Sequence record: NC_135728.1 | Source of the DNA: a phage | Length of the DNA stretch: 64,000 bases | Reading direction: 5' to 3' (one strand) | Shown: positions 1 to 64,000 of the stretch, in pieces | Numbering within the stretch: position 1 is the first letter of the stretch | Layout of the letters: every line of letters starts with the position of its first letter | Notes under the pieces: model-generated | The model's input: only the letters and a program-made list of their open reading frames with translations | Told to the model about the DNA's origin: nothing | The model's database searches: none | Made by a program: the position numbers and the translations under genes

Positions 1-94
1 TAAAAAGGCAGGCGGTGTTGTCCTTGATTGATCATTGACATAACCACAAGGACGTGGTATTGTTACCTCATAAAATGTTTAGGAGGGCTTAACC

Positions 95-301
95 ATGAAA
101 GATTTTCTGTTGGCAATTTTGTTCATGGCAGCATGTCTGGCCTGTGGTGTCGTGTTTGCAGGTGAAACAGCGTATCTTGTCGATGTATATCGGGACAATG
201 GTAAACGTATTTGCCTTTATGAGACAAGTCAAGGTGAGCTCTACGAGCTTGTGAAACAAGGCGAGGCTGGATCTTGTCCTCGCACCCATTTCTTTGAATG
301 A
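95..301 (+). CDS. small protein with N-terminal signal/TM-like segment
   Basis: 68-aa ORF with RBS-like aggagg upstream; N-terminus LLAILFMAACLACGVVFA is hydrophobic. Confidence 0.4.
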   Translation: MKDFLLAILFMAACLACGVVFAGETAYLVDVYRDNGKRICLYETSQGELYELVKQGEAGSCPRTHFFE

Positions 302-310
302 GGAGAATAC

Positions 311-775
311 GTGGAAGACGGACGTTTAATGAAGTCTGAACGCAGGCTTATTGTGCAACTGATCCCAGAAACAGCTTGGTATAATAACCTCCGAAACGCT
401 GTGAAGAAGAGTGAGTGGGATAAGATCCGTAAGAAGTGCTACAGAGAAGCCAACTACACTTGCGAGGTGTGCGGAGGTAAAGGCAGCAAACATCCAGTGG
501 AGTGTCATGAACTTTACACTTTCGAAGAAGGAGTGATCCGTCTTGTCGGACTGATAGCGTTGTGCCCAGACTGTCACACATCGGTGCATCCTGGGTTAGC
601 AAATATCCGTGGAAAGTATGCTCAGGCAGTTAATCAGTTGGCTAAGGTGAATAAGATCACCAAGGGTATGGCAGAGGCGTATTACCGAGACTGCTTTGCA
701 GAGTGGCGTGAGCTTAGTAAAGTTCCAGAATGGAAGACTGACTTTTCGTGGATAGAGGGTTACCTTGATGGCTAA
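311..775 (+). CDS. HNH/zinc-finger nuclease-like protein
   Basis: GTG start 6 nt after gaggag RBS; CEVCGG...ECHE...LCPDCHTSVH arrangement resembles HNH zinc-binding motif. Confidence 0.45.
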   Translation: MEDGRLMKSERRLIVQLIPETAWYNNLRNAVKKSEWDKIRKKCYREANYTCEVCGGKGSKHPVECHELYTFEEGVIRLVGLIALCPDCHTSVHPGLANIRGKYAQAVNQLAKVNKITKGMAEAYYRDCFAEWRELSKVPEWKTDFSWIEGYLDG

Positions 776-1058
776 GAAACCTGTAAAAGAGAAATTTGAT
801 AAGACAGCTTTTGTATTCGATACACCTTTGGACGATATCATCAGAGGTATGCAAGCCTTGTATCGGAAGTCTGAATCTGAGCAGCTGTCGGAATCAGAGC
901 TTTACTGGTTGGGTTGGTGGGAGCTTAATCTACCTAAAGCTGAAAGCTCTGATCTAAAAACCGTTAAAACGTGTGCCCAAGAAAATGCTGCACTTGGAAT
1001 TTACCACAAAAGAAAAAGATCAACAAAAAGCTCTCCAAGAAAGACTAAAAAGTCTTGA
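765..1058 (+). CDS. hypothetical protein, lysine-rich C-terminus
   Basis: 97-aa ORF overlapping upstream stop (translational coupling). Confidence 0.35.
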   Translation: MMAKKPVKEKFDKTAFVFDTPLDDIIRGMQALYRKSESEQLSESELYWLGWWELNLPKAESSDLKTVKTCAQENAALGIYHKRKRSTKSSPRKTKKS

Positions 1059-1084
1059 CAAATGAGTCTCTGATCTGATATTAT
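1055..1084 (+). promoter_or_regulatory. sigma70-like promoter TTGACA-N18-TATTAT
   Basis: Consensus -35 hexamer and near-consensus -10 read directly, followed by aggag RBS and ATG at 1118. Confidence 0.5.
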
Positions 1085-1117
1085 CAGTTAACTATTTATT
1101 AACTAGGAGAACTAGGT

Positions 1118-1426
1118 ATGCTTAAAATTTTTATTGTTGAAGATAAAGATATCGTCCAGTTGTATGCAAACGAGAATCACAAAGGTATGATTCTGAAGAA
1201 GGCAAAAAACCTTCATGAAAACACAATTCAACCGGGTGATGTAATTAAGATCTGTGGTTATATGATACCAGACTCCTTGATGAAAATAACCCACCACTGG
1301 GGGTCTAATCCGTTCCTTTTTGAAAAGTATTGGGATGTTGAGTCACTTATTGCAGAGAGTGATGATGCATTTCATTACAGCATCCAACCATCTTGCAGAA
1401 TAACTAACAGGAGGGGCTTTGAGTAG
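1118..1426 (+). CDS. hypothetical protein
   Basis: 102-aa ORF with aggag RBS, downstream of promoter. Confidence 0.5.
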   Translation: MLKIFIVEDKDIVQLYANENHKGMILKKAKNLHENTIQPGDVIKICGYMIPDSLMKITHHWGSNPFLFEKYWDVESLIAESDDAFHYSIQPSCRITNRRGFE

Positions 1427-2558
1427 AGAATATCCACTTATTGAATCTGTAGATTGTCTTGCTGATCTTCTCGAACCTGACGCTATAGTTTATTATGACT
1501 TCGACCAGGTTGCATATCAAGCTGCGGCAAGTTGTGAAAAAAGGACAATTGAGGTAACACACAAAGCCTCCGGACGTAAGAAGATGTTTAAAACACGAAC
1601 AGAGTTCTGGGGGCGGCAGAAAAACACCGTTGGTGGTTGGTTAAAAGCTGAGAATACCAACCGTGAAGCCGCATGTAAAAAGGCTGGAAAGGAGTTTATT
1701 CCGTGGACACGCGAAGATTTCGATGTCTTGGATATCCAAACCCCTGATCCTGTAGAGAACTGCTTACACACAATTAAGTGTAAAGCTAATGCAGTTCTTA
1801 ACTATCTTGGTATTCCGGAAGAGCGATGTGTCGGGGTGTTGGGAGGCACAGGTAACTTCAGACTAGATCTTCCAATGCCGGAAAGATACAAAGCCAACCG
1901 TAACAATACTCTTCGACCACTGCTGCTTGGAGATGCAAGACAGTATCTCCAAAAGCAGTATAATGCTCAAGTGATCAACGGTATCGAGGCTGACGACTGG
2001 TTAGCTATCCAGCAATTTGAAGGTTGGAACCACTACCAAAAAACAGGTAAGTTCAACAAGTTTATTATCTCTATTGATAAGGACCAAAGAACACTACCTG
2101 GACTTGTGTTCGATCCCATGCGAAACGATAAGGGAGATTTTGTAAGGGAAACCCCTATGCTGATCGATAACGGCATGGGAAACATCTTCATGAAGCCTAA
2201 TGGAGAGGTTGGTGGTTACGGAATGCTGTTCTTCGGATACCAAATGCTGTGTGGTGACTCTGCTGACAACATCAAGCCGTATCAAGGACTTATCGGTAAG
2301 GGTAAGTTCGGGGATGCCTCAGCATTCTACCTGCTGTCTCAGTGCAGCACTCCAAAGGAGATGTGGGTGGCTATTATTGATCAGTACAAGAAGTGGTTCC
2401 CGAAAGGTGTTGTTAAGTATACTGACTTCAATGGCATTGATCGTAGAATTTCCGTAGGTCAATGGATGAGTATAATTTTTGACTGTTTGTATATGAAGCG
2501 AACATTCAATGATCAAACAAAACTTGTTAACGTTCTTAGAAATGTTGGAGCAATTTGA
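1419..2558 (+). CDS. 5'-3' exonuclease / flap endonuclease (FEN family)
   Basis: Motifs YKANR, GIEADDWLA and H3TH-like GDSADNIKPYQGLIGKGKFG match the 5' nuclease family of Pol I N-domain/phage FEN. Confidence 0.65.
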   Translation: MSREYPLIESVDCLADLLEPDAIVYYDFDQVAYQAAASCEKRTIEVTHKASGRKKMFKTRTEFWGRQKNTVGGWLKAENTNREAACKKAGKEFIPWTREDFDVLDIQTPDPVENCLHTIKCKANAVLNYLGIPEERCVGVLGGTGNFRLDLPMPERYKANRNNTLRPLLLGDARQYLQKQYNAQVINGIEADDWLAIQQFEGWNHYQKTGKFNKFIISIDKDQRTLPGLVFDPMRNDKGDFVRETPMLIDNGMGNIFMKPNGEVGGYGMLFFGYQMLCGDSADNIKPYQGLIGKGKFGDASAFYLLSQCSTPKEMWVAIIDQYKKWFPKGVVKYTDFNGIDRRISVGQWMSIIFDCLYMKRTFNDQTKLVNVLRNVGAI

Positions 2559-2890
2559 TGACTAAAAATGCTGTAGATAATGCAATTATGGAAGCTGTTT
2601 TTGAGGATGATCATACAACAGGGACACTTAAAACAAAAAACACATTTATTGTTGCCACAGGTATGTGGCGGTTGTACGAAGATGACACTATTGCATACAT
2701 CTTGTATACTGATGATTACGCAGATGACCGTGTATGGTCTGCTGTTTTAAAAGAGGATTGTGAGCTGATTGAGGGCGAGCGGTTATGCATGTTCACCAGT
2801 GTGGAAACAGATGTTAAGCTTTGCTCTCTCGTCTTGTTCAAAGATAAGGCTTATGCTCCTGATGAAGGAGAGGAGGATGAGAGAGCATGA
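2555..2890 (+). CDS. hypothetical acidic protein
   Basis: 111-aa ORF, start overlaps upstream stop. Confidence 0.45.
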   Translation: MMTKNAVDNAIMEAVFEDDHTTGTLKTKNTFIVATGMWRLYEDDTIAYILYTDDYADDRVWSAVLKEDCELIEGERLCMFTSVETDVKLCSLVLFKDKAYAPDEGEEDERA

Positions 2891-3516
2891 GAGAGCGTCT
2901 ATTATCCATAGACCAGTCGTTGACACACACAGCTTGCGTTGTATGGGACGATGGAAAGCCTGTTCATAAGGTTGTGTTACGAACTCAAAGCTCATCTGCA
3001 AAAGAGAAGAAACCAGGGACGGTTTCTTTTGCAACAGCTGCTGAGCGCATTGACTGGATCTGCAAACAGGTCAGATATTATATCCACACGCACGGAGTTG
3101 ACACCGTGGTTATGGAAGGGCTTTCCTTTGGATCACGCGGTGATGCCACACGTGAGCTGGCTGGGCTGTTTTACGGTCTTGAAATTATGCTTTGGGATGC
3201 CTTAGCTGATTGTGAAAATGACGGCCTGTTTAAGGTCCACACAGTGACACCAACAACTGCCAAAAAGTTTGCTCGTAGTCATCTTCCTGAAGAACTTGCT
3301 TTTGAGGAGAAGAAAAAGCTTGACAAAAAGACAGGTAAAGAGCATACTGTGAAGAAACCTGTTACAATGGATAAAAAGTTGATGGTTAAGGCCTGCGAAG
3401 TATCTGAACCTGGGTTCCTAGATGGGATCAATTTGGTACAAGGTAAGGCCGATCTCGCAGATGCTTATTGGATAGGCAGGGCTCATCTGGAGGGATTATC
3501 GCAAAGCGTAAAATAA
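2887..3516 (+). CDS. hypothetical protein (possible RNase H-fold nuclease)
   Basis: 209-aa ORF; SIDQS...VVMEGLSFGSRGD loosely resembles RuvC-like acidic motif spacing; weak. Confidence 0.4.
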   Translation: MRERLLSIDQSLTHTACVVWDDGKPVHKVVLRTQSSSAKEKKPGTVSFATAAERIDWICKQVRYYIHTHGVDTVVMEGLSFGSRGDATRELAGLFYGLEIMLWDALADCENDGLFKVHTVTPTTAKKFARSHLPEELAFEEKKKLDKKTGKEHTVKKPVTMDKKLMVKACEVSEPGFLDGINLVQGKADLADAYWIGRAHLEGLSQSVK

Positions 3517-4073
3517 GAAAGAAAGCTGTCAAAGCCCCAGTTCATAACGGGTGGTTAAAAGATTCTAAGGACATAGCCAACTTTCGAAAAGAATTGTCAG
3601 AGGAGCAGGATGGTCTTGATCCGATCTTGTGCGAGCCACTTCGTAAGCCTTGTTTAGATCATGATCATCTGACTGGTCGTTGCAGGGGTGTTTTGTCTCA
3701 ATGCACTAATACCTTTGAGGGATATGTGCTTAAATACTGGATGAAATACTGTAACGAGTATACAGATTGCAGTTTATCAGAGGCGTTGCGCCGGATGGCT
3801 GACTATTTGGAGAAAGACTACAGCGACTTCCCGCTCCACAAAAACTACAGAGATGATATGACAAAGTTCTTGAGGAGATGCTCTAAAGCTACGATTATTG
3901 CACGAGCAGAATCAGATCTAAATCTTGTCATTAATCCGGAGTGCACCAAGCATGAGGCTATTGAGTTCTACATGCAGGAGTTTATAAAGAAAACTGAGGA
4001 GAGAGATTTCTATGGGGATGAAAAAGGTATTCAATCCTTGCGACTCAGTCCTGATCAGGATGAAATACCGTAA
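3468..4073 (+). CDS. endonuclease VII-like (HNH family) junction-resolving nuclease
   Basis: CLDHDHLTGRCRGVLSQCTNTFEG matches the T4 endonuclease VII signature (LDHDH..G..RG.LC..CN..EG); start uncertain, ORF overlaps upstream gene. Confidence 0.6.
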   Translation: MDRQGSSGGIIAKRKIRKKAVKAPVHNGWLKDSKDIANFRKELSEEQDGLDPILCEPLRKPCLDHDHLTGRCRGVLSQCTNTFEGYVLKYWMKYCNEYTDCSLSEALRRMADYLEKDYSDFPLHKNYRDDMTKFLRRCSKATIIARAESDLNLVINPECTKHEAIEFYMQEFIKKTEERDFYGDEKGIQSLRLSPDQDEIP

Positions 4074-4233
4074 CTGGAAAGGTGTTGTTGCAGATCGCTG
4101 CGTTACTGAGCCTAATTTATGGTTTGGATCTACAGAGTATCATAAAGAAGAGCAGTGGTTGATGCGTGCCTTCGATGTAGACAAGGGCGAATATCGTGAC
4201 TTCGCTTTAAAAGACATTCTTCAGTTTTACTAA
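4060..4233 (+). CDS. hypothetical small protein
   Basis: ORF track 4012..4233; an internal ATG overlapping the upstream stop is the likelier start. Confidence 0.3.
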   Translation: MKYRNWKGVVADRCVTEPNLWFGSTEYHKEEQWLMRAFDVDKGEYRDFALKDILQFY

Positions 4234-4245
4234 GGAATCTTAACG

Positions 4246-5229
4246 ATGATGACAAAGTTAACTCTTGAGCAAATTTTAACACTAAAGCAACAGGGATACA
4301 CTAATAGACAAATTGCTCGTGAATTTTTAGGCCGTGAGTCACGTGAGAGCTGGATCCGACTACAGCTTAAACGTGCACAAGAGAATATGTCAGAGATTGT
4401 AGGAGAAGCAACGGAGCGCTTCCTTGAAGAACACAAAGGTGCTAAAGTTTGGGTGTATGATACAGAGACATCCCCAACAAACGGCTGGTTCTTTGGGCAC
4501 TATAAGACCAACATTCAAACCTGTGGTATTGAAGTTATGCCCTATATGCTAACTTTCGCAGGTAAGTGGTTAGACAGCCCTAGTGTGGTTGACTGCGCTC
4601 TTCCAGATTACAAAATGTGGGATGAAGATATTCACAATGATCTCGAATTGATTCAGGATTTGTGGTATTATCTGGATAAATGCGATGTCGCAGTAGCCCA
4701 CAATTCAGGTTTTGACTGCGGGTGGGCCAACCAACGATTTGCATTTCACGGGTTGCCTCCAACAAGCCCCTACAAAGAGGTTGACACCCTTAAAATGATC
4801 AAGAAGGCATTCCGTTTGAATGCAAACACTTTGGAGTATGCATGCAAATACTTCCAACTGGCCAGACAGAAACTGATTGATCACACATTTGAAATGTGGA
4901 TCAAGTGTGTCCATGGCGATCTTGAGGCATTTAAACAGATGCGGGAGTATAATGTTGGTGATATCCTGTCTCTGGAAGGACTGTATTTGCTGGCTCGCCC
5001 GTTTGCTAAGCAGCACCCAAACATGTCATTGTACTACCAGGACGAGGAGCCAAAGGTTCGTTGCCCACGCTGTGGTGGAGAACACTTTCACGAGGAAGAA
5101 GCTTTGGCATATACTCAGCTGAGTGCATTTAAAACATACCGCTGCGAAGGTTGTGGATCTGTTGTTCGTGACCGTAACAACATCCGTACCAGAGAAGAAA
5201 TGAAAAACACCCTGATTCAGATAATCTAA
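4246..5229 (+). CDS. DEDD-family 3'-5' exonuclease with C-terminal zinc ribbon
   Basis: VYDTETS (Exo I), VAHNSGFD (Exo II), VGDILSLEGLY (Exo III-like), then CPRCGG...CEGCG. Confidence 0.5.
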   Translation: MMTKLTLEQILTLKQQGYTNRQIAREFLGRESRESWIRLQLKRAQENMSEIVGEATERFLEEHKGAKVWVYDTETSPTNGWFFGHYKTNIQTCGIEVMPYMLTFAGKWLDSPSVVDCALPDYKMWDEDIHNDLELIQDLWYYLDKCDVAVAHNSGFDCGWANQRFAFHGLPPTSPYKEVDTLKMIKKAFRLNANTLEYACKYFQLARQKLIDHTFEMWIKCVHGDLEAFKQMREYNVGDILSLEGLYLLARPFAKQHPNMSLYYQDEEPKVRCPRCGGEHFHEEEALAYTQLSAFKTYRCEGCGSVVRDRNNIRTREEMKNTLIQII

Positions 5230-5237
5230 CAATTATA

Positions 5238-5265
5238 GGGAGGCTTGCGCCTCCCTTTTCCTTTT
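5238..5265 (+). terminator. rho-independent terminator-like hairpin
   Basis: GGGAGGC-TTGC-GCCTCCC stem-loop followed by TTTTCCTTTT just after stop of 4246..5229. Confidence 0.5.
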
Positions 5266-5274
5266 GGAGGCACT

Positions 5275-6093
5275 TTGAGCAAGAAAGAGTCCAACGACAA
5301 ATATTACACAAACCCTGAGTATGCAGAATATCTTGTTGGTAAAGTAAAAGACAAGTATGGGAATTGTGCATACGTTGAGCCTTCTGCTGGAAGGGGTTCT
5401 TTTTCAAAACTATTTTCAAAGATACTGTCGTACGATCTAGTACCAGATCCTGAATTTGAAGGACCAACACAGTGCATTCAGGCAAACTTCTTGGAGGTGC
5501 ATCCTAAGGCAGATGTCTTCATAGGTAACCCACCATTTGGCAAGAATTCATCTTTAGCTTGCAAATTCTTTAACCATTGTGCATCATTGCTAGAGCTTGG
5601 CGGGGCTATAGCCTTCATCTTGCCACGGACATTTGAAAAAATATTTTTTGCAAACAAACTGGACATGTCTATGCACCTTGTCTACAGCGAAAGGTGCCCT
5701 AAGAACTCGTTTTTACTTAATGGCAAACCTTACGACGTGCCATGTGTTTTCCAAATTTGGGAGAAAAAGGCGTGCAATAGGGATCCTGTAGAGATTGGAG
5801 AGAATAAGTTATTTTCTTTTAGCACTCCGGATGACTACGACTTCTGTGTAAGACGTGTTGGGTATAATGCTGGAAAAGTATTGGGGGATGATGACCCAAA
5901 ATCTGAAGAATCGACATATTTCATAAAATCTTTAGTTGACGGTGTTGACAGAGTGTTTGCCGAATGCTATTCTTCTTTTCAAGAAGAAGCAGGTAAGACT
6001 GCTGGAATGAAGAGTATAGGCAAGAAAGAACTACAATACATTTTGGAGACCCGGTATGATCAAAAGCATAGACTTGACCAAAGAACTTACTGA
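5275..6093 (+). CDS. N6-adenine DNA methyltransferase (NPPF motif)
   Basis: SAM-binding-like EPSAGRGSF and catalytic GNPPFG; likely TTG start at 5275 after ggagg RBS (ORF track starts 5245 inside the terminator hairpin). Confidence 0.55.
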   Translation: MSKKESNDKYYTNPEYAEYLVGKVKDKYGNCAYVEPSAGRGSFSKLFSKILSYDLVPDPEFEGPTQCIQANFLEVHPKADVFIGNPPFGKNSSLACKFFNHCASLLELGGAIAFILPRTFEKIFFANKLDMSMHLVYSERCPKNSFLLNGKPYDVPCVFQIWEKKACNRDPVEIGENKLFSFSTPDDYDFCVRRVGYNAGKVLGDDDPKSEESTYFIKSLVDGVDRVFAECYSSFQEEAGKTAGMKSIGKKELQYILETRYDQKHRLDQRTY

Positions 6094-6514
6094 TGCAAAA
6101 GCTTTTGGTGAGACAGCGGTACAAAGAGGCCAGGCGATGGGACTGGCACTACCTTTCGTCTTAAAAGAGCACTTTACAGATTTTCAACTTATCAAAGGTG
6201 ATAAGGGAATGCTTATCCTGGAGCATAAGTTGAGTAAGAAACGCTACAAAGTTGTTTTTAATTCTAAAGCCCCAACAAAACTTGGATTCAGAACTTACAA
6301 TCTCAACCCATCCTATACTAAGGGTGTTGGAAGGGTAGAACAACAGCATTTCAGTGCTAGAGCTTCTTTAGCCCCTTTGATGCTAAATTTCTCAGGAGTG
6401 GCTTTAGGATACCTTGATAAGAAAAGAGTTCTTCATGTCCGTTTCACAGACTTTGTAACGCTTTTAGCTAACAACGAAGTTGATGAAAAGGGACGTGTAA
6501 AAACAAACTTCTAA
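6056..6514 (+). CDS. hypothetical protein
   Basis: 152-aa ORF; start uncertain, overlaps upstream gene. Confidence 0.4.
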   Translation: MIKSIDLTKELTDAKAFGETAVQRGQAMGLALPFVLKEHFTDFQLIKGDKGMLILEHKLSKKRYKVVFNSKAPTKLGFRTYNLNPSYTKGVGRVEQQHFSARASLAPLMLNFSGVALGYLDKKRVLHVRFTDFVTLLANNEVDEKGRVKTNF

Positions 6515-6529
6515 TAACGCATAGTATGA

Positions 6530-6733
6530 TTGGAGACCGCAATGACACTAAAGTTAACAATTCCAGACAGCTTTTCAGAAAACTTTATCCCAGAAATGAT
6601 GGGTAAGATGCGATCATTGCTTGATCAGATTGAGGAAGCTGTTTGGGAAGACGATGCTGTAGTGGCTAACGAGCTAGTAGATAAGTGTAAAAGTATTATT
6701 GATGCAGTTGAAGAATACTACGGAGGTTTTTGA
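6530..6733 (+). CDS. hypothetical small acidic protein
   Basis: 67-aa ORF with RBS ggagacc; stop overlaps next start. Confidence 0.4.
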   Translation: METAMTLKLTIPDSFSENFIPEMMGKMRSLLDQIEEAVWEDDAVVANELVDKCKSIIDAVEEYYGGF

Positions 6734-7347
6734 TGGATATTATTGTTCTTAACGCCCCACCCAGCAGCGGTAAGGATCACATTGCAGATCTCTTGTTGGA
6801 AGCTATTCCTAACTCACACCATCGTGAGGTTAAGGAGATGCTCTTCAGCGTGGCAATTAAGGCAGCTGGTGTAACTCCTCAACTCTGGAATGCACTTTAT
6901 GACCGCCACTACAAAGAAGAGCCTTGCCCTTTCTTAATGATAGACGGCAAGCATGTTTCTCCGCGAGAGTGGATGATCCATTGTAGTGAAAATCTGATTA
7001 AACCTATCTTTGGTGAAGATGCTTTCGGTAAGGCCGCAGTCACATCCTTGAAGAAAGATTTCCCTAAAGGTAAAGGGGTTGTTGTTTACTCCGATGGTGG
7101 ATTTAAAGAGGAGCTGGCGTGCCTTAGTGAGTACGCATACAGCACAGGTGGAGATCTGTTGTTGTTCCGTATTCACCGTGTCGGATATGACTGGGGAAAT
7201 GATTCCAGAACCTATCTAAGTCTGGAAAAGAACGGAATAAAAGGGATTGAGTTCGATGTTGTAAATCCTGAAGGTGCACCTTGGGAATGTGCATCGGAGA
7301 TTGTGTGCAAGTATATTGATGCTAAAGAGGCCCAAGAAGAATGTTAA
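6730..7347 (+). CDS. deoxynucleoside monophosphate kinase-like
   Basis: N-terminal IIVLNAPPSSGKDHIADLL resembles the P-loop of T4 gp1 dNMP kinase (LSGVKRSGKDTTADFI). Confidence 0.5.
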   Translation: MMDIIVLNAPPSSGKDHIADLLLEAIPNSHHREVKEMLFSVAIKAAGVTPQLWNALYDRHYKEEPCPFLMIDGKHVSPREWMIHCSENLIKPIFGEDAFGKAAVTSLKKDFPKGKGVVVYSDGGFKEELACLSEYAYSTGGDLLLFRIHRVGYDWGNDSRTYLSLEKNGIKGIEFDVVNPEGAPWECASEIVCKYIDAKEAQEEC

Positions 7348-7934
7348 TCGGAATTGATGTAGATTTGACACTGGTAGATTCAGGAACAGCATGGTGGGAG
7401 TGGTTGGAGCGTTTGTATGGTCCAGCCAGTAAGACAGTCGTTAAACCTTCTAATGGGCTGATGTATTACGATCTGTCAAAGTATTGGCCTGATCGCCCCA
7501 AAGAAAACATCATAGGACCTTTTGATTTCTGGAGTGATCCGTTCCTCTACGACTTCCTTAAGCCTGAAGAGGGGGCTATTGAGGTTATGAAAGATTTGGT
7601 GGCTCGCGGTCACAAGCTCGCATTTATCTCGGTATGCAAGAAAGGTCACCTTGCATCTAAATCAAGGTTCTTAAAGCGTTGGACCAGTGATTTTATGGAT
7701 CTGGATGATCACACCCAGGGTCACGGCTTCTACGCCACACATTTCAAAGGTAATGTGGCTGTAGATGTTATAATTGACGACAGGCATGAATACCTGAACC
7801 AATTCGCTTCACGACCTGAAGTTATTAAAATCCTAAAAGACACACCTTATGAGCAATTCGAGGAGTTAAAGGTCAGTGTTGACTATACCACTAATAGCTG
7901 GTATAAAATAGGAAAGTTTTTAGAAGGTATTTGA
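7341..7934 (+). CDS. HAD-superfamily phosphatase (5'-deoxynucleotidase-like)
   Basis: N-terminal GIDVDLTLVD matches HAD motif I (DxDxT/V). Confidence 0.5.
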   Translation: MLIGIDVDLTLVDSGTAWWEWLERLYGPASKTVVKPSNGLMYYDLSKYWPDRPKENIIGPFDFWSDPFLYDFLKPEEGAIEVMKDLVARGHKLAFISVCKKGHLASKSRFLKRWTSDFMDLDDHTQGHGFYATHFKGNVAVDVIIDDRHEYLNQFASRPEVIKILKDTPYEQFEELKVSVDYTTNSWYKIGKFLEGI

Positions 7935-7935
7935 A

Positions 7936-8136
7936 ATGGGCAGATGTTCTAAAGGTGGCGATCCTGTAGTCAGATACGGTGACTGGCTGGAGGTATATGA
8001 TCTGGGGGGCAAGCTAGTGTATGCCTCCAGGATCACCCAAGACATGTGCTCTGATATGTTTAACAGATACCTTGCATTTAAGGCTAACATAAGCCCAGAC
8101 GAAATTTCCAAAATTAAAACAAGGAGAGCTAAATAA
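7936..8136 (+). CDS. hypothetical protein
   Basis: 66-aa ORF abutting neighbours. Confidence 0.35.
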   Translation: MGRCSKGGDPVVRYGDWLEVYDLGGKLVYASRITQDMCSDMFNRYLAFKANISPDEISKIKTRRAK

Positions 8137-9119
8137 TGCTAAAACTGTGCACTGCAAAGATTATTGCTGACAGCATTTCCGAGAAAGGTAAGCGTATCAC
8201 CACTTTTGAGCTAGAGTATCCTCGAATTATTCACTCAGAGCTTATGACGCACCGAGTGTTCAGCCGAAACGCCATGTCTTCCCGTGCAGTACCTGTCGGC
8301 AAGATGCTGCAACAGATTGTGGAGAACCCTGCAATGCCAGTACGCTTCGGTGTAAATAAGCGGGGGATGGAAGATGGTGGAGAACACGATCAAAAGATCC
8401 GTGTAGAGTACACTGACATGGAGTTAACTCCTGAAGAGTTTTGGAAAGAAGCTGCAAAAAACGCAGCTTGGCATGCAGAGAAGTTCGCCCTTGCTGGTTA
8501 CCATAAGCAAGTATGTAACCGCTTAGTGGAGCCGTTTCAGCGCATGAAAACAGTTGTAACAAGCACAGAGTGGAATAATTTCTTCCATCTCCGTTGCTGG
8601 CACGATGCGGACCCTACTATTCAGATGTTGGCTAATTGCATGTGGGAGGCTCTTATGAATAGCACTCCTGAAATCCTTAAACCTGGTCAATGGCACACAC
8701 CATATGTAGAGCACGTTTATTTGGACGGCGAGTTTAACTATGCTGTACGTGACACAGAAGGAAAGCTTTGCATTCTCGATACTGGAGAAGCTCTGTCTAT
8801 TAGTGCTAGTTGCTGTGCACAAGTATCTTATCGAAATATTGACAGCACGTTTGAAAAGGCAGACAGTGTGGCTAAAAAATTGATTGGTGGGGATCGTATT
8901 CATGCAAGCCCTTACGAGCACCAAGCAACACCTATGGATCACGATAACGCAATGGAACGTTTAAACTACTATCTATCTTCATGTGAAATCACACAAGACA
9001 GCTGTGTTTGGCAGGAAGGTGTAACCCATCAAGACCGTGATGGTAAATTCTGGTCTGCCAACTTTTGTGGGTGGGTTCAGCACAGACAACTGCTTAATAA
9101 CCACTTCGTGAAAGGTTAA
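8136..9119 (+). CDS. thyX: flavin-dependent thymidylate synthase ThyX-like
   Basis: THRVFSRNAMSSRAV aligns with the ThyX RHR-x7-S signature; sits in nucleotide-metabolism module; 327 aa is longer than typical ThyX. Confidence 0.5.
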   Translation: MLKLCTAKIIADSISEKGKRITTFELEYPRIIHSELMTHRVFSRNAMSSRAVPVGKMLQQIVENPAMPVRFGVNKRGMEDGGEHDQKIRVEYTDMELTPEEFWKEAAKNAAWHAEKFALAGYHKQVCNRLVEPFQRMKTVVTSTEWNNFFHLRCWHDADPTIQMLANCMWEALMNSTPEILKPGQWHTPYVEHVYLDGEFNYAVRDTEGKLCILDTGEALSISASCCAQVSYRNIDSTFEKADSVAKKLIGGDRIHASPYEHQATPMDHDNAMERLNYYLSSCEITQDSCVWQEGVTHQDRDGKFWSANFCGWVQHRQLLNNHFVKG

Positions 9120-9148
9120 TCCTATCACAGCGATAGGTAACTTTTGTG

Positions 9149-9177
9149 TTGACTAATATTATCAGATAATCTATAAT
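9149..9177 (+). promoter_or_regulatory. sigma70-like promoter TTGACT-N17-TATAAT
   Basis: Hexamers read directly upstream of ORF 9179..9679. Confidence 0.5.
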
Positions 9178-9217
9178 AATGGCTCACTTTGTTGGTGAGC
9201 CAGAAATGGAGACAGAT

Positions 9218-9679
9218 ATGAGTAATGTTATGATTCCTAAAAAGACATTTATTTCAGTTACTTTAGATTTCCTATCTACCGTACCTGGGTTTAACGTTCG
9301 CACACGAAACGGTCTCCGAGCTGCACTCTTCGCCGTAGGCTTTGATTTAAAAAATATTGATGTTCTCCGTGGAAAAAACGTTCGATGCAAAAATAAGCCA
9401 ACCCATTATCGAAAGGCAGATGTGTTTGCTGGTGTCATGCGTGCAGACTTTAGATACCCACAAATGTATAACGGTGTAGATATTTTAGATGTAGATAAAG
9501 CACCTGGTGAGGCAATGCTTGTTCAAGATCTTCCGTATGATATCCCAGTAGAAGATCGTGTTAATGTAAGAAAGTATACAAAACAATCTGAAAAGGCTGA
9601 AGATATTCATATTGTTGATGAACCTTTCAATTTTGAAGATCTGCATCGCCTAGAAAAATTATTCGGTATTGAAAGCTAA
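9218..9679 (+). CDS. hypothetical protein
   Basis: ORF track 9179..9679; ATG at 9218 preceded by ggaga RBS is the likelier start. Confidence 0.45.
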   Translation: MSNVMIPKKTFISVTLDFLSTVPGFNVRTRNGLRAALFAVGFDLKNIDVLRGKNVRCKNKPTHYRKADVFAGVMRADFRYPQMYNGVDILDVDKAPGEAMLVQDLPYDIPVEDRVNVRKYTKQSEKAEDIHIVDEPFNFEDLHRLEKLFGIES

Positions 9680-9920
9680 GGTGGTGAAGATGAGTCATAG
9701 CTCCAAGTGGAAGGATCTTGGTTTTGCAAGTCGGGCAGAGTATGTTGGTTGGCTTTGGTTCAACGGTCTGACAAACGATATTAAAATGTATGATGATGTT
9801 TATTATGACGAGTATACAGGTAAAATTATAAATATCTCTGTAGAAGAGGATACCTTTATCCAGCAAGATACTGATACCTGCCTTGATAAATACGTTAATG
9901 AAGTGGAGGAAGCAAATTGA
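9669..9920 (+). CDS. hypothetical protein
   Basis: 83-aa ORF coupled to neighbours. Confidence 0.4.
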   Translation: MKAKVVKMSHSSKWKDLGFASRAEYVGWLWFNGLTNDIKMYDDVYYDEYTGKIINISVEEDTFIQQDTDTCLDKYVNEVEEAN

Positions 9921-12232
9921 TCACCAAGGTAATTAAAAGCAACGGATGTGAAGTGGCATTCGATCCAGAACGTTTAAATAAGGCAGCTATTTTCGGTGAC
10001 GACGGTAACGGCAATTGGTCACACATTGCACTGGATGCATACAAACGACTGTATGATGGATGTACGACCAAAGAAGTTAACCAAGCTATCATAGACTCCT
10101 GTGTTAGCCGTAAAGACGAAGCACATTCCCGTATGGCTGGTCGTGTTCTTATTGGTCAGATTTATAAAGAGGCTTTTGGAGGGTTTACAAAGATCCCTTC
10201 ATTACCATCATTTTACAATACCATGGTTGAGAAAGGGTATTGGGAGGATATGGGTTATAGCTTTACCGAGCTAAATACTTTAGGCGCTGTTATTGACCAC
10301 AGTAAAGATCTCGGTTACGGCTATGCAGTCCTTAAACAGTTTCGCGACAAATACGGGATCAAGGATACTCTTAAAGACACCCTGTTTGAATCTCCCCAGA
10401 TGATGTTTATGGGGATAGCAATGGCTGTCATGAAGAATATGCCGAAAGAACGTCGTATCAACGATGTTGTAAAATTATACACTTATCTGTCCGACTTAAA
10501 GATCAATGCCCCGACACCGTACTTAAACGGGCTGCGCACAGGTAAGACAGGGTATGCATCTTGTTGTGTAATAAAAGCTGACGATACAGCAAAATCTATT
10601 GGTGTGGCACGTGAAGTTGCGTACACTATGACGGTTAACCAAGCAGGTATCGGCTACTATTTATCATCAAGATCTGCAGGCGATGGTGTTCGTGGTAACA
10701 CTATTAAACACATGGGTAAGATTCCATATTATCGAGGTATTGATGCTGGGGTTAAGGAGAACAGACAACAATCACGTGGCGGTTCTGCAACAGTATCATT
10801 CCTTGCACTGGATCCGCAGATTGATGAGCTAATCCGTTTGAGAAACCCTATGACTGTTGCTTCAAAAAGAATCAACACCATGGACTACTCTATAGGTATT
10901 AACAGGTCGTTTATCAACCGTGTGGCTAAGAATTTAGATTGGATGCTTGTTTCTTATAAGCACGCGCCTCAACTGCATGAGGGTATCTTCACCATGTCTA
11001 TGGAGGAGTTTGATGCAGAGGTTGATCGTATCGCTAAAGATGACAGTATTCCTAAAACATGGATCCGAGCTAGAGATCTTGCTGTTGAGCTGATCACGCA
11101 GCGTACTGAGGTGGGAAGACTGTACGTATACTGGACAGATGAGATGAATAGACATACACCTTTTAAAGATGTGATCTATTCAAGTAACCTGTGTGCAGAA
11201 ATAGCCCTCCCGACAAAAGGCTATTCAGATATGCGTAATATCTTCAAGTACGATGCTGATGATGGCGAGGTTGCATTGTGCTTCCTGTCATCTCTTGTAG
11301 CTGGAAGGGTTACCCCAGAGGAGTATGAGGATGTTGCATATTACACGGTGCTTATGATTGACAATGTTATGGAAATCATGACATATCCGTATGAAAATAT
11401 GGAGAGCACTGTTAAAAAACGCAGATCCATCGGGGTTGGCCTTACCAACGTTGCACATTTTATTGCCAGCCATAAGGTTACTTACGGATCTCCTGAAAGT
11501 AAACAGCTTGTTCACGATCTTGCAGAACTTCACAGCTACAGCTTGCATAAGGCAAGTTTACGGTTGGCAAAAGAGCGTGGTGTCTGCGAGTGGATGCATA
11601 AAACAAAATATCCAGAAGGTTGGTTACCAATCGACACCTATAACAAAGAGGTCGATAGCGTGGTGAAAGATCCTTCTCTTAAACAGGATTGGGAAGGGTT
11701 ACGTAAAGAAATCATTGAAAATGGTGGGCTACGTAATAGCGTTCTTGAAGCATATATGCCTAATGAAAGCTCTTCGCTGGCAACAAACACCACTAACGGG
11801 GTTTATCCTGTCCGTGAGCACATTATCTTTAAAAAATCGCCACAAGGGCAGGTGCTGTTTATCGTTCCTGAATACGATGAGCTGAAAGAGTATTACACTT
11901 CGGCTTGGGACGTTGATACTAACGACATGATCGATATGTATGCTGTGATTCAAAAATTCACAGGCCAGGCAATCAGCGCGGATTTATACATAGACTACAC
12001 CAAGTTGAAAGATGGTAAAATTTCAATGAAGGAGCAGCTAGGGTACCTTATCCGTGCCACTAAATTCGGGATGAAGACATGGTATTATTTAAACTCCAGG
12101 GTTGGTGCTGGTGACTCCTTGGCAGAGGAACTTCATGCCAAGAAACAAGCTGAAGATGAAACCAGAAAGAACTATCCTTTGATTGCAGATAGTTCAGTTG
12201 AAGATCCGTATTGCGAAAGCTGTGCATTGTAA
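9917..12232 (+). CDS. nrdA: ribonucleotide reductase class Ia large subunit
   Basis: 771 aa; N-terminal ATP-cone (VIKSNGCEVAFDPERLNKA); catalytic NLCAEIALPT; TTG start after ggagg RBS; followed by nrdB. Confidence 0.9.
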   Translation: MITKVIKSNGCEVAFDPERLNKAAIFGDDGNGNWSHIALDAYKRLYDGCTTKEVNQAIIDSCVSRKDEAHSRMAGRVLIGQIYKEAFGGFTKIPSLPSFYNTMVEKGYWEDMGYSFTELNTLGAVIDHSKDLGYGYAVLKQFRDKYGIKDTLKDTLFESPQMMFMGIAMAVMKNMPKERRINDVVKLYTYLSDLKINAPTPYLNGLRTGKTGYASCCVIKADDTAKSIGVAREVAYTMTVNQAGIGYYLSSRSAGDGVRGNTIKHMGKIPYYRGIDAGVKENRQQSRGGSATVSFLALDPQIDELIRLRNPMTVASKRINTMDYSIGINRSFINRVAKNLDWMLVSYKHAPQLHEGIFTMSMEEFDAEVDRIAKDDSIPKTWIRARDLAVELITQRTEVGRLYVYWTDEMNRHTPFKDVIYSSNLCAEIALPTKGYSDMRNIFKYDADDGEVALCFLSSLVAGRVTPEEYEDVAYYTVLMIDNVMEIMTYPYENMESTVKKRRSIGVGLTNVAHFIASHKVTYGSPESKQLVHDLAELHSYSLHKASLRLAKERGVCEWMHKTKYPEGWLPIDTYNKEVDSVVKDPSLKQDWEGLRKEIIENGGLRNSVLEAYMPNESSSLATNTTNGVYPVREHIIFKKSPQGQVLFIVPEYDELKEYYTSAWDVDTNDMIDMYAVIQKFTGQAISADLYIDYTKLKDGKISMKEQLGYLIRATKFGMKTWYYLNSRVGAGDSLAEELHAKKQAEDETRKNYPLIADSSVEDPYCESCAL

Positions 12233-12238
12233 TTTTAA

Positions 12239-12254
12239 AGGGGCTTCGGCCCCT
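12239..12254 (+). other. intercistronic stem-loop between nrdA and nrdB
   Basis: GGGGC-TTCG-GCCCC tetraloop hairpin between nrdA stop and nrdB RBS; no strong U-tract. Confidence 0.4.
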
Positions 12255-12271
12255 GTCTTAGAGGTAGAATA

Positions 12272-13360
12272 ATGGCTGTATTTAATGCTGAGAACACTGC
12301 TCATAAAACTGGTGACTATCCGCTGTTTTTAGGACAGCAAATGGGTATGTACGACTCTATTAACAAAAAATATCCACAACTGTTCGAACTGTACAAAAAA
12401 CAAAAAGAACAAGACTGGGCAGAGGATGAAGTGGATTTGTCGCAATCTATTTCAGATTTTGTAACATGCTCCAAGTCAACTTATGACGTGATGGTGCAGA
12501 CCTTGATGTGGCAATGGGAGGCTGATAGCGTTGCGGCAAGATCGATCATCTGCCTCTTTTCACCATTCATCACTAATAGTGAGCTTTTCACTCTATTGAT
12601 GAAACAGTCAGAGATTGAAGTTCTTCACGCACTAACCTACTCAGAGATTGTTAGACAATGCCTTCCTAATGCTCGGGAGATTATAGAAGAGATTCAGGAA
12701 AACCAGAACGTACTGAGCAGATCTGGAGTTATTGTCAAATACATGCAAGAGCTTGAGGTTATTGGTGCAAAATATCGACTGGATCCTTTTAGTGTTGAAG
12801 AAGATACTGTGCGGAAATGCATTCTTAGAGCGCTTTTTGCACTTTTAGCTCTAGAAAGTATTGAGTTTATTGCAAGTTTTGCATGCACTTTCGCAGTAGC
12901 TGAACAGGGTATTTTTGTTCAGGTGGCACAGCTTGTTCAAAAAATCATGCTTGACGAAATGCTACATTCGAAAGGTGATTTTGCCATCATTGATATCCTG
13001 CTTAATGATCCAGCATGGGAGAAAAGCTTCCTTGAGATAAAGGGAGAGTTAAAAGAGATTCTTGATGAAGTACGGACCAAGGAGTACGGTTGGAGTGACT
13101 ATATTTTCAGCGAAGGAAGAGCGATTATAGGTCTTAACTCACCGTTGCTTAAAGAATGGGTTGACTATAACTGCTCACCGATTTATGATTACTACGACAT
13201 CGACAAAGACTTTGTGCCGCCAACAAAGGACCCGCTACCGTTTATGCAGGTGTGGATGAAACCTTCATTGCAACAGACGGCTAACCAGGAAATGTCGAAC
13301 ACCGACTACCGAGTCAACACAACTGTTAACGACGCTGAAGAAGAAATTTGGGAGTTTTAA
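12272..13360 (+). CDS. nrdB: ribonucleotide reductase class Ia small subunit
   Basis: 362 aa directly downstream of nrdA; ferritin-like length and motif spacing (ESIEFIASFACTF..., DEMLH). Confidence 0.8.
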   Translation: MAVFNAENTAHKTGDYPLFLGQQMGMYDSINKKYPQLFELYKKQKEQDWAEDEVDLSQSISDFVTCSKSTYDVMVQTLMWQWEADSVAARSIICLFSPFITNSELFTLLMKQSEIEVLHALTYSEIVRQCLPNAREIIEEIQENQNVLSRSGVIVKYMQELEVIGAKYRLDPFSVEEDTVRKCILRALFALLALESIEFIASFACTFAVAEQGIFVQVAQLVQKIMLDEMLHSKGDFAIIDILLNDPAWEKSFLEIKGELKEILDEVRTKEYGWSDYIFSEGRAIIGLNSPLLKEWVDYNCSPIYDYYDIDKDFVPPTKDPLPFMQVWMKPSLQQTANQEMSNTDYRVNTTVNDAEEEIWEF

Positions 13361-13363
13361 TAT

Positions 13364-13642
13364 ATGAGCTGTGAAAAATCTTTTTTCTTTATTATTTACG
13401 GTAAAGATAACTGCCCACATTGTGTAAGAGCAAAAGAATTTGCAGTCAGTAAAGGTCTGCCTTTTGTATATAAGACACTTGGAGAGGGATACACAAAAGA
13501 AGAGCTTATTGAGAAGTGTAGTCCAATCGTCCCAAGAACGTTACCGCAGATCTTCTTAGAAAGCGATCTTGATAGTGTCCATGTAGGTGGTGCCGACGAT
13601 TTCATCTCTTTTGTTAAGAATGATTTTGGAGAGAAAAAGTGA
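13364..13642 (+). CDS. glutaredoxin/NrdH-like redoxin
   Basis: 92 aa with CPHC active site in thioredoxin-fold context (IIYGKDNCPHCVRAKEF) between RNR genes. Confidence 0.65.
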   Translation: MSCEKSFFFIIYGKDNCPHCVRAKEFAVSKGLPFVYKTLGEGYTKEELIEKCSPIVPRTLPQIFLESDLDSVHVGGADDFISFVKNDFGEKK

Positions 13643-15762
13643 AAGTTGTAAAACGGGACGGTAGAGAAGAGGTCTATAACGGAATTAAGGTGATCAAGGC
13701 GGCAGAGTCCGCCTTACTTGAGTCTGGACATACTGAAGAAGAAGCTTACCGGATCGCCTGCGCGGTTAATGAAGTTGTTGCTAACAATCTACCAACCGAC
13801 CAGTGCACGATCTCTGTAAAAAATATCCATATCCTTGTTGAAGACGCTCTTATGGATATGGGTTTAAAATGTGCAGCCAGAGAATACATCCAGTATAGGC
13901 AGACAAGAGATAATAACAGAGAGGCAGGTGGAAAACTGCTTGCAGATATTAGTGGCTTCTTGGATCGCACTTGTGATGAATTTACAAAAGAAAACGCAAA
14001 TAAGCCTACCAACCATGTACACACTCATCGTGACCTGCTTGCAGGCATCCTTAGCAAACACCTTGCATCAACACAGATCCTGCCAGACCGTGTCTCCGAA
14101 GAGCACAATAAAGGCTTCATCCATGTGCATGATCTTGATTATTTGATCAGTCCGTTAACAAACTGTTGTTTGGTAAATTATCCAGATATGCTGGAAAACG
14201 GATTCAACATTGGTAACGCCCATGTCAGTAAGCCGAAGTCAATAGGGGTTGCAACAACAATCCTTAGCCAAATCTCTAGTGCGGTAGCTAGTGCTCAATA
14301 TGGCGGTCAGACTATGAGCCATATTGATCATTATCTGGCACAGTATGCTGAAGCAACCTATGAGAAGAACCTTAAATTTTGCCAGGAACATTGGTTGCCA
14401 GATGCTGAGACTGTTGCAATGCAAATGACAGATAAAGACGTATTTGACAGCATGCAGACTTTGCTCTATCAAATCAATACGTTAACTTCTGTCAACGGGC
14501 AAACTCCATTCATTACATTAAGTTTGGGTCTGGACACCTCAGTATTTGGTAGAATGATTACCAAAAACTACTTGAAAGTCCACAAAATGGGTCTTGGTGA
14601 AGAACGTATCACACCTGTGTTCCCTAAAGTGCTGTTCTTCCTAGAAGAGGGTGTCAACATGAACCCTGGAGATCCTAACTATGATTTGAAACGATTAGCT
14701 CTGGAATGCTCTGCAGAGCGGATTTATCCTGACTTTGTTTCTGTTCCACTAAATCGTAAAGTGACAGGCTCGACAGATGGCAAAGTAACGAGCATGGGTT
14801 GCCGGAGTTTTCTTAGCAAATACAATGACTTGGAAACAGGTGAGGAGAAATACCTCGGCAGATTCAATTTGGGTGTTGTTAGTCTTAACCTACCAATGAT
14901 TGCGGCAAAAGCTAAGACGGAAGGTGTTGATTTCTTTGCCGTTCTTGACGAATACCTGGATCTTGCATACGAGGCTCACCTTGTAAGGGTTAACCGTCTA
15001 AAAGGAACAAAGGCAGGGCAGAACCCTATCATGTGGTGTGAAGGTGCTCTTGCTCGCCTGGATCCTGAAGAGAGTATTGATAAACTCTTCTATGACGGGT
15101 ACGCTTCCATCAGTATTGGGTATATTGGTGTGTATGAAACCTGTCAGATTTTGGGCAGGGAGGGTGACAAGGCTTTAGCTCTTGGAATACTTCAGCACAT
15201 GAGAGATGCTTGCGAGCGATACAAGAAGGAAAGTAGACTAGCGTTTAGCTTGTACGGCACCCCTTCTGAGAGTCTATGCTATAAAGCTGCAACCTGTCTG
15301 GATCGTGAATATCCTGAAGTGTTGAAGCACGAGCATGAATATCTCACCAACAGTTTCCATCAGCCAGTGTGGATCAATAGCTCTCCTTTTGATAAGTGGG
15401 AATATGAGGAAGGTTTTGCTATGATCTCCTCTGGTGGCAACATCGGGTACGTAGAGACACCAAATCTGAAAAACAACTTAGATGCTTTAGAGGCTCTTGT
15501 TGACTTCGGGTATAAACACATTATGTATTTTGGTATTAACCAACCTGTGGATAAATGTCTCAAGTGTGGTTTCTCTGGTGAGTTCAGTGCAACAGCTAAA
15601 GGCTTTGTATGCCCAGAGTGTGGAAACCATGAAGAGGGAACGATCAGTGTGATCAGACGTGTATCCGGGTACCTGTCTAGTCCAAACTCCCGTCCTTACA
15701 ATAAAGGTAAGCAAGCGGAAGTTATCGAGCGGGTTAAGCACTATGGAAGTTGTAGTTGCTGA
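13639..15762 (+). CDS. nrdD: anaerobic ribonucleotide reductase class III
   Basis: 707 aa; ATP-cone N-terminus; C-terminal zinc ribbon CLKCG...CPECG and glycyl-radical motif RRVSGYL; GTG start. Confidence 0.9.
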   Translation: MKVVKRDGREEVYNGIKVIKAAESALLESGHTEEEAYRIACAVNEVVANNLPTDQCTISVKNIHILVEDALMDMGLKCAAREYIQYRQTRDNNREAGGKLLADISGFLDRTCDEFTKENANKPTNHVHTHRDLLAGILSKHLASTQILPDRVSEEHNKGFIHVHDLDYLISPLTNCCLVNYPDMLENGFNIGNAHVSKPKSIGVATTILSQISSAVASAQYGGQTMSHIDHYLAQYAEATYEKNLKFCQEHWLPDAETVAMQMTDKDVFDSMQTLLYQINTLTSVNGQTPFITLSLGLDTSVFGRMITKNYLKVHKMGLGEERITPVFPKVLFFLEEGVNMNPGDPNYDLKRLALECSAERIYPDFVSVPLNRKVTGSTDGKVTSMGCRSFLSKYNDLETGEEKYLGRFNLGVVSLNLPMIAAKAKTEGVDFFAVLDEYLDLAYEAHLVRVNRLKGTKAGQNPIMWCEGALARLDPEESIDKLFYDGYASISIGYIGVYETCQILGREGDKALALGILQHMRDACERYKKESRLAFSLYGTPSESLCYKAATCLDREYPEVLKHEHEYLTNSFHQPVWINSSPFDKWEYEEGFAMISSGGNIGYVETPNLKNNLDALEALVDFGYKHIMYFGINQPVDKCLKCGFSGEFSATAKGFVCPECGNHEEGTISVIRRVSGYLSSPNSRPYNKGKQAEVIERVKHYGSCSC

Positions 15763-15765
15763 TAC

Positions 15766-15795
15766 TTGACAAAAGCCACAAGGATGTGGCATATT
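15766..15795 (+). promoter_or_regulatory. promoter with palindromic operator in spacer
   Basis: TTGACA then spacer containing palindrome GCCACAAGGATGTGGC then CATATT; precedes small ORF at 15826. Confidence 0.4.
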
Positions 15796-15825
15796 ATTGA
15801 CACACAGTGAGCTAGGAGGTACAGT

Positions 15826-15942
15826 ATGTCTAAAGGTATTTATAAAATTTGCAAGTGTGGTTGTCGTTGCAATCTTCGTTGGTGCAAGGCACTTGATGAT
15901 TTTATTTGGCATTGCCCTGAATGCGATGCGGAGTACTTATAA
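15826..15942 (+). CDS. small zinc-ribbon protein (38 aa)
   Basis: Below ORF-track cutoff; ATG after aggagg RBS; translation MSKGIYKICKCGCRCNLRWCKALDDFIWHCPECDAEYL carries paired Cys motifs. Confidence 0.35.
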   Translation: MSKGIYKICKCGCRCNLRWCKALDDFIWHCPECDAEYL

Positions 15943-16093
15943 GCATAAGGGGTCGAAATGCGGAAATCTATCAAGAAAATCAAGATAAGATTGTTGGTAC
16001 TGAAGCGTAAGTATAAAAAGTTATACGGCTTCATTAAATGGACTTTTATAGGTTTATCTTGAATAGAAGCACACCACAGAAGAGAGGTTCCTT

Positions 16094-16330
16094 ATGATAG
16101 GTGTCTGTGTAAAAGCTAACAGATGGTTTACATTCGGTAAGGATTACGAAATTATCTTTCATTCGGACAGAGCCACAACAGTAGAAAGCGATGATGGGTG
16201 CTACTGGTTCGTTAGTTACCATGGTGATGGGTATTATAGATCTACTGATTCCAGAGGGGAAGAAGCTGTTTTCTTAGATAGAGCTTATTGTGGGCCTGAA
16301 TATCCCTACCTCAAAGAGGATAAGGAATGA
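16094..16330 (+). CDS. hypothetical protein
   Basis: 78-aa ORF, stop overlaps nrdG start. Confidence 0.4.
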   Translation: MIGVCVKANRWFTFGKDYEIIFHSDRATTVESDDGCYWFVSYHGDGYYRSTDSRGEEAVFLDRAYCGPEYPYLKEDKE

Positions 16331-16800
16331 ATGTTGTTAATATTATAGAGTGTAGCATGGTTGACGGCCCAGGCATTAGGACAACGGTGTTCTGTTCTGG
16401 TTGCCCACATCACTGTGTCGGTTGCCAAAACAAAAGTGTTTGGTCACCAGCTAAAGGTGAACCGTTAACAAATGACACTATTGAGAGTATACTTCACTCT
16501 ATAGAGCCGAAACATATTACTGGCGTTACATTATGCGGTGGCGAACCTTTAGCGCCTTACAATATCGATGGTATGTACTCGATCATTCGCGCTATCCGTG
16601 AACGCTTCGGCAACACAAAAACTATCTGGGTGTACACAGGGTATTTGTTTGAAGAGGTTCCCGATCACATTAAAGATAGTGTCGATTACATTATGGATGG
16701 TAAGTACGAAAAAGATAACCCTACCAAAAAAACCTTCAGAGGTAGTGATAACCAAAGAATGTTTAAAAAGGTAGCAGGCGGTTGGGTTCAGGTTGACTAA
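16327..16800 (+). CDS. nrdG: anaerobic RNR activating enzyme (radical SAM)
   Basis: 157 aa; Cys cluster CSGCPHHCVGC near N-terminus; follows nrdD. Confidence 0.8.
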   Translation: MNVVNIIECSMVDGPGIRTTVFCSGCPHHCVGCQNKSVWSPAKGEPLTNDTIESILHSIEPKHITGVTLCGGEPLAPYNIDGMYSIIRAIRERFGNTKTIWVYTGYLFEEVPDHIKDSVDYIMDGKYEKDNPTKKTFRGSDNQRMFKKVAGGWVQVD

Positions 16801-16803
16801 TTG

Positions 16804-16833
16804 TTGACAAAGCTTTGTTAAGTTGGTTATAAT
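16804..16833 (+). promoter_or_regulatory. sigma70-like promoter TTGACA-N18-TATAAT
   Basis: Perfect -35 and -10 hexamers read directly; followed by aggagg RBS. Confidence 0.55.
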
Positions 16834-16856
16834 TAGGAAAGCAGAGGAGGTGCCAA

Positions 16857-16970
16857 ATGGCTAAAAAAGCCTTGAAGAAGGCGTACAAAAAAGAAATTGC
16901 GCTTGAGCTTAAGAAAAAACACAAGCGTGAAAAGAAACATCATGAGGATGAAGAGGGGGTGCAACAGTGA
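16857..16970 (+). CDS. small highly basic protein (37 aa)
   Basis: Below ORF-track cutoff; ATG after gaggagg RBS and consensus promoter; translation MAKKALKKAYKKEIALELKKKHKREKKHHEDEEGVQQ. Confidence 0.3.
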   Translation: MAKKALKKAYKKEIALELKKKHKREKKHHEDEEGVQQ

Positions 16971-17317
16971 CACAAGAACGTATCGATTTGGCTAATAAGT
17001 TTGTAGATCTCATTTTGCCACGGTTAGTTACTCAACATGCAGACGCTATTTCTACTAATCTTGATGGCTTACGCCTAATGCTGAATCGCACAGATGACCC
17101 TCGTATTCGGGCTGATTTAGAAGCCTCTGCCAACAAACTGGAAAAGTTCTTGCAAGTAGACACGCAAGAAGCCTTACACAAGATTATGGTGGAAGGTTTC
17201 TCTAAAGAATTTACCATTAAAGAGCTTAAGGAGCTGATCCACCAAGAAGAGATGAATATCCGAGTTCAGGCTGTTGCAAGCAGCATGGAAGCGGCTATTG
17301 AAAAACTGTTGCAGTAA
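16967..17317 (+). CDS. hypothetical protein
   Basis: 116-aa ORF, GTG start overlapping upstream stop. Confidence 0.4.
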   Translation: MTQERIDLANKFVDLILPRLVTQHADAISTNLDGLRLMLNRTDDPRIRADLEASANKLEKFLQVDTQEALHKIMVEGFSKEFTIKELKELIHQEEMNIRVQAVASSMEAAIEKLLQ

Positions 17318-17355
17318 AAGTACTTGACACATCTCAATCTGAAAGGAGTCCCAAC

Positions 17356-18144
17356 ATGGGTCGAGCTAAAGAAACAAAACGCATGCGTGATGAAGCTAGA
17401 GAGGCTCGCAAATCTGATCGCCTGCGTAAGGCTGCTGAGAAATTTGCTGACGAACGAGAGCACACAGCTCCAGCTCTCCGACCAATGAATAAAAAGCAGC
17501 AAAAGTATCTTGATTATCTAGGGTCACGTAAGATTATTATTGTAAACGGTGTGTTTGGATCCGGTAAGACATTCATGGCATCTGCATATGCAGGTGATCT
17601 TCTGCGTAAGAACGAGATTGATAAGATCATTGTTGCACGTCCTTACGTTCAGACAGGAAAGACTTCAGGATTTAAACCTGGAAATGCAATGCAGAAACTG
17701 TGGCCCTATCTTAGAAGCATGATGGACACGATTTGTCGTCGTGTTGGCAAAGGTGCTTTTGCCGCAATGCTGGGAGACGGTCAGAACAGCCGTATCGAGA
17801 TTTGTGAGGTTGAAAGCATTCGTGGTCGTAGTTTCGATGAGCGATGCTTTGTCCTGATTGACGAGGCACAGCAAACTAACCCTGAAGAAATGTTGTCAAT
17901 TATCACAAGGATCTCTGATCAGGCCACTCTTGTAATTATGGGAGATAATAGTCAACGTGACATCCCTGGTAAATCTGGCCTTGCATGGGTGACAGATTTC
18001 TTTACTCGTCATCCAGATCCTGAGGTTGGAATGATCAGCTTTGATAGTCCAGACGATGTCGTTCGTTCCGGGTTGGGTCGTCAGATTGCACTCAATCTTA
18101 TTGAGGATCGTGCAAATCATATTTGGACCCCTGTTTCCGAGTAA
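17356..18144 (+). CDS. phoH: PhoH-like ATPase
   Basis: Walker A GVFGSGKTF, Walker B-like VLIDEAQ, overall PhoH-like layout. Confidence 0.75.
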   Translation: MGRAKETKRMRDEAREARKSDRLRKAAEKFADEREHTAPALRPMNKKQQKYLDYLGSRKIIIVNGVFGSGKTFMASAYAGDLLRKNEIDKIIVARPYVQTGKTSGFKPGNAMQKLWPYLRSMMDTICRRVGKGAFAAMLGDGQNSRIEICEVESIRGRSFDERCFVLIDEAQQTNPEEMLSIITRISDQATLVIMGDNSQRDIPGKSGLAWVTDFFTRHPDPEVGMISFDSPDDVVRSGLGRQIALNLIEDRANHIWTPVSE

Positions 18145-18151
18145 CACAGAA

Positions 18152-18175
18152 GGGTGGTTATTCCACCCTTAGATA
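18152..18175 (+). terminator. rho-independent terminator-like hairpin
   Basis: GGGTGG-TTATT-CCACCC stem-loop then T-rich tail after phoH stop. Confidence 0.45.
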
Positions 18176-18187
18176 TCTAAAACAGTT

Positions 18188-18216
18188 GTTGACAAATAGG
18201 TAAGCTTTAGATATTA
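18188..18216 (+). promoter_or_regulatory. sigma70-like promoter TTGACA-N17-TATTAT
   Basis: Hexamers read directly; followed by RBS and ATG at 18243. Confidence 0.5.
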
Positions 18217-18242
18217 TTATCGGACAAGGAGAAGGAGATAGT

Positions 18243-18554
18243 ATGGCTACAGTACAAGAGAAACTGAATAAAATATACTGCCTGTTTGTCTATAACGGCG
18301 AGACAATTCTGGCATATAAAGGATCCAAGAATGTATGGATCAAGGACAGTGGTGGTAATATAATCAACTTAGCGTTGCTACGTGAGCGCCGACACAGATT
18401 CTTTATCGAGTCTCGGATTATTGAAAGCAGCACCTGCTACAGAACAGGCGATAAAGTAATTGTTGACAATGATACGTGGTATGTGGTAGACTGGCAATCA
18501 TTGAGCTGTGATGCTTCTGACAATCGTAAGTATTCTATAGTGATTGCTAAATAA
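18243..18554 (+). CDS. hypothetical protein
   Basis: 103-aa ORF downstream of promoter with aggaga RBS. Confidence 0.5.
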   Translation: MATVQEKLNKIYCLFVYNGETILAYKGSKNVWIKDSGGNIINLALLRERRHRFFIESRIIESSTCYRTGDKVIVDNDTWYVVDWQSLSCDASDNRKYSIVIAK

Positions 18555-18613
18555 AGGTAAATGTGAATCAGGTTTAATAAATAGCTTTCAACTTCCAATA
18601 TTAAGGATTTCTC

Positions 18614-19663
18614 ATGAATTTAACACCTCGCAGCACCATGGTACACGGCATGAAAGAAAAACAGAACGGTTTCGAACCTATGAGTAATAAAATGTTTGGT
18701 ATGCCAGGTGGTATTATGGAAACATACAGCTACCCAACACCAGTTGTTGACCACGTTCTTTATATCGACGATTTGGAAGACTTACAAGATCATATGTCTC
18801 GTCTACAGACGATCCGTATGGCTCAGCCGGAAGAAAGCATTCGGGTGATCATCAATAGCCCTGGGGGTTGCGTGCACATTGCAATGGCTTATCTGCAGGC
18901 ATTCCGTGAGTCTCAGGCAAGCGTTGTTGCACATGCTGAAGGGATGTGCTGCTCTGCGGGAACAATCTTATGGCTGGGTTGCAAAGAGCGCACTGTTGCT
19001 CCGGACACAGAGTTTATGTTCCACTACTACCAAGGTGGCACCTATGGTAACGGTGTGAACATGAATACCCAGATCAACTACTGGAAGAAACGTTTTGAAC
19101 GCCTGATCGAAAAATACTACGGTGGGGTGTTAACAGAAGATGAGATCGCATCCATCACAGCTGGCGGTGAAGTGTGGTTAGATGGAGAAGAGCTGGCATC
19201 TAGAACTGGTGCTATCATTCTGGACGATGAAAACATTCAGCGCATTCAGAATGGACAGAAACCGAAAAAGCTTTTGGCAAAAAGTGATGAAGAAGGTGTG
19301 CTAGGCGAAGCAGGCCTGCCAGAGATTCACCAATGCACATCTCTGGACGAGCTGGTTCATGCTGTTGAGTCTGCAAAAGCAAATGGTATGAAAGATGATG
19401 TTCACACTGTGTTCCTGAATCTGCAGATGGAAAGTGGCGAGACAGTCAGGATCGCCCTGGGTGAAATTACTTCAGAAGATCTGCAGCGATTCTCTGTCGT
19501 CGAACTTCAGGATATTCTGTCTCAATTGAAGACTACTCTGAACGGCGGTGAAGAGGTTAAGGTGAAAGACAAGACCCGCAAGCGTCTGATGGACAATATC
19601 ATTAAAACAGCAAAAGAGCTCAATGAAAAAATCCTGGGTTCAGGAATTGTCGAAGAAGCTTAA
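18614..19663 (+). CDS. ClpP-like serine protease-fold protein
   Basis: IINSPGGCVH, GMCCSAGT and MFHYYQGG resemble ClpP motifs (INSPGG, GxAAS, HQP) with substitutions; long acidic C-terminal extension. Confidence 0.45.
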   Translation: MNLTPRSTMVHGMKEKQNGFEPMSNKMFGMPGGIMETYSYPTPVVDHVLYIDDLEDLQDHMSRLQTIRMAQPEESIRVIINSPGGCVHIAMAYLQAFRESQASVVAHAEGMCCSAGTILWLGCKERTVAPDTEFMFHYYQGGTYGNGVNMNTQINYWKKRFERLIEKYYGGVLTEDEIASITAGGEVWLDGEELASRTGAIILDDENIQRIQNGQKPKKLLAKSDEEGVLGEAGLPEIHQCTSLDELVHAVESAKANGMKDDVHTVFLNLQMESGETVRIALGEITSEDLQRFSVVELQDILSQLKTTLNGGEEVKVKDKTRKRLMDNIIKTAKELNEKILGSGIVEEA

Positions 19664-19676
19664 ACATTAATTCTAA

Positions 19677-19700
19677 AGCCCTCTTCGGAGGGCTTTTATG
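19677..19700 (+). terminator. rho-independent terminator
   Basis: GCCCTC-TTCG-GAGGGC hairpin followed by TTTTAT. Confidence 0.55.
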
Positions 19701-19714
19701 ATCTGGAGATTTGC

Positions 19715-20248
19715 ATGACTTGTGCTAGAAAACCTGATGAACAACGTAACGCATACGATGAGTATGTGACACCGGAGTGGTGTGCAGAAGGGCTGTATGA
19801 CCTTATTCCGTTCCCAGAGGACTGGACCTACTTAGAGCCTTGCAGGAATAGTGCCTCAGGTGTGTTCTACTCCCGTATGCCGTTAGGATCTGCATGGGGA
19901 GAAATCCAAGAAGGTGTTGACTATCTGAATACAGAATACAACCATGTTGACTGTATTATCACCAACCCACCATACAGTCTGGCCCGTGAGTTTGTAGACA
20001 AGGCGTTGAAAGATGCTGACGTAGTTATTATGCTTTTGCGTCTTAATTTTCTGGAAAGCAAAGCCAGATTTGAATGGTGGCTTGATAATGCACCTACCAC
20101 TGTGATCACAATATCTAAGCGTCCATCATTTCAATCAAATGGTAGAACTGACGGGCAAGCATATGCATATTTTGTGTGGGATAAGAAAAACCGTTTAGAC
20201 TTGCCGCCATTTATGTGGTTGGCACCCCCAGAGGTAGACCTGAAATGA
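19715..20248 (+). CDS. DNA methyltransferase-like (NPPY motif)
   Basis: 177 aa with catalytic-type motif IITNPPYS; short for a complete methyltransferase. Confidence 0.45.
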   Translation: MTCARKPDEQRNAYDEYVTPEWCAEGLYDLIPFPEDWTYLEPCRNSASGVFYSRMPLGSAWGEIQEGVDYLNTEYNHVDCIITNPPYSLAREFVDKALKDADVVIMLLRLNFLESKARFEWWLDNAPTTVITISKRPSFQSNGRTDGQAYAYFVWDKKNRLDLPPFMWLAPPEVDLK

Positions 20249-20529
20249 AAATGAGTGCTAAGGACAAATTACACCAACTGGCGCTAAAACGTCCTGTAAC
20301 GCTTCCTGACGAGCTTAACTCTATTTATGATGCGATTGTAGGGGAGATACAAAATAAAGCGTTAGCAGGCTTTCTGGGATGCGGATTTTCGATAAATCTA
20401 CCCTCGCATCTCTCAGATTACTTCCCGCATATTGTTGGGGATTTGAGGGCAGGAGGTCTGCAGGTAGATGTTGTTGGCATCTCTCCAGAGAAAAATAACA
20501 CGGTTGCCTACTTGACAGTAACTTGGTAG
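20215..20529 (+). CDS. hypothetical protein
   Basis: 104-aa ORF overlapping upstream gene end. Confidence 0.35.
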   Translation: MVGTPRGRPEMKMSAKDKLHQLALKRPVTLPDELNSIYDAIVGEIQNKALAGFLGCGFSINLPSHLSDYFPHIVGDLRAGGLQVDVVGISPEKNNTVAYLTVTW

Positions 20530-20536
20530 TTGTGTA

Positions 20537-20803
20537 TTGTTGTTATCAACAAGGGGGTCATTTATGTACAAGTCATTTTCAATTTACTCAAGACAGGCGA
20601 AACATTACACAGAGATTCTAATCACTCAGAAAAAATCTGTAGAAGGTGAGTGGGAATATCATCATAAAATGTTGCGTCCAGACTGGGTTTTTGATAGGCT
20701 TATTGCTATGATCCCTCTTGGAGAAGTATACCCTCTGACAGGTCATAGGGATGCTTGGGATTTAATTGATTACATAGATTCATTTAAGGAGCCTAGTGTA
20801 TGA
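20537..20803 (+). CDS. hypothetical protein
   Basis: 88-aa ORF, stop overlaps next start. Confidence 0.4.
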   Translation: MLLSTRGSFMYKSFSIYSRQAKHYTEILITQKKSVEGEWEYHHKMLRPDWVFDRLIAMIPLGEVYPLTGHRDAWDLIDYIDSFKEPSV

Positions 20804-21198
20804 AGATTGAGATCACTAAAGAAGGTAAGAAAGTGTCTGGCGATTATGCAACAGTAATTCGGGATGTAATGTTCGAAGTAACCCAGACTGGTACGTCTAA
20901 GGTTGGTCAAACGGTAAGTGTGCAAGGTAATATTGCCGCAGGTGAAAAGATAATCATCGTGATCAAAGGACAAGACCCTGTGGAAGGAACAGTGGGCCGA
21001 GGAGGCTACCTGTGTATTTCTGAAGAACCTCGTATGCTGGTTGCTGATAACTCCACAGGTAAAAAGCGGGTATGTAACACGGACGAGGTGATGATTATCT
21101 ATCCAGTCAACCCAGATGATCCGGCAACATGGATTGTGGGAAATGAAATCTTCTCTTTAGAAGAGTTATCCTTCCCAGCTCCGCGCTCTGTTCAGTAA
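20800..21198 (+). CDS. hypothetical protein (start of small-gene array)
   Basis: 132-aa ORF with ggag RBS, MKIEIT N-terminus. Confidence 0.45.
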   Translation: MKIEITKEGKKVSGDYATVIRDVMFEVTQTGTSKVGQTVSVQGNIAAGEKIIIVIKGQDPVEGTVGRGGYLCISEEPRMLVADNSTGKKRVCNTDEVMIIYPVNPDDPATWIVGNEIFSLEELSFPAPRSVQ

Positions 21199-21237
21199 TA
21201 ATTTATCTTACCAGGGACGGTAGAAGTAGGAGGTAGC

Positions 21238-21471
21238 ATGAAAGTTAAATTTCTTACAGATTTAGGGTACCCTTCCTTGGTTGACTGTGTTGGTAAAATT
21301 GTGGAAGCAAAACGGCTATCTGCAAACGAGAATGTTGTCATGGTTAAGGGAAAAGATTTATTAGCTGCAGGTGCAGAGTCTGGCAGGGTCTCTCCTGACT
21401 ATACGTATTACCTGTCTTTAAGTAATCTACCAGAACGAGGCGGCAAAGGCCTTGAAGTTGTGGAGGAGTGA
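21238..21471 (+). CDS. small acidic protein, paralog family A
   Basis: MKVKFL N-terminus, GK...VKGKDLLAAGA core, LEVVEE C-terminus; paralogous to 24892 and 25109. Confidence 0.5.
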   Translation: MKVKFLTDLGYPSLVDCVGKIVEAKRLSANENVVMVKGKDLLAAGAESGRVSPDYTYYLSLSNLPERGGKGLEVVEE

Positions 21472-22001
21472 CAGGTATGCTTCTGATTAACTGGGAAGAC
21501 CTCTATGGGGACAAAGACCCTGTTGCGTTTGTTGATCGTAGATGGAGATATACTGAAGAACAACTGGCTGCAAAAAATTTAACTGCAAAACGCAGAAAGA
21601 TCATCCAGTGCAAGTATAAATACGCACAGTTTGCTGCAAAAGTGTCTCCCCAAATCGAGAGCTTTGTGCTTAAATTGTATGACGAGTACCTCAAATTCAA
21701 ACTGGATTTTGTACAGGTATACCGTGCACAGATACGCCCAGATACCAGCATTTGTAGATGGAAGGTTGTTTGTGACGGTAAAGATTTGCCACTCAGCTTG
21801 ACAATTGAGCAGCGTTGGGGGTATCATGAGTGCGGTCTGTATGAGACTTGGGATGTCATTGTAGATCCTGCTAAGTACCTGAACACAGAGGAGCTGGAAT
21901 ATATCAATAAGGTTATTCTCGATATGTTTTTCAGATACACCTGTGAAAACTCTGAGAAAGAACGGGATAATTTTCTTGACACCATCAGCAACCATCTGTA
22001 G
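21468..22001 (+). CDS. hypothetical protein
   Basis: 177-aa ORF coupled to upstream stop. Confidence 0.45.
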   Translation: MTGMLLINWEDLYGDKDPVAFVDRRWRYTEEQLAAKNLTAKRRKIIQCKYKYAQFAAKVSPQIESFVLKLYDEYLKFKLDFVQVYRAQIRPDTSICRWKVVCDGKDLPLSLTIEQRWGYHECGLYETWDVIVDPAKYLNTEELEYINKVILDMFFRYTCENSEKERDNFLDTISNHL

Positions 22002-22031
22002 TATACAATTTAACCTACAAAGGGAGGGCTA

Positions 22032-22268
22032 ATGAGTATAAATGTTGTGCTAATAGGTTACCTGGTAATAGCAGTTATAACAGCGGTATTCTTGACAGGT
22101 ATATGCATCGTGTCTAGACGAAGGGTGAAGTTTGATGATTTTATCACCATCATCACTGCTGCACCTTTTTGGCCTATTGTTATCTTCATCGTAATAATGT
22201 GCCTAGTTGATTACTACAAGAATATCCGTAAGGAGAAAAAGGAGAGTAGGGATGGAGACCGCGCCTAA
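22032..22268 (+). CDS. small membrane protein
   Basis: 78 aa with two hydrophobic segments. Confidence 0.4.
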   Translation: MSINVVLIGYLVIAVITAVFLTGICIVSRRRVKFDDFITIITAAPFWPIVIFIVIMCLVDYYKNIRKEKKESRDGDRA

Positions 22269-22469
22269 AACTGTTTATACTGTTCTTAAAGAGATTGCGT
22301 TCTACGCAGATCTTAGCCAGGCACCTTTATGGGAAAAGAGCATGTATTTAAAATGGTGCGTTAATTTATGGAGACCTTCCAGTGTTTCAAGCCATGTTTA
22401 TTGAGATGCTATCTGGGGTATTGTTACTGGTAGCCATCTTAGGTGGTGCAGTTCTGATGTATAACTATC

Positions 22470-22673
22470 TTGAAAAAGGAGACAGCAATGGCAAAAAATA
22501 AATCTTTAGAGCAGGCTGAAAACCTTCTCCACGAGCTAGTAAAGGAGTGGAAAGTTGAATACTCAGATTTTAATGCACGAGAGGGTGAAGATTATTGGCC
22601 TACGGAGCGCTCAGAGGGCGAATGGTATCAAGATTTTATAGAGTGGTTATATCAGACGTGTGATGAGGGGTGA
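22470..22673 (+). CDS. hypothetical small acidic protein
   Basis: 67-aa ORF with aggaga RBS. Confidence 0.4.
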   Translation: MKKETAMAKNKSLEQAENLLHELVKEWKVEYSDFNAREGEDYWPTERSEGEWYQDFIEWLYQTCDEG

Positions 22674-23131
22674 CGATGTTTGTTAAATATGTAAAAACGT
22701 GCCTCAACAGTCTTGGCAGAGAGCATTGGTACACCTTACTTGAAAAAGGAGAAATTTTAACAAAATCTGGAAAGATAACTTTGATACCCTTGGACGATAA
22801 AGACCCGTCACTCCTTGTCATAGATGATTACGTTACAGGTGTGTCGTACGAGGTCTCTGTGGAGAGGTTAATACGCAGATCTGGAGGTCCTTATGACCGA
22901 AGAGAGTATGTTTTCGATTCTGTTACAGAGAAGGAAGATCCGTCTCTAATGTTCAGGATGGTAATCAGAGATATGAGGTCATCTATAGACAGGATCGTAA
23001 AGGACATTAAGGAGCCTTTTAGGGTAAAAGTTAAGAAGTTTTTTGATTCTAAGATTAACATACTTGCCGTTGTGCTAGGCGTAATTCAACTTCTGTTAAT
23101 TTTGCACTATCTTGAACTGTTGTTTAAGTAG
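22670..23131 (+). CDS. hypothetical protein with C-terminal TM segment
   Basis: 153-aa ORF coupled to upstream gene; hydrophobic C-terminus. Confidence 0.45.
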   Translation: MTMFVKYVKTCLNSLGREHWYTLLEKGEILTKSGKITLIPLDDKDPSLLVIDDYVTGVSYEVSVERLIRRSGGPYDRREYVFDSVTEKEDPSLMFRMVIRDMRSSIDRIVKDIKEPFRVKVKKFFDSKINILAVVLGVIQLLLILHYLELLFK

Positions 23132-23191
23132 TGTGCAATAAGGCACAAAGGATGTGCCATAACTAAATAAACTAAGAAAGAGGTAGAGAGA

Positions 23192-23539
23192 ATGCCAAAG
23201 ATTAAATCGATATTAATGTGGGTAGCTGTTGTGGCTTTTGTAGGATACTGGACTTGGGAAACTGAATTAAAAGATATCGGATATACCAGTCTTGAGAACA
23301 AGGCGTGCATTGGCATAACCGATGCATTCAGGCAAAATGCTATGGATCACGAATGTGTCGATGCAGACATAGATGAGAAACTGTCTAAGGACAAAGACTT
23401 CTACCACGGGTATGCTTTGCTTGATAGTGGAGACACTGTAGAGTTCTGGTCGTGGTTCCGTAAAGATGGAACAATAAAAACAGCAGTAAAGATCTCTAAC
23501 AAAGAGTTAATGCTGTTGCAGCAGAAGGAGGCTCAATGA
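23192..23539 (+). CDS. hypothetical protein with N-terminal TM segment
   Basis: 115 aa; RBS agaggtagag; preceded by palindrome GGCACAAAGGATGTGCC. Confidence 0.45.
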   Translation: MPKIKSILMWVAVVAFVGYWTWETELKDIGYTSLENKACIGITDAFRQNAMDHECVDADIDEKLSKDKDFYHGYALLDSGDTVEFWSWFRKDGTIKTAVKISNKELMLLQQKEAQ

Positions 23540-23823
23540 TCTGGATATCCTATGCTGATGGCACCATGCTGTATACTGCAGGTACCAGATATGAGGTTCA
23601 GGAGAACGATAAAAAATTTATCGTAAGAACATTTGACAAGGACGACAACCTTTTGCTAGAATTAACTTACAAGGTTGGGGATGTATCTAGCATCCAGTTG
23701 GATTGCGGTCATAAAGATAACCCACTCAAGAAACCTGGGGTAGGTAAAGCTTCAGAAAAACGCCTGTCTCGTATTGCAGAAAGCGTTTCTGCACAAAAAT
23801 CTAAGAAGGGGACTAGAAAATGA
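23536..23823 (+). CDS. hypothetical protein
   Basis: 95-aa ORF, coupled. Confidence 0.4.
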   Translation: MIWISYADGTMLYTAGTRYEVQENDKKFIVRTFDKDDNLLLELTYKVGDVSSIQLDCGHKDNPLKKPGVGKASEKRLSRIAESVSAQKSKKGTRK

Positions 23824-24014
23824 AAAACTTACGTTTTAACACTTATTACTACAACACATTGAATGATTTGTATTATATTGTTCGAAGTAAAAGTCCTGAA
23901 ACAGTCCTATTCTGCCGCGAACCTTTCAAAGGGGAGGAAGTAGAGTCTGAGATGAATGTTAGCCATATTACCTCTTTGTTGCTCTCAGGTGCAATGGAAG
24001 AAGCAATATTCTAA
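23820..24014 (+). CDS. hypothetical protein
   Basis: 64-aa ORF, coupled. Confidence 0.35.
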   Translation: MKNLRFNTYYYNTLNDLYYIVRSKSPETVLFCREPFKGEEVESEMNVSHITSLLLSGAMEEAIF

Positions 24015-24033
24015 ACCAGGCGGGAGGGTTTTT

Positions 24034-24219
24034 ATGAAGCACTATTGTCTGTCTGGTAGAATGGGTGCAGATTGTGATTGGGTTTTCTTAAAACTTGTCA
24101 GTATTCGAGAGTTCATCCCAGAGGAAGAGCAAGAAAGTGAGCTGATGTCATGGATCAACCATTACGGTAACACTTTTCGGCATGTTAAGGTGGAAGAGTT
24201 GCCAAGCGAGGCTGATTGA
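24034..24219 (+). CDS. hypothetical protein
   Basis: ORF track 23956..24219; internal ATG at 24034 with RBS gggaggg is the likelier start. Confidence 0.35.
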   Translation: MKHYCLSGRMGADCDWVFLKLVSIREFIPEEEQESELMSWINHYGNTFRHVKVEELPSEAD

Positions 24220-24314
24220 CTATGATTGCATCAATATTAACGTTTATGGGCGGCGTGGCATTCGGATTCATTGTTTGCCTGTTTATAGTGATTATGTCTA
24301 TGCGAGGCTGAATT

Positions 24315-24611
24315 ATGAAACTTTTTGAGTGGTTTAAAAAGTTTAAATATAAAGCTGTAGCCATCGTGCCATGGTCCATTCAATGGGTGGACGATGAGGG
24401 ATTACCAATTCCAGGTGATAAAGACACGGGATACTGGATCATGCTTGAAAACGGGTTTGGAAAGCGAAAATATACGTGCACAAACTCTACTCGATCTGCA
24501 CTTAATAGAGTGCCTGGTTACAAACTTATGGTTGTGTGGAAAATGTCAGGGGTGCCTCCAGCTAATGCTCAATTTCTTACTGACAATCCAACCACGGTGG
24601 AGGGAGATTGA
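24315..24611 (+). CDS. hypothetical protein
   Basis: 98-aa ORF. Confidence 0.4.
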   Translation: MKLFEWFKKFKYKAVAIVPWSIQWVDDEGLPIPGDKDTGYWIMLENGFGKRKYTCTNSTRSALNRVPGYKLMVVWKMSGVPPANAQFLTDNPTTVEGD

Positions 24612-24895
24612 TAATGAAAAAGATTAACAGTGGTGAAGTTGAGTTTAAACTTGTCGGGAAAGGCACTTACTGGGAAGTTCGTCAAAAGGTATATTTGTTC
24701 GGTCTTATTCCCTATTGGTCTAAATTCTACTGGGGAGCTAACGAGTTGGGAAGATACGCCACCAAATCAATGGCACTTATTGGTATAGCAGAGTACATTG
24801 CAGCCAGAGATAGGGTTGGAGACACTTATTACTATACTGCGGACGATATTCGTAACAGTGTTTACGTCCCACAACCACCTGATGGGGACCGTTGA
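24608..24895 (+). CDS. hypothetical protein
   Basis: 95-aa ORF, coupled. Confidence 0.4.
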   Translation: MIMKKINSGEVEFKLVGKGTYWEVRQKVYLFGLIPYWSKFYWGANELGRYATKSMALIGIAEYIAARDRVGDTYYYTADDIRNSVYVPQPPDGDR

Positions 24896-25119
24896 TGAAA
24901 GTTAAAGTTTTAGATTCAAGCTTCTATATTGGTCAGGAGCCTTTAGTAGGGAAAGTGTTTACTGCTGTCCCTAACGAAGATTATCCTGACCTTTTAAAAA
25001 TAAAAGGTGCAGATCTTATTGCCGCTGGTGCATCTCAGGACTGCTTTGACAGTCAGTGGACCTACAACTTTGCCCTAGGTGAGGATGTAGAGGTAGTGGA
25101 GGACGATCATGAAGGTTAA
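24892..25119 (+). CDS. small acidic protein, paralog family A
   Basis: MKVKVL...GK...IKGADLIAAGA...VEVVED; paralog of 21238 and 25109. Confidence 0.5.
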   Translation: MMKVKVLDSSFYIGQEPLVGKVFTAVPNEDYPDLLKIKGADLIAAGASQDCFDSQWTYNFALGEDVEVVEDDHEG

Positions 25120-25363
25120 AATTCTTGATTCTAACGTCTACTTGGGACAATCCTTCCTGAAGGGAAAGGTCGTTCCTGCGGTATACTTTGAAGGGTTGCC
25201 GTGGGATGATCCTGTGCGGCAACATCACAGTTATGTAGGCCACAACGTGGTGTTTATCTTGGGATCAGACCTGATCACCGCTGGTGCACCTGAATATTAT
25301 TTCGGGGAAGAGTCCTATTATGCCTTTGGGGTAGGGTCAGATGCGGATATTGTAGAGCTGTGA
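25109..25363 (+). CDS. small acidic protein, paralog family A
   Basis: MKVKIL...GK...SDLITAGA...IVEL; paralog of 21238 and 24892. Confidence 0.5.
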   Translation: MKVKILDSNVYLGQSFLKGKVVPAVYFEGLPWDDPVRQHHSYVGHNVVFILGSDLITAGAPEYYFGEESYYAFGVGSDADIVEL

Positions 25364-25375
25364 TGGGTAACCGTT

Positions 25376-25774
25376 GTGAAAAATAAACTGTTTAAAGTTA
25401 CAATGAAAATTCGCGGAGCTTGGAGCGTAAAGCAAGGGCGTATTCCGGAATTTGAGAAAGACTTCTACGTAGTCTCCACCTCGGAGGAGGCTGCATGCTG
25501 GCAGGCTGGCTATGCCTATGCAAGAACCTGGTACGAAGGATACCAGACCGGGGGATATGACGGAGAAATTATCAGCAGAGGTGTGGAAGAAATTAATGTG
25601 TTGACAAGTGAAAAAGTTTTTGTTATAGTGCATCCAGATTCCAGAGTGAAGCATTACTGGAACGCCAGAACAAAAACTTGGACACCGTTTGCAGATTCTG
25701 CTACGCCACTTTTAAACCAGAAAGCTCTTGACTCTGCCCCAAGTTATGGGATTGTTGAAGAAAAGCTAAACTGA
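25376..25774 (+). CDS. hypothetical protein, paralog family B
   Basis: C-terminal HPDS...YW...WTP motif shared with 27581..27976. Confidence 0.45.
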   Translation: MKNKLFKVTMKIRGAWSVKQGRIPEFEKDFYVVSTSEEAACWQAGYAYARTWYEGYQTGGYDGEIISRGVEEINVLTSEKVFVIVHPDSRVKHYWNARTKTWTPFADSATPLLNQKALDSAPSYGIVEEKLN

Positions 25775-25791
25775 AACAGTGAGGTACTAAC

Positions 25792-26082
25792 ATGATGGAT
25801 TTAGTTCTGGACACGGATAACACCGGAGAGTTTAAAAAGGATGGTGTAACAAGCGTTGACCAATCCTTCCCTGCCAAGATTGACTCAAAATGGACCTACA
25901 AGTTCGATGGAGAGATCTTCGCAAATGATGAGAAGGTTGTAGATGCTGCAGCCATTTTGAACGCTCTAGGGTACGACCCTGTGAATTCTTTGATCAAGGA
26001 TCCTGTTGAGTTTGCAGAGTATGTTCGAAAAATGGCAGATCTTGCTGTGGATATTTTAAAAACTATCGACGACAAGCTGTAA
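25792..26082 (+). CDS. hypothetical acidic protein
   Basis: 96-aa ORF with gaggtac RBS. Confidence 0.45.
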   Translation: MMDLVLDTDNTGEFKKDGVTSVDQSFPAKIDSKWTYKFDGEIFANDEKVVDAAAILNALGYDPVNSLIKDPVEFAEYVRKMADLAVDILKTIDDKL

Positions 26083-26126
26083 AAACTGTTGACACAACGC
26101 TTCAGATTTAGTATCATTGTTTTCAA

Positions 26127-26152
26127 AGAGGGTTTGGTTCCCTCTTCTTTAA
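26127..26152 (+). terminator. rho-independent terminator-like hairpin
   Basis: GAGGG-TTTGGTT-CCCTC then TTCTTTAAAA. Confidence 0.45.
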
Positions 26153-26164
26153 AAGGAACACGTT

Positions 26165-26482
26165 ATGCAAATTGAAATCACTGGCAACGTAGAAATCACT
26201 GAAGGTATGGTGTCTTTCATTTCCCACAAAATGTCTAAGCTGGAGCGTTTGCACCCATCTGCCAACTATGCACGTGTGAGTGTAAAAGTTGAAAATGATC
26301 ACCAGGAAGTTATGGCGTTCATTTTTGACAATTCTGGAAAAGAAGTTATTGCCAAGGCTAAAGGCAGTGATGCTTACGAGGCAACTGACCGTATGGTAGA
26401 TGTTGCAGCACGTCAGCTGGCTAAATGCGGTGGAAAGAAAGGTAAGGGGAAAGGCAAAGTAAAGATTGACTTTGGAGAATGA
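26165..26482 (+). CDS. hypothetical protein
   Basis: 105-aa ORF; glycine/lysine-rich basic C-terminus. Confidence 0.45.
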   Translation: MQIEITGNVEITEGMVSFISHKMSKLERLHPSANYARVSVKVENDHQEVMAFIFDNSGKEVIAKAKGSDAYEATDRMVDVAARQLAKCGGKKGKGKGKVKIDFGE

Positions 26483-26619
26483 GGTGCTACAATGGGTGTG
26501 ATTAAGAAATTAGTCCCAAATGTAGAGATTGCATGCTTTGAAATTATGTTTGCAATCGCAGTTGTAGTTAATGTGTTAGGTTACGGCTATTAATATCAAA
26601 TAATTGAGGAGACCTCTAA

Positions 26620-26889
26620 ATGAAAATTAAATTATTCAAAACCGAGCTGGCAGACAAAAACTGTGGACTGGTTGAAGGCATGATTGTCGAAGCACAACCA
26701 GTTGACTATATGAAGGTGGTTCGTGATGCCCTGGGTGAAGGTTTTGATCTGATGGAGCCAGCTCTGCGAGAAGATGTTATCGAGATGGCTAAAAAGCACA
26801 CACCTGAAGGCATGGTGGTGTTTGTTGCACCGGGTAACGGAGAAGAGTTGATTGTAACTCCTGATGTGTATGAGATTGTAGAGGAATAA
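26620..26889 (+). CDS. small acidic protein, paralog family (VEE tail)
   Basis: MKIKLF N-terminus, YEIVEE C-terminus; RBS gaggag. Confidence 0.45.
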   Translation: MKIKLFKTELADKNCGLVEGMIVEAQPVDYMKVVRDALGEGFDLMEPALREDVIEMAKKHTPEGMVVFVAPGNGEELIVTPDVYEIVEE

Positions 26890-26980
26890 TCCTGCTTGGA
26901 TTAGCAGGCTTCCTCGATAAGGAAGGTTTGTAATTATTTGTGGGAAAGGAATCCCAATCTCTTACCAGAGGTGATACTAT

Positions 26981-27244
26981 ATGATTGTTTATTTTAAAAC
27001 TTCAGGTGGATACCCTGATTCTCAAAGCTTGATCGGAAAAACGTGCACAGCATACTCACCTCTTGATGAGGAGGTAGGCGATATTCTACGAAATATGTAT
27101 CGGATTGATCCTCAAGAAGCTTTTGATCAAAATCTTGTATTTGTCAAGGGCTCAGACATGAAGTCTTTGGGAGCATTCCCTGAAGCAGATGATGATGCCG
27201 TTTATTCGTTCATGACTCCTTTTGAAGCTATGGTTATTGGGTGA
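26981..27244 (+). CDS. small acidic protein, related to family A
   Basis: GK...VFVKGSDMKSLGA core resembles family A. Confidence 0.4.
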   Translation: MIVYFKTSGGYPDSQSLIGKTCTAYSPLDEEVGDILRNMYRIDPQEAFDQNLVFVKGSDMKSLGAFPEADDDAVYSFMTPFEAMVIG

Positions 27245-27248
27245 TAAT

Positions 27249-27581
27249 ATGAAAGTACGCTTTATTGGTGAAACAATTCCTGTGCATCTCCGGTCGCCTG
27301 AGGATTCTGCAGATCTTGCATCTCAAAAGGCGAGAGGCTATGATAAGAAAGTAATCTCAACCGATGTAGTGCTTGAGGCTACTAGTCTACCTGACCCCGC
27401 TGCATTCTTTAATCATTATGGATACTATTTCAGCAATCTGATGAATATCGGTGAGCTTGTGTTTATTAGTGGTGGAGAAATTGTTAGCAAGCTTGGCGGC
27501 GATCCGGATGTCTTTCATGAAACCTGTCCTTTTGCATTTGTGGTGGGTTCAGATGTGGAAGTTATTGAGGAGGTGCGGTAA
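27249..27581 (+). CDS. small acidic protein (VEVIEE tail)
   Basis: ORF track 27222..27581; MKVRFIG start at 27249 more consistent with family N-termini. Confidence 0.45.
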   Translation: MKVRFIGETIPVHLRSPEDSADLASQKARGYDKKVISTDVVLEATSLPDPAAFFNHYGYYFSNLMNIGELVFISGGEIVSKLGGDPDVFHETCPFAFVVGSDVEVIEEVR

Positions 27582-27976
27582 TGGTAAGCCTATACCGTGT
27601 TGAGTATAGCTCAGATACTGTATACAACGTAAGAAGCAAAGATCGCAGCGACAGAGTGCAAGAAATGTATGTTCTTGCCGACAGTCCGTTATCTGCAGCG
27701 TTCAAGGCAGGGGCTCTTGCATCTCGTTGGAAATTTGAAGGCGGATCTTTCTATGAAGAAACCCTTGAAGATTCTGTTGTTATTTCTTCTGTAGAGGTTT
27801 CAGATGACTACGAAGGGAAAAAGTTCGTAATGCGGCACCCACACAGTAACATTGCGTACTACTGGGATGTTCTGAACAACGAGTGGACCCCAGATCTTCA
27901 GAAGGCTACTGTGCTAACACCGTTTTTGGCAGATAAGTTCCCACCAGAAGGTAATTTATCCGCACTGTTTCAGTAA
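27581..27976 (+). CDS. hypothetical protein, paralog family B
   Basis: RHPHS...YYW...WTP motif shared with 25376..25774. Confidence 0.45.
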   Translation: MVSLYRVEYSSDTVYNVRSKDRSDRVQEMYVLADSPLSAAFKAGALASRWKFEGGSFYEETLEDSVVISSVEVSDDYEGKKFVMRHPHSNIAYYWDVLNNEWTPDLQKATVLTPFLADKFPPEGNLSALFQ

Positions 27977-28052
27977 TTTTCTTGCACACAGGTGTTGACA
28001 ACACCAACCCTGTGTGAAATAATACCTTCATCTTAACAAGACAGGAGACTGA

Positions 28053-28313
28053 TTGATGAAGATTAAATTGAAAAACCTTGAAACGGCAGAGATTCAGGAC
28101 GGTGTAGATTTCCGTTCTAAAGATGGTGACATCTTAGAGGTAAATCTTCCAACCTACGAGCTGATTAAAGGTTTTGGCAACGTTCAGGAAGAGGATATTC
28201 CAGAAATTCTTATGATGTTGATTCTTGACGGAACTGTGTTTGTAGGTGAAGGTGAGAACGCTATTGCAATCCCAGGCCATTTTTATGAAGTAGTTGACGA
28301 AGAGGTGCTGTAA
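28053..28313 (+). CDS. small acidic protein (family with MKIKL N-terminus)
   Basis: 86 aa, aggag RBS, C-terminal EVVDEEVL. Confidence 0.45.
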   Translation: MMKIKLKNLETAEIQDGVDFRSKDGDILEVNLPTYELIKGFGNVQEEDIPEILMMLILDGTVFVGEGENAIAIPGHFYEVVDEEVL

Positions 28314-28664
28314 ATGAAAGTAGAAATTACTGGTTTTGATGTTAGTGTGGTTCCGGAAGATATTTTAGCTAACTTACCGGAAGGTTTTGGTAACGGTGTT
28401 GTGGTGGATGCTGTTCCTCCTACCAAAGACATTCTGCTGCAGTATGGTGTAGCAGAGGAAGATGTCGATAAAGTTCTTACAATGATGGCAATCGATCGTG
28501 TTGTCGTTGTTAAAGGTCTCGATAATTTTGAGAGTGATCCTCTGATTATTCGCGGAGATGACTACAAAATCATCGATAATGAAGGCCAAGAGTTCTATGA
28601 GCCTTGTGCAGAAGATATTCTTAACTTATTACTGGAAGCAGGCACCGAAGAGGAGGACGAATAA
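28314..28664 (+). CDS. small acidic protein
   Basis: 116 aa, MKVEITG N-terminus, acidic tail. Confidence 0.45.
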   Translation: MKVEITGFDVSVVPEDILANLPEGFGNGVVVDAVPPTKDILLQYGVAEEDVDKVLTMMAIDRVVVVKGLDNFESDPLIIRGDDYKIIDNEGQEFYEPCAEDILNLLLEAGTEEEDE

Positions 28665-28993
28665 TGAAGATTGACCCGTTACTGAAGGCTCGTGCAGAAA
28701 AAGCGTACACCATTAAGTTGACCAACTTGGTTCCTACTTGTCATCCGGATGTAGGTTGGCCAGAAGGTTTGGTGGAGGGAACTGTAACAGCTGCATACCT
28801 TCCTAACATCAAATACCTCATGGAAATCTTGGAGCTGGATGAGGAAACGGCAGAAGAGTTCCAGTTGGACATGAAACAAAGTGGGACTCTGGTTATTCAC
28901 GGGTGGTACAATACTAAAGATGCAGAAGATCCTCTGGTAACTTCTAATCTGGCATATGAAATCTTAGGACCTTTGAACCTGGAGGAAGACTAA
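28664..28993 (+). CDS. small acidic protein
   Basis: 109 aa, coupled (ATG overlaps upstream stop). Confidence 0.45.
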   Translation: MKIDPLLKARAEKAYTIKLTNLVPTCHPDVGWPEGLVEGTVTAAYLPNIKYLMEILELDEETAEEFQLDMKQSGTLVIHGWYNTKDAEDPLVTSNLAYEILGPLNLEED

Positions 28994-29280
28994 TGAAAGA
29001 TCTGGTTAAGATTAAGATTAAAGATACCAATGGAGAACTCAGCCATTTTGGAATTAATGATGGTGACGAGCTGATCGCACACCTGCCTACCAAGGAGGTT
29101 GTAAGCAAAGCAGTTGCCGGAGAAGAAGCTGCAATGCAGGCTGCAGGTGTGGATGAAAACTATGTAGCTATGTGCATGTGCCGAGATCAGGTTGTTCTGT
29201 ATAAAGCGTATCGACCAAACGGAGCCACGGAGTGGCTTGTATTCCGACCCGAAGGATATGAAATCTTAGAGGCACTGTGA
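28993..29280 (+). CDS. small acidic protein
   Basis: 95 aa, coupled. Confidence 0.45.
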   Translation: MKDLVKIKIKDTNGELSHFGINDGDELIAHLPTKEVVSKAVAGEEAAMQAAGVDENYVAMCMCRDQVVLYKAYRPNGATEWLVFRPEGYEILEAL

Positions 29281-29369
29281 TAAATCTTGCCAAGGTTGCA
29301 ACGGCACTGTTAATTATTTGCTGGTCAGTAACCTTAACACTGTGTCTTGTATTTCAGTGAGGTGCTTGT

Positions 29370-29633
29370 ATGAACATCCTGATGTGGGTTATAGCAGTGG
29401 CGTTTGTTGCATGTTTTTGCTGCTGGGTTGCGGTGAGGATTTCTGTAGCTACCCTTCGGAAGTTGGGGTTCTCAGAATGGGATATTAATATCCTTTCTTT
29501 TCGCAATGAAACAATCTCAGCCGCCCTGCTTTGTAAGAAATTCAAGTGGGAACCTTGTGAGGTCATGAACTATCTAAGAACAGGTGATATTCCTGAAAGA
29601 TTTAAAAAAGTTCTTGACGGCAAGGATAAATGA
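29370..29633 (+). CDS. small membrane protein
   Basis: 87 aa, N-terminal TM (ILMWVIAVAFVACFCCWVAV). Confidence 0.4.
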   Translation: MNILMWVIAVAFVACFCCWVAVRISVATLRKLGFSEWDINILSFRNETISAALLCKKFKWEPCEVMNYLRTGDIPERFKKVLDGKDK

Positions 29634-29788
29634 CAGTATAGTGACTAACAAGAGGTGAGGAGTGACTGATTTTACTGAAGCTTTAATGATGGCCTTGTCT
29701 GTTTTAGCGCTATCGGTGTGTTTTGGGGCGTTATTCACATCTCTGGTTAAAGTTTTACATACAGTATTATTACCCAAGGAGCGCAGTA

Positions 29789-30040
29789 ATGACGAAGATT
29801 GACTTGAATGCTGGCGACCATGTTGTTGTCAAATGCATCGGAGATTATCTTGGATTCACAATCGGCAATACTTATGAGGCGGTAGTGGCGAAGGTTTATC
29901 ATGATAAAGTCCTCAGTCTTGTATTTGACTGCGATGATGATGGGGATGACCGATACGTCTGTGAGGTGCTGGCACGAGACGATAGTGAAGACCAGAAATT
30001 CCTGGTTATTGAACTGAACGGTATTTTTGTAGAACGTTAA
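29789..30040 (+). CDS. hypothetical acidic protein
   Basis: ORF track 29723..30040; ATG at 29789 after aggagcg RBS is the likelier start. Confidence 0.4.
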   Translation: MTKIDLNAGDHVVVKCIGDYLGFTIGNTYEAVVAKVYHDKVLSLVFDCDDDGDDRYVCEVLARDDSEDQKFLVIELNGIFVER

Positions 30041-30068
30041 TTTAAAACAACATAAGGAGACTCTTACT

Positions 30069-30374
30069 ATGGCTAAATCTAAAGTTGAACTGTTCACCTC
30101 TCTTCCTTCTGACACTGCAGAACGTGATCGCCTTCGCAAAACAATCGAAGAACTGGTGGAACTCCAGCTTCAGATTAAAGATCTGAAAGATGCCATCAAG
30201 GATATCATTCTTGTTGAGAAGCAGGATCATCTGTATTCTCCTAAATTCATCAAATCTTTGGTGGCTACAGAGTTTGATATCCGCTACGAAGCTGAAAAAC
30301 GTCGCGCTAAGATTGAAGAAGAGGTTGAGCACATGTCTGAGGCAGACATTCTGTTCAAACGCTCTGTAGAATAA
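30069..30374 (+). CDS. hypothetical coiled-coil protein
   Basis: 101 aa, aggaga RBS. Confidence 0.45.
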   Translation: MAKSKVELFTSLPSDTAERDRLRKTIEELVELQLQIKDLKDAIKDIILVEKQDHLYSPKFIKSLVATEFDIRYEAEKRRAKIEEEVEHMSEADILFKRSVE

Positions 30375-30381
30375 TATGGCA

Positions 30382-30410
30382 GAGGGGCTACGGCCCCTCT
30401 TTCACTATTT
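30382..30410 (+). terminator. rho-independent terminator
   Basis: GAGGGGC-TACG-GCCCCTC hairpin then TTTCACTATTT after stop of 30069..30374. Confidence 0.5.
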
Positions 30411-30426
30411 GCAAAAGGAACCAGCT

Positions 30427-30753
30427 ATGAGAATGCCAATCACTGTGAAAGAGCTAAATGAACGTGATGCAGGTGGTCTATGGCCTGCACGAAAAATCCG
30501 CTGCGTCTATATGAAAGAGAATCTTGAACATCTTGATCAACAGATCAAGGTCGGTGATATTTTCGAGGTCTTCTACTCCAATCGTCGCAACTGGGAAACC
30601 ATTCAGCCTTCTGGTTTTGTTCTTGCCAAACTTGACACTGGAGAAGTGATTATCCCTGGGTTGGATATTGTCTTCGAAATTATCCAGGAGTGGGATCCAG
30701 ATAAGATTAGATACGAAGAATTATTCGGTAAAGGTATTATCAAACCTGTGTGA
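30427..30753 (+). CDS. hypothetical protein
   Basis: ORF track 30376..30753 starts inside terminator hairpin; ATG at 30427 after aaggaa RBS is the likelier start. Confidence 0.45.
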   Translation: MRMPITVKELNERDAGGLWPARKIRCVYMKENLEHLDQQIKVGDIFEVFYSNRRNWETIQPSGFVLAKLDTGEVIIPGLDIVFEIIQEWDPDKIRYEELFGKGIIKPV

Positions 30754-31061
30754 GGTGGATTATGTCTACAAAGGCGGCTAAATACTCCTATATGCCATCA
30801 ACCTCTGCAGAGGTAGACTTTAGTTTCGATGTATTTCCACTGTTTGAGGTGGTTCTGGCATACCCTACAATACTATCTACTCCTGAATCACTTGTGCCTG
30901 TTAAGTTGCAGAACGCTATGCATTCCATGCACTACAACAATAAATGTAGGCACAGATGGTGTCAGGACGAGGAAAAAGATTTGGATAGTTTGAGGGATTT
31001 TGACAGTCACCTTTTGACACCTTTCAGCTACTCCAACCTTGATAAGCCCTCATGGGTATAG
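30750..31061 (+). CDS. hypothetical protein
   Basis: 103-aa ORF, coupled. Confidence 0.4.
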   Translation: MRWIMSTKAAKYSYMPSTSAEVDFSFDVFPLFEVVLAYPTILSTPESLVPVKLQNAMHSMHYNNKCRHRWCQDEEKDLDSLRDFDSHLLTPFSYSNLDKPSWV

Positions 31062-31085
31062 CAAAATATCAAATTTAAGACACCT

Positions 31086-31112
31086 AGGACGCTCTGTGGC
31101 GTCCTTTTCTTT
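31086..31112 (+). terminator. rho-independent terminator
   Basis: GGACGC-TCTGT-GGCGTCC hairpin followed by TTTTCTTT. Confidence 0.6.
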
Positions 31113-31275
31113 ATCTGGTGCACGATTGCATACCTTGGGTAGTTAATCTCATTACAGAGCGTTTAAGAGCTTCCTACAAACAACTCCATATTTCGAGCGT
31201 AGCGAGAACGCACGTCCGTTTTGACCCAAATCACCATACGCTCGGATTTTAACCAAACCCTCGCGGCGTTTCTGT

Positions 31276-31305
31276 TGACACATTGCCGCTCCAGTGATAG
31301 TATCC
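31276..31305 (+). promoter_or_regulatory. sigma70-like promoter TTGACA-N17-TAGTAT
   Basis: Hexamers read directly upstream of small ORFs at about 31324. Confidence 0.45.
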
Positions 31306-31323
31306 ACACATAGTCTGGAGAAT

Positions 31324-31425
31324 ATGGAGTGCACAATGAAAACATTGTCCGAAGTTTTGGTGGTGATCCTGATGATCATTACGTCCATAGCGGCTGTTGC
31401 CGGAATACTCACGGGTGGAACATGA
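31324..31425 (+). CDS. small hydrophobic peptide (about 33 aa)
   Basis: Below ORF-track cutoff; ATG after ggag RBS; translation MECTMKTLSEVLVVILMIITSIAAVAGILTGGT; stop overlaps next ATG. Confidence 0.3.
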   Translation: MECTMKTLSEVLVVILMIITSIAAVAGILTGGT

Positions 31426-31634
31426 TAAACACACATGCATCTGAAGAGACATCCAAAGGAGTGACTATATGTCCCTTGACTGAGCCAGTGCAAGAGGAAA
31501 ACTTCGATTCTGAAGATTCTCCATCTTTGCTCCAGGTAGATCCTGAGGCTGATGACCTAACGTGGGAAGACATCGTAGATATCTGGTTCTCTATTATGCC
31601 TGAGCACGAAGAGTTCAGGGGTGGTAGACTATGA
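31422..31634 (+). CDS. hypothetical acidic protein
   Basis: Internal ATG of ORF 31329..31634 overlapping upstream stop (ATGA); acidic C-terminus. Confidence 0.35.
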   Translation: MINTHASEETSKGVTICPLTEPVQEENFDSEDSPSLLQVDPEADDLTWEDIVDIWFSIMPEHEEFRGGRL

Positions 31635-31755
31635 AGCACCGAGCCCACACAGGTTCCTCATGCTAAAGCATGGCCTGAAGAGGCAAACGTGTATAATTCC
31701 AGCGTATTGGGACGTATAAAACCCAGTTCACACTCTCATTTCCAGAGGAGATTTC

Positions 31756-31971
31756 ATGAAGATAGAAATATTTGGTGGGGCTGACAACACTCGTGGCCTG
31801 ATTTACCTTGAATTCGATGAATCATACCTGCCAGAGGTGTTAAATATGGACTCTGTTGCTGAGGCTTTGGGAGTAAGTCCTAAAGATCTCCACTCTGGTG
31901 CTGAGATTGATGGTTGGGAGGAGACCATGAACATCGATTTCAGTGAAGTAGGGGATGAACCACTGGACTGA
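31756..31971 (+). CDS. small acidic protein (MKIEIF N-terminus)
   Basis: 71 aa, RBS gaggag; last plus-strand gene before the non-coding region. Confidence 0.45.
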   Translation: MKIEIFGGADNTRGLIYLEFDESYLPEVLNMDSVAEALGVSPKDLHSGAEIDGWEETMNIDFSEVGDEPLD

Positions 31972-32199
31972 CACACAATTAGTTGCCCGGCTAAAGTGCT
32001 GGGAGCACCCATAACACATCTTTCAACTAAATTTCCTACCACCACAATCACTTACCTCCCACACATGACTGTTTGCTTGTTTAGTGAGCAGTCATGCCTT
32101 GACATTCTTGCCTATCCTGATAAAATTAAGTTCTTCTCTTTTCTTTTACCGAGTAATTCGGGTTTTCTGTTCTCTTCGGTTTGAAGGGGTATGGAGATA

Positions 32200-32840
32200 C
32201 ACCTGAGTGAACAGGGTGAACAACCGAACCATTGGCTATGGCATTAGCATGGCGAAGCGGACGGGTGACGAAAGAGGGGCCGGAGGACACCAGTCACTGC
32301 CATATGATATATGGGTGATAACCTGAAGAGTCTGAATAAGTGTTTAAGTACCAGTCAGAGGAAAAGGTGAATGGTAGCCGAAGGGGGAGGGGGGTTACCT
32401 GCTTCTGTAAACATGCATCTGAAATACTACTTTAGATAACCTGAACCTGCCTTTCTGACAAATATTCCCTATTAAACTTGAATTATTTATAGAAAATACC
32501 ACAACACCACTTAAGTCTTTGATTTTACACACAAATCTTACAGATATTAAACCTCTCTATTTAACATACCTGTAACATATACTATACTCCACCTGTCTGA
32601 TCAATTTCCCCAACTACATCCCCATATTTTCCCTGTCTGTACTACCCCTGCCCCGCCGGGAGTCCCGTCATATCTGGCTTTCCAGCAAATATCACACCCA
32701 CAAATATCATCACCTGAAGAGGGTTTCATCCCATAATACATGCCTTACCTGAAGAGCGCTTCATATACCCCGTAAATTTTTTAATTGACCCCCTCCCCGC
32801 CGCCGGAGGGGTTGGCTTTTCCCACACAAACCTGAAGAGT
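32200..32840. repeat. dispersed ACCTGAAGAG repeats in non-coding region
   Basis: ACCTGAAGAG read at about 32322, 32712, 32750 and 32830, with ACCTGA half-sites at about 32205 and 32440. Confidence 0.5.
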
Positions 32841-33394
32841 CAGCCAGAAATATCTGAACAGCCAGTTATACCACGATTTTGTGCTTGTCCTACAGGAGTG
32901 CTTCCCTGTCAGGAGCCGGTAGCGACTGGAGTGCTGCCAGGCGGACGAAATGGGAATACTTCTCATTCTTATAACAATTCTCAAATATCGAGGCAGTGAG
33001 GCAAATTAATAGGTGAGGCCGTTCACACAGTGGCACAACATTTGCAACCTATCTTGTGGGATTGAATGAGAATACCTATCATTGTGAGAACTGTTATCAT
33101 TACGGGCAATTTAACATAATACCCATTATGCGCACCACTGGCGATACATACAGGGATTTATAACATGAGTTACTGTTTACGTATATAACAATTATATTTC
33201 TTACTATTTGTGTGGGATATAGTTAGCAGCCGATAGATTAGATATTGACCTGCAGACTTCCAACCGTCTAGACGTCTAAACGCCCACACAACAAGGTTTA
33301 TACATACATTACTGAATGTAAACAGGGCCGCAAAAATGCTACCATACAAGATTGTAAATTTTTCATGCAGCACTTGACAAAGAGGAGAAAAACT

Positions 33395-33476
33395 TGTCTG
33401 ACACTTTAGACACAATAGTGACATAATATGACACCTTTGACACACTGGACACATTAAACATAATTGACATGCCTGA
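33395..33476. repeat. array of (T/A/G)GACA(C/T) hexamers at about 10-bp spacing
   Basis: tgacac, agacac, tgacat, tgacac, tgacac, ggacac, tgacat read in series in AT-rich context. Confidence 0.5.
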
Positions 33477-33509
33477 CTGTTTACATAGCTAACTATTTAC
33501 TAAAAAATG

Positions 33510-33850
33510 ATAAGCCATGCCATTCGTTTGCATGATAAAGATTAGCAAGTTAATAATCTTTCGCTGGCTATGCCAGGTGACCTTTGGTCACCCCTTCGGG
33601 TGTTTCTATGACATAATATAAAAGCAGGGCAACTATTAGCAGATCATAGTTGCCTTGCTTGTTAACACCCTTGAGACGAAGGCTTTGCCTGAGTTTATGT
33701 CATGATTAACTAAATACAAGGCAACTATGATCTGATTAATAGTTTGCAGACAAACTATCACGGGGGTGATGGTTACTGCTTTTATATTATGTCGCGACTC
33801 CGTCGCGCCATGCCATTCGTTTGCATAGTTGCCTTATTGTTACGAATAAA
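33510..33850. repeat. inverted and direct repeat complex
   Basis: 18-bp perfect inverted repeat GACATAATATAAAAGCAG / CTGCTTTTATATTATGTC (about 33611 and 33777); direct repeat GCCATGCCATTCGTTTGCAT (about 33515 and 33808); palindromes GGTGACCTTTGGTCACC and GGCAACTAT...ATAGTTGCC. Confidence 0.55.
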
Positions 33851-34452
33851 ACAATTGCATTGTTAATGATTTCTTATCTTTCTCTTAGTCATCTAATGAT
33901 TCCAGTCAGTCTAGTAATGTACAGTAAACATTAGACGACTAAAGATTTCCCTGTTTATGATAACTCACCGTGATAATTTCAGGCTGTTTACTAAAAATGT
34001 TGACACCTAAGCTGATTTATGTTATGCAGTTTACACGAATAATTATTTTATGCAGGTATTGACTATTCCGTTATTCTATGGTTGGAATAAATACTTAGCA
34101 GACTATAGAATGGTGAGCGTACGTAAATTCTGAGATCTGGCGGCTATAGTTATACTCGATTTTTCACGTAGAACACGCTTTTGTGAGTGTGTAAGTGTAT
34201 GACTTATAAAGATTTTTAGTTGTTGACAAGATATTGAAGATGTGCATCAGGTTAAATTTTGTGCAATAGCGGCATTACGTGCAATTCTGAGAGAGAAAAC
34301 GGGTAAAAATGGCCCTGCTACCACAAGATGAAAGATTATGCAATAGTTATTTTTATATGTATATTTGTACAGTAGGGTTAATTGCTGGCTTGTTGATTAT
34401 TCCACTTGCCAGGTGGGGCCGTTTGTGGTAGGAGAAATACAGACAAAAAGAA

Positions 34453-34480
34453 AGGGGCCTTTTAAAGCCCCTGATAGTTT
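34453..34480 (-). terminator. rho-independent terminator (minus strand)
   Basis: Minus-strand hairpin AGGGGC-TTTAAAA-GGCCCCT followed by TTCTTTTTGTCT after stop of 34491..34910. Confidence 0.5.
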
Positions 34481-34490
34481 AGTTAAGAAA

Positions 34491-34910
34491 TTATAATGAT
34501 TCGTATATTTCAAAAATCCGATTTGCCAGGTCGTTACGGTAGCGGAATTTTTCCTCACGTTTGATCATCAGATCTTTAAAGCCATATTCTTTAAGCACTT
34601 CATTAACTTTATGGCGGCATACCTTCATATTATCTTGTGCGTCACCAATAAACTTGTTGCTATGGTGCATGGCTTTAATTTCTTCTTCCAGGACCAGGGC
34701 AACTATGCGGACCGGATCAAGCTGATAGGCGGTAACATCAATGCGGCATTGTAAACGGCTTTTTACGTCTGCCACCGGATATACTGCAACCTCTTCCCCG
34801 TCAACATTGACAATAATTAGTTTACCATCGATTTCGAATCCTTTCGCCGCCGGACCGTGACAAAAAGCGTTATCAAAGCTATATGCCGGATTATTAGATT
34901 TAATGTTCAT
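34491..34910 (-). CDS. hypothetical protein
   Basis: 139-aa ORF with agagg RBS and upstream promoter. Confidence 0.5.
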   Translation of the reverse strand: MNIKSNNPAYSFDNAFCHGPAAKGFEIDGKLIIVNVDGEEVAVYPVADVKSRLQCRIDVTAYQLDPVRIVALVLEEEIKAMHHSNKFIGDAQDNMKVCRHKVNEVLKEYGFKDLMIKREEKFRYRNDLANRIFEIYESL

Positions 34911-34959
34911 GGTGTTTTTACCTCTTAGTTAATTTTCTTACAACTTCCCTTCAAAAAAG

Positions 34960-34988
34960 AATATAGCAAAACTGCCGATCCTTGTCAA
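34960..34988 (-). promoter_or_regulatory. sigma70-like promoter TTGACA-N17-TATATT with palindrome over -35
   Basis: Minus-strand hexamers read directly; ATCCTTGGTTGACAAGGAT palindrome spans the -35. Confidence 0.5.
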
Positions 34989-35055
34989 CCAAGGATAGCA
35001 TAATTTTTATGTGATCAAGGGGCTTTATTGCCCCCTGATCGTGCAACTTGTTGTA

Positions 35056-35319
35056 TTATTTGTTACTCATCCAGTTTTCCCAGGCTGCCTGATAATCTGC
35101 CTCACTGCGGCGGATCTCTTCTTGCTCTTCAAGTCGGATCTCTTCTTCCAGGTACCCCAAGATATCGGCTTTCTTGGTCTGGCGTAACATCCAATCATCT
35201 TTTTTACGGGTAAAGATCTTATATGCTTTCTCGCAAACCTCTTTTTTGCTACCTTTTTGGACTTCAAGAACTTTGTAGGCCATGTACTGAACTAGTTTAA
35301 GCTGATCAAGACGTTTCAT
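35056..35319 (-). CDS. hypothetical protein
   Basis: 87-aa ORF with agagg RBS. Confidence 0.45.
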   Translation of the reverse strand: MKRLDQLKLVQYMAYKVLEVQKGSKKEVCEKAYKIFTRKKDDWMLRQTKKADILGYLEEEIRLEEQEEIRRSEADYQAAWENWMSNK

Positions 35320-35379
35320 GATGTTTACCTCTTTGTGTGGTTCTGATTAGTGGGCCTCCCGGCCCGTGTCATTATCTTA

Positions 35380-35652
35380 TTACTTACGGCGGCAGAATTC
35401 AAGCGTTTTTAATTGATAATCTTCCTCAGCCTGGAGTACAACCGCCTCGATCATTTCGTTGGCATTGTTGAAGCCATACCCTTTAGCGAACTCGTCCGCA
35501 CCACCTTCGTGATCATGTTCTGCGTTCATCGCTTCCACAAAATGGAATTCCAAATTGTTGAGGTAGGGGCTTGATGTGCCGTCTTCTTTTTCGATGAGAT
35601 CCCAAATAGCATTAAAACGTGATTCGACTTCTTGATTAATCCAGCTTGACAT
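35380..35652 (-). CDS. hypothetical acidic protein
   Basis: 90-aa ORF; upstream promoter and UTR hairpin. Confidence 0.45.
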   Translation of the reverse strand: MSSWINQEVESRFNAIWDLIEKEDGTSSPYLNNLEFHFVEAMNAEHDHEGGADEFAKGYGFNNANEMIEAVVLQAEEDYQLKTLEFCRRK

Positions 35653-35694
35653 AGTGTTTTCCTCTCTTCTGGTTGTTGTGTGGGCACCTTTGCC

Positions 35695-35730
35695 CCTTCA
35701 AGATAAATGTTACCCCACCCCCTGGCAGAT
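35695..35730 (-). promoter_or_regulatory. promoter TTGACA-N17-TAACAT plus 5' UTR hairpin
   Basis: Minus-strand TTGACATCTGCCAGGGGGTGGGGTAACAT followed by GGGCA-AAGG-TGCCC hairpin and RBS. Confidence 0.4.
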
Positions 35731-35870
35731 GTCAACGGTTTTTATAGTTCTTATATGACAGGCAGGCCTGGTGATTGTCTCCCCCTGTTCCCAAGTGCCG
35801 CCCGTTTAATAAGAATAGCAAAAGGGGCCGAACAAGTCAACCCCAAAATCAGTACCAAAACACTTTTTAT

Positions 35871-36182
35871 TTATACGGTCCGGTCATTGGCCTTTGTCCA
35901 GGACCTGGCGATCCGTTTCCCAGTCACCTGGAACGGAGACTGCATTGTGTGTAGTGAATCCAGCGTAAGGGAGGACCGTTTACGGCGTATCTTCAGGATC
36001 GCCAATGTATTGTCCATCTCACGGCCAGGTCCTGGGCGGTATGGTGTGCCTCCAGCGTTAAGGTTGATGATCTCATGTATTGAGATCCGGCGTTGTTTTG
36101 CTTCCGCATCTTTGAAGATAGCCAGTGGAGGCGCTATGCGTTGCCGATACCAATCTAAAACGGTTGGCGTAATAGCGATCAT
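35871..36182 (-). CDS. hypothetical protein
   Basis: 103-aa ORF whose start overlaps the stop of 36179..36370 (ATGA), consistent with the minus-strand cluster. Confidence 0.4.
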   Translation of the reverse strand: MIAITPTVLDWYRQRIAPPLAIFKDAEAKQRRISIHEIINLNAGGTPYRPGPGREMDNTLAILKIRRKRSSLTLDSLHTMQSPFQVTGKRIARSWTKANDRTV

Positions 36183-36370
36183 ATTTTACCCCCTATGTAG
36201 TCCGGTCGGTTTTTCTCTGTCATGCGTTTAAGCAATTCTTGCATATGGCCTATAGCTTGTAGCGTGTCTTCTTCCAGGCTTGAATCTACATAATCAGGAT
36301 CGTCTATCACCTTTTTATGATTATGATAACGCAGTACCGCCAATACCTTTCTAACTTGTTCAGTATTCAT
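36179..36370 (-). CDS. hypothetical protein
   Basis: 63-aa ORF. Confidence 0.4.
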   Translation of the reverse strand: MNTEQVRKVLAVLRYHNHKKVIDDPDYVDSSLEEDTLQAIGHMQELLKRMTEKNRPDYIGGKI

Positions 36371-36386
36371 TTTACATCGCCCTTAC

Positions 36387-36677
36387 TTATTGTTGGCGGT
36401 TTACGTAAGCTTTACCGTTTACCGTCATCGGCAAATCTTCCAGGCCTGGATCTTCCTTAAGGTCGCGAGCAAGTTCACCGCACCGGATACCCTCGAATCC
36501 GTAGTACTCTGTTGTACCGTCATTAAAAGTTTTAGTGGCAAGGCATAAGCGATAAGTAACCCCGATTCGATTGACGGCATGAATATCCGTTAGATTAACC
36601 TCTTTTGCCAGCTCATTAGCCATTGCAGGCGCACTAAGTCCAACAACCAGGGCAACCACTGCGATCATCTTTTTCAT
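36387..36677 (-). CDS. secreted protein with signal peptide
   Basis: N-terminus MKKMIAVVALVVGLSAPAMA is a classical signal peptide. Confidence 0.5.
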   Translation of the reverse strand: MKKMIAVVALVVGLSAPAMANELAKEVNLTDIHAVNRIGVTYRLCLATKTFNDGTTEYYGFEGIRCGELARDLKEDPGLEDLPMTVNGKAYVNRQQ

Positions 36678-36768
36678 TGTGTCTATCCTCTTTCTGCTAC
36701 GTTTAAGGCGGCGGTAACCGCCTGTTTATGATTTGTTGGTTAATTTTCGGGTATCGGTATAAATTAAA

Positions 36769-36984
36769 CTATGCTGTACGCTCAACTATAACAACGGTTT
36801 GGGGGATCTCCCCTTCCACCACTAGTAAGGCCTTTTTCTGCGTGATAGATATCTTTACCCGTTGCAGCGTGGCGGTGAAGTCTTTCATTTCGTCACGCGG
36901 TGTTTTAGTGCAGTACCAGATCTCAGGCTTGCCGATCTGTAAGTTGCGTAAAAATTCTGTTTTGCCCGTTTTGTTAGTGATCAT
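36769..36984 (-). CDS. hypothetical protein
   Basis: 71-aa ORF. Confidence 0.4.
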   Translation of the reverse strand: MITNKTGKTEFLRNLQIGKPEIWYCTKTPRDEMKDFTATLQRVKISITQKKALLVVEGEIPQTVVIVERTA

Positions 36985-36996
36985 TTGCCAACCTCA

Positions 36997-37098
36997 CCCG
37001 ATACCGTTGGAAGACAAGATCATATTAGACATGGTTGCAATCAGGCCAATACCCAGGGCAATAATCAAGATCACTGCATCGATTAATTTCTGTTTCAT
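36997..37098 (-). CDS. small hydrophobic peptide (about 33 aa)
   Basis: Below ORF-track cutoff; translation MKQKLIDAVILIIALGIGLIATMSNMILSSNGIG; coordinates approximate. Confidence 0.3.
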
Positions 37099-37175
37099 GG
37101 TGTTTATTCTCTTCTGTTAGTAACCTTATTCATGGGGCCGCTACCACAGCCCCAGGGTAAGGCGGCTATGTGCTT

Positions 37176-37421
37176 TTAGTGTTTCATTCCAACCATCGCG
37201 GCACGGATCGCCGTAGTGCTGTACTTGAAGCCGTCCGGGGTCTTATCTTGTCCGGTTAGCTCCAGAAAAAGCATCATATCCCGCGCCGCATCATTACGAT
37301 TAGCATTAGCGTTAATAAAGCCTTGGGCCAACCGGTACAATGACTCATCGTTATTAATCCAAAGGCTTACATTCCAATGAGTTTTGTTTTTGTAACCGTT
37401 ATAACCTTTATTGCTTTTCAT
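37176..37421 (-). CDS. hypothetical protein
   Basis: 81-aa ORF with agaggtaaaca RBS. Confidence 0.45.
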   Translation of the reverse strand: MKSNKGYNGYKNKTHWNVSLWINNDESLYRLAQGFINANANRNDAARDMMLFLELTGQDKTPDGFKYSTTAIRAAMVGMKH

Positions 37422-37513
37422 GGTGTTTACCTCTTCTTTGTTCCGGGGTGGCGGATCATTCTACCACCTTATGTATTATGCTTTGTTAGATGGTTGTTTG
37501 TTGTCAAACTATT

Positions 37514-37693
37514 TTAACGATAATCATCGTACGCTTTATTAACCTGGCGAATATAACATTCAAAAGCTAGATCAATAGATTCATATTCACGGATATACTC
37601 ACCATAGGAAACCACATACATTTCTATAGCTTCCTCATATGCGAGGAGAATAGAATCTAAGCCTACGATCTCGGTCTTTGCAATAATAGCCAT
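37514..37693 (-). CDS. hypothetical protein (59 aa)
   Basis: Just below ORF-track cutoff; ATG after agagga RBS; translation begins MAIIAKTEIVGLDSILLAYEE; coordinates approximate. Confidence 0.4.
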   Translation of the reverse strand: MAIIAKTEIVGLDSILLAYEEAIEMYVVSYGEYIREYESIDLAFECYIRQVNKAYDDYR

Positions 37694-37768
37694 GATTTTT
37701 ATCCTCTTTGTGGTTGGTGGGGCTTGTTGCTCCCTTTGATTTATATATTACAGTTTTATATGGTCATG

Positions 37769-38002
37769 TCAACTATTTTCAAAAAATTTTTCTGCTGTGA
37801 TATTCTTCCCGGTAGGGTTCGCTACTTTCAAAATTCTATCATGCACCGGACGCCCGAAAGAATAAGATCCGTATACAGTAAACCAATAATCACCGTCAGG
37901 CTGTACTATTACCGCCGCATATGGTACGCCTTTTTCGTTTTTGCTGACAAAATAGATCACATTGCCATTAATAGCCTCAGCGCGTTTAATTTGTTCCATC
38001 AT
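37769..38002 (-). CDS. hypothetical protein
   Basis: 77-aa ORF with agagg RBS. Confidence 0.45.
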   Translation of the reverse strand: MMEQIKRAEAINGNVIYFVSKNEKGVPYAAVIVQPDGDYWFTVYGSYSFGRPVHDRILKVANPTGKNITAEKFFENS

Positions 38003-38056
38003 GATGATTTACCTCTCTTTATTTTCATAATTGGGGCCTTTTCGGCCCCGCCAGGT

Positions 38057-38341
38057 TTATTTATTGATAGCGTGCAGCGGGAAAGCTACGCCAGGTTGAT
38101 AAATAACCTTTACAACCTCATCAGGACAAAAGAAGTTGCAGAACTCACCGCAGTAGGCCTCATCCTCTTTCAACTCTTCATTAACATACTCAAAAAAGTA
38201 GTCGATGCTTGGATAATCCTGGCCGGGATTATAGTCAACCATCGTTAATAATAACTCTTGATCATTCCGTAGGATATGCATACCCGCTTTTAAGTATTTT
38301 GCTTCCATTTCTACTACATCGCCAGCGGTAACAATAGCCAT
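38057..38341 (-). CDS. hypothetical protein
   Basis: 94-aa ORF; MAIVTAGDV N-terminus resembles 37514..37693. Confidence 0.45.
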   Translation of the reverse strand: MAIVTAGDVVEMEAKYLKAGMHILRNDQELLLTMVDYNPGQDYPSIDYFFEYVNEELKEDEAYCGEFCNFFCPDEVVKVIYQPGVAFPLHAINK

Positions 38342-38543
38342 GATTTTAACTCCTATCTATCTGGTCAATGATTGGGGGCCTCCCCCCTCGACAACTCTTA
38401 TTATCCATATTGTCGGGAATGATGCAAGTACTTCTTTAAAAATTTTTTAAGCGCCTTAGGGCCGTTGTAACGTCAAAACAATAAAGGCTATGCGATTGCA
38501 TAGCCTGCTAGTGTTTAGGTCGCTGTAGGCCCTGCCTGGGGCC

Positions 38544-38894
38544 TTATTTTGCATTCTTGCCTGTATTGCCGCCACGGTACCAGCGTTTGCGGTGAAAATG
38601 GTAATAATCCCCCTCGGCATTAAACATCAGATGATTTTCAATAACCAGCTTACGAAGGTGGGCCGGATCTTGTTCCATTCTTGCCAGATTCCGGCGGCTG
38701 TTACGTAAACGGATAAATTCCATATTCAGGCCGTTGATTGCAGCATGGATGTTAAAGTAACCACCTTTGAGACGTTCACGCATGGCGTTAAGCTCAACAC
38801 AATATACAGATTTCTCACAAATCAAGGTATTAGCTAGGGCGCGGACCTGGGCAAGGGGGTTAAGCTCATTAAGGTAATATAATTTAACTTTCAT
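38544..38894 (-). CDS. hypothetical protein
   Basis: 116-aa ORF. Confidence 0.45.
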   Translation of the reverse strand: MKVKLYYLNELNPLAQVRALANTLICEKSVYCVELNAMRERLKGGYFNIHAAINGLNMEFIRLRNSRRNLARMEQDPAHLRKLVIENHLMFNAEGDYYHFHRKRWYRGGNTGKNAK

Positions 38895-38911
38895 AAAATC
38901 ACCTGTTGAAA

Positions 38912-39220
38912 TTAGTTTGAGAAAACATCGTTCACAATAGCGATCACAATGCCGCTCACCTTGTCACGGTCAACAATGCACAAATCACCATAGATCATGT
39001 GGTAGTCTGGATGATCTTTCACAGAATAGTCAATAAGTGTTTTCTTGTCATCCAGCTTCGTAACTTCCATTCTCATAACGATATGAGAATCATCAAAGGC
39101 ATTATTCCGAAAAGTCATAGCCTGACCGCCAGGGCACCCAGTGATCTCCACTTCCACACCATCTACGATCTGACCATCAAAGAAATAAAGATTATTAGCC
39201 TGGATAAACATGTCTATCAC
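38912..39220 (-). CDS. hypothetical protein
   Basis: 102-aa ORF downstream of copy 1 of the repeated promoter element. Confidence 0.45.
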   Translation of the reverse strand: MIDMFIQANNLYFFDGQIVDGVEVEITGCPGGQAMTFRNNAFDDSHIVMRMEVTKLDDKKTLIDYSVKDHPDYHMIYGDLCIVDRDKVSGIVIAIVNDVFSN

Positions 39221-39257
39221 TCCTTGTTAACTGCGTGGTATTTTAACAGGGTTTAAA

Positions 39258-39303
39258 TTTACTTTATTGATGGCCCTGGAGTCAAGGCCATCTAAAAATA
39301 AAT
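39258..39303 (-). promoter_or_regulatory. repeated palindromic promoter element, copy 1
   Basis: Minus strand AGATGGCCTTGACTCCAGGGCCATCAATAAAGTAAAT: TTGACT-N18-TAAATT with GATGGCC...GGCCATC palindrome. Confidence 0.45.
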
Positions 39304-39304
39304 T

Positions 39305-39505
39305 TTACAGGCCTACAATCTCTTTGATTCGTTTAACCGCTGCCTCAGCGCCTTGGGGGTAAAAATTATGGTAACCAATCACGCGAGTGATACTAATCGC
39401 CGTTTGATGATCTTCATAGTCGCCCTTGAAGATTTCTTGACCGTCAATCAGCACGGCAATTTTTTCTTCTTTTTTGAAGTTAATAACGCGGATATTGTTG
39501 CTCAT
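39305..39505 (-). CDS. hypothetical protein
   Basis: 66-aa ORF with aggaga RBS. Confidence 0.45.
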   Translation of the reverse strand: MSNNIRVINFKKEEKIAVLIDGQEIFKGDYEDHQTAISITRVIGYHNFYPQGAEAAVKRIKEIVGL

Positions 39506-39654
39506 TTTGTTTCTCCTTTCTGGTTTTTGTGGTGGTGGGGATTAGCTCCCCCCGTTGATTGTTATTATCCACATTCCGGACCGGATTGCAACACCCCGGA
39601 AGAAAATTTTTTTTTTTTTTTAAAGATAGGCCCCCATGATCGGGGGCCGTTATC

Positions 39655-39771
39655 AGTTACTTACAGCGATAAAATACATCCCTACGCCTAACAATATTTC
39701 AAGGGCGATGATCTCAAGCCATACCATAGCACGGCGCGCCTTATCGGTGCGGGGCTTATCCTTGGTTGTCA
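39655..39771 (-). CDS. small hydrophobic peptide (about 38 aa)
   Basis: Below ORF-track cutoff; strong RBS ggagggaagggggag; translation MTTKDKPRTDKARRAMVWLEIIALEILLGVGMYFIAVSN; coordinates approximate. Confidence 0.3.
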
Positions 39772-39792
39772 TCGTCTCCCCCTTCCCTCCTG

Positions 39793-40014
39793 TTAGCAGT
39801 TACGTGGTTTGCAATGGCCCCCAGGAGTATTATCACCACGCACATTGCAAGAAAAATTATCTCTGTCGTTGTTCGATCCATTGTTATAAAATTCCTCAAG
39901 ATCAGGCCTGAAAATAAAGCGTTCGTTATTGAATCCGTCACGCCAGGCGGCTGGCTTCAAATCTTCACTAAAGGGATTAATTAACGTGGCATTATTTAAA
40001 CGGTTGGCCCACAT
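39793..40014 (-). CDS. hypothetical protein
   Basis: ORF track 39793..40032; ATG at 40014 after gagaggaa RBS is the likelier start. Confidence 0.4.
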   Translation of the reverse strand: MWANRLNNATLINPFSEDLKPAAWRDGFNNERFIFRPDLEEFYNNGSNNDRDNFSCNVRGDNTPGGHCKPRNC

Positions 40015-40396
40015 ATTTTCTATTCCTCTCAAATAGGCGATCCGCCTCAGTTAAACATATCTCATGGGCTTGATCTCTGGTTTTAGCCTCATCAAAAACC
40101 TGTTGTGCCAGGCTGCAGCGTAGGGAGACTGGAAGATCGCTATAATAGGCGTTGACAAACGTTTGAGCGTCGTACAGGTCTGAAAATACTTTACCCTTTC
40201 TATTATTCCCCTTGTCAACAATTGCAAGGATAACCAATACAATAGTTGCGACTACCCCCAGGAAAATAGATATAATAAACCATAAAAAGGCGGATCTTCC
40301 CATCTTGCCAGCGATCCAGGCGTTAAACAAGGCAACCAATACAGCCAAAATAATAAATTCCATTCTATGTACCTCTTTTACAGTTCTGATTAACAA
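39992..40396 (-). CDS. membrane protein
   Basis: 134 aa with two TM-like segments (FIILAVLVALFNAWIAG, FLWFIISIFLGVVATIVLVILAIV). Confidence 0.5.
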   Translation of the reverse strand: MLIRTVKEVHRMEFIILAVLVALFNAWIAGKMGRSAFLWFIISIFLGVVATIVLVILAIVDKGNNRKGKVFSDLYDAQTFVNAYYSDLPVSLRCSLAQQVFDEAKTRDQAHEICLTEADRLFERNRKYVGQPFK

Positions 40397-40427
40397 TAAG
40401 GCGGCAAATATGCCGCCTGTTACCTGA

Positions 40428-40808
40428 TTAAAAATTATCGCCGTAAATCTTTCCGCTTTCTACCCATACCACCACGCGAGGCATACTATCCCACACGTCT
40501 TGTTTTAGATTGAGCGCGTGCAATTCTTCGGTGGTGCTCATACCGGGCACGGGCTGATTGTATACTGCAAAACGACCGCCTGCATAATCATAGGCCAGGG
40601 TTAAATCACACTGGATCATCTTTTTGATCATGGCATTAAGCATGGCGTTAGCCGCATATTGATCACGTTTTAAAGGCAACTCTTTGATTAGTTTGCGATA
40701 GTTTTCGATATGGTCGCACACTGTTTCACGTGGAAGATCTTTCATATCCTCGCGAAAGGTAACCAGGTTAAACATAACGGTGTCAATGGCTTTAGTGGTG
40801 CTTTTCAT
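40428..40808 (-). CDS. hypothetical protein
   Basis: 126-aa ORF with agagga RBS. Confidence 0.5.
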   Translation of the reverse strand: MKSTTKAIDTVMFNLVTFREDMKDLPRETVCDHIENYRKLIKELPLKRDQYAANAMLNAMIKKMIQCDLTLAYDYAGGRFAVYNQPVPGMSTTEELHALNLKQDVWDSMPRVVVWVESGKIYGDNF

Positions 40809-40896
40809 GATGTTTTCCTCTTTGTTTTGTGTGGGGCAAACGTCTTGCCCCTTGAGTTTTAATATAGCAGGTTTTTAGGTTATTGCAACACTTTAT

Positions 40897-41520
40897 TTAT
40901 GAAAAAGTCATCTCGCCATATTCATCCACATCAAACCGCCAATCATTGGCCTCGATAAGGCCGATCAGGTTTTCGGTAGTAAATTGTTCAAGATAAGCTT
41001 GCTCCAGGTCTACGTAAACCTTGCGGGATAGCTCCCGTACCGTCTCGGTGATCAGCTCTTCCAGCTCTTCAACTTTGTCCTCTTGCTTGGTGGTCAGGTC
41101 TAGCCAATTAGTATCGATGCACCCTCCTATTGTGTTTTCGTGGTGATAATGGCTAAACGGGATACGTTCAACACTGGCTGATAGTTCGCCATCGTGCATT
41201 GTGCCGAACAAGTGACGAATTGATCGGAACTTGGTCAGGGCCTTTACTTTACGCAAGAATTTTTCTAAATCCACGTTTTCCGCACTGATTGACGCGCCGT
41301 CACCCTGGCACCAAAAGCCTGACCAATGTACTTCGGTATCTTCAAGGCCATACTCTGGAAAAACATATTCTTTATAGTATTCAATTACACTTTCTGCAAA
41401 AAAGTTATCCCCGCTGTGTTCTTCTCTTTCGCGTACCATTTCAATGGCTTTTTCTTTTTGTTCGTCGGTCAGCACGTCGAAAGATAAATTGTAACCTGTG
41501 GTAATGTTAACGGTGGTCAT
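40897..41520 (-). CDS. hypothetical acidic protein
   Basis: 207-aa ORF with aggag RBS, downstream of promoter and UTR hairpin. Confidence 0.5.
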   Translation of the reverse strand: MTTVNITTGYNLSFDVLTDEQKEKAIEMVREREEHSGDNFFAESVIEYYKEYVFPEYGLEDTEVHWSGFWCQGDGASISAENVDLEKFLRKVKALTKFRSIRHLFGTMHDGELSASVERIPFSHYHHENTIGGCIDTNWLDLTTKQEDKVEELEELITETVRELSRKVYVDLEQAYLEQFTTENLIGLIEANDWRFDVDEYGEMTFS

Positions 41521-41578
41521 GATATTTTCTCCTGTTTTCTTTGTTAGTGGCGGGAAGTTTTCCCGCCTATGTTTTTTA

Positions 41579-41606
41579 ATTATACTTATTGAGATTTACT
41601 TGTCAA
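41579..41606 (-). promoter_or_regulatory. sigma70-like promoter TTGACA-N16-TATAAT
   Basis: Minus-strand consensus hexamers; transcript leader contains GGCGGGAAAACTTCCCGCC hairpin (plus coords about 41548-41566). Confidence 0.55.
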
Positions 41607-41856
41607 CACTATTTTTTAAATTATTGTGGCGCAAAATGTTTAAAATCTTCTCAACGTCATCAACACGGCGGCAATTTTTAAACGCTACCAATTGCCCCAT
41701 GATTTTAATCACTGGGCGGCCTTGCCAGTGCCCCTGAAGAAAGCGCGCCTTGACTTTATCGGTGGAACTATCACGCCACCAAATAGCCTTGTTGTTGCAG
41801 TAGTAAAAATTATTCAGGATAACATCAACTTTATCAAAATTTTTTAATTTACGCAT
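41596..41856 (-). CDS. hypothetical protein
   Basis: 86-aa ORF. Confidence 0.45.
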   Translation of the reverse strand: MRKLKNFDKVDVILNNFYYCNNKAIWWRDSSTDKVKARFLQGHWQGRPVIKIMGQLVAFKNCRRVDDVEKILNILRHNNLKNSVDK

Positions 41857-41894
41857 GGCGTTTACTCCTTTCTCTCTTTGATGTGGTTAGTATA

Positions 41895-41925
41895 GCTAAC
41901 CTGTTGACGATGTCAATGATATTTT
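41895..41925 (-). promoter_or_regulatory. sigma70-like promoter TTGACA-N16-TATACT
   Basis: Minus-strand hexamers read directly upstream of 41596..41856. Confidence 0.45.
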
Positions 41926-42035
41926 TAACGCCACAAAACGGCCCTGGGCGATGTTTTCAGGTTAAAGGGGGCGATTGCATAGGTGGGGGGCCTTTTTGGC
42001 ACTTATAGGGCCAACCAGGGGCGCTATTCGTAGGG

Positions 42036-42068
42036 TAGAAATAAAAAGCCCCGCACGATGGCGGGGCG
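42036..42068 (-). terminator. rho-independent terminator (minus strand)
   Basis: Minus-strand GCCCCGCC-ATCGT-GCGGGGC hairpin then TTTTTATTTCT after stop of 42076..42297. Confidence 0.6.
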
Positions 42069-42075
42069 TTGGTTG

Positions 42076-42297
42076 TTAGTTGCCTTTGTGGCGGTATCGT
42101 TCCGCCTGCCGTTCACGTTCCAAAAGGAGGCCCGGCAATTTACGATCATAATGATTTCGCCAGATCTTCCCAAATCTTTTTGGCTTATTCAGTTTATTGT
42201 TACGCTGGCGGCGTTCCGGCAGCTCTTCGGAATCATGAGATCGCTTTACAATTTTCTCAAAATTAATCTTCATATATTCCCCCCTTGCTAACTTCAA
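42076..42297 (-). CDS. hypothetical basic protein
   Basis: 73-aa ORF. Confidence 0.4.
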   Translation of the reverse strand: MKLARGEYMKINFEKIVKRSHDSEELPERRQRNNKLNKPKRFGKIWRNHYDRKLPGLLLERERQAERYRHKGN

Positions 42298-42616
42298 TAT
42301 TGGCCTGAATAGCCCGGATACGGCGCTTTATAACTTCCTGATCTGTGTGATCGTATCCCCAAAAGTCCACAATTTTTGCGCCCCCTGCCTCCAAGCGGTA
42401 TAGTGTTTCCTGCATCTTGTAAGCCGGGATCGGTCGCGGTGTTACTTGGTCACCTTCTTTATTTTTATACTTTATAATATAATCTTCGTTATCGTTGAAT
42501 GTCCAAAATGGATATTCTGCAAGGGCGGTACTTCCTCTTTCCTTTTTATCCTGGATCTTGTTTACAATTAAAGCCGTAGCAATAGCGCCAATAATAAAAC
42601 TAGCCCCGCTGATCAT
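42263..42616 (-). CDS. membrane-anchored protein
   Basis: 117 aa with N-terminal TM (ISGASFIIGAIATALIV). Confidence 0.45.
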   Translation of the reverse strand: MISGASFIIGAIATALIVNKIQDKKERGSTALAEYPFWTFNDNEDYIIKYKNKEGDQVTPRPIPAYKMQETLYRLEAGGAKIVDFWGYDHTDQEVIKRRIRAIQANIEVSKGGIYED

Positions 42617-42690
42617 GTACTTTCTCCTTTCAAGGTGTTAATAAATTATCTTTATAGATGGCCCTGCAGCCAGGACCACCGAAAAAATAA

Positions 42691-42936
42691 CTATTTCACA
42701 ATGCCTACAAAACAGATCCCGCCTTCACCTATATAAGCAATATCGGTCACTTTGTAGTTGGTCAAGATCTGTTTATTTAGATCATTAATAAAATCGGTCA
42801 TTGCGTTGGTGTAGTTGTCTTCCGTATCTAAGGCATAATCCCAGGTGTAAACCTTTTTACGTCCGAAGCCTTTTACCATGATACGGGCGCTTTTGGTGTT
42901 GGTAGGGGCATAATATTTGGTGATTAGTGCTGCCAT
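42691..42936 (-). CDS. hypothetical protein
   Basis: 81-aa ORF downstream of copy 2 of the repeated promoter element. Confidence 0.45.
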   Translation of the reverse strand: MAALITKYYAPTNTKSARIMVKGFGRKKVYTWDYALDTEDNYTNAMTDFINDLNKQILTNYKVTDIAYIGEGGICFVGIVK

Positions 42937-42979
42937 GGTTTTAACTCCTATGCATTAGTTCAGTGTTAACAGTATAAAG

Positions 42980-43026
42980 TTTACTTTATTGATGGCCCTG
43001 GTGTCAAGGCCATCTAAAAATAAACT
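42980..43026 (-). promoter_or_regulatory. repeated palindromic promoter element, copy 2
   Basis: Minus strand AGATGGCCTTGACACCAGGGCCATCAATAAAGTAAACT: TTGACA-N18-TAAACT; identical to copy 3. Confidence 0.45.
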
Positions 43027-43367
43027 TACTCGTTTTCTTCCAGCTCCGCAAGCTCTTCTTTTGCTTCTTCCAACTCTGTCTGCAATTCCTGATATTCTTC
43101 ATCGTCCTCAATATCCAGGCTGTCGATGTAGTCGCTAAATCCGCAGCGGTAAGCGATAGGATCTAGCTCCTTGAGGATACGCGACGGAAGAAAAGAAATG
43201 TTTCCGATCATAATTTCGCCGTAGATCTCGTCCAACCATTCATCATAGTTTTCGTCGTACTTGTCCTCGTCGATTTCAAAGTTATCGATCTTATTCTCAA
43301 GGTCTGCGATCTGTTTTTTCAGGGCAGCGATCTGAATAGCTTTTTCTGCGGCGGTCATAGTAGTCAT
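43026..43367 (-). CDS. hypothetical acidic coiled-coil protein
   Basis: 113-aa ORF with aggaga RBS, downstream of promoter and UTR hairpin. Confidence 0.5.
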   Translation of the reverse strand: MTTMTAAEKAIQIAALKKQIADLENKIDNFEIDEDKYDENYDEWLDEIYGEIMIGNISFLPSRILKELDPIAYRCGFSDYIDSLDIEDDEEYQELQTELEEAKEELAELEENE

Positions 43368-43418
43368 GGTGTTTTTCTCCTTTTGTGTGTTCTGGGAAGT
43401 TTTCCCGTTTATGTGTTT

Positions 43419-43446
43419 AGTATACTGATCTAAGTTAGCTTGTCAA
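43419..43446 (-). promoter_or_regulatory. sigma70-like promoter TTGACA-N16-TATACT
   Basis: Minus-strand hexamers; leader contains CGGGAAAACTTCCCAG hairpin. Confidence 0.5.
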
Positions 43447-43566
43447 TTAAAAGTTTAAGAAAAATTTTGCGACACTGTTGGCGCTACCCATCAACATTTG
43501 CGCCAGGATGTAACCAATGATGCAAACGATAATAGTTACCTTTGTGTGCTGGCGTGTAGTACTCAT
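43447..43566 (-). CDS. small hydrophobic peptide (about 39 aa)
   Basis: Below ORF-track cutoff; RBS aaggggg; translation MSTTRQHTKVTIIVCIIGYILAQMLMGSANSVAKFFLNF; coordinates approximate. Confidence 0.3.
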   Translation of the reverse strand: MSTTRQHTKVTIIVCIIGYILAQMLMGSANSVAKFFLNF

Positions 43567-43600
43567 CTTCAAGCCCCCTTTTTAGCTTAACTGGGATTAG

Positions 43601-43647
43601 TTTACTTTATTGATGGCCCTGGTGTCAAGGCCATCTAAAAATAAACT
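43601..43647 (-). promoter_or_regulatory. repeated palindromic promoter element, copy 3
   Basis: Same 47-bp sequence as copy 2. Confidence 0.45.
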
Positions 43648-44042
43648 TAGTAAGTTTTCAGTACTTTCCCGTCCAGTCTGTCAAGCTGGATCTCGATAGC
43701 TGCAGAAAACCTATTATAAACCACATCGCCCATGGAGTCCAGCCAATCTATGACGTTATACACCTGCTCTTTATTCTTGCAAGTCCGGATCCGTTTCATT
43801 ACGTAAGACGGATCAATATTAGTGCTCTCGTTGTTGTGGTCATGCGCCTGGCCTGCTGCATTAGTTATAGATTTTACAACCACCTGAAAGGGCTTTAAGG
43901 TGCCTTTTGCGTTCATCTCACGCGCTTTTGCGGCGCGGTTGTTATATGTTACACAACGGCGGCAAATGTTGACCAAATGCATATCAATAATTTTTTCATC
44001 GTTTGCCAGTTCGTTCATGATGCGGCGTACGTTCTTATTCAT
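43647..44042 (-). CDS. hypothetical protein
   Basis: 131-aa ORF with aggaaa RBS. Confidence 0.5.
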   Translation of the reverse strand: MNKNVRRIMNELANDEKIIDMHLVNICRRCVTYNNRAAKAREMNAKGTLKPFQVVVKSITNAAGQAHDHNNESTNIDPSYVMKRIRTCKNKEQVYNVIDWLDSMGDVVYNRFSAAIEIQLDRLDGKVLKTY

Positions 44043-44090
44043 GATCTTTTTCCTTTGTGTTGGCGGGAAACATTCCCGCCTTTTGTGCCT

Positions 44091-44118
44091 AGTTTACTTG
44101 AATTTTGCAGCGTGTCAA
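44091..44118 (-). promoter_or_regulatory. sigma70-like promoter TTGACA-N16-TAAACT
   Basis: Minus-strand hexamers; leader contains GGCGGGAATGTTTCCCGCC hairpin (about 44062-44080). Confidence 0.5.
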
Positions 44119-44124
44119 TGATTT

Positions 44125-44523
44125 TTATTCGTGGGCGCATGTTACAATGTGCTTTTTATAGCCTAGATGATCAGCAAGTGCCGACAAAAACTCTTCTTCA
44201 TAGATCCAGCCGTTGGCAGTGATCCCCATAGCATTTAATGCGCTCTCAAGTGCTGCGTTAGCTTTATCATAACCGTATCCGCTGGCCTTGCCGCCAGTAT
44301 AACCGTACTTATTGTTCTTGCTGTCGTGCATCCAAAAGACGCAATAATGAGTATTACCGCTGGAGGCGGCATAATACCGGATCTCAGCTACTTCGTGCAA
44401 ATTATTGTCATCGTCCAGGCCCACCAGATTATAAGCCTTATAAAATCCACGATCACGGCGGCAGTTCTTGACATCAGAAAAAGAAAAGTCCGCATTATCA
44501 AAATTAAAGGTGGTGGTTTTCAT
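44125..44523 (-). CDS. hypothetical protein
   Basis: 132-aa ORF with agagga RBS. Confidence 0.5.
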   Translation of the reverse strand: MKTTTFNFDNADFSFSDVKNCRRDRGFYKAYNLVGLDDDNNLHEVAEIRYYAASSGNTHYCVFWMHDSKNNKYGYTGGKASGYGYDKANAALESALNAMGITANGWIYEEEFLSALADHLGYKKHIVTCAHE

Positions 44524-44587
44524 GATTTTATCCTCTTAGTGTCTTTTGTGCTTTTAGTGTATTTGGTGTCGTACTATATGTCAATAC

Positions 44588-44785
44588 TTATTTTTTATTA
44601 AACCAGTGGTTGATCTGGCCTTTTGTCAGGGCGCAACGATTAAGCTGTTGCCGGGTATAGCTCTGACCACGACGGAATTTATAAAGGCCTTGCCCGTTGT
44701 TGATGGTTACATCCACCCGGCAAATCACTTGATCCGTGACCACCTGGCGAGTGTTGCGACGTACTTTGATTCCGTAGGCGTTCAT
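44588..44785 (-). CDS. hypothetical basic protein
   Basis: 65-aa ORF with agagga RBS. Confidence 0.45.
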   Translation of the reverse strand: MNAYGIKVRRNTRQVVTDQVICRVDVTINNGQGLYKFRRGQSYTRQQLNRCALTKGQINHWFNKK

Positions 44786-44849
44786 GATTTTTTATCCTCT
44801 TTGTTAATTAGTGCGGTGTTGTTCACCTTGCGATAATAAGAATAACAAG

Positions 44850-44885
44850 AACTGCCCGAGCTGTCAACCATTATGTAAAATTATT
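44850..44885 (-). promoter_or_regulatory. sigma70-like promoter TTGACA-N17-TATTCT
   Basis: Minus-strand hexamers upstream of 44588..44785 with AT-rich upstream tract. Confidence 0.4.
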
Positions 44886-45014
44886 TTTTGGGTAGAATTC
44901 TCCAGCCGCCACCCCTGCCAGGTTTGCAAGCTTTCACTCTCCCACCTGGTCAGTTAGGTCCTGCTAGGGCTGGCCCCGCCAGGTTGCAGCAGTTGACGCA
45001 CTATGTTAGAAAAA

Positions 45015-45145
45015 TTTTTTGAAAAGTGTTGACAACGGCCCCACCAGGTGGCACAATATACATATCGAAAGGACGGCAGGCACCGGTGACGGGGGAGACA
45101 ACCACCGGGGATGGGCGCTGCATAAAATGAGAACGGTTATCATTA
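45015..45145 (+). ncRNA. candidate small RNA 1 (promoter plus structured region)
   Basis: AT-rich UP-like tract then TTGACA-N17-CACAAT; downstream GC-rich palindromic segment CACCGGTGACGGGGGAGACAACCACCGGGG and 3' motif GAGAACGGTTATCATT; no ORF. Confidence 0.3.
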
Positions 45146-45174
45146 TCATTTAAAAATTTATGCAAAAAGTCCTT

Positions 45175-45285
45175 GCTTTCTTTGTCCTGTGTGATACTAT
45201 AATAACAAGCCGGGGCAGCAGGGGCCGGGAGACAATCACCGGGCCTGCCCGTTATTCTGCAAACGAGAATGATTATCATTCAAAA
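45175..45285 (+). ncRNA. candidate small RNA 2 (promoter plus structured region)
   Basis: TTGCTT-N16-TACTAT with TG extension; downstream GC-rich segment GGGGCAGCAGGGGCCGGGAGACAATCACCGGGCCTGCCCG and 3' motif GAGAATGATTATCATT parallel to candidate 1. Confidence 0.3.
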
Positions 45286-45394
45286 TTCTAAATGAGAACT
45301 CCTCGCATTTAATAAATTTAATTAGCATGCTAATTACCATCCGTAACAATTTCCTATAAAACAGTATCCACTAAAATATTCCCATATAGAAATT

Positions 45395-45800
45395 TTAAAA
45401 ATCCATTTCTGAAAACGAAAAATCGATTTCGTCCCCAAAAATTTCAGGTCGAGAGCCGGAACGATTTCCAGAAAATCCGATTCAGAAAACGAAAAACAGA
45501 TCGAGTACTGAGAAATTTATCGAGAAAAATTTTCAGAAAATTCAATCTTTGAAATGAAAAACAGATCGAGTACCTGGAAAGCTGCACCGCAACTTCAAGA
45601 TAGTGGTTAGATTGTTACCATAGAAGGTCAAGGGTAAGTGGAGGGAGTTATAGTAGAAGGATGTGAGTATGTGCAGGAAATCTGTAATGGTGGTCTGGAA
45701 TATGGTGCAAACGATAGGATGGGTGATTCAGCTTGTCGCGCCCACTCTGAAAAAATCCATTTTAGTTTTCGATCCATTTTCTGATTTTCTAAGGATTTTA
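45395..45800. repeat. degenerate TTC(A/T)GAAAA repeat array
   Basis: At least 7 copies of TTCAGAAAA/TTCTGAAAA/TCCAGAAAA plus longer repeats GAAAACGAAAAA(T/C)(C/A)GAT and AAATCCATTTTAG x2. Confidence 0.5.
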
Positions 45801-45886
45801 AAATATCCAGCCCGGTGAAATATCAAAAGGAGGAAATCCATTTTAGAAATCCTCCTTACACTTGATATGCCAGGAATTTTCAAGTA

Positions 45887-46216
45887 TCAGCTGTCTTTGT
45901 TTTTAGGTTTGTACATGCGCAGAGGTATGGTCTTTGTAACATTCCATTTCCTCAACCCTTCCCAGCTCCAGTTGTGGGCGTGATACCCGGTTATGCATGC
46001 ACTGCTGGCGTGATCATAGGCATAAGAGAACGCTATGCGTAACAGGTGGGGCCAGTCTCTCCACGGCTGTGGTCCGTAAGCCTTTCTCCAACACCGACAT
46101 AAACTAAATGTCTCAAGAATAGGCAGGATAACAAATCCATACACCACCACCAAGATGATCAGCGCAATGATTGTCAGGAATACATACCCTGCAGTTGAAA
46201 TGATGATCTCTGTCAT
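45887..46216 (-). CDS. membrane protein
   Basis: 109 aa with N-terminal TM segments. Confidence 0.5.
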   Translation of the reverse strand: MTEIIISTAGYVFLTIIALIILVVVYGFVILPILETFSLCRCWRKAYGPQPWRDWPHLLRIAFSYAYDHASSACITGYHAHNWSWEGLRKWNVTKTIPLRMYKPKNKDS

Positions 46217-46413
46217 TTGTCATCCCCTTTACGAATATAGATGTGTGAGCCTGCCTGTATATAAATTTCTCGACCATCTTCTGCAAAGATGTGGAATACA
46301 CGGTCACCTTCGTATTCAACACGAGATATCTTCATAACGGTCTTCCCACCAGGAATGCGGATCTCATCCCCCACAGCAATGTTCCATGCAGATTTAAGCT
46401 TAAACATCGACAC
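46213..46413 (-). CDS. hypothetical protein
   Basis: 66-aa ORF, coupled. Confidence 0.4.
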   Translation of the reverse strand: MSMFKLKSAWNIAVGDEIRIPGGKTVMKISRVEYEGDRVFHIFAEDGREIYIQAGSHIYIRKGDDK

Positions 46414-46645
46414 CCTCCTTTGGGAACTTGAACTCTGGCATAGCCATATACGCTACAACAGGGTTGTGATCAAAGTAGAACTGACCATTAATTATCCCAG
46501 TTTTTTGCACATAGTCACCAGATCCTGCAAGAACAACCTCGCAAGCTCCGAAATCTACATTGCCATCCTCATCAGCCATGGCTACGATATACTTTCCAAG
46601 AGGCATGTTTTTAACGCCGTCTACAAATGTCCACTCTGTGTTCAT
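46400..46645 (-). CDS. hypothetical protein
   Basis: 81-aa ORF, coupled. Confidence 0.4.
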   Translation of the reverse strand: MNTEWTFVDGVKNMPLGKYIVAMADEDGNVDFGACEVVLAGSGDYVQKTGIINGQFYFDHNPVVAYMAMPEFKFPKEGVDV

Positions 46646-46654
46646 ACTTTACCC

Positions 46655-46987
46655 TTAAGGTAGCCAGTAAACAATCTCGCCTTTCAGCTTCATGTCGTTT
46701 CCAACATAAATTTGCCAGCCATCCATTTTAGCAACTGTAGGCCCAAAGTCATCCGCACCCCTTACCTCTTTCCAGGCTCCGTAGTCAGGTTGCCAGATAT
46801 AGAATCCACCTTCTTTGTCCCATGCTCCGTACACTACGTTCAACAGGTTTCCCATTGCAACAATGGTGGGCCGTGGGAATAATACATCTACAGATGCGCC
46901 ACAATTTCGAGTATCTTTTAAGTTGCAATCCCAAAAGATGTCTGCCAGTGTGGCGGCGATAGCTTTACGTCTTTCTAGTGTTACCAT
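46655..46987 (-). CDS. hypothetical protein
   Basis: 110-aa ORF. Confidence 0.45.
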   Translation of the reverse strand: MVTLERRKAIAATLADIFWDCNLKDTRNCGASVDVLFPRPTIVAMGNLLNVVYGAWDKEGGFYIWQPDYGAWKEVRGADDFGPTVAKMDGWQIYVGNDMKLKGEIVYWLP

Positions 46988-46996
46988 ATATCATAC

Positions 46997-47188
46997 TCAC
47001 TTGTTGTTAATAAGTTCTAAAACTTTCTGTCTTACTTTGTCAAGGTCTGTTGATTCAAAAACTGTGCGATATCCCCAACTTTGCCCATAGGAGTGACTGC
47101 AATCACCGTAGCACCATTGCTCAATTTGATAGTATTCAAGGAACGGGTGCTGTCTAACTATGATACCATCCCGGTTAAAAATTACCAT
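46997..47188 (-). CDS. hypothetical protein
   Basis: 63-aa ORF. Confidence 0.4.
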   Translation of the reverse strand: MVIFNRDGIIVRQHPFLEYYQIEQWCYGDCSHSYGQSWGYRTVFESTDLDKVRQKVLELINNK

Positions 47189-47251
47189 AATACATCGCTC
47201 TCTTTTAGTTTATGCGTATACTATACACTGCAGTTTTCAGATGTCAACCTC

Positions 47252-47446
47252 TTATAGATTGCTCCAGTACAATCGGCATTTACATTTTGGGCAATGAGGT
47301 TCTTTTATGTAATAACCATCAGTCTTTGGAACACTTTTTGGTGCAGTTTTAAGATTGTACCGAGTAAAACACCGGAAGCAGGTTACCTCTCCGACTTGTT
47401 GATCGTTGATCCACTCACCAGAGTAAAGCTCTTTCTTGTTTCTCAT
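47252..47446 (-). CDS. small zinc-ribbon protein
   Basis: ORF track 47252..47503; ATG at 47446 after gggagag RBS; CFRC...CPKCKC paired Cys motifs. Confidence 0.4.
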   Translation of the reverse strand: MRNKKELYSGEWINDQQVGEVTCFRCFTRYNLKTAPKSVPKTDGYYIKEPHCPKCKCRLYWSNL

Positions 47447-47643
47447 AATTCTCTCCCTAATCCTCTGCAATCTTCTACCAGAATCTCCAGCCAGAAAGCA
47501 CAAGGGAACACTTTAAGGATTGAATCTTTACTCGGTTCGGAAGTTCTTTTTCCGTAGGGCAGGTAGAAATACCCTCCTGCAGATTCGAACACGGCCCCTT
47601 CGGTCGTATCTATCACAGCCAGAATTAAGATTTTAGTCTCCAT
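47443..47643 (-). CDS. hypothetical protein
   Basis: 66-aa ORF, stop overlaps next start. Confidence 0.4.
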   Translation of the reverse strand: METKILILAVIDTTEGAVFESAGGYFYLPYGKRTSEPSKDSILKVFPCAFWLEILVEDCRGLGREL

Positions 47644-47696
47644 AGTGCTCCCTCTCTCAATCGTTGTGGTGACTATACCATCTCAAAAGTCAGCTG

Positions 47697-48254
47697 TCAA
47701 CACTCTTTGTATTCCACCACGATAATATCTATATCAAAAGTGGCAAGGTTAATAACGTCCTCTACATGCTCCCACTTCAAACCGCCTATGCCGCACCCGA
47801 TTTTGGGGATGTAGAATGGTAAAGTCGATCCACTGAATACCTCATTGACCAGCTCAAAGCCTTTCAGGATTGAGAAATATTCAGCATTAGGCCCTGGGTA
47901 GAACTGAGTATACAGATTGATTCCGTAGACAATACCTCTCGGAGATGAGTGCTCCCATCGGGAGAACGCACCCAGTTTACTTAGGCAACCGTGTCTGGTC
48001 TCTTTGTCGGCTGACAATGCTTGAGGAAACTCACGGGCAATCTGTTTTGCTATGCCCTTACCCATCGTGTGGAAGCAGTTACAACCGTGGATCAGGTGAC
48101 CAGCACCGCTCTTAAAAAGGGAGATTAAATCTCCCTCTACAGTATCAATAATCACGGTATGCCAGCTCCTCTTCCGCAATTTCAAAAAACTCATCCCAAC
48201 CTTGTGGCATATTTGAGTTGCCGAAGTGGCTTTCATAGTAAAGGTTCTCACCAC
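47697..48254 (-). CDS. macro domain (ADP-ribose binding/hydrolase-like) protein
   Basis: VIIDTVEGDLISLFKSGAGHLIHGCNCFHTMGKGIAKQI matches the macro-domain N-terminal signature; true start probably internal because ORF overlaps upstream gene. Confidence 0.55.
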   Translation of the reverse strand: MVRTFTMKATSATQICHKVGMSFLKLRKRSWHTVIIDTVEGDLISLFKSGAGHLIHGCNCFHTMGKGIAKQIAREFPQALSADKETRHGCLSKLGAFSRWEHSSPRGIVYGINLYTQFYPGPNAEYFSILKGFELVNEVFSGSTLPFYIPKIGCGIGGLKWEHVEDVINLATFDIDIIVVEYKEC

Positions 48255-48570
48255 TTGGAAGATAGAAATCTGTTACCTCGTAGAATCCACAATCGTCGCA
48301 CTCGCCTTCTTCAAACTTGGCCTCAACCTTAATACCGAGGAAGGTGAAAAGTTTATGTATATCTTCAGTTTCGAACTCCCAGTGAATGTTGTTTTCCGCA
48401 TCGGTGTAGAACTGGATCAGCAGACCATTGTCCAGTTTACCAAAATACTCTGTGAAGTAACTCCCTTCCCAGAAATCTTTATGACAAATAATATCCATGC
48501 GCTTACCCATAATAATGGTGTGAGCGTTTTGGGCATCGTCATGAATCAGTTTTGGCATTTCATAGATCAT
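48145..48570 (-). CDS. hypothetical acidic protein
   Basis: 141-aa ORF. Confidence 0.45.
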   Translation of the reverse strand: MIYEMPKLIHDDAQNAHTIIMGKRMDIICHKDFWEGSYFTEYFGKLDNGLLIQFYTDAENNIHWEFETEDIHKLFTFLGIKVEAKFEEGECDDCGFYEVTDFYLPSGENLYYESHFGNSNMPQGWDEFFEIAEEELAYRDY

Positions 48571-48638
48571 CTTAGTTCTCCGGGTTCAACAGGTGGTGGT
48601 GCTACAGGAAGATCATAAAACATAGCTATCACAGTCTC

Positions 48639-48836
48639 TTACACAGGAATTGCTTCAAACAGGCCGTTATCTATACCGTCCTTCAGATAGAGATTATATT
48701 CTATGTCGGTATCTGTATAAAAGGCAGCATCCAGCATTCTATCTGTGAGTCCATCCATTGGGTGGAGAAACCACCACCCACGCCAGTCAAAGTAACAGCC
48801 TGGTGCATCTTCTCTTACACGGATTCGATAAATCAT
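48639..48836 (-). CDS. hypothetical protein
   Basis: 65-aa ORF. Confidence 0.4.
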   Translation of the reverse strand: MIYRIRVREDAPGCYFDWRGWWFLHPMDGLTDRMLDAAFYTDTDIEYNLYLKDGIDNGLFEAIPV

Positions 48837-48931
48837 GGGCAGTGGCCTCCTGTTAGTTATACATCCCAGTTTTCTTCGTTCATCACGTCCTCCAGTCTAT
48901 GAAGTTATAATTGCACACCTTTCAACCTGTG

Positions 48932-49348
48932 TCAACAGAAAACTTCAACAAACTCTTCCACAGTTTTAATGTCGTGGGAAAAAGGTTTACGGCTATAACG
49001 GGCAATAGCACTATCAACCACCGCCCGGTACTCCAAATCTTCAGAATATTTCATGAAGCATTGCAGTGTTTCTGGACAGATAGCTAGATAGCTCCACCAC
49101 CCTTCATCAGATTGATAGTCAAAGCCCATGCTCTCCAACCATGAAGCATATACTCCAGCACCCTCAAGCCAGTGGGTATTTTCATCCAGAAACTTGTTAA
49201 CAGACATGTGAGCTTCTAAGCACTTGTCCAGCTCTTTTCCGTTAACCAGCCACGCACTGACTGTGGCACATCCAAGGTCTACAGATTGAGTTGACAGGTT
49301 GTATTGGTCATAGTTCTCAGGTTTAACAATGATATCTTCTAATGTCAT
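48932..49348 (-). CDS. hypothetical acidic protein
   Basis: 138-aa ORF. Confidence 0.45.
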   Translation of the reverse strand: MTLEDIIVKPENYDQYNLSTQSVDLGCATVSAWLVNGKELDKCLEAHMSVNKFLDENTHWLEGAGVYASWLESMGFDYQSDEGWWSYLAICPETLQCFMKYSEDLEYRAVVDSAIARYSRKPFSHDIKTVEEFVEVFC

Positions 49349-49410
49349 TTTTCAGATCTCCTTATACAAAAATGCCCCACCCTTTCGGGCAGGGCTATGT
49401 TAACTAGATG

Positions 49411-50637
49411 TTAGAAGGGGATGTCATCATCAAAGGCGTACTGTGCTGGATTCTGATCCATCGGGTCGTCTTCCCCATCATTTACAGGAGGAGCGTCTAC
49501 AGTGTTTTGCTGTGGAGCTGCTTCCTGTTTGGCAGCCTGAGGTTCTTGATGGTCAGTTGACCCAGCACCGTTCTTGATCCAATCGTACAACGGCTCAGCC
49601 AGATTAGTCAACACATCTTTTGCTTCTGCAGTAATTGCCGCTGCAAAATCATCAACTTTCGTTTTCTTGTCAATACGGCGACAAGCGTTCAACACCGCAT
49701 TACCGACACTGGCACCTACTTCATCTTCAGTTCGGTTGGTGGCTTGAGCATACTCTTTCTTAAGCTCAATGGTGACTACGTGCAGTGCTTTAGCCACACC
49801 TAGTGGGTCGTCTACCTTAAACCCGCGATCCAGGATGATTTGCAACGCATTGATGCTATGCCCAGTCTCCACACCAATAGGGTCGTAAGAGGATTTACGC
49901 TTGCCACCAGAGCCTTGAGTGCCGTTCTCTGCCTTAGGTGGGTAGGCTTTGAAACCACTGATAATGTTTCCGGTGTCTTTGTCAACAATGGCTGCAACAC
50001 GACCACCTACCACCAGGTCTTTAAGCTGCTCATCAGTGACAACCATAGCACCTTCGCCAATCTTGTGGTCATTAACAGTAACCACGTTGCCAACAATCTG
50101 AGCCACATCGCCATAGATGCGTAAAACGTCCTGATTGGCATTCTGCTGAGGTTTCTGCTTCTGACCTTGTGATTGTGCACCTTGTTGCTGTTTTTGCTGC
50201 TGAGTCGCTGCTGGAGCCTCTCCTGCACCCAGCTTAACCATCTTAGCCAGTGAGCCTTTGTAGTAGGTCTTACCGTTATGCTCGTTTGCCTTCAAAGGAA
50301 TATTTACGATCCATCCTGTCGTTACGGTTTCCCACTTGTCATCAATCTTAACAGAGACAGAGTCTTGATGACCCGGTTTAAGCAGCTTATCACCCATGCT
50401 GATCCAGACTTCTTCACCACCTTGAAGCAGGTTATCAGAGGAATCCAGTTCAGAAATCAGTAAAGAGATGGTGTGGCTGGACTCAATTTTCTTACCTTGC
50501 CACACGGTGGTTTTAATACCTGTTGCAGGATCAGCCCCTTTAATAGGTTTGATGCTAACACGTTTGATCATACCGTGAGCCAGTAAAACAGTTTCACGCG
50601 GATTCATCGGGTTAGCAAATTGTTGAATAACGCTCAT
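49411..50637 (-). CDS. ssb: single-stranded DNA-binding protein-like (DDDIPF tail)
   Basis: C-terminus ends AQYAFDDDIPF, the acidic SSB tail; preceded by Q/P-rich low-complexity linker; 408 aa. Confidence 0.6.
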   Translation of the reverse strand: MSVIQQFANPMNPRETVLLAHGMIKRVSIKPIKGADPATGIKTTVWQGKKIESSHTISLLISELDSSDNLLQGGEEVWISMGDKLLKPGHQDSVSVKIDDKWETVTTGWIVNIPLKANEHNGKTYYKGSLAKMVKLGAGEAPAATQQQKQQQGAQSQGQKQKPQQNANQDVLRIYGDVAQIVGNVVTVNDHKIGEGAMVVTDEQLKDLVVGGRVAAIVDKDTGNIISGFKAYPPKAENGTQGSGGKRKSSYDPIGVETGHSINALQIILDRGFKVDDPLGVAKALHVVTIELKKEYAQATNRTEDEVGASVGNAVLNACRRIDKKTKVDDFAAAITAEAKDVLTNLAEPLYDWIKNGAGSTDHQEPQAAKQEAAPQQNTVDAPPVNDGEDDPMDQNPAQYAFDDDIPF

Positions 50638-51002
50638 TATTTATCTCCTTGTTCTTCGTTAGTGTTTGCCGTGTGTGCAAACCCTGCTTGAATTAATTTG
50701 TCCTGAACTTGAGCCAATAGGCCCATTGCAAAACTTGTGGTCCCAGAGAGGGCCATTAGCATATCTCGTTGTTGAGCTACCCAACCTAAGGCATAGTCCA
50801 AACGACGATATTTTTCTTCTTCGCGCAGAGCCTGAAATAATTGTTCAGCCTCCGGTTGTTGTGTGAGCTCCTGAAGTCTTCCCATGAAAGAAGAAAGCAC
50901 TAGCAAAAGAGACACTTGATCTTTACTTAACCCTAAGAAAAATTCTTGAGGTTGTTCTTGCTCGTTCATCGCAACCGACTCTTGATCGTTCATTTGTTCC
51001 AT
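50637..51002 (-). CDS. hypothetical protein
   Basis: 121-aa ORF, coupled to ssb-like gene. Confidence 0.45.
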   Translation of the reverse strand: MEQMNDQESVAMNEQEQPQEFFLGLSKDQVSLLLVLSSFMGRLQELTQQPEAEQLFQALREEEKYRRLDYALGWVAQQRDMLMALSGTTSFAMGLLAQVQDKLIQAGFAHTANTNEEQGDK

Positions 51003-51085
51003 TATGGAATCTCCGATTTTATTTGAACAACATAGAAGGAGACACTATTTTAGCATCCCCTTCTGTAAATTACAATATGTATTTG

Positions 51086-51331
51086 TTAGCCAATCACTTC
51101 AAAAGTTCCCCAATTCCCGTCCAGCAGGCAGGTGATCGGATCCCCATCGTCGTCAAAGATTTCAAAGTTCTCAGCATCCAGGATGTGGCCCTCGAACACA
51201 ATACTTTCGTCGCCACCACCAGAAATAACAGCGTATTCCTTACCTTGAGTCAAGTTTTGACATCCTTTGCCACCAAAACCTACTTCAACACAACGTACTT
51301 TCTGTCCTGCGCGAGCAACTGCTTCAGTCAT
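51086..51331 (-). CDS. small acidic protein
   Basis: 81-aa ORF. Confidence 0.4.
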   Translation of the reverse strand: MTEAVARAGQKVRCVEVGFGGKGCQNLTQGKEYAVISGGGDESIVFEGHILDAENFEIFDDDGDPITCLLDGNWGTFEVIG

Positions 51332-51348
51332 CTTAAGGTCTCCTGATA

Positions 51349-51669
51349 TTAATCGTCAAGTTCAAAATAGATTTTAACAGCTTCATCAAAGATTGGAATC
51401 TCGATGTTGTTGATAAGCTGCCAAACTACCATATCTTTACCTGGGTCTGGGAGAATGTCAACCTTTCTCCATGCGCTGTATACCCAGTTCGGACCGCCTT
51501 CTGCACTAACTGGCAGATTTTCACCAGCTTCTTGTAGATACTTATACAGCAAAAGATATTCTGGATACTCTAGAACACTGTCCTCTGTGGTATATAGCAG
51601 TTCACGGTATACTTTTAAGAACCCTGCTGGGGTGATGTTTTCAGTCTTCATTTGCTGCTTCTCCTGCAT
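51349..51669 (-). CDS. hypothetical protein
   Basis: 106-aa ORF. Confidence 0.4.
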   Translation of the reverse strand: MQEKQQMKTENITPAGFLKVYRELLYTTEDSVLEYPEYLLLYKYLQEAGENLPVSAEGGPNWVYSAWRKVDILPDPGKDMVVWQLINNIEIPIFDEAVKIYFELDD

Positions 51670-52033
51670 TCATCAGATCTGCCATAGCGTCGCCCACGAA
51701 GAGAACAACCCCATCGTTCACCGCGTCAGCATCATCTTTGTTGACGTTGCTGAATTTAGGACACACAGCAATAATCATATAGACACCGTTACCCATCTGA
51801 ACTGTCCGTGTGGTGCACATCATGGCTGTATTTGTACCTTCTTTGAAGGCGAAGCCTTGAAGACGCTCCTCTAGAGTGTTACCGGTAGATTTCAGAAGCG
51901 CCAGCTCGTCCAAGGCATAGATGATATCTCCGGAAGTTAGTGTTGCCTTGCCATCAGATACCATAATCACTCCATCAGCACCATCAAGCTTAGAGGCTTC
52001 AAAGATATTGATATCCCAAATATTTTTCATCAC
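51641..52033 (-). CDS. hypothetical protein
   Basis: 130-aa ORF. Confidence 0.45.
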   Translation of the reverse strand: MMKNIWDINIFEASKLDGADGVIMVSDGKATLTSGDIIYALDELALLKSTGNTLEERLQGFAFKEGTNTAMMCTTRTVQMGNGVYMIIAVCPKFSNVNKDDADAVNDGVVLFVGDAMADLMNAGEAANED

Positions 52034-52362
52034 GCTTCCTCATCATCTAAGTAATCATCAAGAGAGGTGAAGATTTCACCGAAGTATTCTAAGATTTCTA
52101 GCTCACGTGTGGTGCAGCAAACATAATCGCCTTGGTCGTCCTTAATAGTGGCCTCTTTACCCAGAATATCTACTTCAAGTTCATCGTTCAACAGGACGGC
52201 CCCTGTGTAAACTTTGTCGGCTGTGCAGTCCCGAAAAGCAGAGTCTTTCTCCAGATAGTCTGGCTTAACCTTGGCTTTAATTCGTTGATATTGTTTGGTC
52301 ATTGCTGTGGTCCCCTTTCGTTTTGATAGGGCCATTATATTAGGCCCTATCACTGTTGTCAA
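52030..52362 (-). CDS. small acidic protein, paralog family C
   Basis: KPDYLEKDSAFRDCTADKVY parallels KPECVANDRAFKDCTIGAIY of 52366..52620. Confidence 0.45.
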   Translation of the reverse strand: MTTVIGPNIMALSKRKGTTAMTKQYQRIKAKVKPDYLEKDSAFRDCTADKVYTGAVLLNDELEVDILGKEATIKDDQGDYVCCTTRELEILEYFGEIFTSLDDYLDDEEA

Positions 52363-52365
52363 GTA

Positions 52366-52620
52366 TTAATGTTCAGGTTTTACAAAAACTACCTCATTAA
52401 CAGTGCACCAGACAGAGTCTCCTTCATCATCTTTAAAGGTAAGGCACTGTGCTGAGTTTTCCAGCTCATCAATCTCTTCTTGTGATAAAGGGGCCCCTTC
52501 TTCCAGAAGGGCTTTTACCAGAGGGTTCTCACAAAACTCTGCTTCATAGATTGCACCGATTGTGCAATCTTTAAAAGCTCGGTCATTTGCAACGCATTCT
52601 GGCTTCAAAGTAATTTTCAT
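52366..52620 (-). CDS. small acidic protein, paralog family C
   Basis: 84 aa; paralog of 52030..52362. Confidence 0.45.
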   Translation of the reverse strand: MKITLKPECVANDRAFKDCTIGAIYEAEFCENPLVKALLEEGAPLSQEEIDELENSAQCLTFKDDEGDSVWCTVNEVVFVKPEH

Positions 52621-52696
52621 CTTGGCAGTCTCCTTAGTTATTTAAAAATCAACGCTTTGTTTGTGTGAAGCATCTTATATCTAATCTTACTTCTTG

Positions 52697-53095
52697 TCAA
52701 TGGCTATTTTCAATCAGCCACACAGGGTCTAGGTAAATTTGTTGGCGTGTTGCCCAATGACAAACTTCATTGTACATCTGAATCTCTTTGTCCGTCAGTT
52801 CACGAATAGGCTCATCTATGCCCTCATTTTTGTGGTAATCCCAGTCGGCATCGATTTCCCACAACCATGACTTGTTGTCACCACGCTTACGCACACAAAA
52901 GTCACCTGGACGGCCTGCCAATGCATTTAAGAACTCGTTCTCCGCTCGCTCCTGAAGAATACTAAGGAGCAAAACGTTGGAGCATGACCGTAAAATATGC
53001 TTCAGCTCACAATCATCAATCTCAACTTCAATACGTTGTTTGACTGTGTGGGTACCTTTTACTAACATCCTACCTCCTCTAAACGAACTCTGCAA
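52697..53095 (-). CDS. hypothetical protein
   Basis: 132-aa ORF. Confidence 0.45.
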   Translation of the reverse strand: MQSSFRGGRMLVKGTHTVKQRIEVEIDDCELKHILRSCSNVLLLSILQERAENEFLNALAGRPGDFCVRKRGDNKSWLWEIDADWDYHKNEGIDEPIRELTDKEIQMYNEVCHWATRQQIYLDPVWLIENSH

Positions 53096-53273
53096 GAGTT
53101 GTGTTGTTCACTGCACCGCAGTAAATGGAGTATCCCAGCCCATTAGAGTGCAGAAACCACGGCGTGCCGAAATTATCTTTCACGTAGACATCGCCGTTGT
53201 TTGTAAAGGGCCAATATTCTTCACCAAGGGTAAAATACCTATTCATACCTTCAGCAAGATACTTTACTTTCAT
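53079..53273 (-). CDS. small protein (MKVKYL N-terminus)
   Basis: 64-aa ORF. Confidence 0.4.
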   Translation of the reverse strand: MKVKYLAEGMNRYFTLGEEYWPFTNNGDVYVKDNFGTPWFLHSNGLGYSIYCGAVNNTTLAEFV

Positions 53274-53497
53274 AGGTCCTCTTCAACAACTACAAACTTG
53301 GCAAGCAAAGTGGTTCCGTAGATATGATACTCACCGTTTGCGAGGTGAGAGATATACCAGGCAACCCCTTCCTCGTCTTTAATCATTTTGTTTGCACGAG
53401 CTTTATCGTAATAAACCTCGTAGGTCTTTCCTTCTTTAAAGAATGACAGGTCTGTCATCTTTTCTTCTACAAAGGTAGCTTTAACCAAAGTCGTCAT
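53270..53497 (-). CDS. small acidic protein (VVVEEDL tail)
   Basis: 75-aa ORF. Confidence 0.4.
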   Translation of the reverse strand: MTTLVKATFVEEKMTDLSFFKEGKTYEVYYDKARANKMIKDEEGVAWYISHLANGEYHIYGTTLLAKFVVVEEDL

Positions 53498-53868
53498 TGA
53501 TCGGTCTCCTTCTTGTTAAGTCTGAATACTGCAATAATAGTATTCCCAAGGTGCAGTGTCAAGTCATTTCCAAGGTACCACAGCATCCCACGGTCATCTT
53601 TAATGAAAGGGTAACAATCTGGTGCCTTCCAGACATTGTACACTTTCCCAACCTGAAAGAAATCAGGCCCTGTTGGTATTTTGGTGCCAGGCCACACTTG
53701 AGATACCTGAACACACTCCACCTGCATAATAACAGGAATGGTCATGGATGTAAATGTTTTTGTTGGCTCTACTACCATAAAAGTCTCCTCTTTGCTCAAC
53801 AGCACCTCCCTGTGCTGATAGTTTACATTAGTGACAATCCCCCCAGTTACGACCACACAAGTATTCAC
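53494..53868 (-). CDS. hypothetical protein
   Basis: 124-aa ORF; its 5' end overlaps polymerase exon 2 so the true start may be internal. Confidence 0.35.
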   Translation of the reverse strand: MNTCVVVTGGIVTNVNYQHREVLLSKEETFMVVEPTKTFTSMTIPVIMQVECVQVSQVWPGTKIPTGPDFFQVGKVYNVWKAPDCYPFIKDDRGMLWYLGNDLTLHLGNTIIAVFRLNKKETDQ

Positions 53869-54181
53869 CTGTGATCTGGAACGGGACTCCCATCATTTTA
53901 GAAGCTTGCCAGAAGCAATGCACCACCATTTCACCCACAGGGCTCCAGATAAGTTCAAGCTTTCCGTCATCGTTCAGGATAGGATCGTACACCGTGTTTC
54001 CGTCTCTGTCAACCACTTCGTTTCCGTCCTCATCCTTGCGTGCCTTTTTGTACTTATGACCGTCGAACACATGAAGTTTGGCTTCCTGCTCTGCCTTAAA
54101 TGCCTCCAGTTGCTCAATTGTGTCGAAGGTGTACACAGTCTTATACTTAGGCGTGTCAGGCACTTGAAGTTGGTACTCATC
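53828..54181 (-). CDS. DNA polymerase (family A), exon 2
   Basis: Begins DEYQLQV, completing motif C (YHDE) when joined to exon 1; C-terminus VPFQITGEYLCGRNWGDCH parallels Pol I C-terminus VPLLVEVGSGENWDQAH. Confidence 0.7.
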   Translation of the reverse strand, partial: DEYQLQVPDTPKYKTVYTFDTIEQLEAFKAEQEAKLHVFDGHKYKKARKDEDGNEVVDRDGNTVYDPILNDDGKLELIWSPVGEMVVHCFWQASKMMGVPFQITGEYLCGRNWGDCH

Positions 54182-54457
54182 CAATAGTTCAGGTAGGTCG
54201 TTAAGCTACCCCGCACCATTACGTGCATAGCCATACGTTTTCACGTAGGATCGGACCATCTCATATTCCTATGATAAGCAACCACAGGAATCCTCCCATT
54301 TCGACCGCACTTGCTGGTCTACTTCCTTTCGGAATGGCCTCTGAGCGTTCGCTCTTTTGAGCGCTTCGTTGCGGATTACCTTGCCATAAGGTTTAGGCTT
54401 CCCGCAGTTAAAGAGGTTATTCGACATAGATTACTCTATGAAGCCACAATGTTATTT
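54182..54457 (-). other. group I self-splicing intron in DNA polymerase gene
   Basis: 5' exon ends in U with U-G pair to guide sequence GUGG; intron ends in G; P10 pairing CAUU with exon-2 GAUG; core elements P AACUGCGGGAAG, Q AAUCCGCAAC, R CUCAGAGGCC, S GAGAUGGUCC in canonical order. Confidence 0.75.
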
Positions 54458-56881
54458 ATGGTAATAAATAATACGACGAACACCTTCATCGTACCACCCA
54501 CGCTTCACCATTTGGTGGTGCATGAGTATCCCAACTAAGTCACACAGCGATGCACCACCATTTTGTTGGTATGCATTAAGTAAAGAGTGTTTAGATCTGG
54601 TCCAGATAGCATGACCATCGAAAGAGTAGATAAACTTCTTACCTGTTGCTTCCCAGAATTTCTCCAGATCCTCTTTGCGCCCCTTAAGACCGGGGTTGGC
54701 ATCCCAAAGTGCATCTATTACCCTTTGCCCCAACTCTGGAGAGATGTCCAACATATCTGCAACTTTATCTTTTTGTGCCCCGTACATAACACCATACGTG
54801 ATAGGTTTACCGTCGTTACGGGACACCTCTCTGCCTGCTACTTTTGTATATGCCTCGGCATTGTTTTGGTGTGCGTCTCCGTTACTTACAACATCATAAT
54901 ACAGGCCGTTGTCGAACTCAAAGGCACCCCAAGCCCCGATAAGCTGCTCTAAGTTGGACCCGTCAATACCGATCTGAAAGTATCCGGGAGGAACACCCCA
55001 TAGACTACGCATCTCTTTACCCATAACCACTTTAGGAGATGGTTTAGGCATGTTTGCACAAATACTGTGTTTCTGTCTGGAAGTGTTTGTTAGCCCAGAA
55101 CTTTTAGCAGGAAGCTTATGGTCAATCTTCAAACGTGGGTGATTAAGAAGACCAGTATCAACCTTATCCTCCTTGATTGGGTCAAGGACCGATCTGCGGT
55201 TTCGCAATGATAACCACAAGACGATATCTTTAGCCATCTCTCCGTTCAATTTTTCAAGATTCGGACACAGGTGTCCAAACGTATCTTTCAGTTGCGGAGA
55301 AGTAATAAGTGCCCTGGCTTTTCTACGTATTTTCCCGAACACTTCCTTTTTAATCCTTTCGGAGTTAGGAAAGCTTCGGAACTTGTGCACGGTTGTCTGG
55401 AACTTAGCATCAGTTTTGTTCCAGAAGTTGATAATTAGGTCACAATACTCTGACTCTAAAAGCTCGTCCATATAAGCATATACTCGTGCATCAACATCTG
55501 CATCAGGTAGAGCTTTCTTCTTGCTGTCTTTAGTTACATCCTTAGTTCTCCACATTGTCGGGAGCCAGCCAGCGCTGATCAGATACCGCTTAATGTCGTC
55601 CTGATTGCTGATTTTCATAGGTATCTTGCAGTCCGGCATTCGCTTCTGCTGTAGATCACTTATTGCCTGATCCATCAGCTCTTTAGGCAAAGGGTGTGGT
55701 GTGGAAGTTCCCTTAATATAGCCTCTCAAGAAATCAGCCATCTTATCGGGGTCTTTGCAGCCCATCTCTTCACACCATTTTATCCCCATCTTGCTGACAT
55801 CCCCTGTAGAGGTAAATGCTCTCTTAGGCGGGGCTTTGAACTCTAAAGCGCTCATGTCTACAGGATAGCCAAGCTTATCTTTTAACCATTTCCAACCATT
55901 ATTAGAGATTGTCCCGTCTTGGTTAAACGGCTTTTCAGGGAACTTGGGCCGCTGAGACATTGACAGCTCTTTTAAAGGCAGTTGTGGTTCAACACGATCA
56001 GCTATTTCTTTCATCCACGCATCGCAACGGTCACGTAAAGCAATAGCTCCATCTATGTCGAAGTATACACCCTGACGGGCCTGCAGCTCCATCAGGAAGT
56101 GCTGCAGCATGCCTCGACGTAATGCGTTCTTCCAGGTGATCTTCTTGAACCCTTTCGGCTTCTCTTTGGCAGGATCGTACATAAAGTTCTGCATGTCAGA
56201 TTTGCCGTAGAATACACCTTTTGATTCCGCTACCAGCTCTTTCCAGAGCAGCTCCTGGATGATAACGTCCTCGAATACACGATCCACATACTTCCACAAC
56301 GGGAGATCGCGCCAGTCATCAATTTGAACTTTCTGGTTACCAAGGGCGTAGCCCCATGCCATAAGACCGTGAGGTCCAACAGGCTGCATTTTCTTAGTAA
56401 CCGGGTTAAATACTGAGTCTGGACAACCTTTTGGCAAAGGTCGGTCAGGCCACAAAATTCGGCTCATAGCCAATGTATCAAACAGATTAACCTGGTGGTC
56501 GTTGATAGTCCCCATACACTTAGGATCACGGAACATATCAAAATGAATACCGGACAATCTCTCCATCAGCATAAAGTCGTAGCTGTAGCAGTTGTGGCAG
56601 TTCAAAGCTGTGGGTGACCAGTCAGAATTGCCTGTAAGCCAACCTTCCAACTCTGAAAAATCTGCTATGCGAACTTCAAAATCTTTATAAAGAGTTTTCT
56701 TTGCCAGAATAAAGTTCTTAGCCTTCTCTATATCCTCTTCAGAGTAGTGTGTGCGGTCATTTAGAGGAAGGAACAGCATAAAACGGTTCTTATTCAGCTC
56801 TTTAAACAAGCCGCAGTGATAATAAAGATCTAGGTCTTCTAGTAAACCAGAGGCCTCCAGGTCGAAAGACCACATACTCAT
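54458..56881 (-). CDS. DNA polymerase (family A), exon 1
   Basis: 3'-5' exo motif FDLEASGL; polymerase motif A-like QIGIDGSNLEQ; motif B KPITYGVMYGA; ORF stops one codon after YYH, just before the expected HDE. Confidence 0.8.
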
Positions 56882-56939
56882 ATACAGTTCTCCTTAAAGG
56901 GGAGGCGGTTGTACTACCCCTCCCACTCTTGGTTAAACA

Positions 56940-59018
56940 TTAAAAAGGTGTTTCATCGTCTTCAAAACCGGGAACAGGGTCAGAGGACGGATCATCATAC
57001 GGAAGGTCTTCTTGTGTGTCAACAGGGTTAACAGTAGGAGTTACAACCTTATCAGCCACAACCCTACCTACAGGTGTTTCTACAACTGCGTGCTCTTGAT
57101 CCTCAAACATAGCTTGAGGTCTCCAAACAACCTCCCCACCTTCTCCGTCTGTGAACATCTGCATTTCTTTGTCCCAGTACCAGTTGCTGGCATCATGGAA
57201 CTTACCTGTGTGGGGATCCATAACTAAGGTATCCGCAATGCCTAACGTTTTTGCTGGGCGGTTTTTAAGACCTACCAGTCGGACACGTCCACGGGAACGA
57301 TCCACCATCTCTTCTGCCTCCACCCCAACAACTACCCAGCTAAGTTGCTCCAATCCGGCACTACCCCGAAGGTTCTCTTTTCGTACAGGATACCAGAAAG
57401 GTAACGGATTCCCATCCTTGTCCTTTGGAGGCACAATCTCTGTGCGTTTCAGGTGAGCGATCACCAAGATAAATACATTAAACTGCTTACAGAACGCGGC
57501 TAGTTGGGTCATAGCCATGTCCAGCTCTTTTCGCTCATCCTTAACATTAAGCCCTGAAATTACCATGGACAGGTGATCCAGCACAATATAACGGCAGTGA
57601 TACAGACACACCATTTGTTTAAGCTTAGTGATCAACTCATCTACAGGAATAGACCCAAAATGCTTGAACACTTTGATTTTTCCCGCCTTGGCCCAAGATT
57701 GGTGAATCTCAGCATGCTCCTGATCAGTCAGGAACTGACTAGGGTCTTCAACAAACTCTTTAACATCAAACCCCAACTGGTTGGCGTATAGAGAGTTAAT
57801 TGCTTCCTCAGGGTCCTCTTCAAGGTGAATCAGACACAGGCGATCATCCTCTTCATAATCATCGGCTTTAGGGCATGTAGGATCCATCAAGTATTTTGCA
57901 ATGCAGTGTTCTAGTTTCTTGGCTACAGTTGTTTTACCACCGCCAGATGGGCCTGTCAGCATCATCAAGGTGCCTTTGTGAAGTCCTTTCAGCATCTTCT
58001 GCAATTTAGGGAACTCCGCGCTGATATCTACGCCATTAGAAGTCTTCTTACGAAGAGATTCAATGGAGAAGTCTTCTAAATCAGATACAGCATCAGGCAC
58101 ATATTTGACTGGGTGACGGAACATGTTGACAATATCTTCCAGCTTTTTAGCCTTCAGCATGTCACGGATATCTTTTACACCGTCAGGGTCGTTTACCTCA
58201 CTGGGGTATTCCACGTGGTAAACGTTATCAGCCATCAAAAATGCCGCGATATTATGTGTGGCTTCAACACCTTTGATAACGTGTTTTTGCTTCTCTACCT
58301 CGTTAGCTGCATCGTTGTCCATTGCAAGGACCACTGTTCCGTAGCTACGGATAAATTTCTCATTGTTTGCAAAAGTATCTACTGCGTTTGCACATCCACA
58401 GTTAATTCCAACAAAAGGCAGGCAGGGTTTTCCTGCCAGATCACCCCCGTTGATAACTGCATCGATCCCGTCCTGGACCTCTTTAGCCCACTGTTTCACC
58501 TTTGCCGGGGCTTTAGCGTTGGTGAGAATCCCTTTTACTTGTATCTGATATGCAGCCTGCCATGCTGCAATAACATCGCCTTCCCCCTCACAAACGTTAA
58601 TCTGCTTACGGTTGTTAGAAGATGCACACAGCTTTTGCCCAAACATTTGGGAGTTAGCCTTTACGATCCCAACCGTCGTAAAGTGCCCACGTTGCTCTTT
58701 GGGGATCGTCCAGTCACGCTTTTTGAAACCGGACAGATTCCCGTAGCGGTCGTAATATGGAAAATATGTTGCAGTAACTGTCACACCGTCTTCTTGGGAC
58801 AATGCTGATCGCACACCAAAATATTGTGCAGCCATCAGACCGATATTTTGTTGTGGGACAGGGACGATTTTAGTATTTTCTAAAACAGTCTCTACAGTTT
58901 CAACCTCTTTTTCATCACGATAGTCTCGTTTCACACTTCCCCCACTTTTATACTTAGTTGCTTTCGGGTTTGGCTCACCGAAACGGTTATATGCAGATGC
59001 CATAAATTTACTTCCCAT
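56940..59018 (-). CDS. primase-helicase (TOPRIM primase plus DnaB-like helicase)
   Basis: TOPRIM-like CEGEGDVIAAW in N-terminal half; Walker A MLTGPSGGGKTT and Walker B-like LIHLEED in C-terminal half. Confidence 0.75.
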   Translation of the reverse strand: MGSKFMASAYNRFGEPNPKATKYKSGGSVKRDYRDEKEVETVETVLENTKIVPVPQQNIGLMAAQYFGVRSALSQEDGVTVTATYFPYYDRYGNLSGFKKRDWTIPKEQRGHFTTVGIVKANSQMFGQKLCASSNNRKQINVCEGEGDVIAAWQAAYQIQVKGILTNAKAPAKVKQWAKEVQDGIDAVINGGDLAGKPCLPFVGINCGCANAVDTFANNEKFIRSYGTVVLAMDNDAANEVEKQKHVIKGVEATHNIAAFLMADNVYHVEYPSEVNDPDGVKDIRDMLKAKKLEDIVNMFRHPVKYVPDAVSDLEDFSIESLRKKTSNGVDISAEFPKLQKMLKGLHKGTLMMLTGPSGGGKTTVAKKLEHCIAKYLMDPTCPKADDYEEDDRLCLIHLEEDPEEAINSLYANQLGFDVKEFVEDPSQFLTDQEHAEIHQSWAKAGKIKVFKHFGSIPVDELITKLKQMVCLYHCRYIVLDHLSMVISGLNVKDERKELDMAMTQLAAFCKQFNVFILVIAHLKRTEIVPPKDKDGNPLPFWYPVRKENLRGSAGLEQLSWVVVGVEAEEMVDRSRGRVRLVGLKNRPAKTLGIADTLVMDPHTGKFHDASNWYWDKEMQMFTDGEGGEVVWRPQAMFEDQEHAVVETPVGRVVADKVVTPTVNPVDTQEDLPYDDPSSDPVPGFEDDETPF

Positions 59019-59802
59019 TAATTCTGCTCCTTACCACAGGCTCGTTTGCTAAGAATACGGCTTTTGCCCAGCCACGGGGCGTGAGGCTTCGAATCATCTT
59101 CGTCCTTGCACTTTTTCCACCTAGCTTAGCGTGTTGCATGGAATACCCGCTAACCGCGTCAACTATTTGCGGGACAGGTTTTGTGGCCGGGATTATAAAT
59201 CCATTACCTATCCAGCCGCAAGTTATTTTTGGATAGGCATCGCGTGGAGCTATAAATTCAGGAAACCAAGGGTTTACATCATCCTCCGGTAAATACCCGC
59301 CATAGTCAGAAGGATGAAAACGGTAATCAGGTTTGCGCCACAGTGTGGACATAACACCTACAGGATTCTCTACATGCCACGGGCAATCGTAAATCTCTCC
59401 CAGCTCTTCCGCAACCCGAGCATCCTTTACAGCATTAATTTGGATCATAGGGTCCTTAGCCAGCTTTTTCTTAAAATGTGCAGCACCTGATACCGCTAAA
59501 TGCGTGCACGGAGGAAATGCAAGAATAAAGTCTGGAGCTGGGTACATGCAAAAAGTTTCCTGAGGGAACCATGGGTCAATCCAATAATCCACATAGTGAA
59601 TGTTGGGATGATCGGTTATCACCTCTGCATAACTGCCGTGATCAGCACCTTCTGCATTAAAGCACAGGCACAGGTACCCAGCTTTTGCCCAGTCAATGAC
59701 TGCACCACCAGACCCGTCAAATAGACTCCACACAACACCTTTGTGGTAGTGTTCTTTGTAGATAAATTTCAATTTGCTGTCTCCTAATGCAAAAAGCCCC
59801 AC
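59008..59802 (-). CDS. C5-cytosine methyltransferase-like protein (PCT variant)
   Basis: Motif I SLFDGSGGAV, motif IV AFPPCTHLAVSGA with Thr replacing the usual Gln, motif VI HVENPVG; 264 aa with no obvious target-recognition domain. Confidence 0.5.
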   Translation of the reverse strand: MGLFALGDSKLKFIYKEHYHKGVVWSLFDGSGGAVIDWAKAGYLCLCFNAEGADHGSYAEVITDHPNIHYVDYWIDPWFPQETFCMYPAPDFILAFPPCTHLAVSGAAHFKKKLAKDPMIQINAVKDARVAEELGEIYDCPWHVENPVGVMSTLWRKPDYRFHPSDYGGYLPEDDVNPWFPEFIAPRDAYPKITCGWIGNGFIIPATKPVPQIVDAVSGYSMQHAKLGGKSARTKMIRSLTPRGWAKAVFLANEPVVRSRINGK

Positions 59803-59823
59803 CCTTTCGGGCAGGGCCTAGTG

Positions 59824-60306
59824 TTAAACCCGGATACCTATTGTATACTCGGTGGATACCAATGTCAAATCTAAATTTAAAATTTCTTGCATCTCATAGT
59901 ATGCGTCCAGGGTGAGATACATTTCCCCATCCTTTTCTACATACTTGTCCAAGTGCTTGAGGCATTTCGGATAACTATCGAGTGCAGCTTTCAGACACTC
60001 AAACTCTGTGCTGTTGATGAGTCCTTCCATCTTGGCTACCCGTTCTGGGGTAACGATAGCACTGTAGTGAGATTTAGCTTCCTGAATGCAATGGGTCCAA
60101 GCATCAACTTTCTCTTCGAAAAGTCCGAAGAATTTCTTTTTGGTGAGCTTCAGATTCTTTAAGTGCTTAAGCACTCGGTTGCCGATCACAGCCACATCAC
60201 GAAACTTAAGGATCACTTTGTCGATATCTTCGCGACCTATTTTCACAAAACAGGCCTTACACATTTCAGGGGAGGAATAACCAACTTTCCACATAAAATC
60301 TGACAT
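59824..60306 (-). CDS. hypothetical protein
   Basis: 160-aa ORF with aggaga RBS. Confidence 0.5.
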   Translation of the reverse strand: MSDFMWKVGYSSPEMCKACFVKIGREDIDKVILKFRDVAVIGNRVLKHLKNLKLTKKKFFGLFEEKVDAWTHCIQEAKSHYSAIVTPERVAKMEGLINSTEFECLKAALDSYPKCLKHLDKYVEKDGEMYLTLDAYYEMQEILNLDLTLVSTEYTIGIRV

Positions 60307-60318
60307 ACCACCTTCTCC

Positions 60319-60714
60319 TTATTCCTGAAAAGCAACGATATCATATGAACTTGCAGACGATCCTAGTGAAGAATGACTCCAGTCTAGGTTATCAGAGTAG
60401 TCAGCGTACTGTGCACCACTACGTAGTTTATATTTTACCCACTTACCTGGTGCAGGGTTTTCACCACCTTCCCATACTTCCCAGTCTTCTGACAGGCCGT
60501 CCTGAGGGTAGTCATCCACCTCACTAATAATCTTAGGGTTTGGCACCAAGACCCATGCAGGCTCTTCCTTCCGGGTAAGTGTCCACACAGCGTAGGTATC
60601 TGAGCAGGCGCATGATAGCAAAGTATATCCACTATTCAGAACTTCTGCAAGCTCTTTTTCAGCATCTTCCAATTTGGTTAAGTGGTATTGGATAATCTTT
60701 ACACCTGTAATCAT
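60319..60714 (-). CDS. hypothetical protein
   Basis: 131-aa ORF. Confidence 0.45.
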   Translation of the reverse strand: MITGVKIIQYHLTKLEDAEKELAEVLNSGYTLLSCACSDTYAVWTLTRKEEPAWVLVPNPKIISEVDDYPQDGLSEDWEVWEGGENPAPGKWVKYKLRSGAQYADYSDNLDWSHSSLGSSASSYDIVAFQE

Positions 60715-61016
60715 CAGAAACCTCCAACTTCTTCAGCAAATGCAGCTGCTGTCGTCGCTGCATCCAGATAGGACTCTAGTTCACGGGCTGCACGTTTGTA
60801 AATTGAGTGGCGCATATCGTTTGGTAGTTGGTGGAAGTCCACCTCTTCACCGTTGTGGTAAACACGCACATCGGTAATTTGTCTAAATCCGTAATAGTCA
60901 ACATCAGAGTCACGGCACTCCGAGTCTGGCAACTGGACAACTGCTTGAGCTTCCACAGTAAACATATCGTCAAGTTCGAAATCGATTTCAAAAGTGTATG
61001 GTTTATAACGTTTCAT
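60714..61016 (-). CDS. hypothetical protein
   Basis: 100-aa ORF, coupled. Confidence 0.45.
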   Translation of the reverse strand: MKRYKPYTFEIDFELDDMFTVEAQAVVQLPDSECRDSDVDYYGFRQITDVRVYHNGEEVDFHQLPNDMRHSIYKRAARELESYLDAATTAAAFAEEVGGF

Positions 61017-61076
61017 CGTTTAGTGCTTCCTTAGTTTTTGTGGGGAGGAGTGCCTCCCCTTTAGACTAACATCTTA

Positions 61077-61418
61077 CTACTGAAGGTCTTCAGAGTCAAG
61101 CTCAAAAAGAATCAAACTGTGCATTCCTGCAGAGAGATCAACGCACCCTGCAATAATAAGGGTCTGATAGTAAGGTTCAGCACCCTCAATGTCTTCGTTA
61201 AAATCTACAACAAGATAGTCACCTTTGTTAAAGGTGTATTTGTCCGATGTAAACGCAAAACCTGCCCAGTCCCCGACTGCAGGATCTTTATCAACCACCT
61301 TTGTTAGCAGCAGGTCTTTTTCACGAGATCTTTTAGTAAAATCGTGAATCACAACATCCTTCTCTTCAGGAGTTGGATTGCCACACACGTAGTTAACTAT
61401 ATTTCTCCACAAACTCAT
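61077..61418 (-). CDS. hypothetical protein
   Basis: 113-aa ORF, start overlaps helicase stop. Confidence 0.45.
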   Translation of the reverse strand: MSLWRNIVNYVCGNPTPEEKDVVIHDFTKRSREKDLLLTKVVDKDPAVGDWAGFAFTSDKYTFNKGDYLVVDFNEDIEGAEPYYQTLIIAGCVDLSAGMHSLILFELDSEDLQ

Positions 61419-62785
61419 ACGTCCCCCTCTTCTGCTCTGGTTTCAAAATCTTTCCTGACAATTTTGTCTAAGTCAGGGAATGTTGTATTGTAAAACTCTA
61501 CGACTCGCGGGTCAACAATAATGTCAACTTCTCTTAGTGGACGCAACAAGTTTATTCCTTGTATTGTCTTAACTCTACTCAAAGCAACATACGTCATCCC
61601 AGGAGAGAAAGCTCCGTTCTTTCCAAGGTCCAGGTTGTAACAATCTAGCGTAAGTCCTTGACTTTTATGAGATGTTACGGCGTACCCAGATTTCAGAGGA
61701 AGTTGCCTGTATGATCCAATCACTACCCTCTCTATAAACTTCTCCATCTTCCTTTCTGCAATGTTGTATCTTTGAGATGGCTTATACTCGTTATTCTCCC
61801 ACAACCTTTGCTCTATGTCAACCTGTGTTCCATCTTCAAGCTCCACCACCACCGCCTTGTTCTTAAATTTAACAATCGTGGCACGTGTTCCGTTAACATA
61901 ATAAGGTACTTTGTGCGTCGGGTCAACATCGTTGGCGGTTATCATAACCTTCATGCCAATTTTCAACTTCATCTCCTGCTCAACTGGCAGGGTGGAGGGA
62001 AACTTACCCTTCATTTCACCAGTGTATACCTTTTCTGGGGCGTTGATGGCATCATAGAACCTTCTGTTCACTTCCTCCGCTTGTTTGTTGGTGGCGCAAA
62101 TTGTGAGAGCGTCTGTTGGTACACCGCCTTTGTAACAACGAGCATTAAGTTCTGCTACAACCTCTTTTATGCGACGACCCTCACGAACACAGTTGAGCAT
62201 TGTGGCAAATCGAATAGACTCCTGTCGGAACTGATCTACTAGGGCTATGTTGTGGAGGTCAAGCTCTTTCCAAGATTCGGTATAGCAACACAGGTCCGTA
62301 TGGTAGAAGTTGAAGTAGGCTTCCTTCTCCATAGAAGAGACAACAGGAGGTGCTTGGTAAAAATCACCAAACAATATGACCTGTATGCCTCCGAAAGGTT
62401 TGTCATTTTTTCGAAGGAAGCGGAGTTTCCTATCCATCTCTATAAACTTATCAGCACGGATCATAGAGATTTCATCGATAATTAGGATGGTAAATGCCTT
62501 GCTTTTCAAAGGCTTTGCTGTTTTTGCCCTTATTGCAGTCCAGTCCGACTCCATGCTCACACCTGCTGCAAGATCGAATGTTCGGTGTGCTGTTGCTCCA
62601 TTAACGTTTAATGCGGCTACCCCTGTCGGGGCAACCGTTATGCAAGAGTCTCCATACATGGACTGGATCATGTTGATGAGATACGTCTTCCCACAACCTG
62701 CGGGTCCTGAAACGAAGACATTCTCACCGCTCATGATTGCAATGAGGGCAGCATCTGTGCCTACGTCATACTGCCCTTTTTCCAT
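61415..62785 (-). CDS. Pif1/RecD-like (Dda-type) SF1 helicase
   Basis: Walker A VSGPAGCGKTYL, Walker B ILIIDEISM, C-terminal GMTYVALSRVKT motif typical of RecD/Pif1 family. Confidence 0.75.
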   Translation of the reverse strand: MEKGQYDVGTDAALIAIMSGENVFVSGPAGCGKTYLINMIQSMYGDSCITVAPTGVAALNVNGATAHRTFDLAAGVSMESDWTAIRAKTAKPLKSKAFTILIIDEISMIRADKFIEMDRKLRFLRKNDKPFGGIQVILFGDFYQAPPVVSSMEKEAYFNFYHTDLCCYTESWKELDLHNIALVDQFRQESIRFATMLNCVREGRRIKEVVAELNARCYKGGVPTDALTICATNKQAEEVNRRFYDAINAPEKVYTGEMKGKFPSTLPVEQEMKLKIGMKVMITANDVDPTHKVPYYVNGTRATIVKFKNKAVVVELEDGTQVDIEQRLWENNEYKPSQRYNIAERKMEKFIERVVIGSYRQLPLKSGYAVTSHKSQGLTLDCYNLDLGKNGAFSPGMTYVALSRVKTIQGINLLRPLREVDIIVDPRVVEFYNTTFPDLDKIVRKDFETRAEEGDV

Positions 62786-63990
62786 TACGCCTCCTCGTAG
62801 ATAATGTCGATGATGTTACCATCACGGTCAACTACGTATTCAATCGGATCGCCATCTTTGCGCGATTCCGGTGCTGCTACGATTTCGTAGCGGCATGCAC
62901 GGCACTTAGCACTGTTGTGTTGGTATGGCACACTAACCACATCCGCAGGGTCAACCATAACCATCATTACGGTGCCATAGCCAGCTGCATACTCTTTGCT
63001 GGCGCAGTGCAGGCCATAAGAACACGCAGCTTCCGGATCATCTTCTACAAAGTTACGAGGCATGGATACAAAAGCACCCTGGTATTGTGGAACTTTACCG
63101 CTGTGCCAATCCACCCACTTGCCTCCGTTAAACTGAACCCCTTTATAGCAAATGATTCGACCATCTTCTGCAACCTGGATGTCATTAGCCTGCATGAAAT
63201 CGTAGAGCATGTTCACAGATTTTGCAGACGGGTTGCGTAGCAGACGGACAAGGAATTTAACATATCGGTCGTCCAGTGTTCCATCTACATAATCTTCCTC
63301 AATTTTCTTTGCAATGGTAGATTGCATCTCTACACCGTAGTAATAGAGCTTACCATCTTTCATAATCAGGTTGTCTGCAAGTGTAGTGAACTCATTCTTG
63401 CGTTCCAACCAGACAAGGATTTCACCAATTGCCTCGTCATATTTCTGAACAGAGATATGGTCGAAGACTTTCTGGTAAACTTCTTCACTTTCACTGCGGC
63501 GAATTTCAAAAATACCTTCGTTGCAGGTGATTTGGAGAAGTTCTCCACAAATAACTACTAAAGGCTCTATGCTTCGAGTCTGTTGTTGAGAAACACTGCT
63601 TACCACCTCCAGCACCGGATCTTTGACTTCTACTGAAGGTTCTTCTGACTTGATTGCTACTCCAGTGAACCCCACACCGTGAACAACGCACAGTGGGTAT
63701 ACCACACTCCAACGTTTAACGGAACCTTCTCCTGAATCTAAGATCATGGCGTACTTACCGTTGTCTTCCAGTCCGTAGCGGAATAAACGGGCCTCTTCGC
63801 GGGTTTCAAAATCCTCACGGGTATAGCAGACACTGTCTCGGTCAGGATCAAACAGCTCTGGGGCACCTACTGCCAGTGTCCATGTTGTAGTACCTTTCTC
63901 AATAGCACATGTGAAACCCTTCTTCTCAAGTTCTGCACGGCGGTCGCGTGCTTCTTTACGAGTTTTGAAATGTTCGTAGATGAAAATCAT
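62785..63990 (-). CDS. hypothetical protein with tandem N-terminal repeat
   Basis: 401 aa; N-terminus carries two copies of an approximately 25-aa motif (FKTRKEARDRRAELEKKGF / FETREEARLFRYGLEDNGK). Confidence 0.5.
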   Translation of the reverse strand: MIFIYEHFKTRKEARDRRAELEKKGFTCAIEKGTTTWTLAVGAPELFDPDRDSVCYTREDFETREEARLFRYGLEDNGKYAMILDSGEGSVKRWSVVYPLCVVHGVGFTGVAIKSEEPSVEVKDPVLEVVSSVSQQQTRSIEPLVVICGELLQITCNEGIFEIRRSESEEVYQKVFDHISVQKYDEAIGEILVWLERKNEFTTLADNLIMKDGKLYYYGVEMQSTIAKKIEEDYVDGTLDDRYVKFLVRLLRNPSAKSVNMLYDFMQANDIQVAEDGRIICYKGVQFNGGKWVDWHSGKVPQYQGAFVSMPRNFVEDDPEAACSYGLHCASKEYAAGYGTVMMVMVDPADVVSVPYQHNSAKCRACRYEIVAAPESRKDGDPIEYVVDRDGNIIDIIYEEA

Positions 63991-64000
63991 AGCTGTCTCC

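Follow-up and report, generated by a model that had tools for sequence, protein, structure and literature searches.

A candidate family of promoter-proximal structured RNA leaders coupled to Fur-type operators in rV5-like phages and their relatives

Why should a stretch of about 22 nucleotides recur, without a change, in parts of a phage genome that seem to encode nothing? The question arises from the initial annotation of the window, i.e., the whole 64,000-nucleotide stretch of phage DNA analysed here (sequence record NC_135728.1), which reported a conserved element of roughly this length in three non-coding spots. In megablast comparisons with GenBank phages, the region 34000-46500 matched Escherichia phage Murica over its full length at 98% identity and was highly identical to many further Vequintavirus (rV5-like) genomes; judged by its sequence, the window is that of an rV5-like Vequintavirus, a phage of E. 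coli. Between 33 and 48 kb, all credible genes are small minus-strand genes with the annotation "hypothetical," and searches of Pfam and PHROGs with the proteins flanking the copies of the element gave matches of unknown function only and yielded no candidate for a binding factor. In a consensus-based promoter scan, this early region is crowded with minus-strand sigma70-type promoters, which are typically followed by a short 5' GC hairpin, a CA-rich leader, an RBS and an ATG. Four D1 repeats, consisting of a hairpin and a T-run with embedded promoter hexamers, are found among the small early genes. The region of two of the copies was marked in the rV5 genome paper merely as a "non-coding" box, without explanation (PMC3606486), and in the literature we found no description of the element, and nothing specific on non-coding RNAs or transcriptomes of rV5 or PVP-SE1 or on Fur boxes in phages.

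The exact 22-mer GGCAGGCCYGGTGATTGTCTCC occurs at 35761-35782 (plus strand) and at 45228-45249 (minus strand), with 0 such occurrences expected from 100 shuffles. A 17-nt core, GGGAGACAAYCACCRGG, is present without a mismatch in three places, referred to here as copy A (35767-35783, minus strand), copy C (45093-45109, plus strand) and copy B (45227-45243, plus strand), whereas 0.29 sites would be expected by chance; no fourth core site exists in the 64 kb at up to three mismatches. The recurrence at three spots is thus real. Copies B and C are direct repeats about 134 nt apart, and copy A is inverted and 9.4 kb away; the match between A and B extends to 29 nt at 90% in a repeat search of the window. 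The position first given for the copy at about 35762 (plus) holds, whereas "about 45215" was some 13 nt off the true 45228-45249 (minus). The "variant at about 45070" is indeed a third copy, but its core lies at 45093-45109, is an exact 17-nt match, and has the same orientation as the copy at 45.23 kb and the opposite one to that at 35.77 kb; the orientation first assigned to it is mimicked by GGCAGGCACCGGTGA at 45075-45089 because the region is quasi-palindromic. With 22 nt identical and a sequence that is not of low complexity, the repeat is neither a shared stretch of under 12 nt nor a product of base composition. The two open reading frames that had been considered spurious, 35707-36231 (plus) and 45001-45279 (minus), do exist and both read TGRPGDCLP across the element. 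Their dismissal is reasonable, as the first overlaps a conserved minus-strand gene (phrog_13681), and the second, annotated as Murica gp179 or rV5 ORF198, differs from three relatives by 4/9/9 substitutions at codon positions 1/2/3, i.e., without a third-position bias.

Each copy follows a promoter. All promoters and start sites given here are consensus predictions, and the element was modelled by two covariance models, R1, made from five Certrevirus sequences and a hand-drawn structure, and the broader R2. The promoter of copy A (35812-35844, minus strand) consists of TTGACT-17-TATTCT at 35840-35812 with a TG before the -10, and is combined with a terminator-like hairpin (35844-35824, minus strand) that carries the -35 in its loop and is followed by a T-run. 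Murica has an annotated terminator at this position, and terminator/promoter composites stand upstream of A-type copies in other genera too. The predicted start of transcription, at about 35805, coincides with the first paired base of a 61-nt leader hairpin (35750-35810, minus strand). It matches R2 over its full length (23.3 bits, E 7e-4) and has a minimum free energy (MFE) of -18.1 kcal/mol (z -1.95) on the minus strand vs. -14.4 on the other. rV5, Certrevirus and Phapecoctavirus, among others, have A-type homologues. Copy A points leftward, the way the genes run, toward a terminator-rich early region. It is located not immediately before an ORF, but upstream of a further promoter (35707-35735, minus strand, TTGACA-17-TAACAT), which, read from 35735 to 35707, is predicted to drive the gene at 35380-35652 via an ordinary short 5' hairpin and CA-rich leader.

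Copy C follows promoter P1 (45008-45057, plus strand), an A/T-rich UP-like stretch with TTGACA-17-CACAAT (hexamers 45029-45057), which is the sole strong plus-strand promoter that the promoter scan found in 34.5-46.5 kb. P1 is conserved in rV5 and isim, and its UP/-35 part is 93% identical to a minus-strand promoter at 37793-37767. The leader hairpin of copy C (45066-45128, plus strand; core 45093-45109, inner stem CCGGUG/CACCGG) has an MFE of -20.1 kcal/mol (z -2.73) and is matched by R2 in its core only (11.9 bits, E 0.75). Its 5' half matches copy A of rV5, and in Murica CACT replaces CACC, giving a G.U pair on the plus strand. In other genera the slot of copy C is held by RNA1, another conserved RNA of about 95 nt, which was not found in this Vequintavirus window. 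Copy B follows promoter P2 (45173-45203, plus strand, TTGCTT-19-TATAAT), a homolog of the CTTGCA-17-TATATT promoters that precede B-type copies elsewhere; its strength in this phage is uncertain because the 19-nt spacer is atypical. The 56-nt leader hairpin of copy B (45205-45260, plus strand), with an outer stem GGGCAG/CUGCCC, an inner stem CCGG/CCGG and the apical sequence GAGACAAUCA, is recovered with 38.1 bits (E 3.5e-8) by R1, a model built from Certrevirus only, and its MFE is -21.6 kcal/mol on the plus strand vs. -18.1 on the other, with a single-sequence z of only -0.72. Copies C and B are both conserved in rV5 and isim. They are read rightward, antisense to all neighbouring genes, into a non-coding region of about 1 kb with iteron-like repeats (at 45.4-45.6 kb), which holds three direct repeats of 65-74 nt and a 16-bp inverted repeat in 45.3-45.9 kb. 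None of the copies A, B and C is followed by an RBS-ATG or an ORF.

We compared about 40 loci from GenBank, IMG/VR and metagenomes, the GenBank relatives listed being 240-356 records. In sensitive blastn searches close relatives align over the entire intergenic regions, whereas distant phages, namely Certrevirus KaOmega and CR8, Seunavirus GAP31 and 4MG, Mydovirus Mydo and KB57, Henunavirus Hena1, Phapecoctavirus ESCO5 and Justusliebigvirus-like phages, align in blastn over window positions 45225-45316 and 35770-35823 only. DNA similarity that is confined in this way to the element and the bases right beside it is the pattern left by selection on a non-coding element. R1 recovers the element in a Vibrio phage and in at least six genera (Certre-, Seuna-, Mydo-, Henuna-, Phapecocta- and Justusliebigviruses), typically as two copies per genome and always on the promoter strand, and the family covers two phage subfamilies. 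R2, run with filters off, found nothing in the window besides the copies. In every genome examined a second, A-type copy is located 6-10 kb off in the opposite orientation. The order around the B-type copies in relatives, given in the window's plus direction, is promoter, RNA1, second promoter, B-type element and two to four Fur-box-like palindromes, after which a further promoter and repeat-rich, AT-rich DNA follow; an Enterovibrio phage has two tandem promoter-element units and then Fur-like boxes. Copies A and B also vary together within genomes, both containing GGCCTGCC in the window and GGGGGTGCC in rV5, and both reading GGACCTGCCCGCTATTC in KaOmega, a pattern compatible with a common binding partner as well as with gene conversion. 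Neither the element nor the box had a match in 5,426 E. coli genomes at the sensitivity of blastn, and a host origin or host mimicry was rejected on this ground. An exact 14-base scan of IMG/VR with GGAGACAANCACCGG returned overwhelmingly chance matches in unrelated contigs and was dropped.

The common fold has an outer stem with 6-10 bp, separated by an asymmetric internal loop from the inner stem, for which CCGG/CCGG is usual; AGACAAWCA forms the apex. The invariant, purine-rich and Shine-Dalgarno-like loop GGAGACAAYCACC is the most conserved part of the element. Around it, the complementarity of the flanks is kept across genera while their sequence changes (AUAGCGGG/CCCGCUAU, AUGGCG/CGUCAU, GGGCAG/CUGCCC and CAGGCACC/GGUGCCUG), and variants of the inner stem are still paired, e.g., GCGG/CCGC at locus L158, or UCG/CGA in GEC vs. 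GCG/CGC in ESCO5. In model-fitted alignments of phylogenetically related sequences, from which all pair statistics derive, 85.6% of the cells in 14 model pairs form standard pairs (40 distinct sequences), compared with 37-48% in slid controls in which the partners were shifted by 1-3 columns. Four of the model pairs change on both sides, the remaining ones mostly vary on one side or on none, and the covariation score is 0.200 vs. 0.164 in shuffles, none of 500 shuffles reaching 0.200. Pairing is more complete on the promoter strand than on the opposite one (85.6% vs. 78.6%), as there are 60 G.U but 22 A.C cells, and all three copies of the window fold at least 3.5 kcal/mol better on the promoter strand. 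These pairing results favour a transcribed hairpin, with a weight that is moderate rather than conclusive. RNAalifold predicted essentially no structure on the model alignments, owing to insert columns and partial rows in these gappy alignments, and explicit pair counts were used; a MAFFT alignment of the B-type elements had misplaced the inner stem and was replaced by the covariance-model alignments. A pseudoknot between the internal and apical loops (AUUG/CAAU) was discarded, as by eye it is not conserved in L147, L150 and phiTE, and so was a CsrA sponge, with one to three GGA per element, not clearly above expectation.

The position of the promoter with respect to the hairpin is fixed as well. 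The end of the -10 hexamer lies, throughout the family, four bases ahead of model position 1, and a start 7 bases downstream would therefore hit the first paired base. Promoter scores average 7.7 of 12 in the forward direction vs. 5.4 in reverse, with forward exceeding reverse in 31 of 38 cases. The suggestion of the initial annotation that conservation here implies a functional RNA structure or a protein-binding site is thus supported as far as a functional conserved element is concerned, by DNA conservation limited to the element and the sequence next to it, the fixed promoter distance, and the upkeep of the hairpin with its G.U/A.C asymmetry in favour of the promoter strand, and we consider that this element most probably acts as RNA.

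A further component of the module is a palindrome resembling the Fur box, the operator of the ferric uptake regulator, which has the 19-bp consensus GATAATGATAATCATTATC (PMC4506495). After copy C, a Fur-box-like operator at 45126-45147 reads GATAATGATAACCGTTCTC on the minus strand and matches the Fur consensus in 16 of 19 positions (45129-45147), with 0.03 such matches expected by chance. A second one at 45253-45285 (core 45262-45280) abuts copy B, reads TTGAATGATAATCATTCTC on the minus strand, matches in 15 of 19 positions and holds a perfect 13-bp palindrome, AATGATAATCATT. To the consensus of the phage boxes, AATGAGAATGATTATCATT, the box of C (45126-45144) has two mismatches and that of B (45262-45280) one; at up to three mismatches this consensus has three matches vs. 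0.06 expected. Copy A of the window is without a Fur-like box. In most relatives the box begins exactly 1 nt past the end of the element, in the A-type copies of Certrevirus 31-32 bases after it, and the ATTCTG tail of the hairpin resembles part of the extended operator. When the box pattern was scanned against metagenomes, it was found in further phage modules and also in unrelated bacterial contigs without the element, where it behaves as ordinary Fur boxes are expected to. The palindrome might fold into an AU-rich second hairpin as well; in its commonest version (ATTATC), however, this pairing is lost, which argues for a site on DNA.

What a Fur-type operator at this place might do was considered in two further forms. 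A reverse promoter, TTGAAT-18-CAGAAT, overlaps the box in the window, and a Fur-repressed reverse promoter is possible in this window (CAGAAT); as a general feature it was rejected, since the base at -11 is not conserved within the family (20 sequences with A, 17 with T, 6 with G). A Fur roadblock completing a hairpin-dependent termination was rejected because of its inferred geometry, since the operator starts at the 3' arm, which a blocked polymerase would not yet have transcribed. Three more Fur-like boxes are located in another non-coding kilobase of the window, at 32.95-33.10 kb.

Our preferred reading, to which we give somewhat better than even confidence, is that the 22-mer is the conserved apex of a factor-binding 5' leader hairpin of 55-60 nt, heading three small, non-coding, promoter-led and Fur-coupled units. 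On this reading the element would represent a new family of promoter-proximal structured RNA leaders that is coupled to Fur-type operators, and most likely a regulatory leader that binds a factor. Transcription by host RNA polymerase would begin a few bases ahead of the hairpin, which would thereby become 5'-terminal at least in copy A and in most relatives, and the variable outer and inner stems would serve to display the invariant loop. This loop might be recognised by a phage or host factor in the manner of nut or put sites or of an operator leader, and the adjacent Fur operator, if bound, could tie the downstream outcome (read-through or the use of a neighbouring promoter) to the iron status of the host. 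Given that the ordinary early leaders of this region also begin with a 5' GC hairpin, the element would be an elaborated, ORF-less version of such a leader. Compared with the repeat first noticed, this adds the organization in promoter-led units, two of them antisense, the family spanning two subfamilies and the Fur-box-like operator within the module. It is tempting to go further and to see in element and operator a clade-wide iron-sensing switch that tunes early or antisense transcription or the firing of an origin, in which a constitutively initiated leader with its factor-binding loop would be coupled to the occupancy of host Fur. The clade would comprise large virulent enterobacterial and Vibrio phages (Vequintavirinae, Stephanstirmvirinae and relatives). 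We regard this extension as unlikely, though worth stating. A titration of host Fur by these several sites in the course of replication is conceivable as well.

Among the alternatives, the one that survives best attributes the conservation to duplex DNA: a phage or host transcription factor would bind GGAGACAAYCACC, and perhaps the Fur-like box with it, at about +25 to +40 from a promoter and act as a roadblock or repressor, the dyad being incidental. The core is indeed conserved as a sequence rather than as a structure, and keeps a fixed distance to the promoter as well as to the palindromic Fur-type operator; covariation is modest, and a conserved non-palindromic 13-mer at a fixed promoter-relative position would suit a DNA-binding protein equally well. 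Nevertheless, the core is no palindrome, the flanks stay complementary while their sequence changes across genera, and duplex DNA offers no reason for the 60:22 excess of G.U over A.C. A pure DNA operator appears unlikely to us.

Rather more doubtful is the notion of generic cassettes of a promoter and a 5' stabiliser, spread and homogenised by recombination in the way of PeSLs, which would have lost their ORFs and share 22 nt through gene conversion or duplication. In favour of such cassettes, a GC hairpin stands behind nearly every early promoter in this region, copy A has a composite promoter like the D1 repeats, and A and B vary together within genomes. The core is also similar to the local RBS context GGAGA-AAACACC-ATG, and PeSLs are recombination points in T4-like phages (PMC4122927). 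However, core and architecture persist from E. coli phages to the Enterovibrio phage, in surroundings that have diverged beyond detection by blastn, and the ORF-less state and the link to the Fur-like box are conserved along with them, which argues for purifying selection on the unit.

The position of copies C and B raises the question whether their hairpins might lead origin-activating or primer transcripts (cf. the T7 phi1.1A/B and T4 oriF/oriG promoters) and shape or stabilise the primer. Both P1 and P2 face away from all genes toward the repeat-bearing 45.3-45.9 kb, in related phages the same position holds a third forward promoter and CGATCGAGAAC-type repeats, and the region is the one that the rV5 authors left as a "non-coding" box (PMC3606486). 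Yet copy A and the A-type copies elsewhere point toward ordinary early genes, and nucleotide skew reflects the direction of transcription only, with a small local change at 45.4-45.8 kb. We consider the origin explanation improbable.

Just as improbable, in our estimate, are trans-acting base-pairing sRNAs with the exposed loop AGACAAUCACC as a seed against host or phage mRNAs, even though the units have promoters of their own, no ORF, and a conserved, potentially single-stranded stretch of 10-13 nt in several copies per genome. A Rho-independent terminator with a U-tail is missing, the hairpin instead being followed by AUUCUG or AUAUAAG, and no complementary site was found in the window besides the copies, nor a match in E. 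coli. In the same way, an Hfq-type sRNA was rejected (promoter and conserved loop present, Rho-independent terminator and U-tail absent). The hairpins themselves were discarded as intrinsic terminators, since they lack a U-tract (their tails are AUUCUGC in B, AUAAAAUG in C and AUAUAAG in A), and a terminator scan requiring at least 5 T in 8 flagged no copy on either strand.

A small protein gene, encoded by Murica gp179 or rV5 ORF198 on the minus strand or by the plus-strand frame 35707-36231, is very improbable: a CDS over the B/C region is annotated in several GenBank records, and GAP31_069 and Mydo_072 overlap A-type copies with 77% identity over 22 aa, but, in addition to the 4/9/9 substitutions and the overlap of the plus-strand frame with a conserved minus-strand gene, the length of the element varies from 55 to 58 nt and thereby breaks the frame across genera, by eye the frames differ among KaOmega, GAP31, ESCO5 and GEC, and the annotated CDSs (Murica gp179, rV5 ORF198, GAP31_069 and Mydo_072) are probably artefacts.

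As to known RNA classes, Rfam 15 at the gathering threshold returned for the entire window a group I intron only, and at a permissive threshold 44800-45900 and the KaOmega locus showed only chance-level matches, none of them on the element. ARAGORN found no tRNA or tmRNA in the window or in three related loci.

The element is real, conserved and hitherto undescribed, and what is new about it is the leader family, in the reading preferred here, and the unusual link to a Fur box. The "non-coding" box of about 1 kb in rV5, unexplained since 2013, now has a concrete anatomy. Vequintavirinae and Stephanstirmvirinae are widely isolated and used in therapy and biocontrol, and their early regions are almost wholly "hypothetical." Should the link to Fur prove true, it would offer a clear example of how a virulent phage reads the iron status of its host via a host regulator, and should the loop bind a factor, the two would make up a new RNA-protein pair in phage regulation.

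Within the preferred reading of a factor-binding leader, the closest analogs in layout are the nut sites of lambda (boxA/boxB) and the put sites of HK022, promoter-proximal RNA elements of early transcripts that act on the transcribing polymerase. Like these, the element is a short RNA hairpin predicted after early promoters on both strands of the genome, with an A-rich, sequence-conserved loop and, in the case of copy A, a terminator-rich region downstream. GACAA of the element's loop is presumably also present in the boxB loop of P22. Unlike lambda nut, the element has no boxA consensus, its bipartite hairpin is far larger than boxB, no genes follow copies B and C, and no N-like protein was recognised. 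The best boxA candidates, CGCTATTC or CGTTATTC, lie 3' of the hairpin, match in 5-6 of 8 positions (6 of 8 for CGCTATTC compared with the boxA consensus CGCTCTTA) and overlap the extended Fur-like operator; judged by boxA, a lambda-type nut site is not supported. The put sites of HK022 are two adjacent stem-loops that bind RNA polymerase; in the element one bipartite hairpin is supported, with the AU-rich hairpin that the Fur-like palindrome might form as a possible second. The resemblance to nut and put would be one of layout only.

With 5' stabilising stem-loops, such as those of the ompA leader and the T7 gene 10 leader (GGGAGACCACAACGGUUUCCC), the element shares a hairpin at or near the predicted start; those, however, need no conserved loop and precede an ORF, whereas in the element the loop is the most conserved part and the ORF is absent. 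PeSLs of T4-like phages are composite terminator/promoter motifs and known recombination points (PMC4122927). Such a composite of hairpin and T-run with promoter hexamers is found in the promoter of copy A (35812-35844) and in the D1 repeats, but not in the element, as a PeSL stem-loop stands before the promoter and ends the upstream gene, whereas the element, the larger of the two and with a conserved loop, comes behind the promoter.

An rV5-like phage, phiTE, is known for a non-coding RNA, pseudo-ToxI (PMC3475682), and the start of the ToxI repeat, AGGTGATTTGCTACC, superficially resembles GGTGATTGTCTCC. ToxI-like repeats, however, are 36-nt tandem repeats at another genome position (144049-144117 in DU_PP_IV vs. 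82656-82740 for the element), and phiTE carries a normal B-type element as well (L151). A ToxI-like antitoxin RNA was rejected, as the element has no tandem repeats and the ToxI-like loci of related phages lie elsewhere; element and pseudo-ToxI are unrelated. The phage boxes, finally, resemble Fur boxes in their consensus matches (16/19 and 15/19) and in their central 13-bp palindrome, and differ from them in location, as they lie downstream of the forward promoter and the hairpin rather than over its -35 and -10 hexamers.

The element, a predicted leader hairpin with a conserved 22-mer apex, has two copies in opposite orientation, and within each genome examined these co-vary: this holds for the window (35761-35782 versus 45228-45249), for rV5 (L141 and L176) and for KaOmega (L006). 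Both window copies read GGCCTGCC, while both rV5 copies read GGGGGTGCC. Such co-variation points to gene conversion or co-selection acting over 6-10 kb.

In five genera the B-type element, the counterpart of window copy B, is directly preceded by RNA1, a conserved candidate non-coding RNA of ~95 nt with its own predicted promoter, in which a variable hairpin separates GCCACCCCACGGCGAAAAGGCGGGGCUAACGUACC from GGUCGGAAGGUGGAUCGCCGGUAG. RNA1 was found in KaOmega (L006, 11856-11981), at the related-phage loci L007, L009, L002 and L130 and at at least 20 others, and had no match in Rfam. The window lacks RNA1 and has copy C (45066-45128, plus strand) in that slot, and Raoultella phage Ro1 carries an HNH-like gene inserted immediately after RNA1. 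In certre-, seuna-, mydo- and phapecoctaviruses a tandem motif, TGTAAAGA-nn-TGTAAAGA, abuts the upstream side of the -35 box both of the B-type promoter and of another early promoter (sites at L006 ~11965-11990 and at L007 ~11920-11945 and, on the minus strand, ~2375-2400). It may be a binding site for an activator or a repressor; none was seen in the window. GenBank records of related phages place CDSs, namely Murica gp179, rV5 ORF198, GAP31_069 and Mydo_072, across the promoter-hairpin units (window 45001-45279, minus strand; L007 2543-2665; L009 4700-4849), and these CDSs are probably annotation artefacts.

Downstream of copy B, a non-coding region of 1 kb holds a direct repeat of 65-74 nt, built around GATCGAGTAC and present three times (45385-45580), and a 16-bp inverted repeat (45405-45442). 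Repeats of the CGATCGAGAAC type occupy this position in related phages, and the array is a candidate replication origin or set of iterons. A second non-coding region of ~1 kb (32200-33170), at the edge of the early gene block, has no copy of the element and contains three further sequences resembling the Fur box, the operator consensus of the host iron regulator (32949-32969, 33064-33084 and 33085-33103); in Hena1 the equivalent area lies near the annotated direct terminal repeat. Elsewhere in the window, a group I catalytic intron (Rfam RF00028; 54232-54467, minus strand; 64.7 bits, E = 4e-14) presumably interrupts a phage gene.

Downstream of most early promoters on the minus strand between 34500 and 46500, for instance those at 41606, 44118, 40888, 39591 and 35735, the transcript would open with a short, GC-rich hairpin at its 5' end and continue through a CA-rich spacer (CACACAAC..) to an RBS and the ATG, which looks like a general leader design in this phage group. 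The copy A promoter (35812-35844) is built to the same design as a 51-nt repeat present in four copies (39256-39306, 42644-42694, 42978-43028 and 43599-43649), which on the minus strand reads as a hairpin, GATGGCCTTGACACCAGGGCCATC, with a TTGACA -35 box inside the loop, followed by an A/T run bearing the -10 box (TAAACT). The four repeats are predicted terminator/promoter composites similar to PeSL, the composite stem-loop motif of T4-like phages.

Follow-up and report, generated by a model that had tools for sequence, protein, structure and literature searches.

The DNA analysed here, hereafter the window, is a stretch of 64,000 nucleotides from a Vequintavirus, an rV5-like E. coli myophage. 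The identity to phage Murica was 97.6% over window positions 40800-44600 and 98.7% over 34800-45000, and more than 100 related genomes were found to match the region at 90-97%. From ~33 kb to 62 kb the genes are small, lie on the minus strand and are hypothetical in all records that we inspected; no plus-strand genes were found within 34-62 kb. The rV5 genome paper describes the region as a single long leftward unit with many sigma70-type promoters, and lists 33 promoters and 20 terminators (PMC3606486). The leader hairpins reported here are absent from the text of that paper and from its supplementary table (PMC3606486). In the literature that could be searched, these leader hairpins are not described for phages of the rV5, phi92 or PBECO4 type.

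The minus-strand gene at 40897..41520 encodes a protein of 207 amino acids and is preceded by a promoter with a perfect 12/12 match to the consensus (TTGACA-16-TATAAT, 41579..41606). Between this promoter and the gene is a hairpin, GGCGGGAA-AAC-TTCCCGCC (41549..41567, minus strand), with a stem of 8 bp and a stability of -14.6 kcal/mol. It begins 11 nt past TATAAT and lies 29 nt ahead of the ATG at 41520. The same stem of 8 bp with a different loop, GGCGGGAA-TGT-TTCCCGCC, is found at 44062..44080 on the minus strand, 10 nt past the TAAACT of the promoter TTGACA-16-TAAACT (44091-44118) and upstream of the ATG at 44042 (gene 43647..44042). The cassette of gene 43026..43367 (promoter TTGACA-16-TATACT at 43419-43446, minus strand) contains GGGAA-AAC-TTCCC at 43394..43406, a stem of 5 bp only, 12 nt past TATACT and upstream of the ATG at 43367. 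A 13-nt core, GGGAAAACTTCCC, which includes the loop, is identical in this copy (43394-43406) and in the copy at 41.5 kb. Finally, GGGCA-AAGG-TGCCC (35682..35695, minus strand) is positioned 11 nt past the TAACAT of the promoter TTGACA-17-TAACAT (35707-35735) and upstream of the ATG at 35652 (gene 35380..35652).

A previous inspection of the window, the sequence-only reading, had described the first three hairpins as near-identical and the fourth as related to them. Near-identity was found for the stems of the copies at 41.5 and 44.1 kb and for the core of the copy at 43.4 kb, but not for the full stem of the latter. The hairpin upstream of 35380..35652 shares the architecture of the others, but does not resemble them beyond it. 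The full 8+8 palindrome is present in two copies in the window against 0.00 expected from 100 shuffles, and with 3 mismatches allowed still only 0.09 copies are expected by chance. The two 8-bp hairpins folded with z-scores of -4.9 and -3.7, and the two short ones with -1.9 and -1.4.

We scanned the window for promoter-like sites, each with a Shine-Dalgarno sequence (SD), an ATG and an ORF downstream. Five more leaders were found to have a hairpin at the same place, all on the minus strand: 44839, 40861, 39564, 37745, and 37478, each leader being named after the coordinate at which its -10 ends in the window. In leader 40861 (promoter TTGCAA-16-TATATT at 40861-40888, gene 40428..40808) the hairpin is GGGGCAA-GACGT-TTGCCCC at 40833..40851, and in leader 39564 (promoter TTGCAA-16-GATAAT at 39564-39591, gene 39305..39505) it is GGGGGGAGCTAATCCCCACC at 39534..39553. 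Leader 37745 (promoter TTGACA-16-TAATAT at 37745-37772, gene 37514..37693) has a bulged hairpin, GGGAGC-AACAA-GCCCC, at 37719..37734, while leader 37478 (promoter at 37478-37507, gene 37176..37421) contains GGTGGTAGAATGATCCGCCACC at 37447..37468. The hairpin of leader 44839 (promoter TTGACA-17-TATTCT at 44839-44867, gene 44588..44785) is weak, GGTG-AACAA-CACC at 44815..44827.

At least nine of the ~19 early minus-strand cassettes between 34 and 45 kb carry a hairpin that starts 9-12 nt past the -10. With a strict criterion of a perfect stem the count was 7 of 19 early leaders, and the chance rate for such a hairpin start is 0.035-0.039 per 4-nt window. About half of the early leaders have no hairpin; about ten other promoter cassettes are also located in 34-45 kb, and all genes downstream are hypothetical. 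A 39-aa hydrophobic ORF, MSTTRQHTKVTIIVCIIGYILAQMLMGSANSVAKFFLNF (window 43447-43566, minus strand), has its own promoter (-10 end at 43599) and an SD. This ORF is unannotated in Murica, the closest genome, is a 120-nt CDS in several relatives and is termed a putative membrane protein in HMD-6.

The nine hairpin cassettes are ~85-95 nt long and have a common order: sigma70 promoter, 9-12 nt of A-rich sequence, GC hairpin, CA-rich spacer, strong SD and ATG. The predicted promoters match TTGACA/TATAAT at 9-12 of 12 positions, with spacers of 16-18 nt, mostly 16. The hairpins have 4-9 bp, a G-rich 5' arm, a variable loop of 3-5 nt and stabilities from -5 to -15 kcal/mol. The stems found at the same position differ (GGCGGGAA, GGGGCAA, GGGGGGAG, GGGAGC, GGTGGT, GGGCA, and GGTG), and GGGGAG, GGGGGC and GGTGG are also among those at this place in the cassette. 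In the minimum free energy (MFE) folds of the nine leaders the hairpin was the sole structure, leaving SD and AUG unpaired, with z-scores of -4.9 to -1.2. The spacer from hairpin to SD is composed of 61% A, 28% C, 7.5% G, and 3% U, compared to a U content of 24% in the leaders without a hairpin, and on the gene strand A makes up 58% of the 9-12 nt ahead of the hairpin. Based on architecture, folding, spacer composition and promoter spacing, the hairpin leaders are a distinct class of cassette and not random GC stems.

In the nine leaders and their relatives the ratio of G to C was 193:46 in the 5' halves of the hairpins and 61:200 in the 3' halves. Terminators of the same region occur in both polarities, unlike the G-first leader hairpins. 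This polarity is uninformative on the strand that acts, since it is equal on both strands. In the record of phage Alma (OV101294), GGCGGGAA hairpins at 2251-2272 and 4763-4787 are annotated as gene-strand terminators, without a U-tract there. These labels are probably a software call needing correction.

We compared the homologous 10-kb region of nine vequintaviruses and one IMG/VR contig, along with regions from the Justusliebigvirus KKE7M (Stephanstirmvirinae), an Avunavirus fragment and the jumbo phage PBECO4. A search for related loci with the 207-aa protein returned only 2 vequintavirus contigs, and INPHARED records were used instead. Among GenBank records, 17-22 named as Campylobacter phage (MG0656xx) are ~93-97% identical to E. 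coli vequintaviruses across the region; the one that we opened is marked UNVERIFIED, and the host label of these records looks doubtful.

The window and its relatives provided 103 distinct leaders with promoters matching the consensus at 10 or more of 12 positions. A hairpin was present in 50 of them, and 40 of these 50 start 9-12 nt past the -10, with a mode of 10-11. A hairpin start at 9-12 nt was found in 0.8% of shuffled leaders, compared to 40/103 of the real ones.

The hairpins were found to vary between relatives in ways that keep the pairing. In leader 44091 the loop is flipped from TGT to ACA in one contig, and the inner stem is replaced in MiataMamis to give GGCGG-TTGA-TAC-TCAG-CCGCC with 9 bp. 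Leader 40861 has a paired insertion, GGCGGGCGA..TTGCCCGCC, in relatives, and several one-sided changes in this 40.8-kb hairpin all lead to G-U pairs. Leader 39564 exists in two forms, GGGGA-GCTAA-TCCCC and GGGGAG-ACA-CTCCCC, and the hairpin of leader 37745 outlasts a deletion of 4 nt as GGGG-CAAG-CCCC. In HMD-6 the hairpin of leader 37478 is replaced by an unrelated one, GGCGGCA-ATGA-TGCCGCC. When each variant was compared with an equal number of random substitutions, with the window sequence as reference and the variants being mutually related, the observed pairing energy was -182.5 kcal/mol against a simulated mean of -129.6, and 0 of 2000 simulations reached it. Hairpin pairing is kept by selection across orthologues, and the suggestion that a recurrent structure occupies the leaders between the -10 and the ribosome binding site is confirmed.

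Selection on the pairing is not absolute. The 41.5-kb hairpin was found with four different single mismatches in different lineages, which points to a relaxed constraint over its full 8 bp. The shared spacing could in part come from paralogy and gene conversion. RNAalifold did not detect double-sided covariation in the 40.8-kb hairpin, because MAFFT misplaces the indels. A hand count of non-Watson-Crick pairs gave ~9-10 G-U against 6-7 A-C, which is not decisive on the acting strand; the energies of 42 variants favoured the sense strand in 23 cases and the antisense strand in 10.

Cassettes of the same build were also found outside the vequintaviruses. KKE7M, which is phi92-like, has at least nine, among them three copies of GGCGGGAAA-TGG-TTTCCCGCC. 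In PBECO4, a leader hairpin is present in 5 of 12 cassettes, where GGGAA-NNN-TTCCC cores recur and the start region, ACATC, is conserved. Three phage lineages retain the GGCGGGAA/TTCCCGCC stem. Proteins homologous to the 207-aa early protein (40897-41520, minus strand) are encoded by PBECO4-like jumbo coliphages, at 58-60% identity, and by jumbo phages of Klebsiella, Erwinia and Pectobacterium, at 33-46%; one record names the protein a putative YeeU-like antitoxin. These homologues indicate that early ORFans are common to very different phage groups.

In IMG/VR, the search for GGCGGGAANNNTTCCCGCC returned 115 contigs, and is uninformative because the hairpin is generic and the contigs are mostly unrelated. 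The search for the promoter together with GGCGGGAA gave a count near the estimated chance level, with the full hairpin in only 9 of 128 matches. The same architecture of promoter and leader hairpin is repeated in unrelated high-GC actinophage contigs (L150, which is Mycobacterium phage Thonko, L164, L172, L178, L181, L139, and L201). There the cassette consists of TTGACA...GGTAACTT or GGTAATGT, ~11 nt, GGCGGG-AANNA-CCCGCC, a short spacer, an SD and an ATG, and is apparently of independent origin. Six AT-rich IMG/VR contigs of 134-169 kb (L145, L190, L191, L194, L197, and L202) carry a repeated element, TTGACAAA...TGTATAATAGGGGTGGTTGGGCGGGAATAGATAAT, which is an extended -10 promoter with a conserved G-rich start and very AT-rich DNA downstream of it, and has no hairpin.

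Breaks in homology between the window and its relatives coincide with cassettes. The breakpoints are at 37407-37512, 41894/41911 and 43037/43599, the last of these inside a 51-nt repeat, and five different homology breakpoints fall inside the 37478 cassette or within 14 nt of it. The 51-nt direct repeat, TAAGTTTATTTTTAGATGGCCTTGACACCAGGGCCATCAATAAAGTAAACT, is present in two exact, promoter-bearing copies on the minus strand (42978..43028 and 43599..43649), which belong to the cassette type with a hairpin-less leader and are recombination partners of each other. Around the -35 of each copy is an inverted repeat, ATGGCC..GGCCAT, a placement that is classic for promoter-early stem-loop (PeSL) cassettes, known from the T4-like phages RB49/phi1, PST and nt-1 (PMC2839356, PMC4122927). 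In ECP26, 43038-43598 (~560 nt) is missing and one hybrid copy of the 51-nt repeat is left, and the leader of the 207-aa gene is a chimera with the 5' flank of the 43419 leader. One breakpoint falls inside the shared GGGAAAACTTCCC core. MiataMamis and one IMG/VR contig have a 590-nt insertion that extends from the TTGACA of the 41889 promoter to a second promoter copy. KKE7M, although from another subfamily, has 93% identity to window 42974-43447. The shared segment is a module bounded by two promoters, comprising a single gene and the promoter, leader and hairpin that belong to it, and ending at the next promoter.

These breakpoints have to be read with care. Most intergenic DNA in this region is cassette, so breakpoints at gene boundaries would fall there anyway; such boundaries are also expected because intact genes are what survives. 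The clearest recombination events are at promoter repeats without a leader hairpin, namely the 51-nt repeat and the TTGACA-flanked insertion. Events of these kinds have been reported for PeSL cassettes (PMC2839356, PMC4122927), and the cassette as a whole appears to behave like a shuffling module of the PeSL type.

Different stems are found at the same position and pairing is preserved through changes in sequence, which argues for a role of structure over sequence. Transcription in E. coli usually starts 6-8 nt past the -10. If host RNA polymerase does so here, promoter geometry would place the stem ~2-6 nt from the 5' end of the mRNA. A stem this close to the end would hinder 5'-end-dependent decay, that is, removal of pyrophosphate by RppH and 5'-monophosphate-assisted entry of RNase E. 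U-poor sequence offers few sites that fit the RNase E consensus, and the U-poor spacer would in this way contribute to longer-lived early messages. RppH is blocked when a stem-loop sits at the 5' terminus, and unpaired 5' nucleotides are required by RppH as well as by RNase E, with a minimum of 2 and a preference for 3 or more (PMC8833179). As 2-6 nt are predicted to be unpaired, protection is possibly partial, or nil at a gap of 11-12 nt. In T4, the Srd protein stimulates RNase E. A probable Srd homologue is encoded by rV5 (PMC3606486), and would put a premium on protected phage mRNAs. Simple internal stem-loops are poor obstacles to RNase E scanning (PMC11194081), and the leaders of ompA and papA are the classic precedents for a 5' stem-loop (PMC3997798).

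The fixed promoter distance, the pairing, the open and U-poor leader, the literature on RppH and RNase E, and the Srd homologue lead us to favour 5'-end protection. We put at about 0.45 the probability of the reading in which a repeated early-gene cassette carries the hairpin as a transcribed stem-loop near the 5' end of the mRNA and the hairpin protects that end. Since the cassettes are similar to each other, they would also serve as sites of homologous recombination by which ORFan genes are inserted, deleted and swapped, as is the case for PeSL in T4-like phages.

The hairpin could also act in termination, on either strand. As an attenuator of the PeSL type it would terminate or dampen read-through from the strong promoter of the gene upstream, leaving each ORFan to be expressed chiefly from the promoter of its own cassette. 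One PeSL stem-loop of RB49/phi1 cut lacZ expression as much as rrnB T1 (PMC2839356), the upstream stop codon adjoins the -35 of the 41.5-, 44.1- and 43.4-kb cassettes with no separate terminator, and two of the hairpins are annotated as terminators in the Alma record. However, no gene-strand U-tract follows any of the nine hairpins, their tails being ACACAA or ACTAACAA, whereas canonical T-tract terminators are used nearby on the same strand (42067-42048, 40418-40399, and 39648-39629). Furthermore, the hairpin is at a constant distance from the -10 of the downstream promoter and not from the upstream stop codon, and a terminator located past a promoter is unable to shield that promoter from occlusion. 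We consider attenuation unlikely. Termination on the plus strand, where the complement of the A-rich start and the -10 comes after the hairpin and the two together would stop antisense transcripts just before the early promoter, is less probable still. Four of the nine hairpins (41549, 44062, 40833, and 43393) are terminator-like on the plus strand by a lax criterion, the high A content ahead of the hairpin would supply the T-tail, and promoter-like sites are present on the plus strand of the region. The other five lack a T-tail even by the lax criterion, though, and the T-runs are broken beside the stem, as in TATGTTTT and GTTTATGT. There are also no plus-strand genes within 34-62 kb, the G-U pairs of several variants are C-A mismatches on the plus strand, and this reading leaves the CA-rich, U-poor gene-strand spacer unexplained.

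A role in the DNA only, with the inverted repeats as hot spots of recombination or targets in hairpin or cruciform form that drive the shuffling of cassettes and are homogenised by gene conversion, would fit the breakpoints and the chimeric leader at cassettes, including the one within the GGGAAAACTTCCC core. It would also fit one crossover that in RB49 was placed in a PeSL loop (PMC2839356), and the wobble count singles out neither strand. Yet the clearest events occurred at promoter repeats without a leader hairpin, breakpoints at gene boundaries are expected regardless with intact genes as the survivors, and neither the fixed distance to the -10 nor the U-poor spacer is explained; we regard such a role as rather unlikely. 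The hairpin might instead be an RNA or DNA operator bound by a phage or host factor (an N-like antiterminator, a repressor of translation or one of early shut-off) or be a pause hairpin that couples transcription and translation. The conservation of the GGCGGGAA/TTCCCGCC stem in three lineages points in this direction, as does the location of the palindromes at ~+4 to +22, a place at which elongation could be blocked by a bound protein. However, the stems vary by cassette, as do the loops (AAC, TGT, ACA, CAA, TAC, TGG, and TAG), which argues against one sequence-specific binding protein, and a boxA, an Rfam family or an occluded SD was not found in these leaders; we think this improbable. It is equally improbable that promoter, hairpin and leader form a mobile regulatory module of three lineages of large coliphages (rV5-like, phi92-like and PBECO4-like jumbo phages) with a stem-loop read by a dedicated factor. 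Such a factor may be a structure-specific recombination or nicking activity that moves ORFan cassettes from phage to phage, or an RNA-binding switch that sets the timing of early expression, and the hairpin may then be a functional address tag and not a passive 5' cap.

The sequence-only reading had proposed an RNase processing site, a translational operator or an antiterminator target, and we obtained no specific support for any of them. RNase III needs longer stems than the 4-9 bp seen here, and a site for this enzyme was rejected because the stems are too short. A scan against Rfam over 33-48 kb, with E values of up to 1, gave two unrelated sub-threshold matches only, none of them at the hairpins. 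Sequestration of the SD or a thermosensor was rejected since SD and AUG are unpaired in the MFE folds of the nine leaders, which also leaves an operator without backing. As for antitermination, no boxA-like element is present, the search of the nine leaders giving a single match with 3 mismatches (44801-44812), and the loops are variable and not boxB-like. There is no need to invoke hairpin promoters of the N4 type, given that canonical sigma70 promoters are found ahead of the hairpins.

The genomes of large virulent coliphages contain small early ORFans by the dozen. Many of these probably serve host take-over or anti-defence, and outside T4 there is little description of how they are expressed and exchanged. 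With the cassette, true early genes can be recognised along with their start positions, even when they are small and lack annotation, and terminator labels in deposited genomes can be corrected; the cassette also suggests a route by which early genes move between unrelated phage lineages. It further supplies short natural 5' leaders with which rules for the protection of mRNA 5' ends could be tested in E. coli, and which could be used in expression design. Should the hairpin turn out not to be a stabiliser, its fixed spot 10-11 nt past the -10 would call for another explanation.

Among described systems, the PeSL cassette of T4-like phages comes closest. Both are short intergenic units of a near-consensus sigma70 early promoter, a stem-loop of the GGGG...CCCC type, an SD and a start codon, both recur in many copies where small ORFans are concentrated, and in both the ends of indels and replacements between close relatives sit in the cassettes. 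With respect to promoter, GC-rich stem-loop, copy number and shuffling, the window cassettes agree with PeSL. They differ in lineage, being found here in Vequintavirinae, Stephanstirmvirinae and Asteriusvirus, and in the position of the stem-loop. In PeSL it is mostly in the gap from the -35 to the -10 or over the -10, upstream of the start, and is described as a terminator or attenuator. In the window it is 9-12 nt past the -10, inside the predicted transcript of its own promoter and without a U-tract in the sense strand. Position upstream of the start site, as in PeSL, is not seen for the leader hairpins, 40 of 50 of which start at 9-12 nt, and the gene-strand U-tract of an intrinsic terminator was found in 0 of 9.

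Bacterial promoter-coupled terminators also combine a stem-loop and a promoter in one compact intergenic element between tandem genes, but termination is there ~10 bp upstream of the start with the stem over the -35 (bioRxiv 10.64898/2026.08.19.745784). The window stem is downstream of the predicted start and has no U-tract. Nut sites of the lambda type likewise have a small hairpin in the early leader past a strong promoter; here, however, there is no boxA, the loops are not GNRA-like pentaloops, the stems are variable and each gene has its own promoter.

The late-gene (phi10) leader of T7 has a stem-loop at the transcript start followed by an unstructured A-rich enhancer and a strong SD, and belongs to highly expressed messages. 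The window leaders share with it the stem-loop near the predicted start, the A-rich unstructured stretch and the strong SD, but the T7 leader has a T7 RNA polymerase promoter and one conserved sequence, while host sigma70 promoters and many stems are found here. The 5'-terminal stem-loops of ompA and papA are reportedly mRNA stabilisers, a finding ascribed to Emory, Bouvet and Belasco in 1992 (PMC3997798). They have a hairpin at the extreme 5' end that acts independently of its sequence, with an unstructured leader and an accessible ribosome binding site downstream, a pattern that the window leaders are predicted to share. The difference is that the 5' end is placed here by promoter geometry, and that the 2-6 unpaired nt are at or above the limit for RppH and RNase E (PMC8833179). 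By analogy, the hairpin leader would work most like a 5' leader of the ompA type or the T7 phi10 type.

Follow-up and report, generated by a model that had tools for sequence, protein, structure and literature searches.

A conserved intergenic RNA hairpin with overlaid promoter-like sequence at cassette junctions in the early region of Vequintavirus genomes

The promoter-early stem-loop (PeSL) is an intergenic element that combines a σ70-like promoter with a stem-loop, which may overlap the −35 or the −10 hexamer (PMC2839356). PeSLs are known from the T4-like phages RB49/phi1, PST and nt-1, and they mediate deletions, insertions and replacements through recombination (PMC2839356, PMC4122927). 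These PeSLs of T4-like phages are the closest known analogue of the repeated element that we describe here from the early region of a Vequintavirus. At the RNA level, a second point of comparison is offered by phage T7, whose early RNase III signals (such as R1.1) were reportedly found by Dunn and Studier to be intercistronic hairpins in polycistronic transcripts made by the host polymerase. T7-type RNase III signals extend over about two helical turns, which an internal loop divides into an upper and a lower stem of about 10 bp each; such a loop confines the cut to a single strand, so that a protective 3′ hairpin remains (PMC1540722).

The rV5-like phages are widely used for typing and therapy, and their early-gene regulation is unmapped; in the literature searched, we found no usable Vequintavirus transcript maps or end data. 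The window, by which we mean the whole 64-kb stretch of NC_135728.1 that was analysed, is part of a Vequintavirus genome, i.e. of an rV5-like E. coli myophage. Its nearest relative is phage Murica, which matches window positions 38500-44500 at 98.5%, and > 100 further Vequintavirus records do so at 90-97%. The genes around the elements are all small and lie on the minus strand, in the early, ORFan-rich arm of the genome. Proteins encoded beside the elements are members of PHROG families whose function is unknown, and searches of these proteins against Pfam gave no significant match (a lone match to GvpG was sub-threshold). According to consensus scans, the four elements lie within predicted transcription units that have a strong promoter at the start and a canonical terminator at the end.

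All four copies of the element are on the minus strand, clustered in one 4.4-kb region, and are described here in the direction of transcription. A predicted promoter (TTGACA-16-TAAACT at 44091-44118; consensus scan) and a 5′ hairpin (44062-44080) precede a 131-aa ORFan (43647..44042), the stop codon of which opens copy 3 (43599..43649). The hairpin of this copy occupies 43599-43647, with the TAA at 43647-43649 at its 5′ base; the −35-like TTGACA (43623-43628) straddles the upper stem and the loop, and the −10-like TAAACT (43599-43604) lies in the 3′ arm of the lower stem. The interval that separates copy 3 from copy 2 is a variable cassette (43029..43598). In it, a 39-aa hydrophobic ORF (43447-43566) is followed by a strong promoter (TTGACA-16-TATACT at 43419-43446; consensus scan) and, at 43393-43407, by a 5′ leader hairpin; the 113-aa ORFan that comes next (43026-43367) has its stop codon, at 43026-43028, in copy 2 (42978..43028; hairpin 42978-43026). 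An 81-aa ORFan (42691..42936) has copy 2 upstream and copy 4 downstream. Copy 4 (42644..42694; hairpin 42644-42692) is diverged and carries the TAG of the 81-aa ORF (42691-42693) in its 5′ arm; it is followed by a 117-aa ORFan (42263..42616), the predicted unit of which ends in an intrinsic terminator (42048-42067; consensus scan) that reads GCCCCGC...GCGGGGC and then TTTTTATTT. Copy 1 (39256..39306; hairpin 39256-39304, loop ACUC) has a 66-aa ORF upstream (39305-39505, stop codon 39305-39307) and a 99-102-aa ORF downstream (38912-39220).

A sequence-only reading of this DNA had pointed to three near-identical copies, two of them identical, each between a stop codon and the next gene. We recovered these copies at 39256-39306, 42978-43028 and 43599-43649; copies 2 and 3 agree at 51 of 51 nt, copy 1 is 92% identical, and the placement was confirmed for each copy. 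The same reading had proposed that the element be sought elsewhere. Within the window there is a further copy, copy 4, at 42644-42694, which was absent from its list; by the repeat finder this copy is 71% identical, and it has the architecture of copies 1-3. All four copies abut the upstream stop codon, their 5′ arm either opening with the stop triplet or overlapping it, and the next start codon lies 20-45 nt downstream of each; copies 1-3 begin at this stop codon or 1-2 nt into it. A 40-nt core pattern with up to three mismatches matched copies 1-3 alone, and had no match in 100 dinucleotide-preserving shuffles. When a covariance model was built from the four copies, it gave exactly four matches in the 64-kb window, in a single orientation, with scores of 79-90 bits on the minus strand vs 30-45 bits on the plus strand (90.2 and 42 bits respectively for copy 3). 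Weak matches of the model at 25605-25690, 28098-28157 and 21190-21263 (E 0.14-10) were all rejected; the one at 25605-25690 lies within a promoter region that carries an unrelated palindrome.

Folding of the sense RNA predicts a helix in two parts of 10 bp each, an A/U-rich lower stem and a G/C-rich upper stem, with a 2×3 internal loop between them and a tetraloop on top. In copy 2, the lower stem pairs 43017-43026 with 42978-42987, the internal loop consists of 43015-43016 and 42988-42990, and the upper stem pairs 43005-43014 with 42991-43000 and is capped by the tetraloop ACAC (43001-43004); the −35-like and −10-like hexamers of this copy occupy 43002-43007 and 42978-42983, respectively. The internal loop reads UA/AAU in copies 1-3 and UC/UAU in copy 4. 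The palindrome GATGGCC...GGCCATC, to which the earlier reading had drawn attention, is present, but the inverted repeat, an imperfect one, covers the entire 49 nt.

This fold is stable and specific to the sense strand. The folding energies of the four window copies as sense RNA range from −23.6 to −26.6 kcal/mol (z −4.5 to −7.1), the value for copy 2 being −26.6 kcal/mol (z −7.1). Copy 4 folds at −24.1 kcal/mol (z −5.2) in the sense orientation vs −8.5 kcal/mol (z −0.8) in the antisense orientation, the latter being level with shuffled sequences. The same bias was seen among relatives (54 matches, representing 40 distinct sequences, in the window and 16 related genomes or contigs), in which the mean energies were −23.1 kcal/mol (sense) vs −15.8 kcal/mol (antisense) for copies 1-3, and −22.6 vs −8.0 kcal/mol for copy 4. 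The G-U pairs occur on the sense strand only, and their antisense equivalents are A-C mismatches.

Comparison of copy 2 with copy 4 revealed that pairing is retained at eight out of eight substitutions in paired positions. The changes in copy 4 are A-U to U-A, U-A to A-U, G-C to G-U, A-U to G-U, C-G to U-G and U-G to C-G, and two pairs of the lower stem are swapped with complementarity retained. Supposing that about one-third of random changes are tolerated, retention at all eight would be improbable, by a rough estimate of the order of 10^−3. An additional U-A to C-G swap is found in copy 4 of rV5. In an alignment of 42 matches, 98.9% of the cells pair and four pairs have changed on both sides, vs 35-55% pairing in controls with the partners slid by 1-3 columns; the alignment is fitted to the model, and the covariation comes from few independent events because the related sequences are mostly > 90% identical. 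The hairpin of copy 4 is intact although the −35 is gone (CTGGCT) and the DNA half-sites are asymmetric. In copies 1-3, the internal loop and the upper-stem sequence are invariant, and since the hexamers overlap the stems there, the conservation of each is inseparable from that of the other. Collectively, these comparisons show a conserved sense-strand RNA hairpin, as predicted by folding, at the 3′ end of four early cistrons; the element is above all a conserved RNA hairpin, with promoter-like sequence overlaid. A scan of 36-47 kb against Rfam (E up to 1) gave no match at the elements, and its sole match was a sub-threshold Clostridium-PBP at 40806-40875.

The overlaid sequence takes the form TTGAC(A/T)-18-TAAA(C/T)T in copies 1-3, where the 18-nt spacer is suboptimal and the sequence upstream is AT-rich. 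TTGACA-N18-TAAACT, which the sequence-only reading had given for each copy, holds for copies 2 and 3, but not for copy 1, which reads TTGACT-18-TAAATT. The hexamers score 10/12 in copies 2 and 3, 9/12 in copy 1 and at best 8/12 in copy 4. Within the hairpin, TTG of the ‘−35’ forms the top of the upper stem and ACA lies in the loop, TAAACT closes the 3′ arm of the lower stem, and the AT-rich stretch before the −35 is the 5′ arm. In one divergent relative, the −35 reads TTGATA and the spacer is 20 nt long, and the hairpin is kept.

The element shares the TTGAC core of the −35, the AAGTAAACT context of the −10 and the AT-rich upstream sequence with early promoters of this phage group (P192, P194 and P185 of rV5, and the corresponding slot of phi92). 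In contrast to the element, these promoters, like the obvious early promoters nearby, have 16-17-nt spacers and scores of 10-12/12; they are also followed by their own hairpin downstream of the start site, and no fold extends across them (z ∼0). In phi92 and UAB_1, the slot upstream of gp235 is occupied by a plain TTGCAA-16-TAAACT promoter and then a 5′ leader hairpin, and the element is collinear with this slot from ATTTATTT through AATAAAGTAAACT, the latter being the −10 part. The slot itself was considered as a hidden member of the family and was rejected, given that it is a plain promoter without a fold across it. Because the −10 part is collinear with a plain phi92-like promoter, weak to moderate σ70 promoter activity of copies 1-3 is plausible from the sequence. 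In the rV5 paper, the predicted promoter P194 has the −10 hexamer TAAACT; none of the 33 promoters and 20 terminators of that paper is at the four orthologous positions. The element resembles the scaffold of an early promoter to which a strong helix has been added. The earlier proposal of a co-regulated promoter class thus stands in part: three copies have the hexamers and the −10 is collinear with a phi92-like promoter, whereas the −35 is missing from copy 4 and reads TTGACT, not TTGACA, in the majority of related genomes.

The four sites are found at the same positions in ∼120 Vequintavirus records. A BLAST search with the element against 50,697 phage records yielded matches in Vequintavirus and in phage KKE7M only, and there were no matches in the 5,426 E. 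coli genomes and 185,579 species-representative genomes scanned. A pattern scan of IMG/VR returned 18 stretches, three of them real and from two Vequintavirus contigs. Seven stretches were returned by a metagenome scan, all on contigs of the Vequintavirus type; the contigs that were checked with the covariance model, some of this set, carry the element.

Copies 3 and 2 are 621 bp apart from start to start, and exactly one such repeat period (copy 3 to copy 2) is missing in phage ime, in phage ECP26 and in contig L021 of IMG/VR. These three genomes have a single hybrid element, in which the left flank of copy 3 is joined to the right flank of copy 2. In the alignments, the window stops at 43599 and resumes at 43026-43037, with an overlap on the single element; the flanks are 97% (ime) and 90-95% (ECP26) identical to the window. 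The cassette interior was detected in 114 phage records vs 120-123 records for the element or the region.

A second type of rearrangement is seen in KKE7M, a phi92-like Justusliebigvirus, in which phi92 gp234 is replaced by window positions 43447-42974 at 93.5% identity. The block comprises the promoter, the 5′ hairpin, the 113-aa ORF and the element. Outside Vequintavirus it was found in KKE7M only, among several hundred matching records that are mostly Stephanstirmvirinae (Justusliebigvirus, Phapecoctavirus). The left crossover falls within a common promoter spacer, and the right crossover within 12-13 nt, AATAAAGTAAA, that are common to the element and the phi92 promoter (−10 part). Taken together, the genome alignments show that the copies coincide with the crossover junctions for cassette loss and exchange. 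Crossovers fall in the elements because the copies are near-identical and because the −10 part is common to ordinary early promoters, and recombination at repeats requires no selected function. The notion of a small duplicated cassette, raised in the sequence-only reading, was borne out by the 621-bp unit missing in three genomes and by the gain of promoter, ORF and element as a block in KKE7M. Distant homologues of the 113-aa cassette protein are encoded at loci that carry no element, and five such loci that were folded (L006, L009-L012) showed no significant hairpin 3′ of the gene, which argues that the hairpin is independent of that gene. A tandem repeat finder applied to 45.0-46.1 kb reported only a trivial 12-nt repeat.

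How should the palindrome be interpreted? In the sequence-only reading, the −35 of a co-regulated promoter class lay inside a DNA palindrome, taken as an operator for a dimeric regulator, which would come from the phage or the host. TTGACA-18-TAAACT in copies 2 and 3, GATGGCC/GGCCATC on both sides of the −35, the −10 part common to real-looking promoters and the number of sites, three being possible for a small regulon, are in keeping with this proposal. However, the left half-site of copy 4 is GGTGGTC (two transitions) and the right one is an unchanged GGCCATC, the RNA pairing being kept via G-U, and the lower-stem swaps (A-U to U-A, U-A to A-U and U-A to C-G) likewise keep complementarity and lose the sequence. 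Moreover, the pairing is strand-specific, copy 4 has no −35, the spacer is 20 nt in one relative, and an inverted repeat of 49 nt far exceeds the needs of an operator. An operator for a dimeric regulator is therefore distinctly improbable, given half-sites that are asymmetric in copy 4 and changes that keep pairing on one strand only. Rather, sense-specific folding together with G-U and compensatory changes, even in the −35-less copy 4, indicates that the palindrome is an RNA structure of the sense strand. We also consider it unlikely that this structure acts as an intrinsic (Rho-independent) terminator or attenuator for the upstream gene, even though copies 1 and 4 are entered in the Murica record (KT001917) as terminators of 45 nt, a stable hairpin stands directly 3′ of the stop codon, UUUA follows the full hairpin in copies 1, 2 and 4, and PeSL stem-loops cut reporter expression as strongly as rrnB T1 (PMC2839356). 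The G/C-rich stem is followed by AAUAAAGUAAAC instead of a U tract, the U-rich stretch precedes the stem on either strand, and copy 3 lacks a U-rich tail (CUAAUCCC). Our terminator scan found canonical terminators nearby, at 42048-42067, 38485-38506, 39629-39648 and 40399-40418, and none of the four elements; nor are the four sites in the ARNold/MFOLD list of the rV5 paper. A stop at the element would also silence downstream genes without a strong promoter of their own, e.g. after copy 4. The element is no canonical terminator.

An RNA role would be dispensable altogether if the element acted at the DNA level only, as a selfish or neutral palindromic repeat or an ssDNA-hairpin recombination site, comparable to MITEs, REPs or attC. 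Integron attC sites are imperfect palindromes at the 3′ end of mobile ORF cassettes and show strand-biased pairing; much the same can be said of the element, which follows a mobile ORF at its 3′ end, is imperfectly palindromic and pairs better on one strand, and the indel and exchange junctions lie within it. The analogy to attC is remote, for the cassettes described here carry their own promoter, and homologous or microhomology crossover explains the junctions. The phi92-type junction, in particular, is explained by the 12-13 nt of common promoter sequence without a site-specific recombinase. Four copies in one orientation at the same four orthologous sites in ∼120 genomes mean that the element is not actively spreading; its orientation always follows transcription, it always abuts a stop codon, and neither the E. 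coli nor the species-representative genomes contain it. A purely DNA-level element is thus improbable. A protein-binding role for the RNA, i.e. an RNA operator in early mRNAs for a phage RNA-binding protein that acts as translational repressor or antiterminator, would agree with a conserved and sense-specific hairpin and with the invariance of internal loop and upper stem in copies 1-3. We regard it as very improbable nonetheless, in that the next ribosome-binding site is 20-45 nt downstream of the hairpin and is not sequestered by it, copy 4 differs in both the loop and the internal loop, and the neighbouring ORFans, with no significant Pfam match, provide no candidate protein.

We favour, with a probability of roughly 0.55, a reading in which the element is a composite module, placed between genes in the early Vequintavirus region, that combines a hairpin processing or 3′-end signal, a moderate promoter and a crossover point. 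In the polycistronic early transcripts, the hairpin would most likely serve as an intercistronic 3′-end or processing signal. With an RNase III-type cut in the internal loop, the upstream cistron would end in a protective 3′ hairpin; if there is no cleavage, the hairpin may be a barrier to 3′ exonucleases, or an attenuator. The same DNA, in three of the four copies, would provide a moderate σ70 promoter that restarts transcription for the downstream gene. Finally, the crossovers that fall in the copies delete, insert or exchange promoter-ORF-hairpin cassettes, both within and between lineages. Tentatively, this module could be a dual-use device, i.e. a site for host RNase III or another endonuclease that gives each ORFan mRNA a protected 3′ end and at the same time a working promoter, and a portable unit that moves from Vequintavirinae to Stephanstirmvirinae via crossover in the promoter part. 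If this bolder version were true, PeSL-like systems would have evolved twice, independently, and the one described here would differ in its RNA mechanism.

By analogy to T7, RNase III is a plausible RNA-level mechanism. Like a T7 R-site, the element has 10 + 10 bp stacked across an internal loop, which amounts to about two turns, and is located between cistrons of predicted operons; U-A and U-G pairs adjoin the loop-closing pair, as in the distal box. Unlike in T7, the internal loop is smaller (2×3), and there is neither sequence similarity nor an Rfam match. In an RNase III model substrate, G-C at position 2 of the proximal box inhibits binding (PMC1540722). The element differs from T7 R-sites in having G-C pairs where positions 1-2 of the proximal box would fall, in a register that only a cleavage site would fix.

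The element probably marks cutting, stabilising or restart points of early polycistronic mRNAs. For annotation, the four sites are a warning, as they are neither plain promoters nor plain terminators. They also provide a case beyond the T4-like phages, at the sequence level, of small regulatory repeats at which cassettes of ORFans disappear, are acquired and pass from one subfamily to another. Furthermore, the compact combination of a hairpin and a promoter part makes the element a candidate insulator for synthetic operons.

In comparison with the PeSLs, the element has no detectable sequence similarity to the motifs of T4-like phages, and its BLAST matches are confined to Vequintavirus and KKE7M, which makes it an analogue of PeSL and not a homologue. 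It occurs in four copies within 4.4 kb, whereas PeSLs number dozens, and a long two-part helix of 20 bp, lacking a U tract, encloses its promoter-like sequence where PeSLs have a short polyG/polyC stem. Compared with PeSLs, the element has the poorer promoter match (9-10/12 with an 18-nt spacer, and none in one copy). The likenesses concern both architecture and behaviour. Both are composites of promoter and stem-loop between genes, with G-T pairs in the stems, an upstream stop codon in the AT-rich part, and a Shine-Dalgarno sequence and ATG at the 3′ end, and both sit in an ORFan-rich early region. In both systems, where one phage has an ORFan flanked by repeats, a close relative has a single element, and unrelated ORFs are swapped at the motifs. 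Other indels of the region described here begin at a promoter −35 or at repeated Shine-Dalgarno/start motifs.

In an alignment of related genomes, the loop of the element (the ∼50-nt RNA hairpin that abuts stop codons and is overlaid by promoter-like sequence) tended to be common to the copies of one genome. Copies 2 (42978-43028) and 3 (43599-43649) both carry the loop ACAC in the window and likewise in phage Alma, Murica has ACTC in both copies, and in rV5 copies 1 and 2 share ACTT. Such sharing of loop variants within genomes hints at gene conversion between the element copies.

Strong early promoters, each with a hairpin behind it, lie at three minus-strand sites (41549-41606, 43393-43446 and 44062-44118), with TTGACA and a 16-nt spacer followed by TATAAT, TATACT or TAAACT. 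About 11 nt past each of these promoters is a G/C hairpin (GGCGGGAA..TTCCCGCC or CGGGAAAACTTCCCA), a stem-loop of the 5′ leader with its start near +5. Viewed on the plus strand, the leader hairpins are followed by T-rich sequence and so take on the appearance of terminators. The phi92-like phages share this promoter-plus-leader-hairpin design. Repeat comparison within the window also recovered a 27-nt sequence (AGAAAAATTTTTTGAAAA.TGTTGACA), comprising a TTGACA −35 box and an A/T-rich part upstream, at 37767-37793 on the minus strand and at 45008-45034 on the plus strand. The two occurrences are 93% complementary, in opposite orientation and 7.2 kb apart; they look like a pair of promoters from a single family, each pointing away from the other.

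The variable cassette between copies 3 and 2 of the element contains a 39-aa hydrophobic ORF on the minus strand (43447-43566), with a good ribosome-binding site (GGGGG) ahead of its ATG at 43566. This ORF is annotated in rV5 (gp188) and FV3 and forms its own PHROG family, phrog_16391; it carries no annotation in Murica, the closest record. A sub-threshold Rfam match to the Clostridium-PBP RNA at 40806-40875 on the minus strand, overlapping a hairpin at 40833-40851, is almost certainly due to chance: it scored 34 bits (E 0.18), where the gathering score is 94.4. Three degenerate direct repeats of ∼57 nt each occupy 45385-45580, 63-75% identical and spaced by 65-74 nt, in ORF-poor surroundings adjoining a plus-strand promoter at 45029. 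Tandem repeat finder reported only a trivial 12-nt repeat in this stretch, which may be the region labelled ‘non-coding’ on the rV5 genome map.

Among the records matching window positions 38500-44500, 17 named ‘Campylobacter phage’ (host C. jejuni), some of them marked UNVERIFIED, were 95-98% identical to E. coli Vequintaviruses across that region. Matches to phi92-like phages, too, include some records with the name ‘Campylobacter phage’. The host labels look doubtful. Gene content also differs among the relatives. The region of a 116-aa ORF (38554-38910) is absent in rV5 and FV3, and that of an 81-aa ORF (37115-37407) in rV5 and ECP26, the latter junction having a ∼32 nt overlap that is a repeated SD/start-codon motif. 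In FV3, a 717-nt block (37049-37767) is replaced, the replacement beginning at the −35 box of the promoter at 37772, and several relatives carry insertions of 130-180 nt near 44924.
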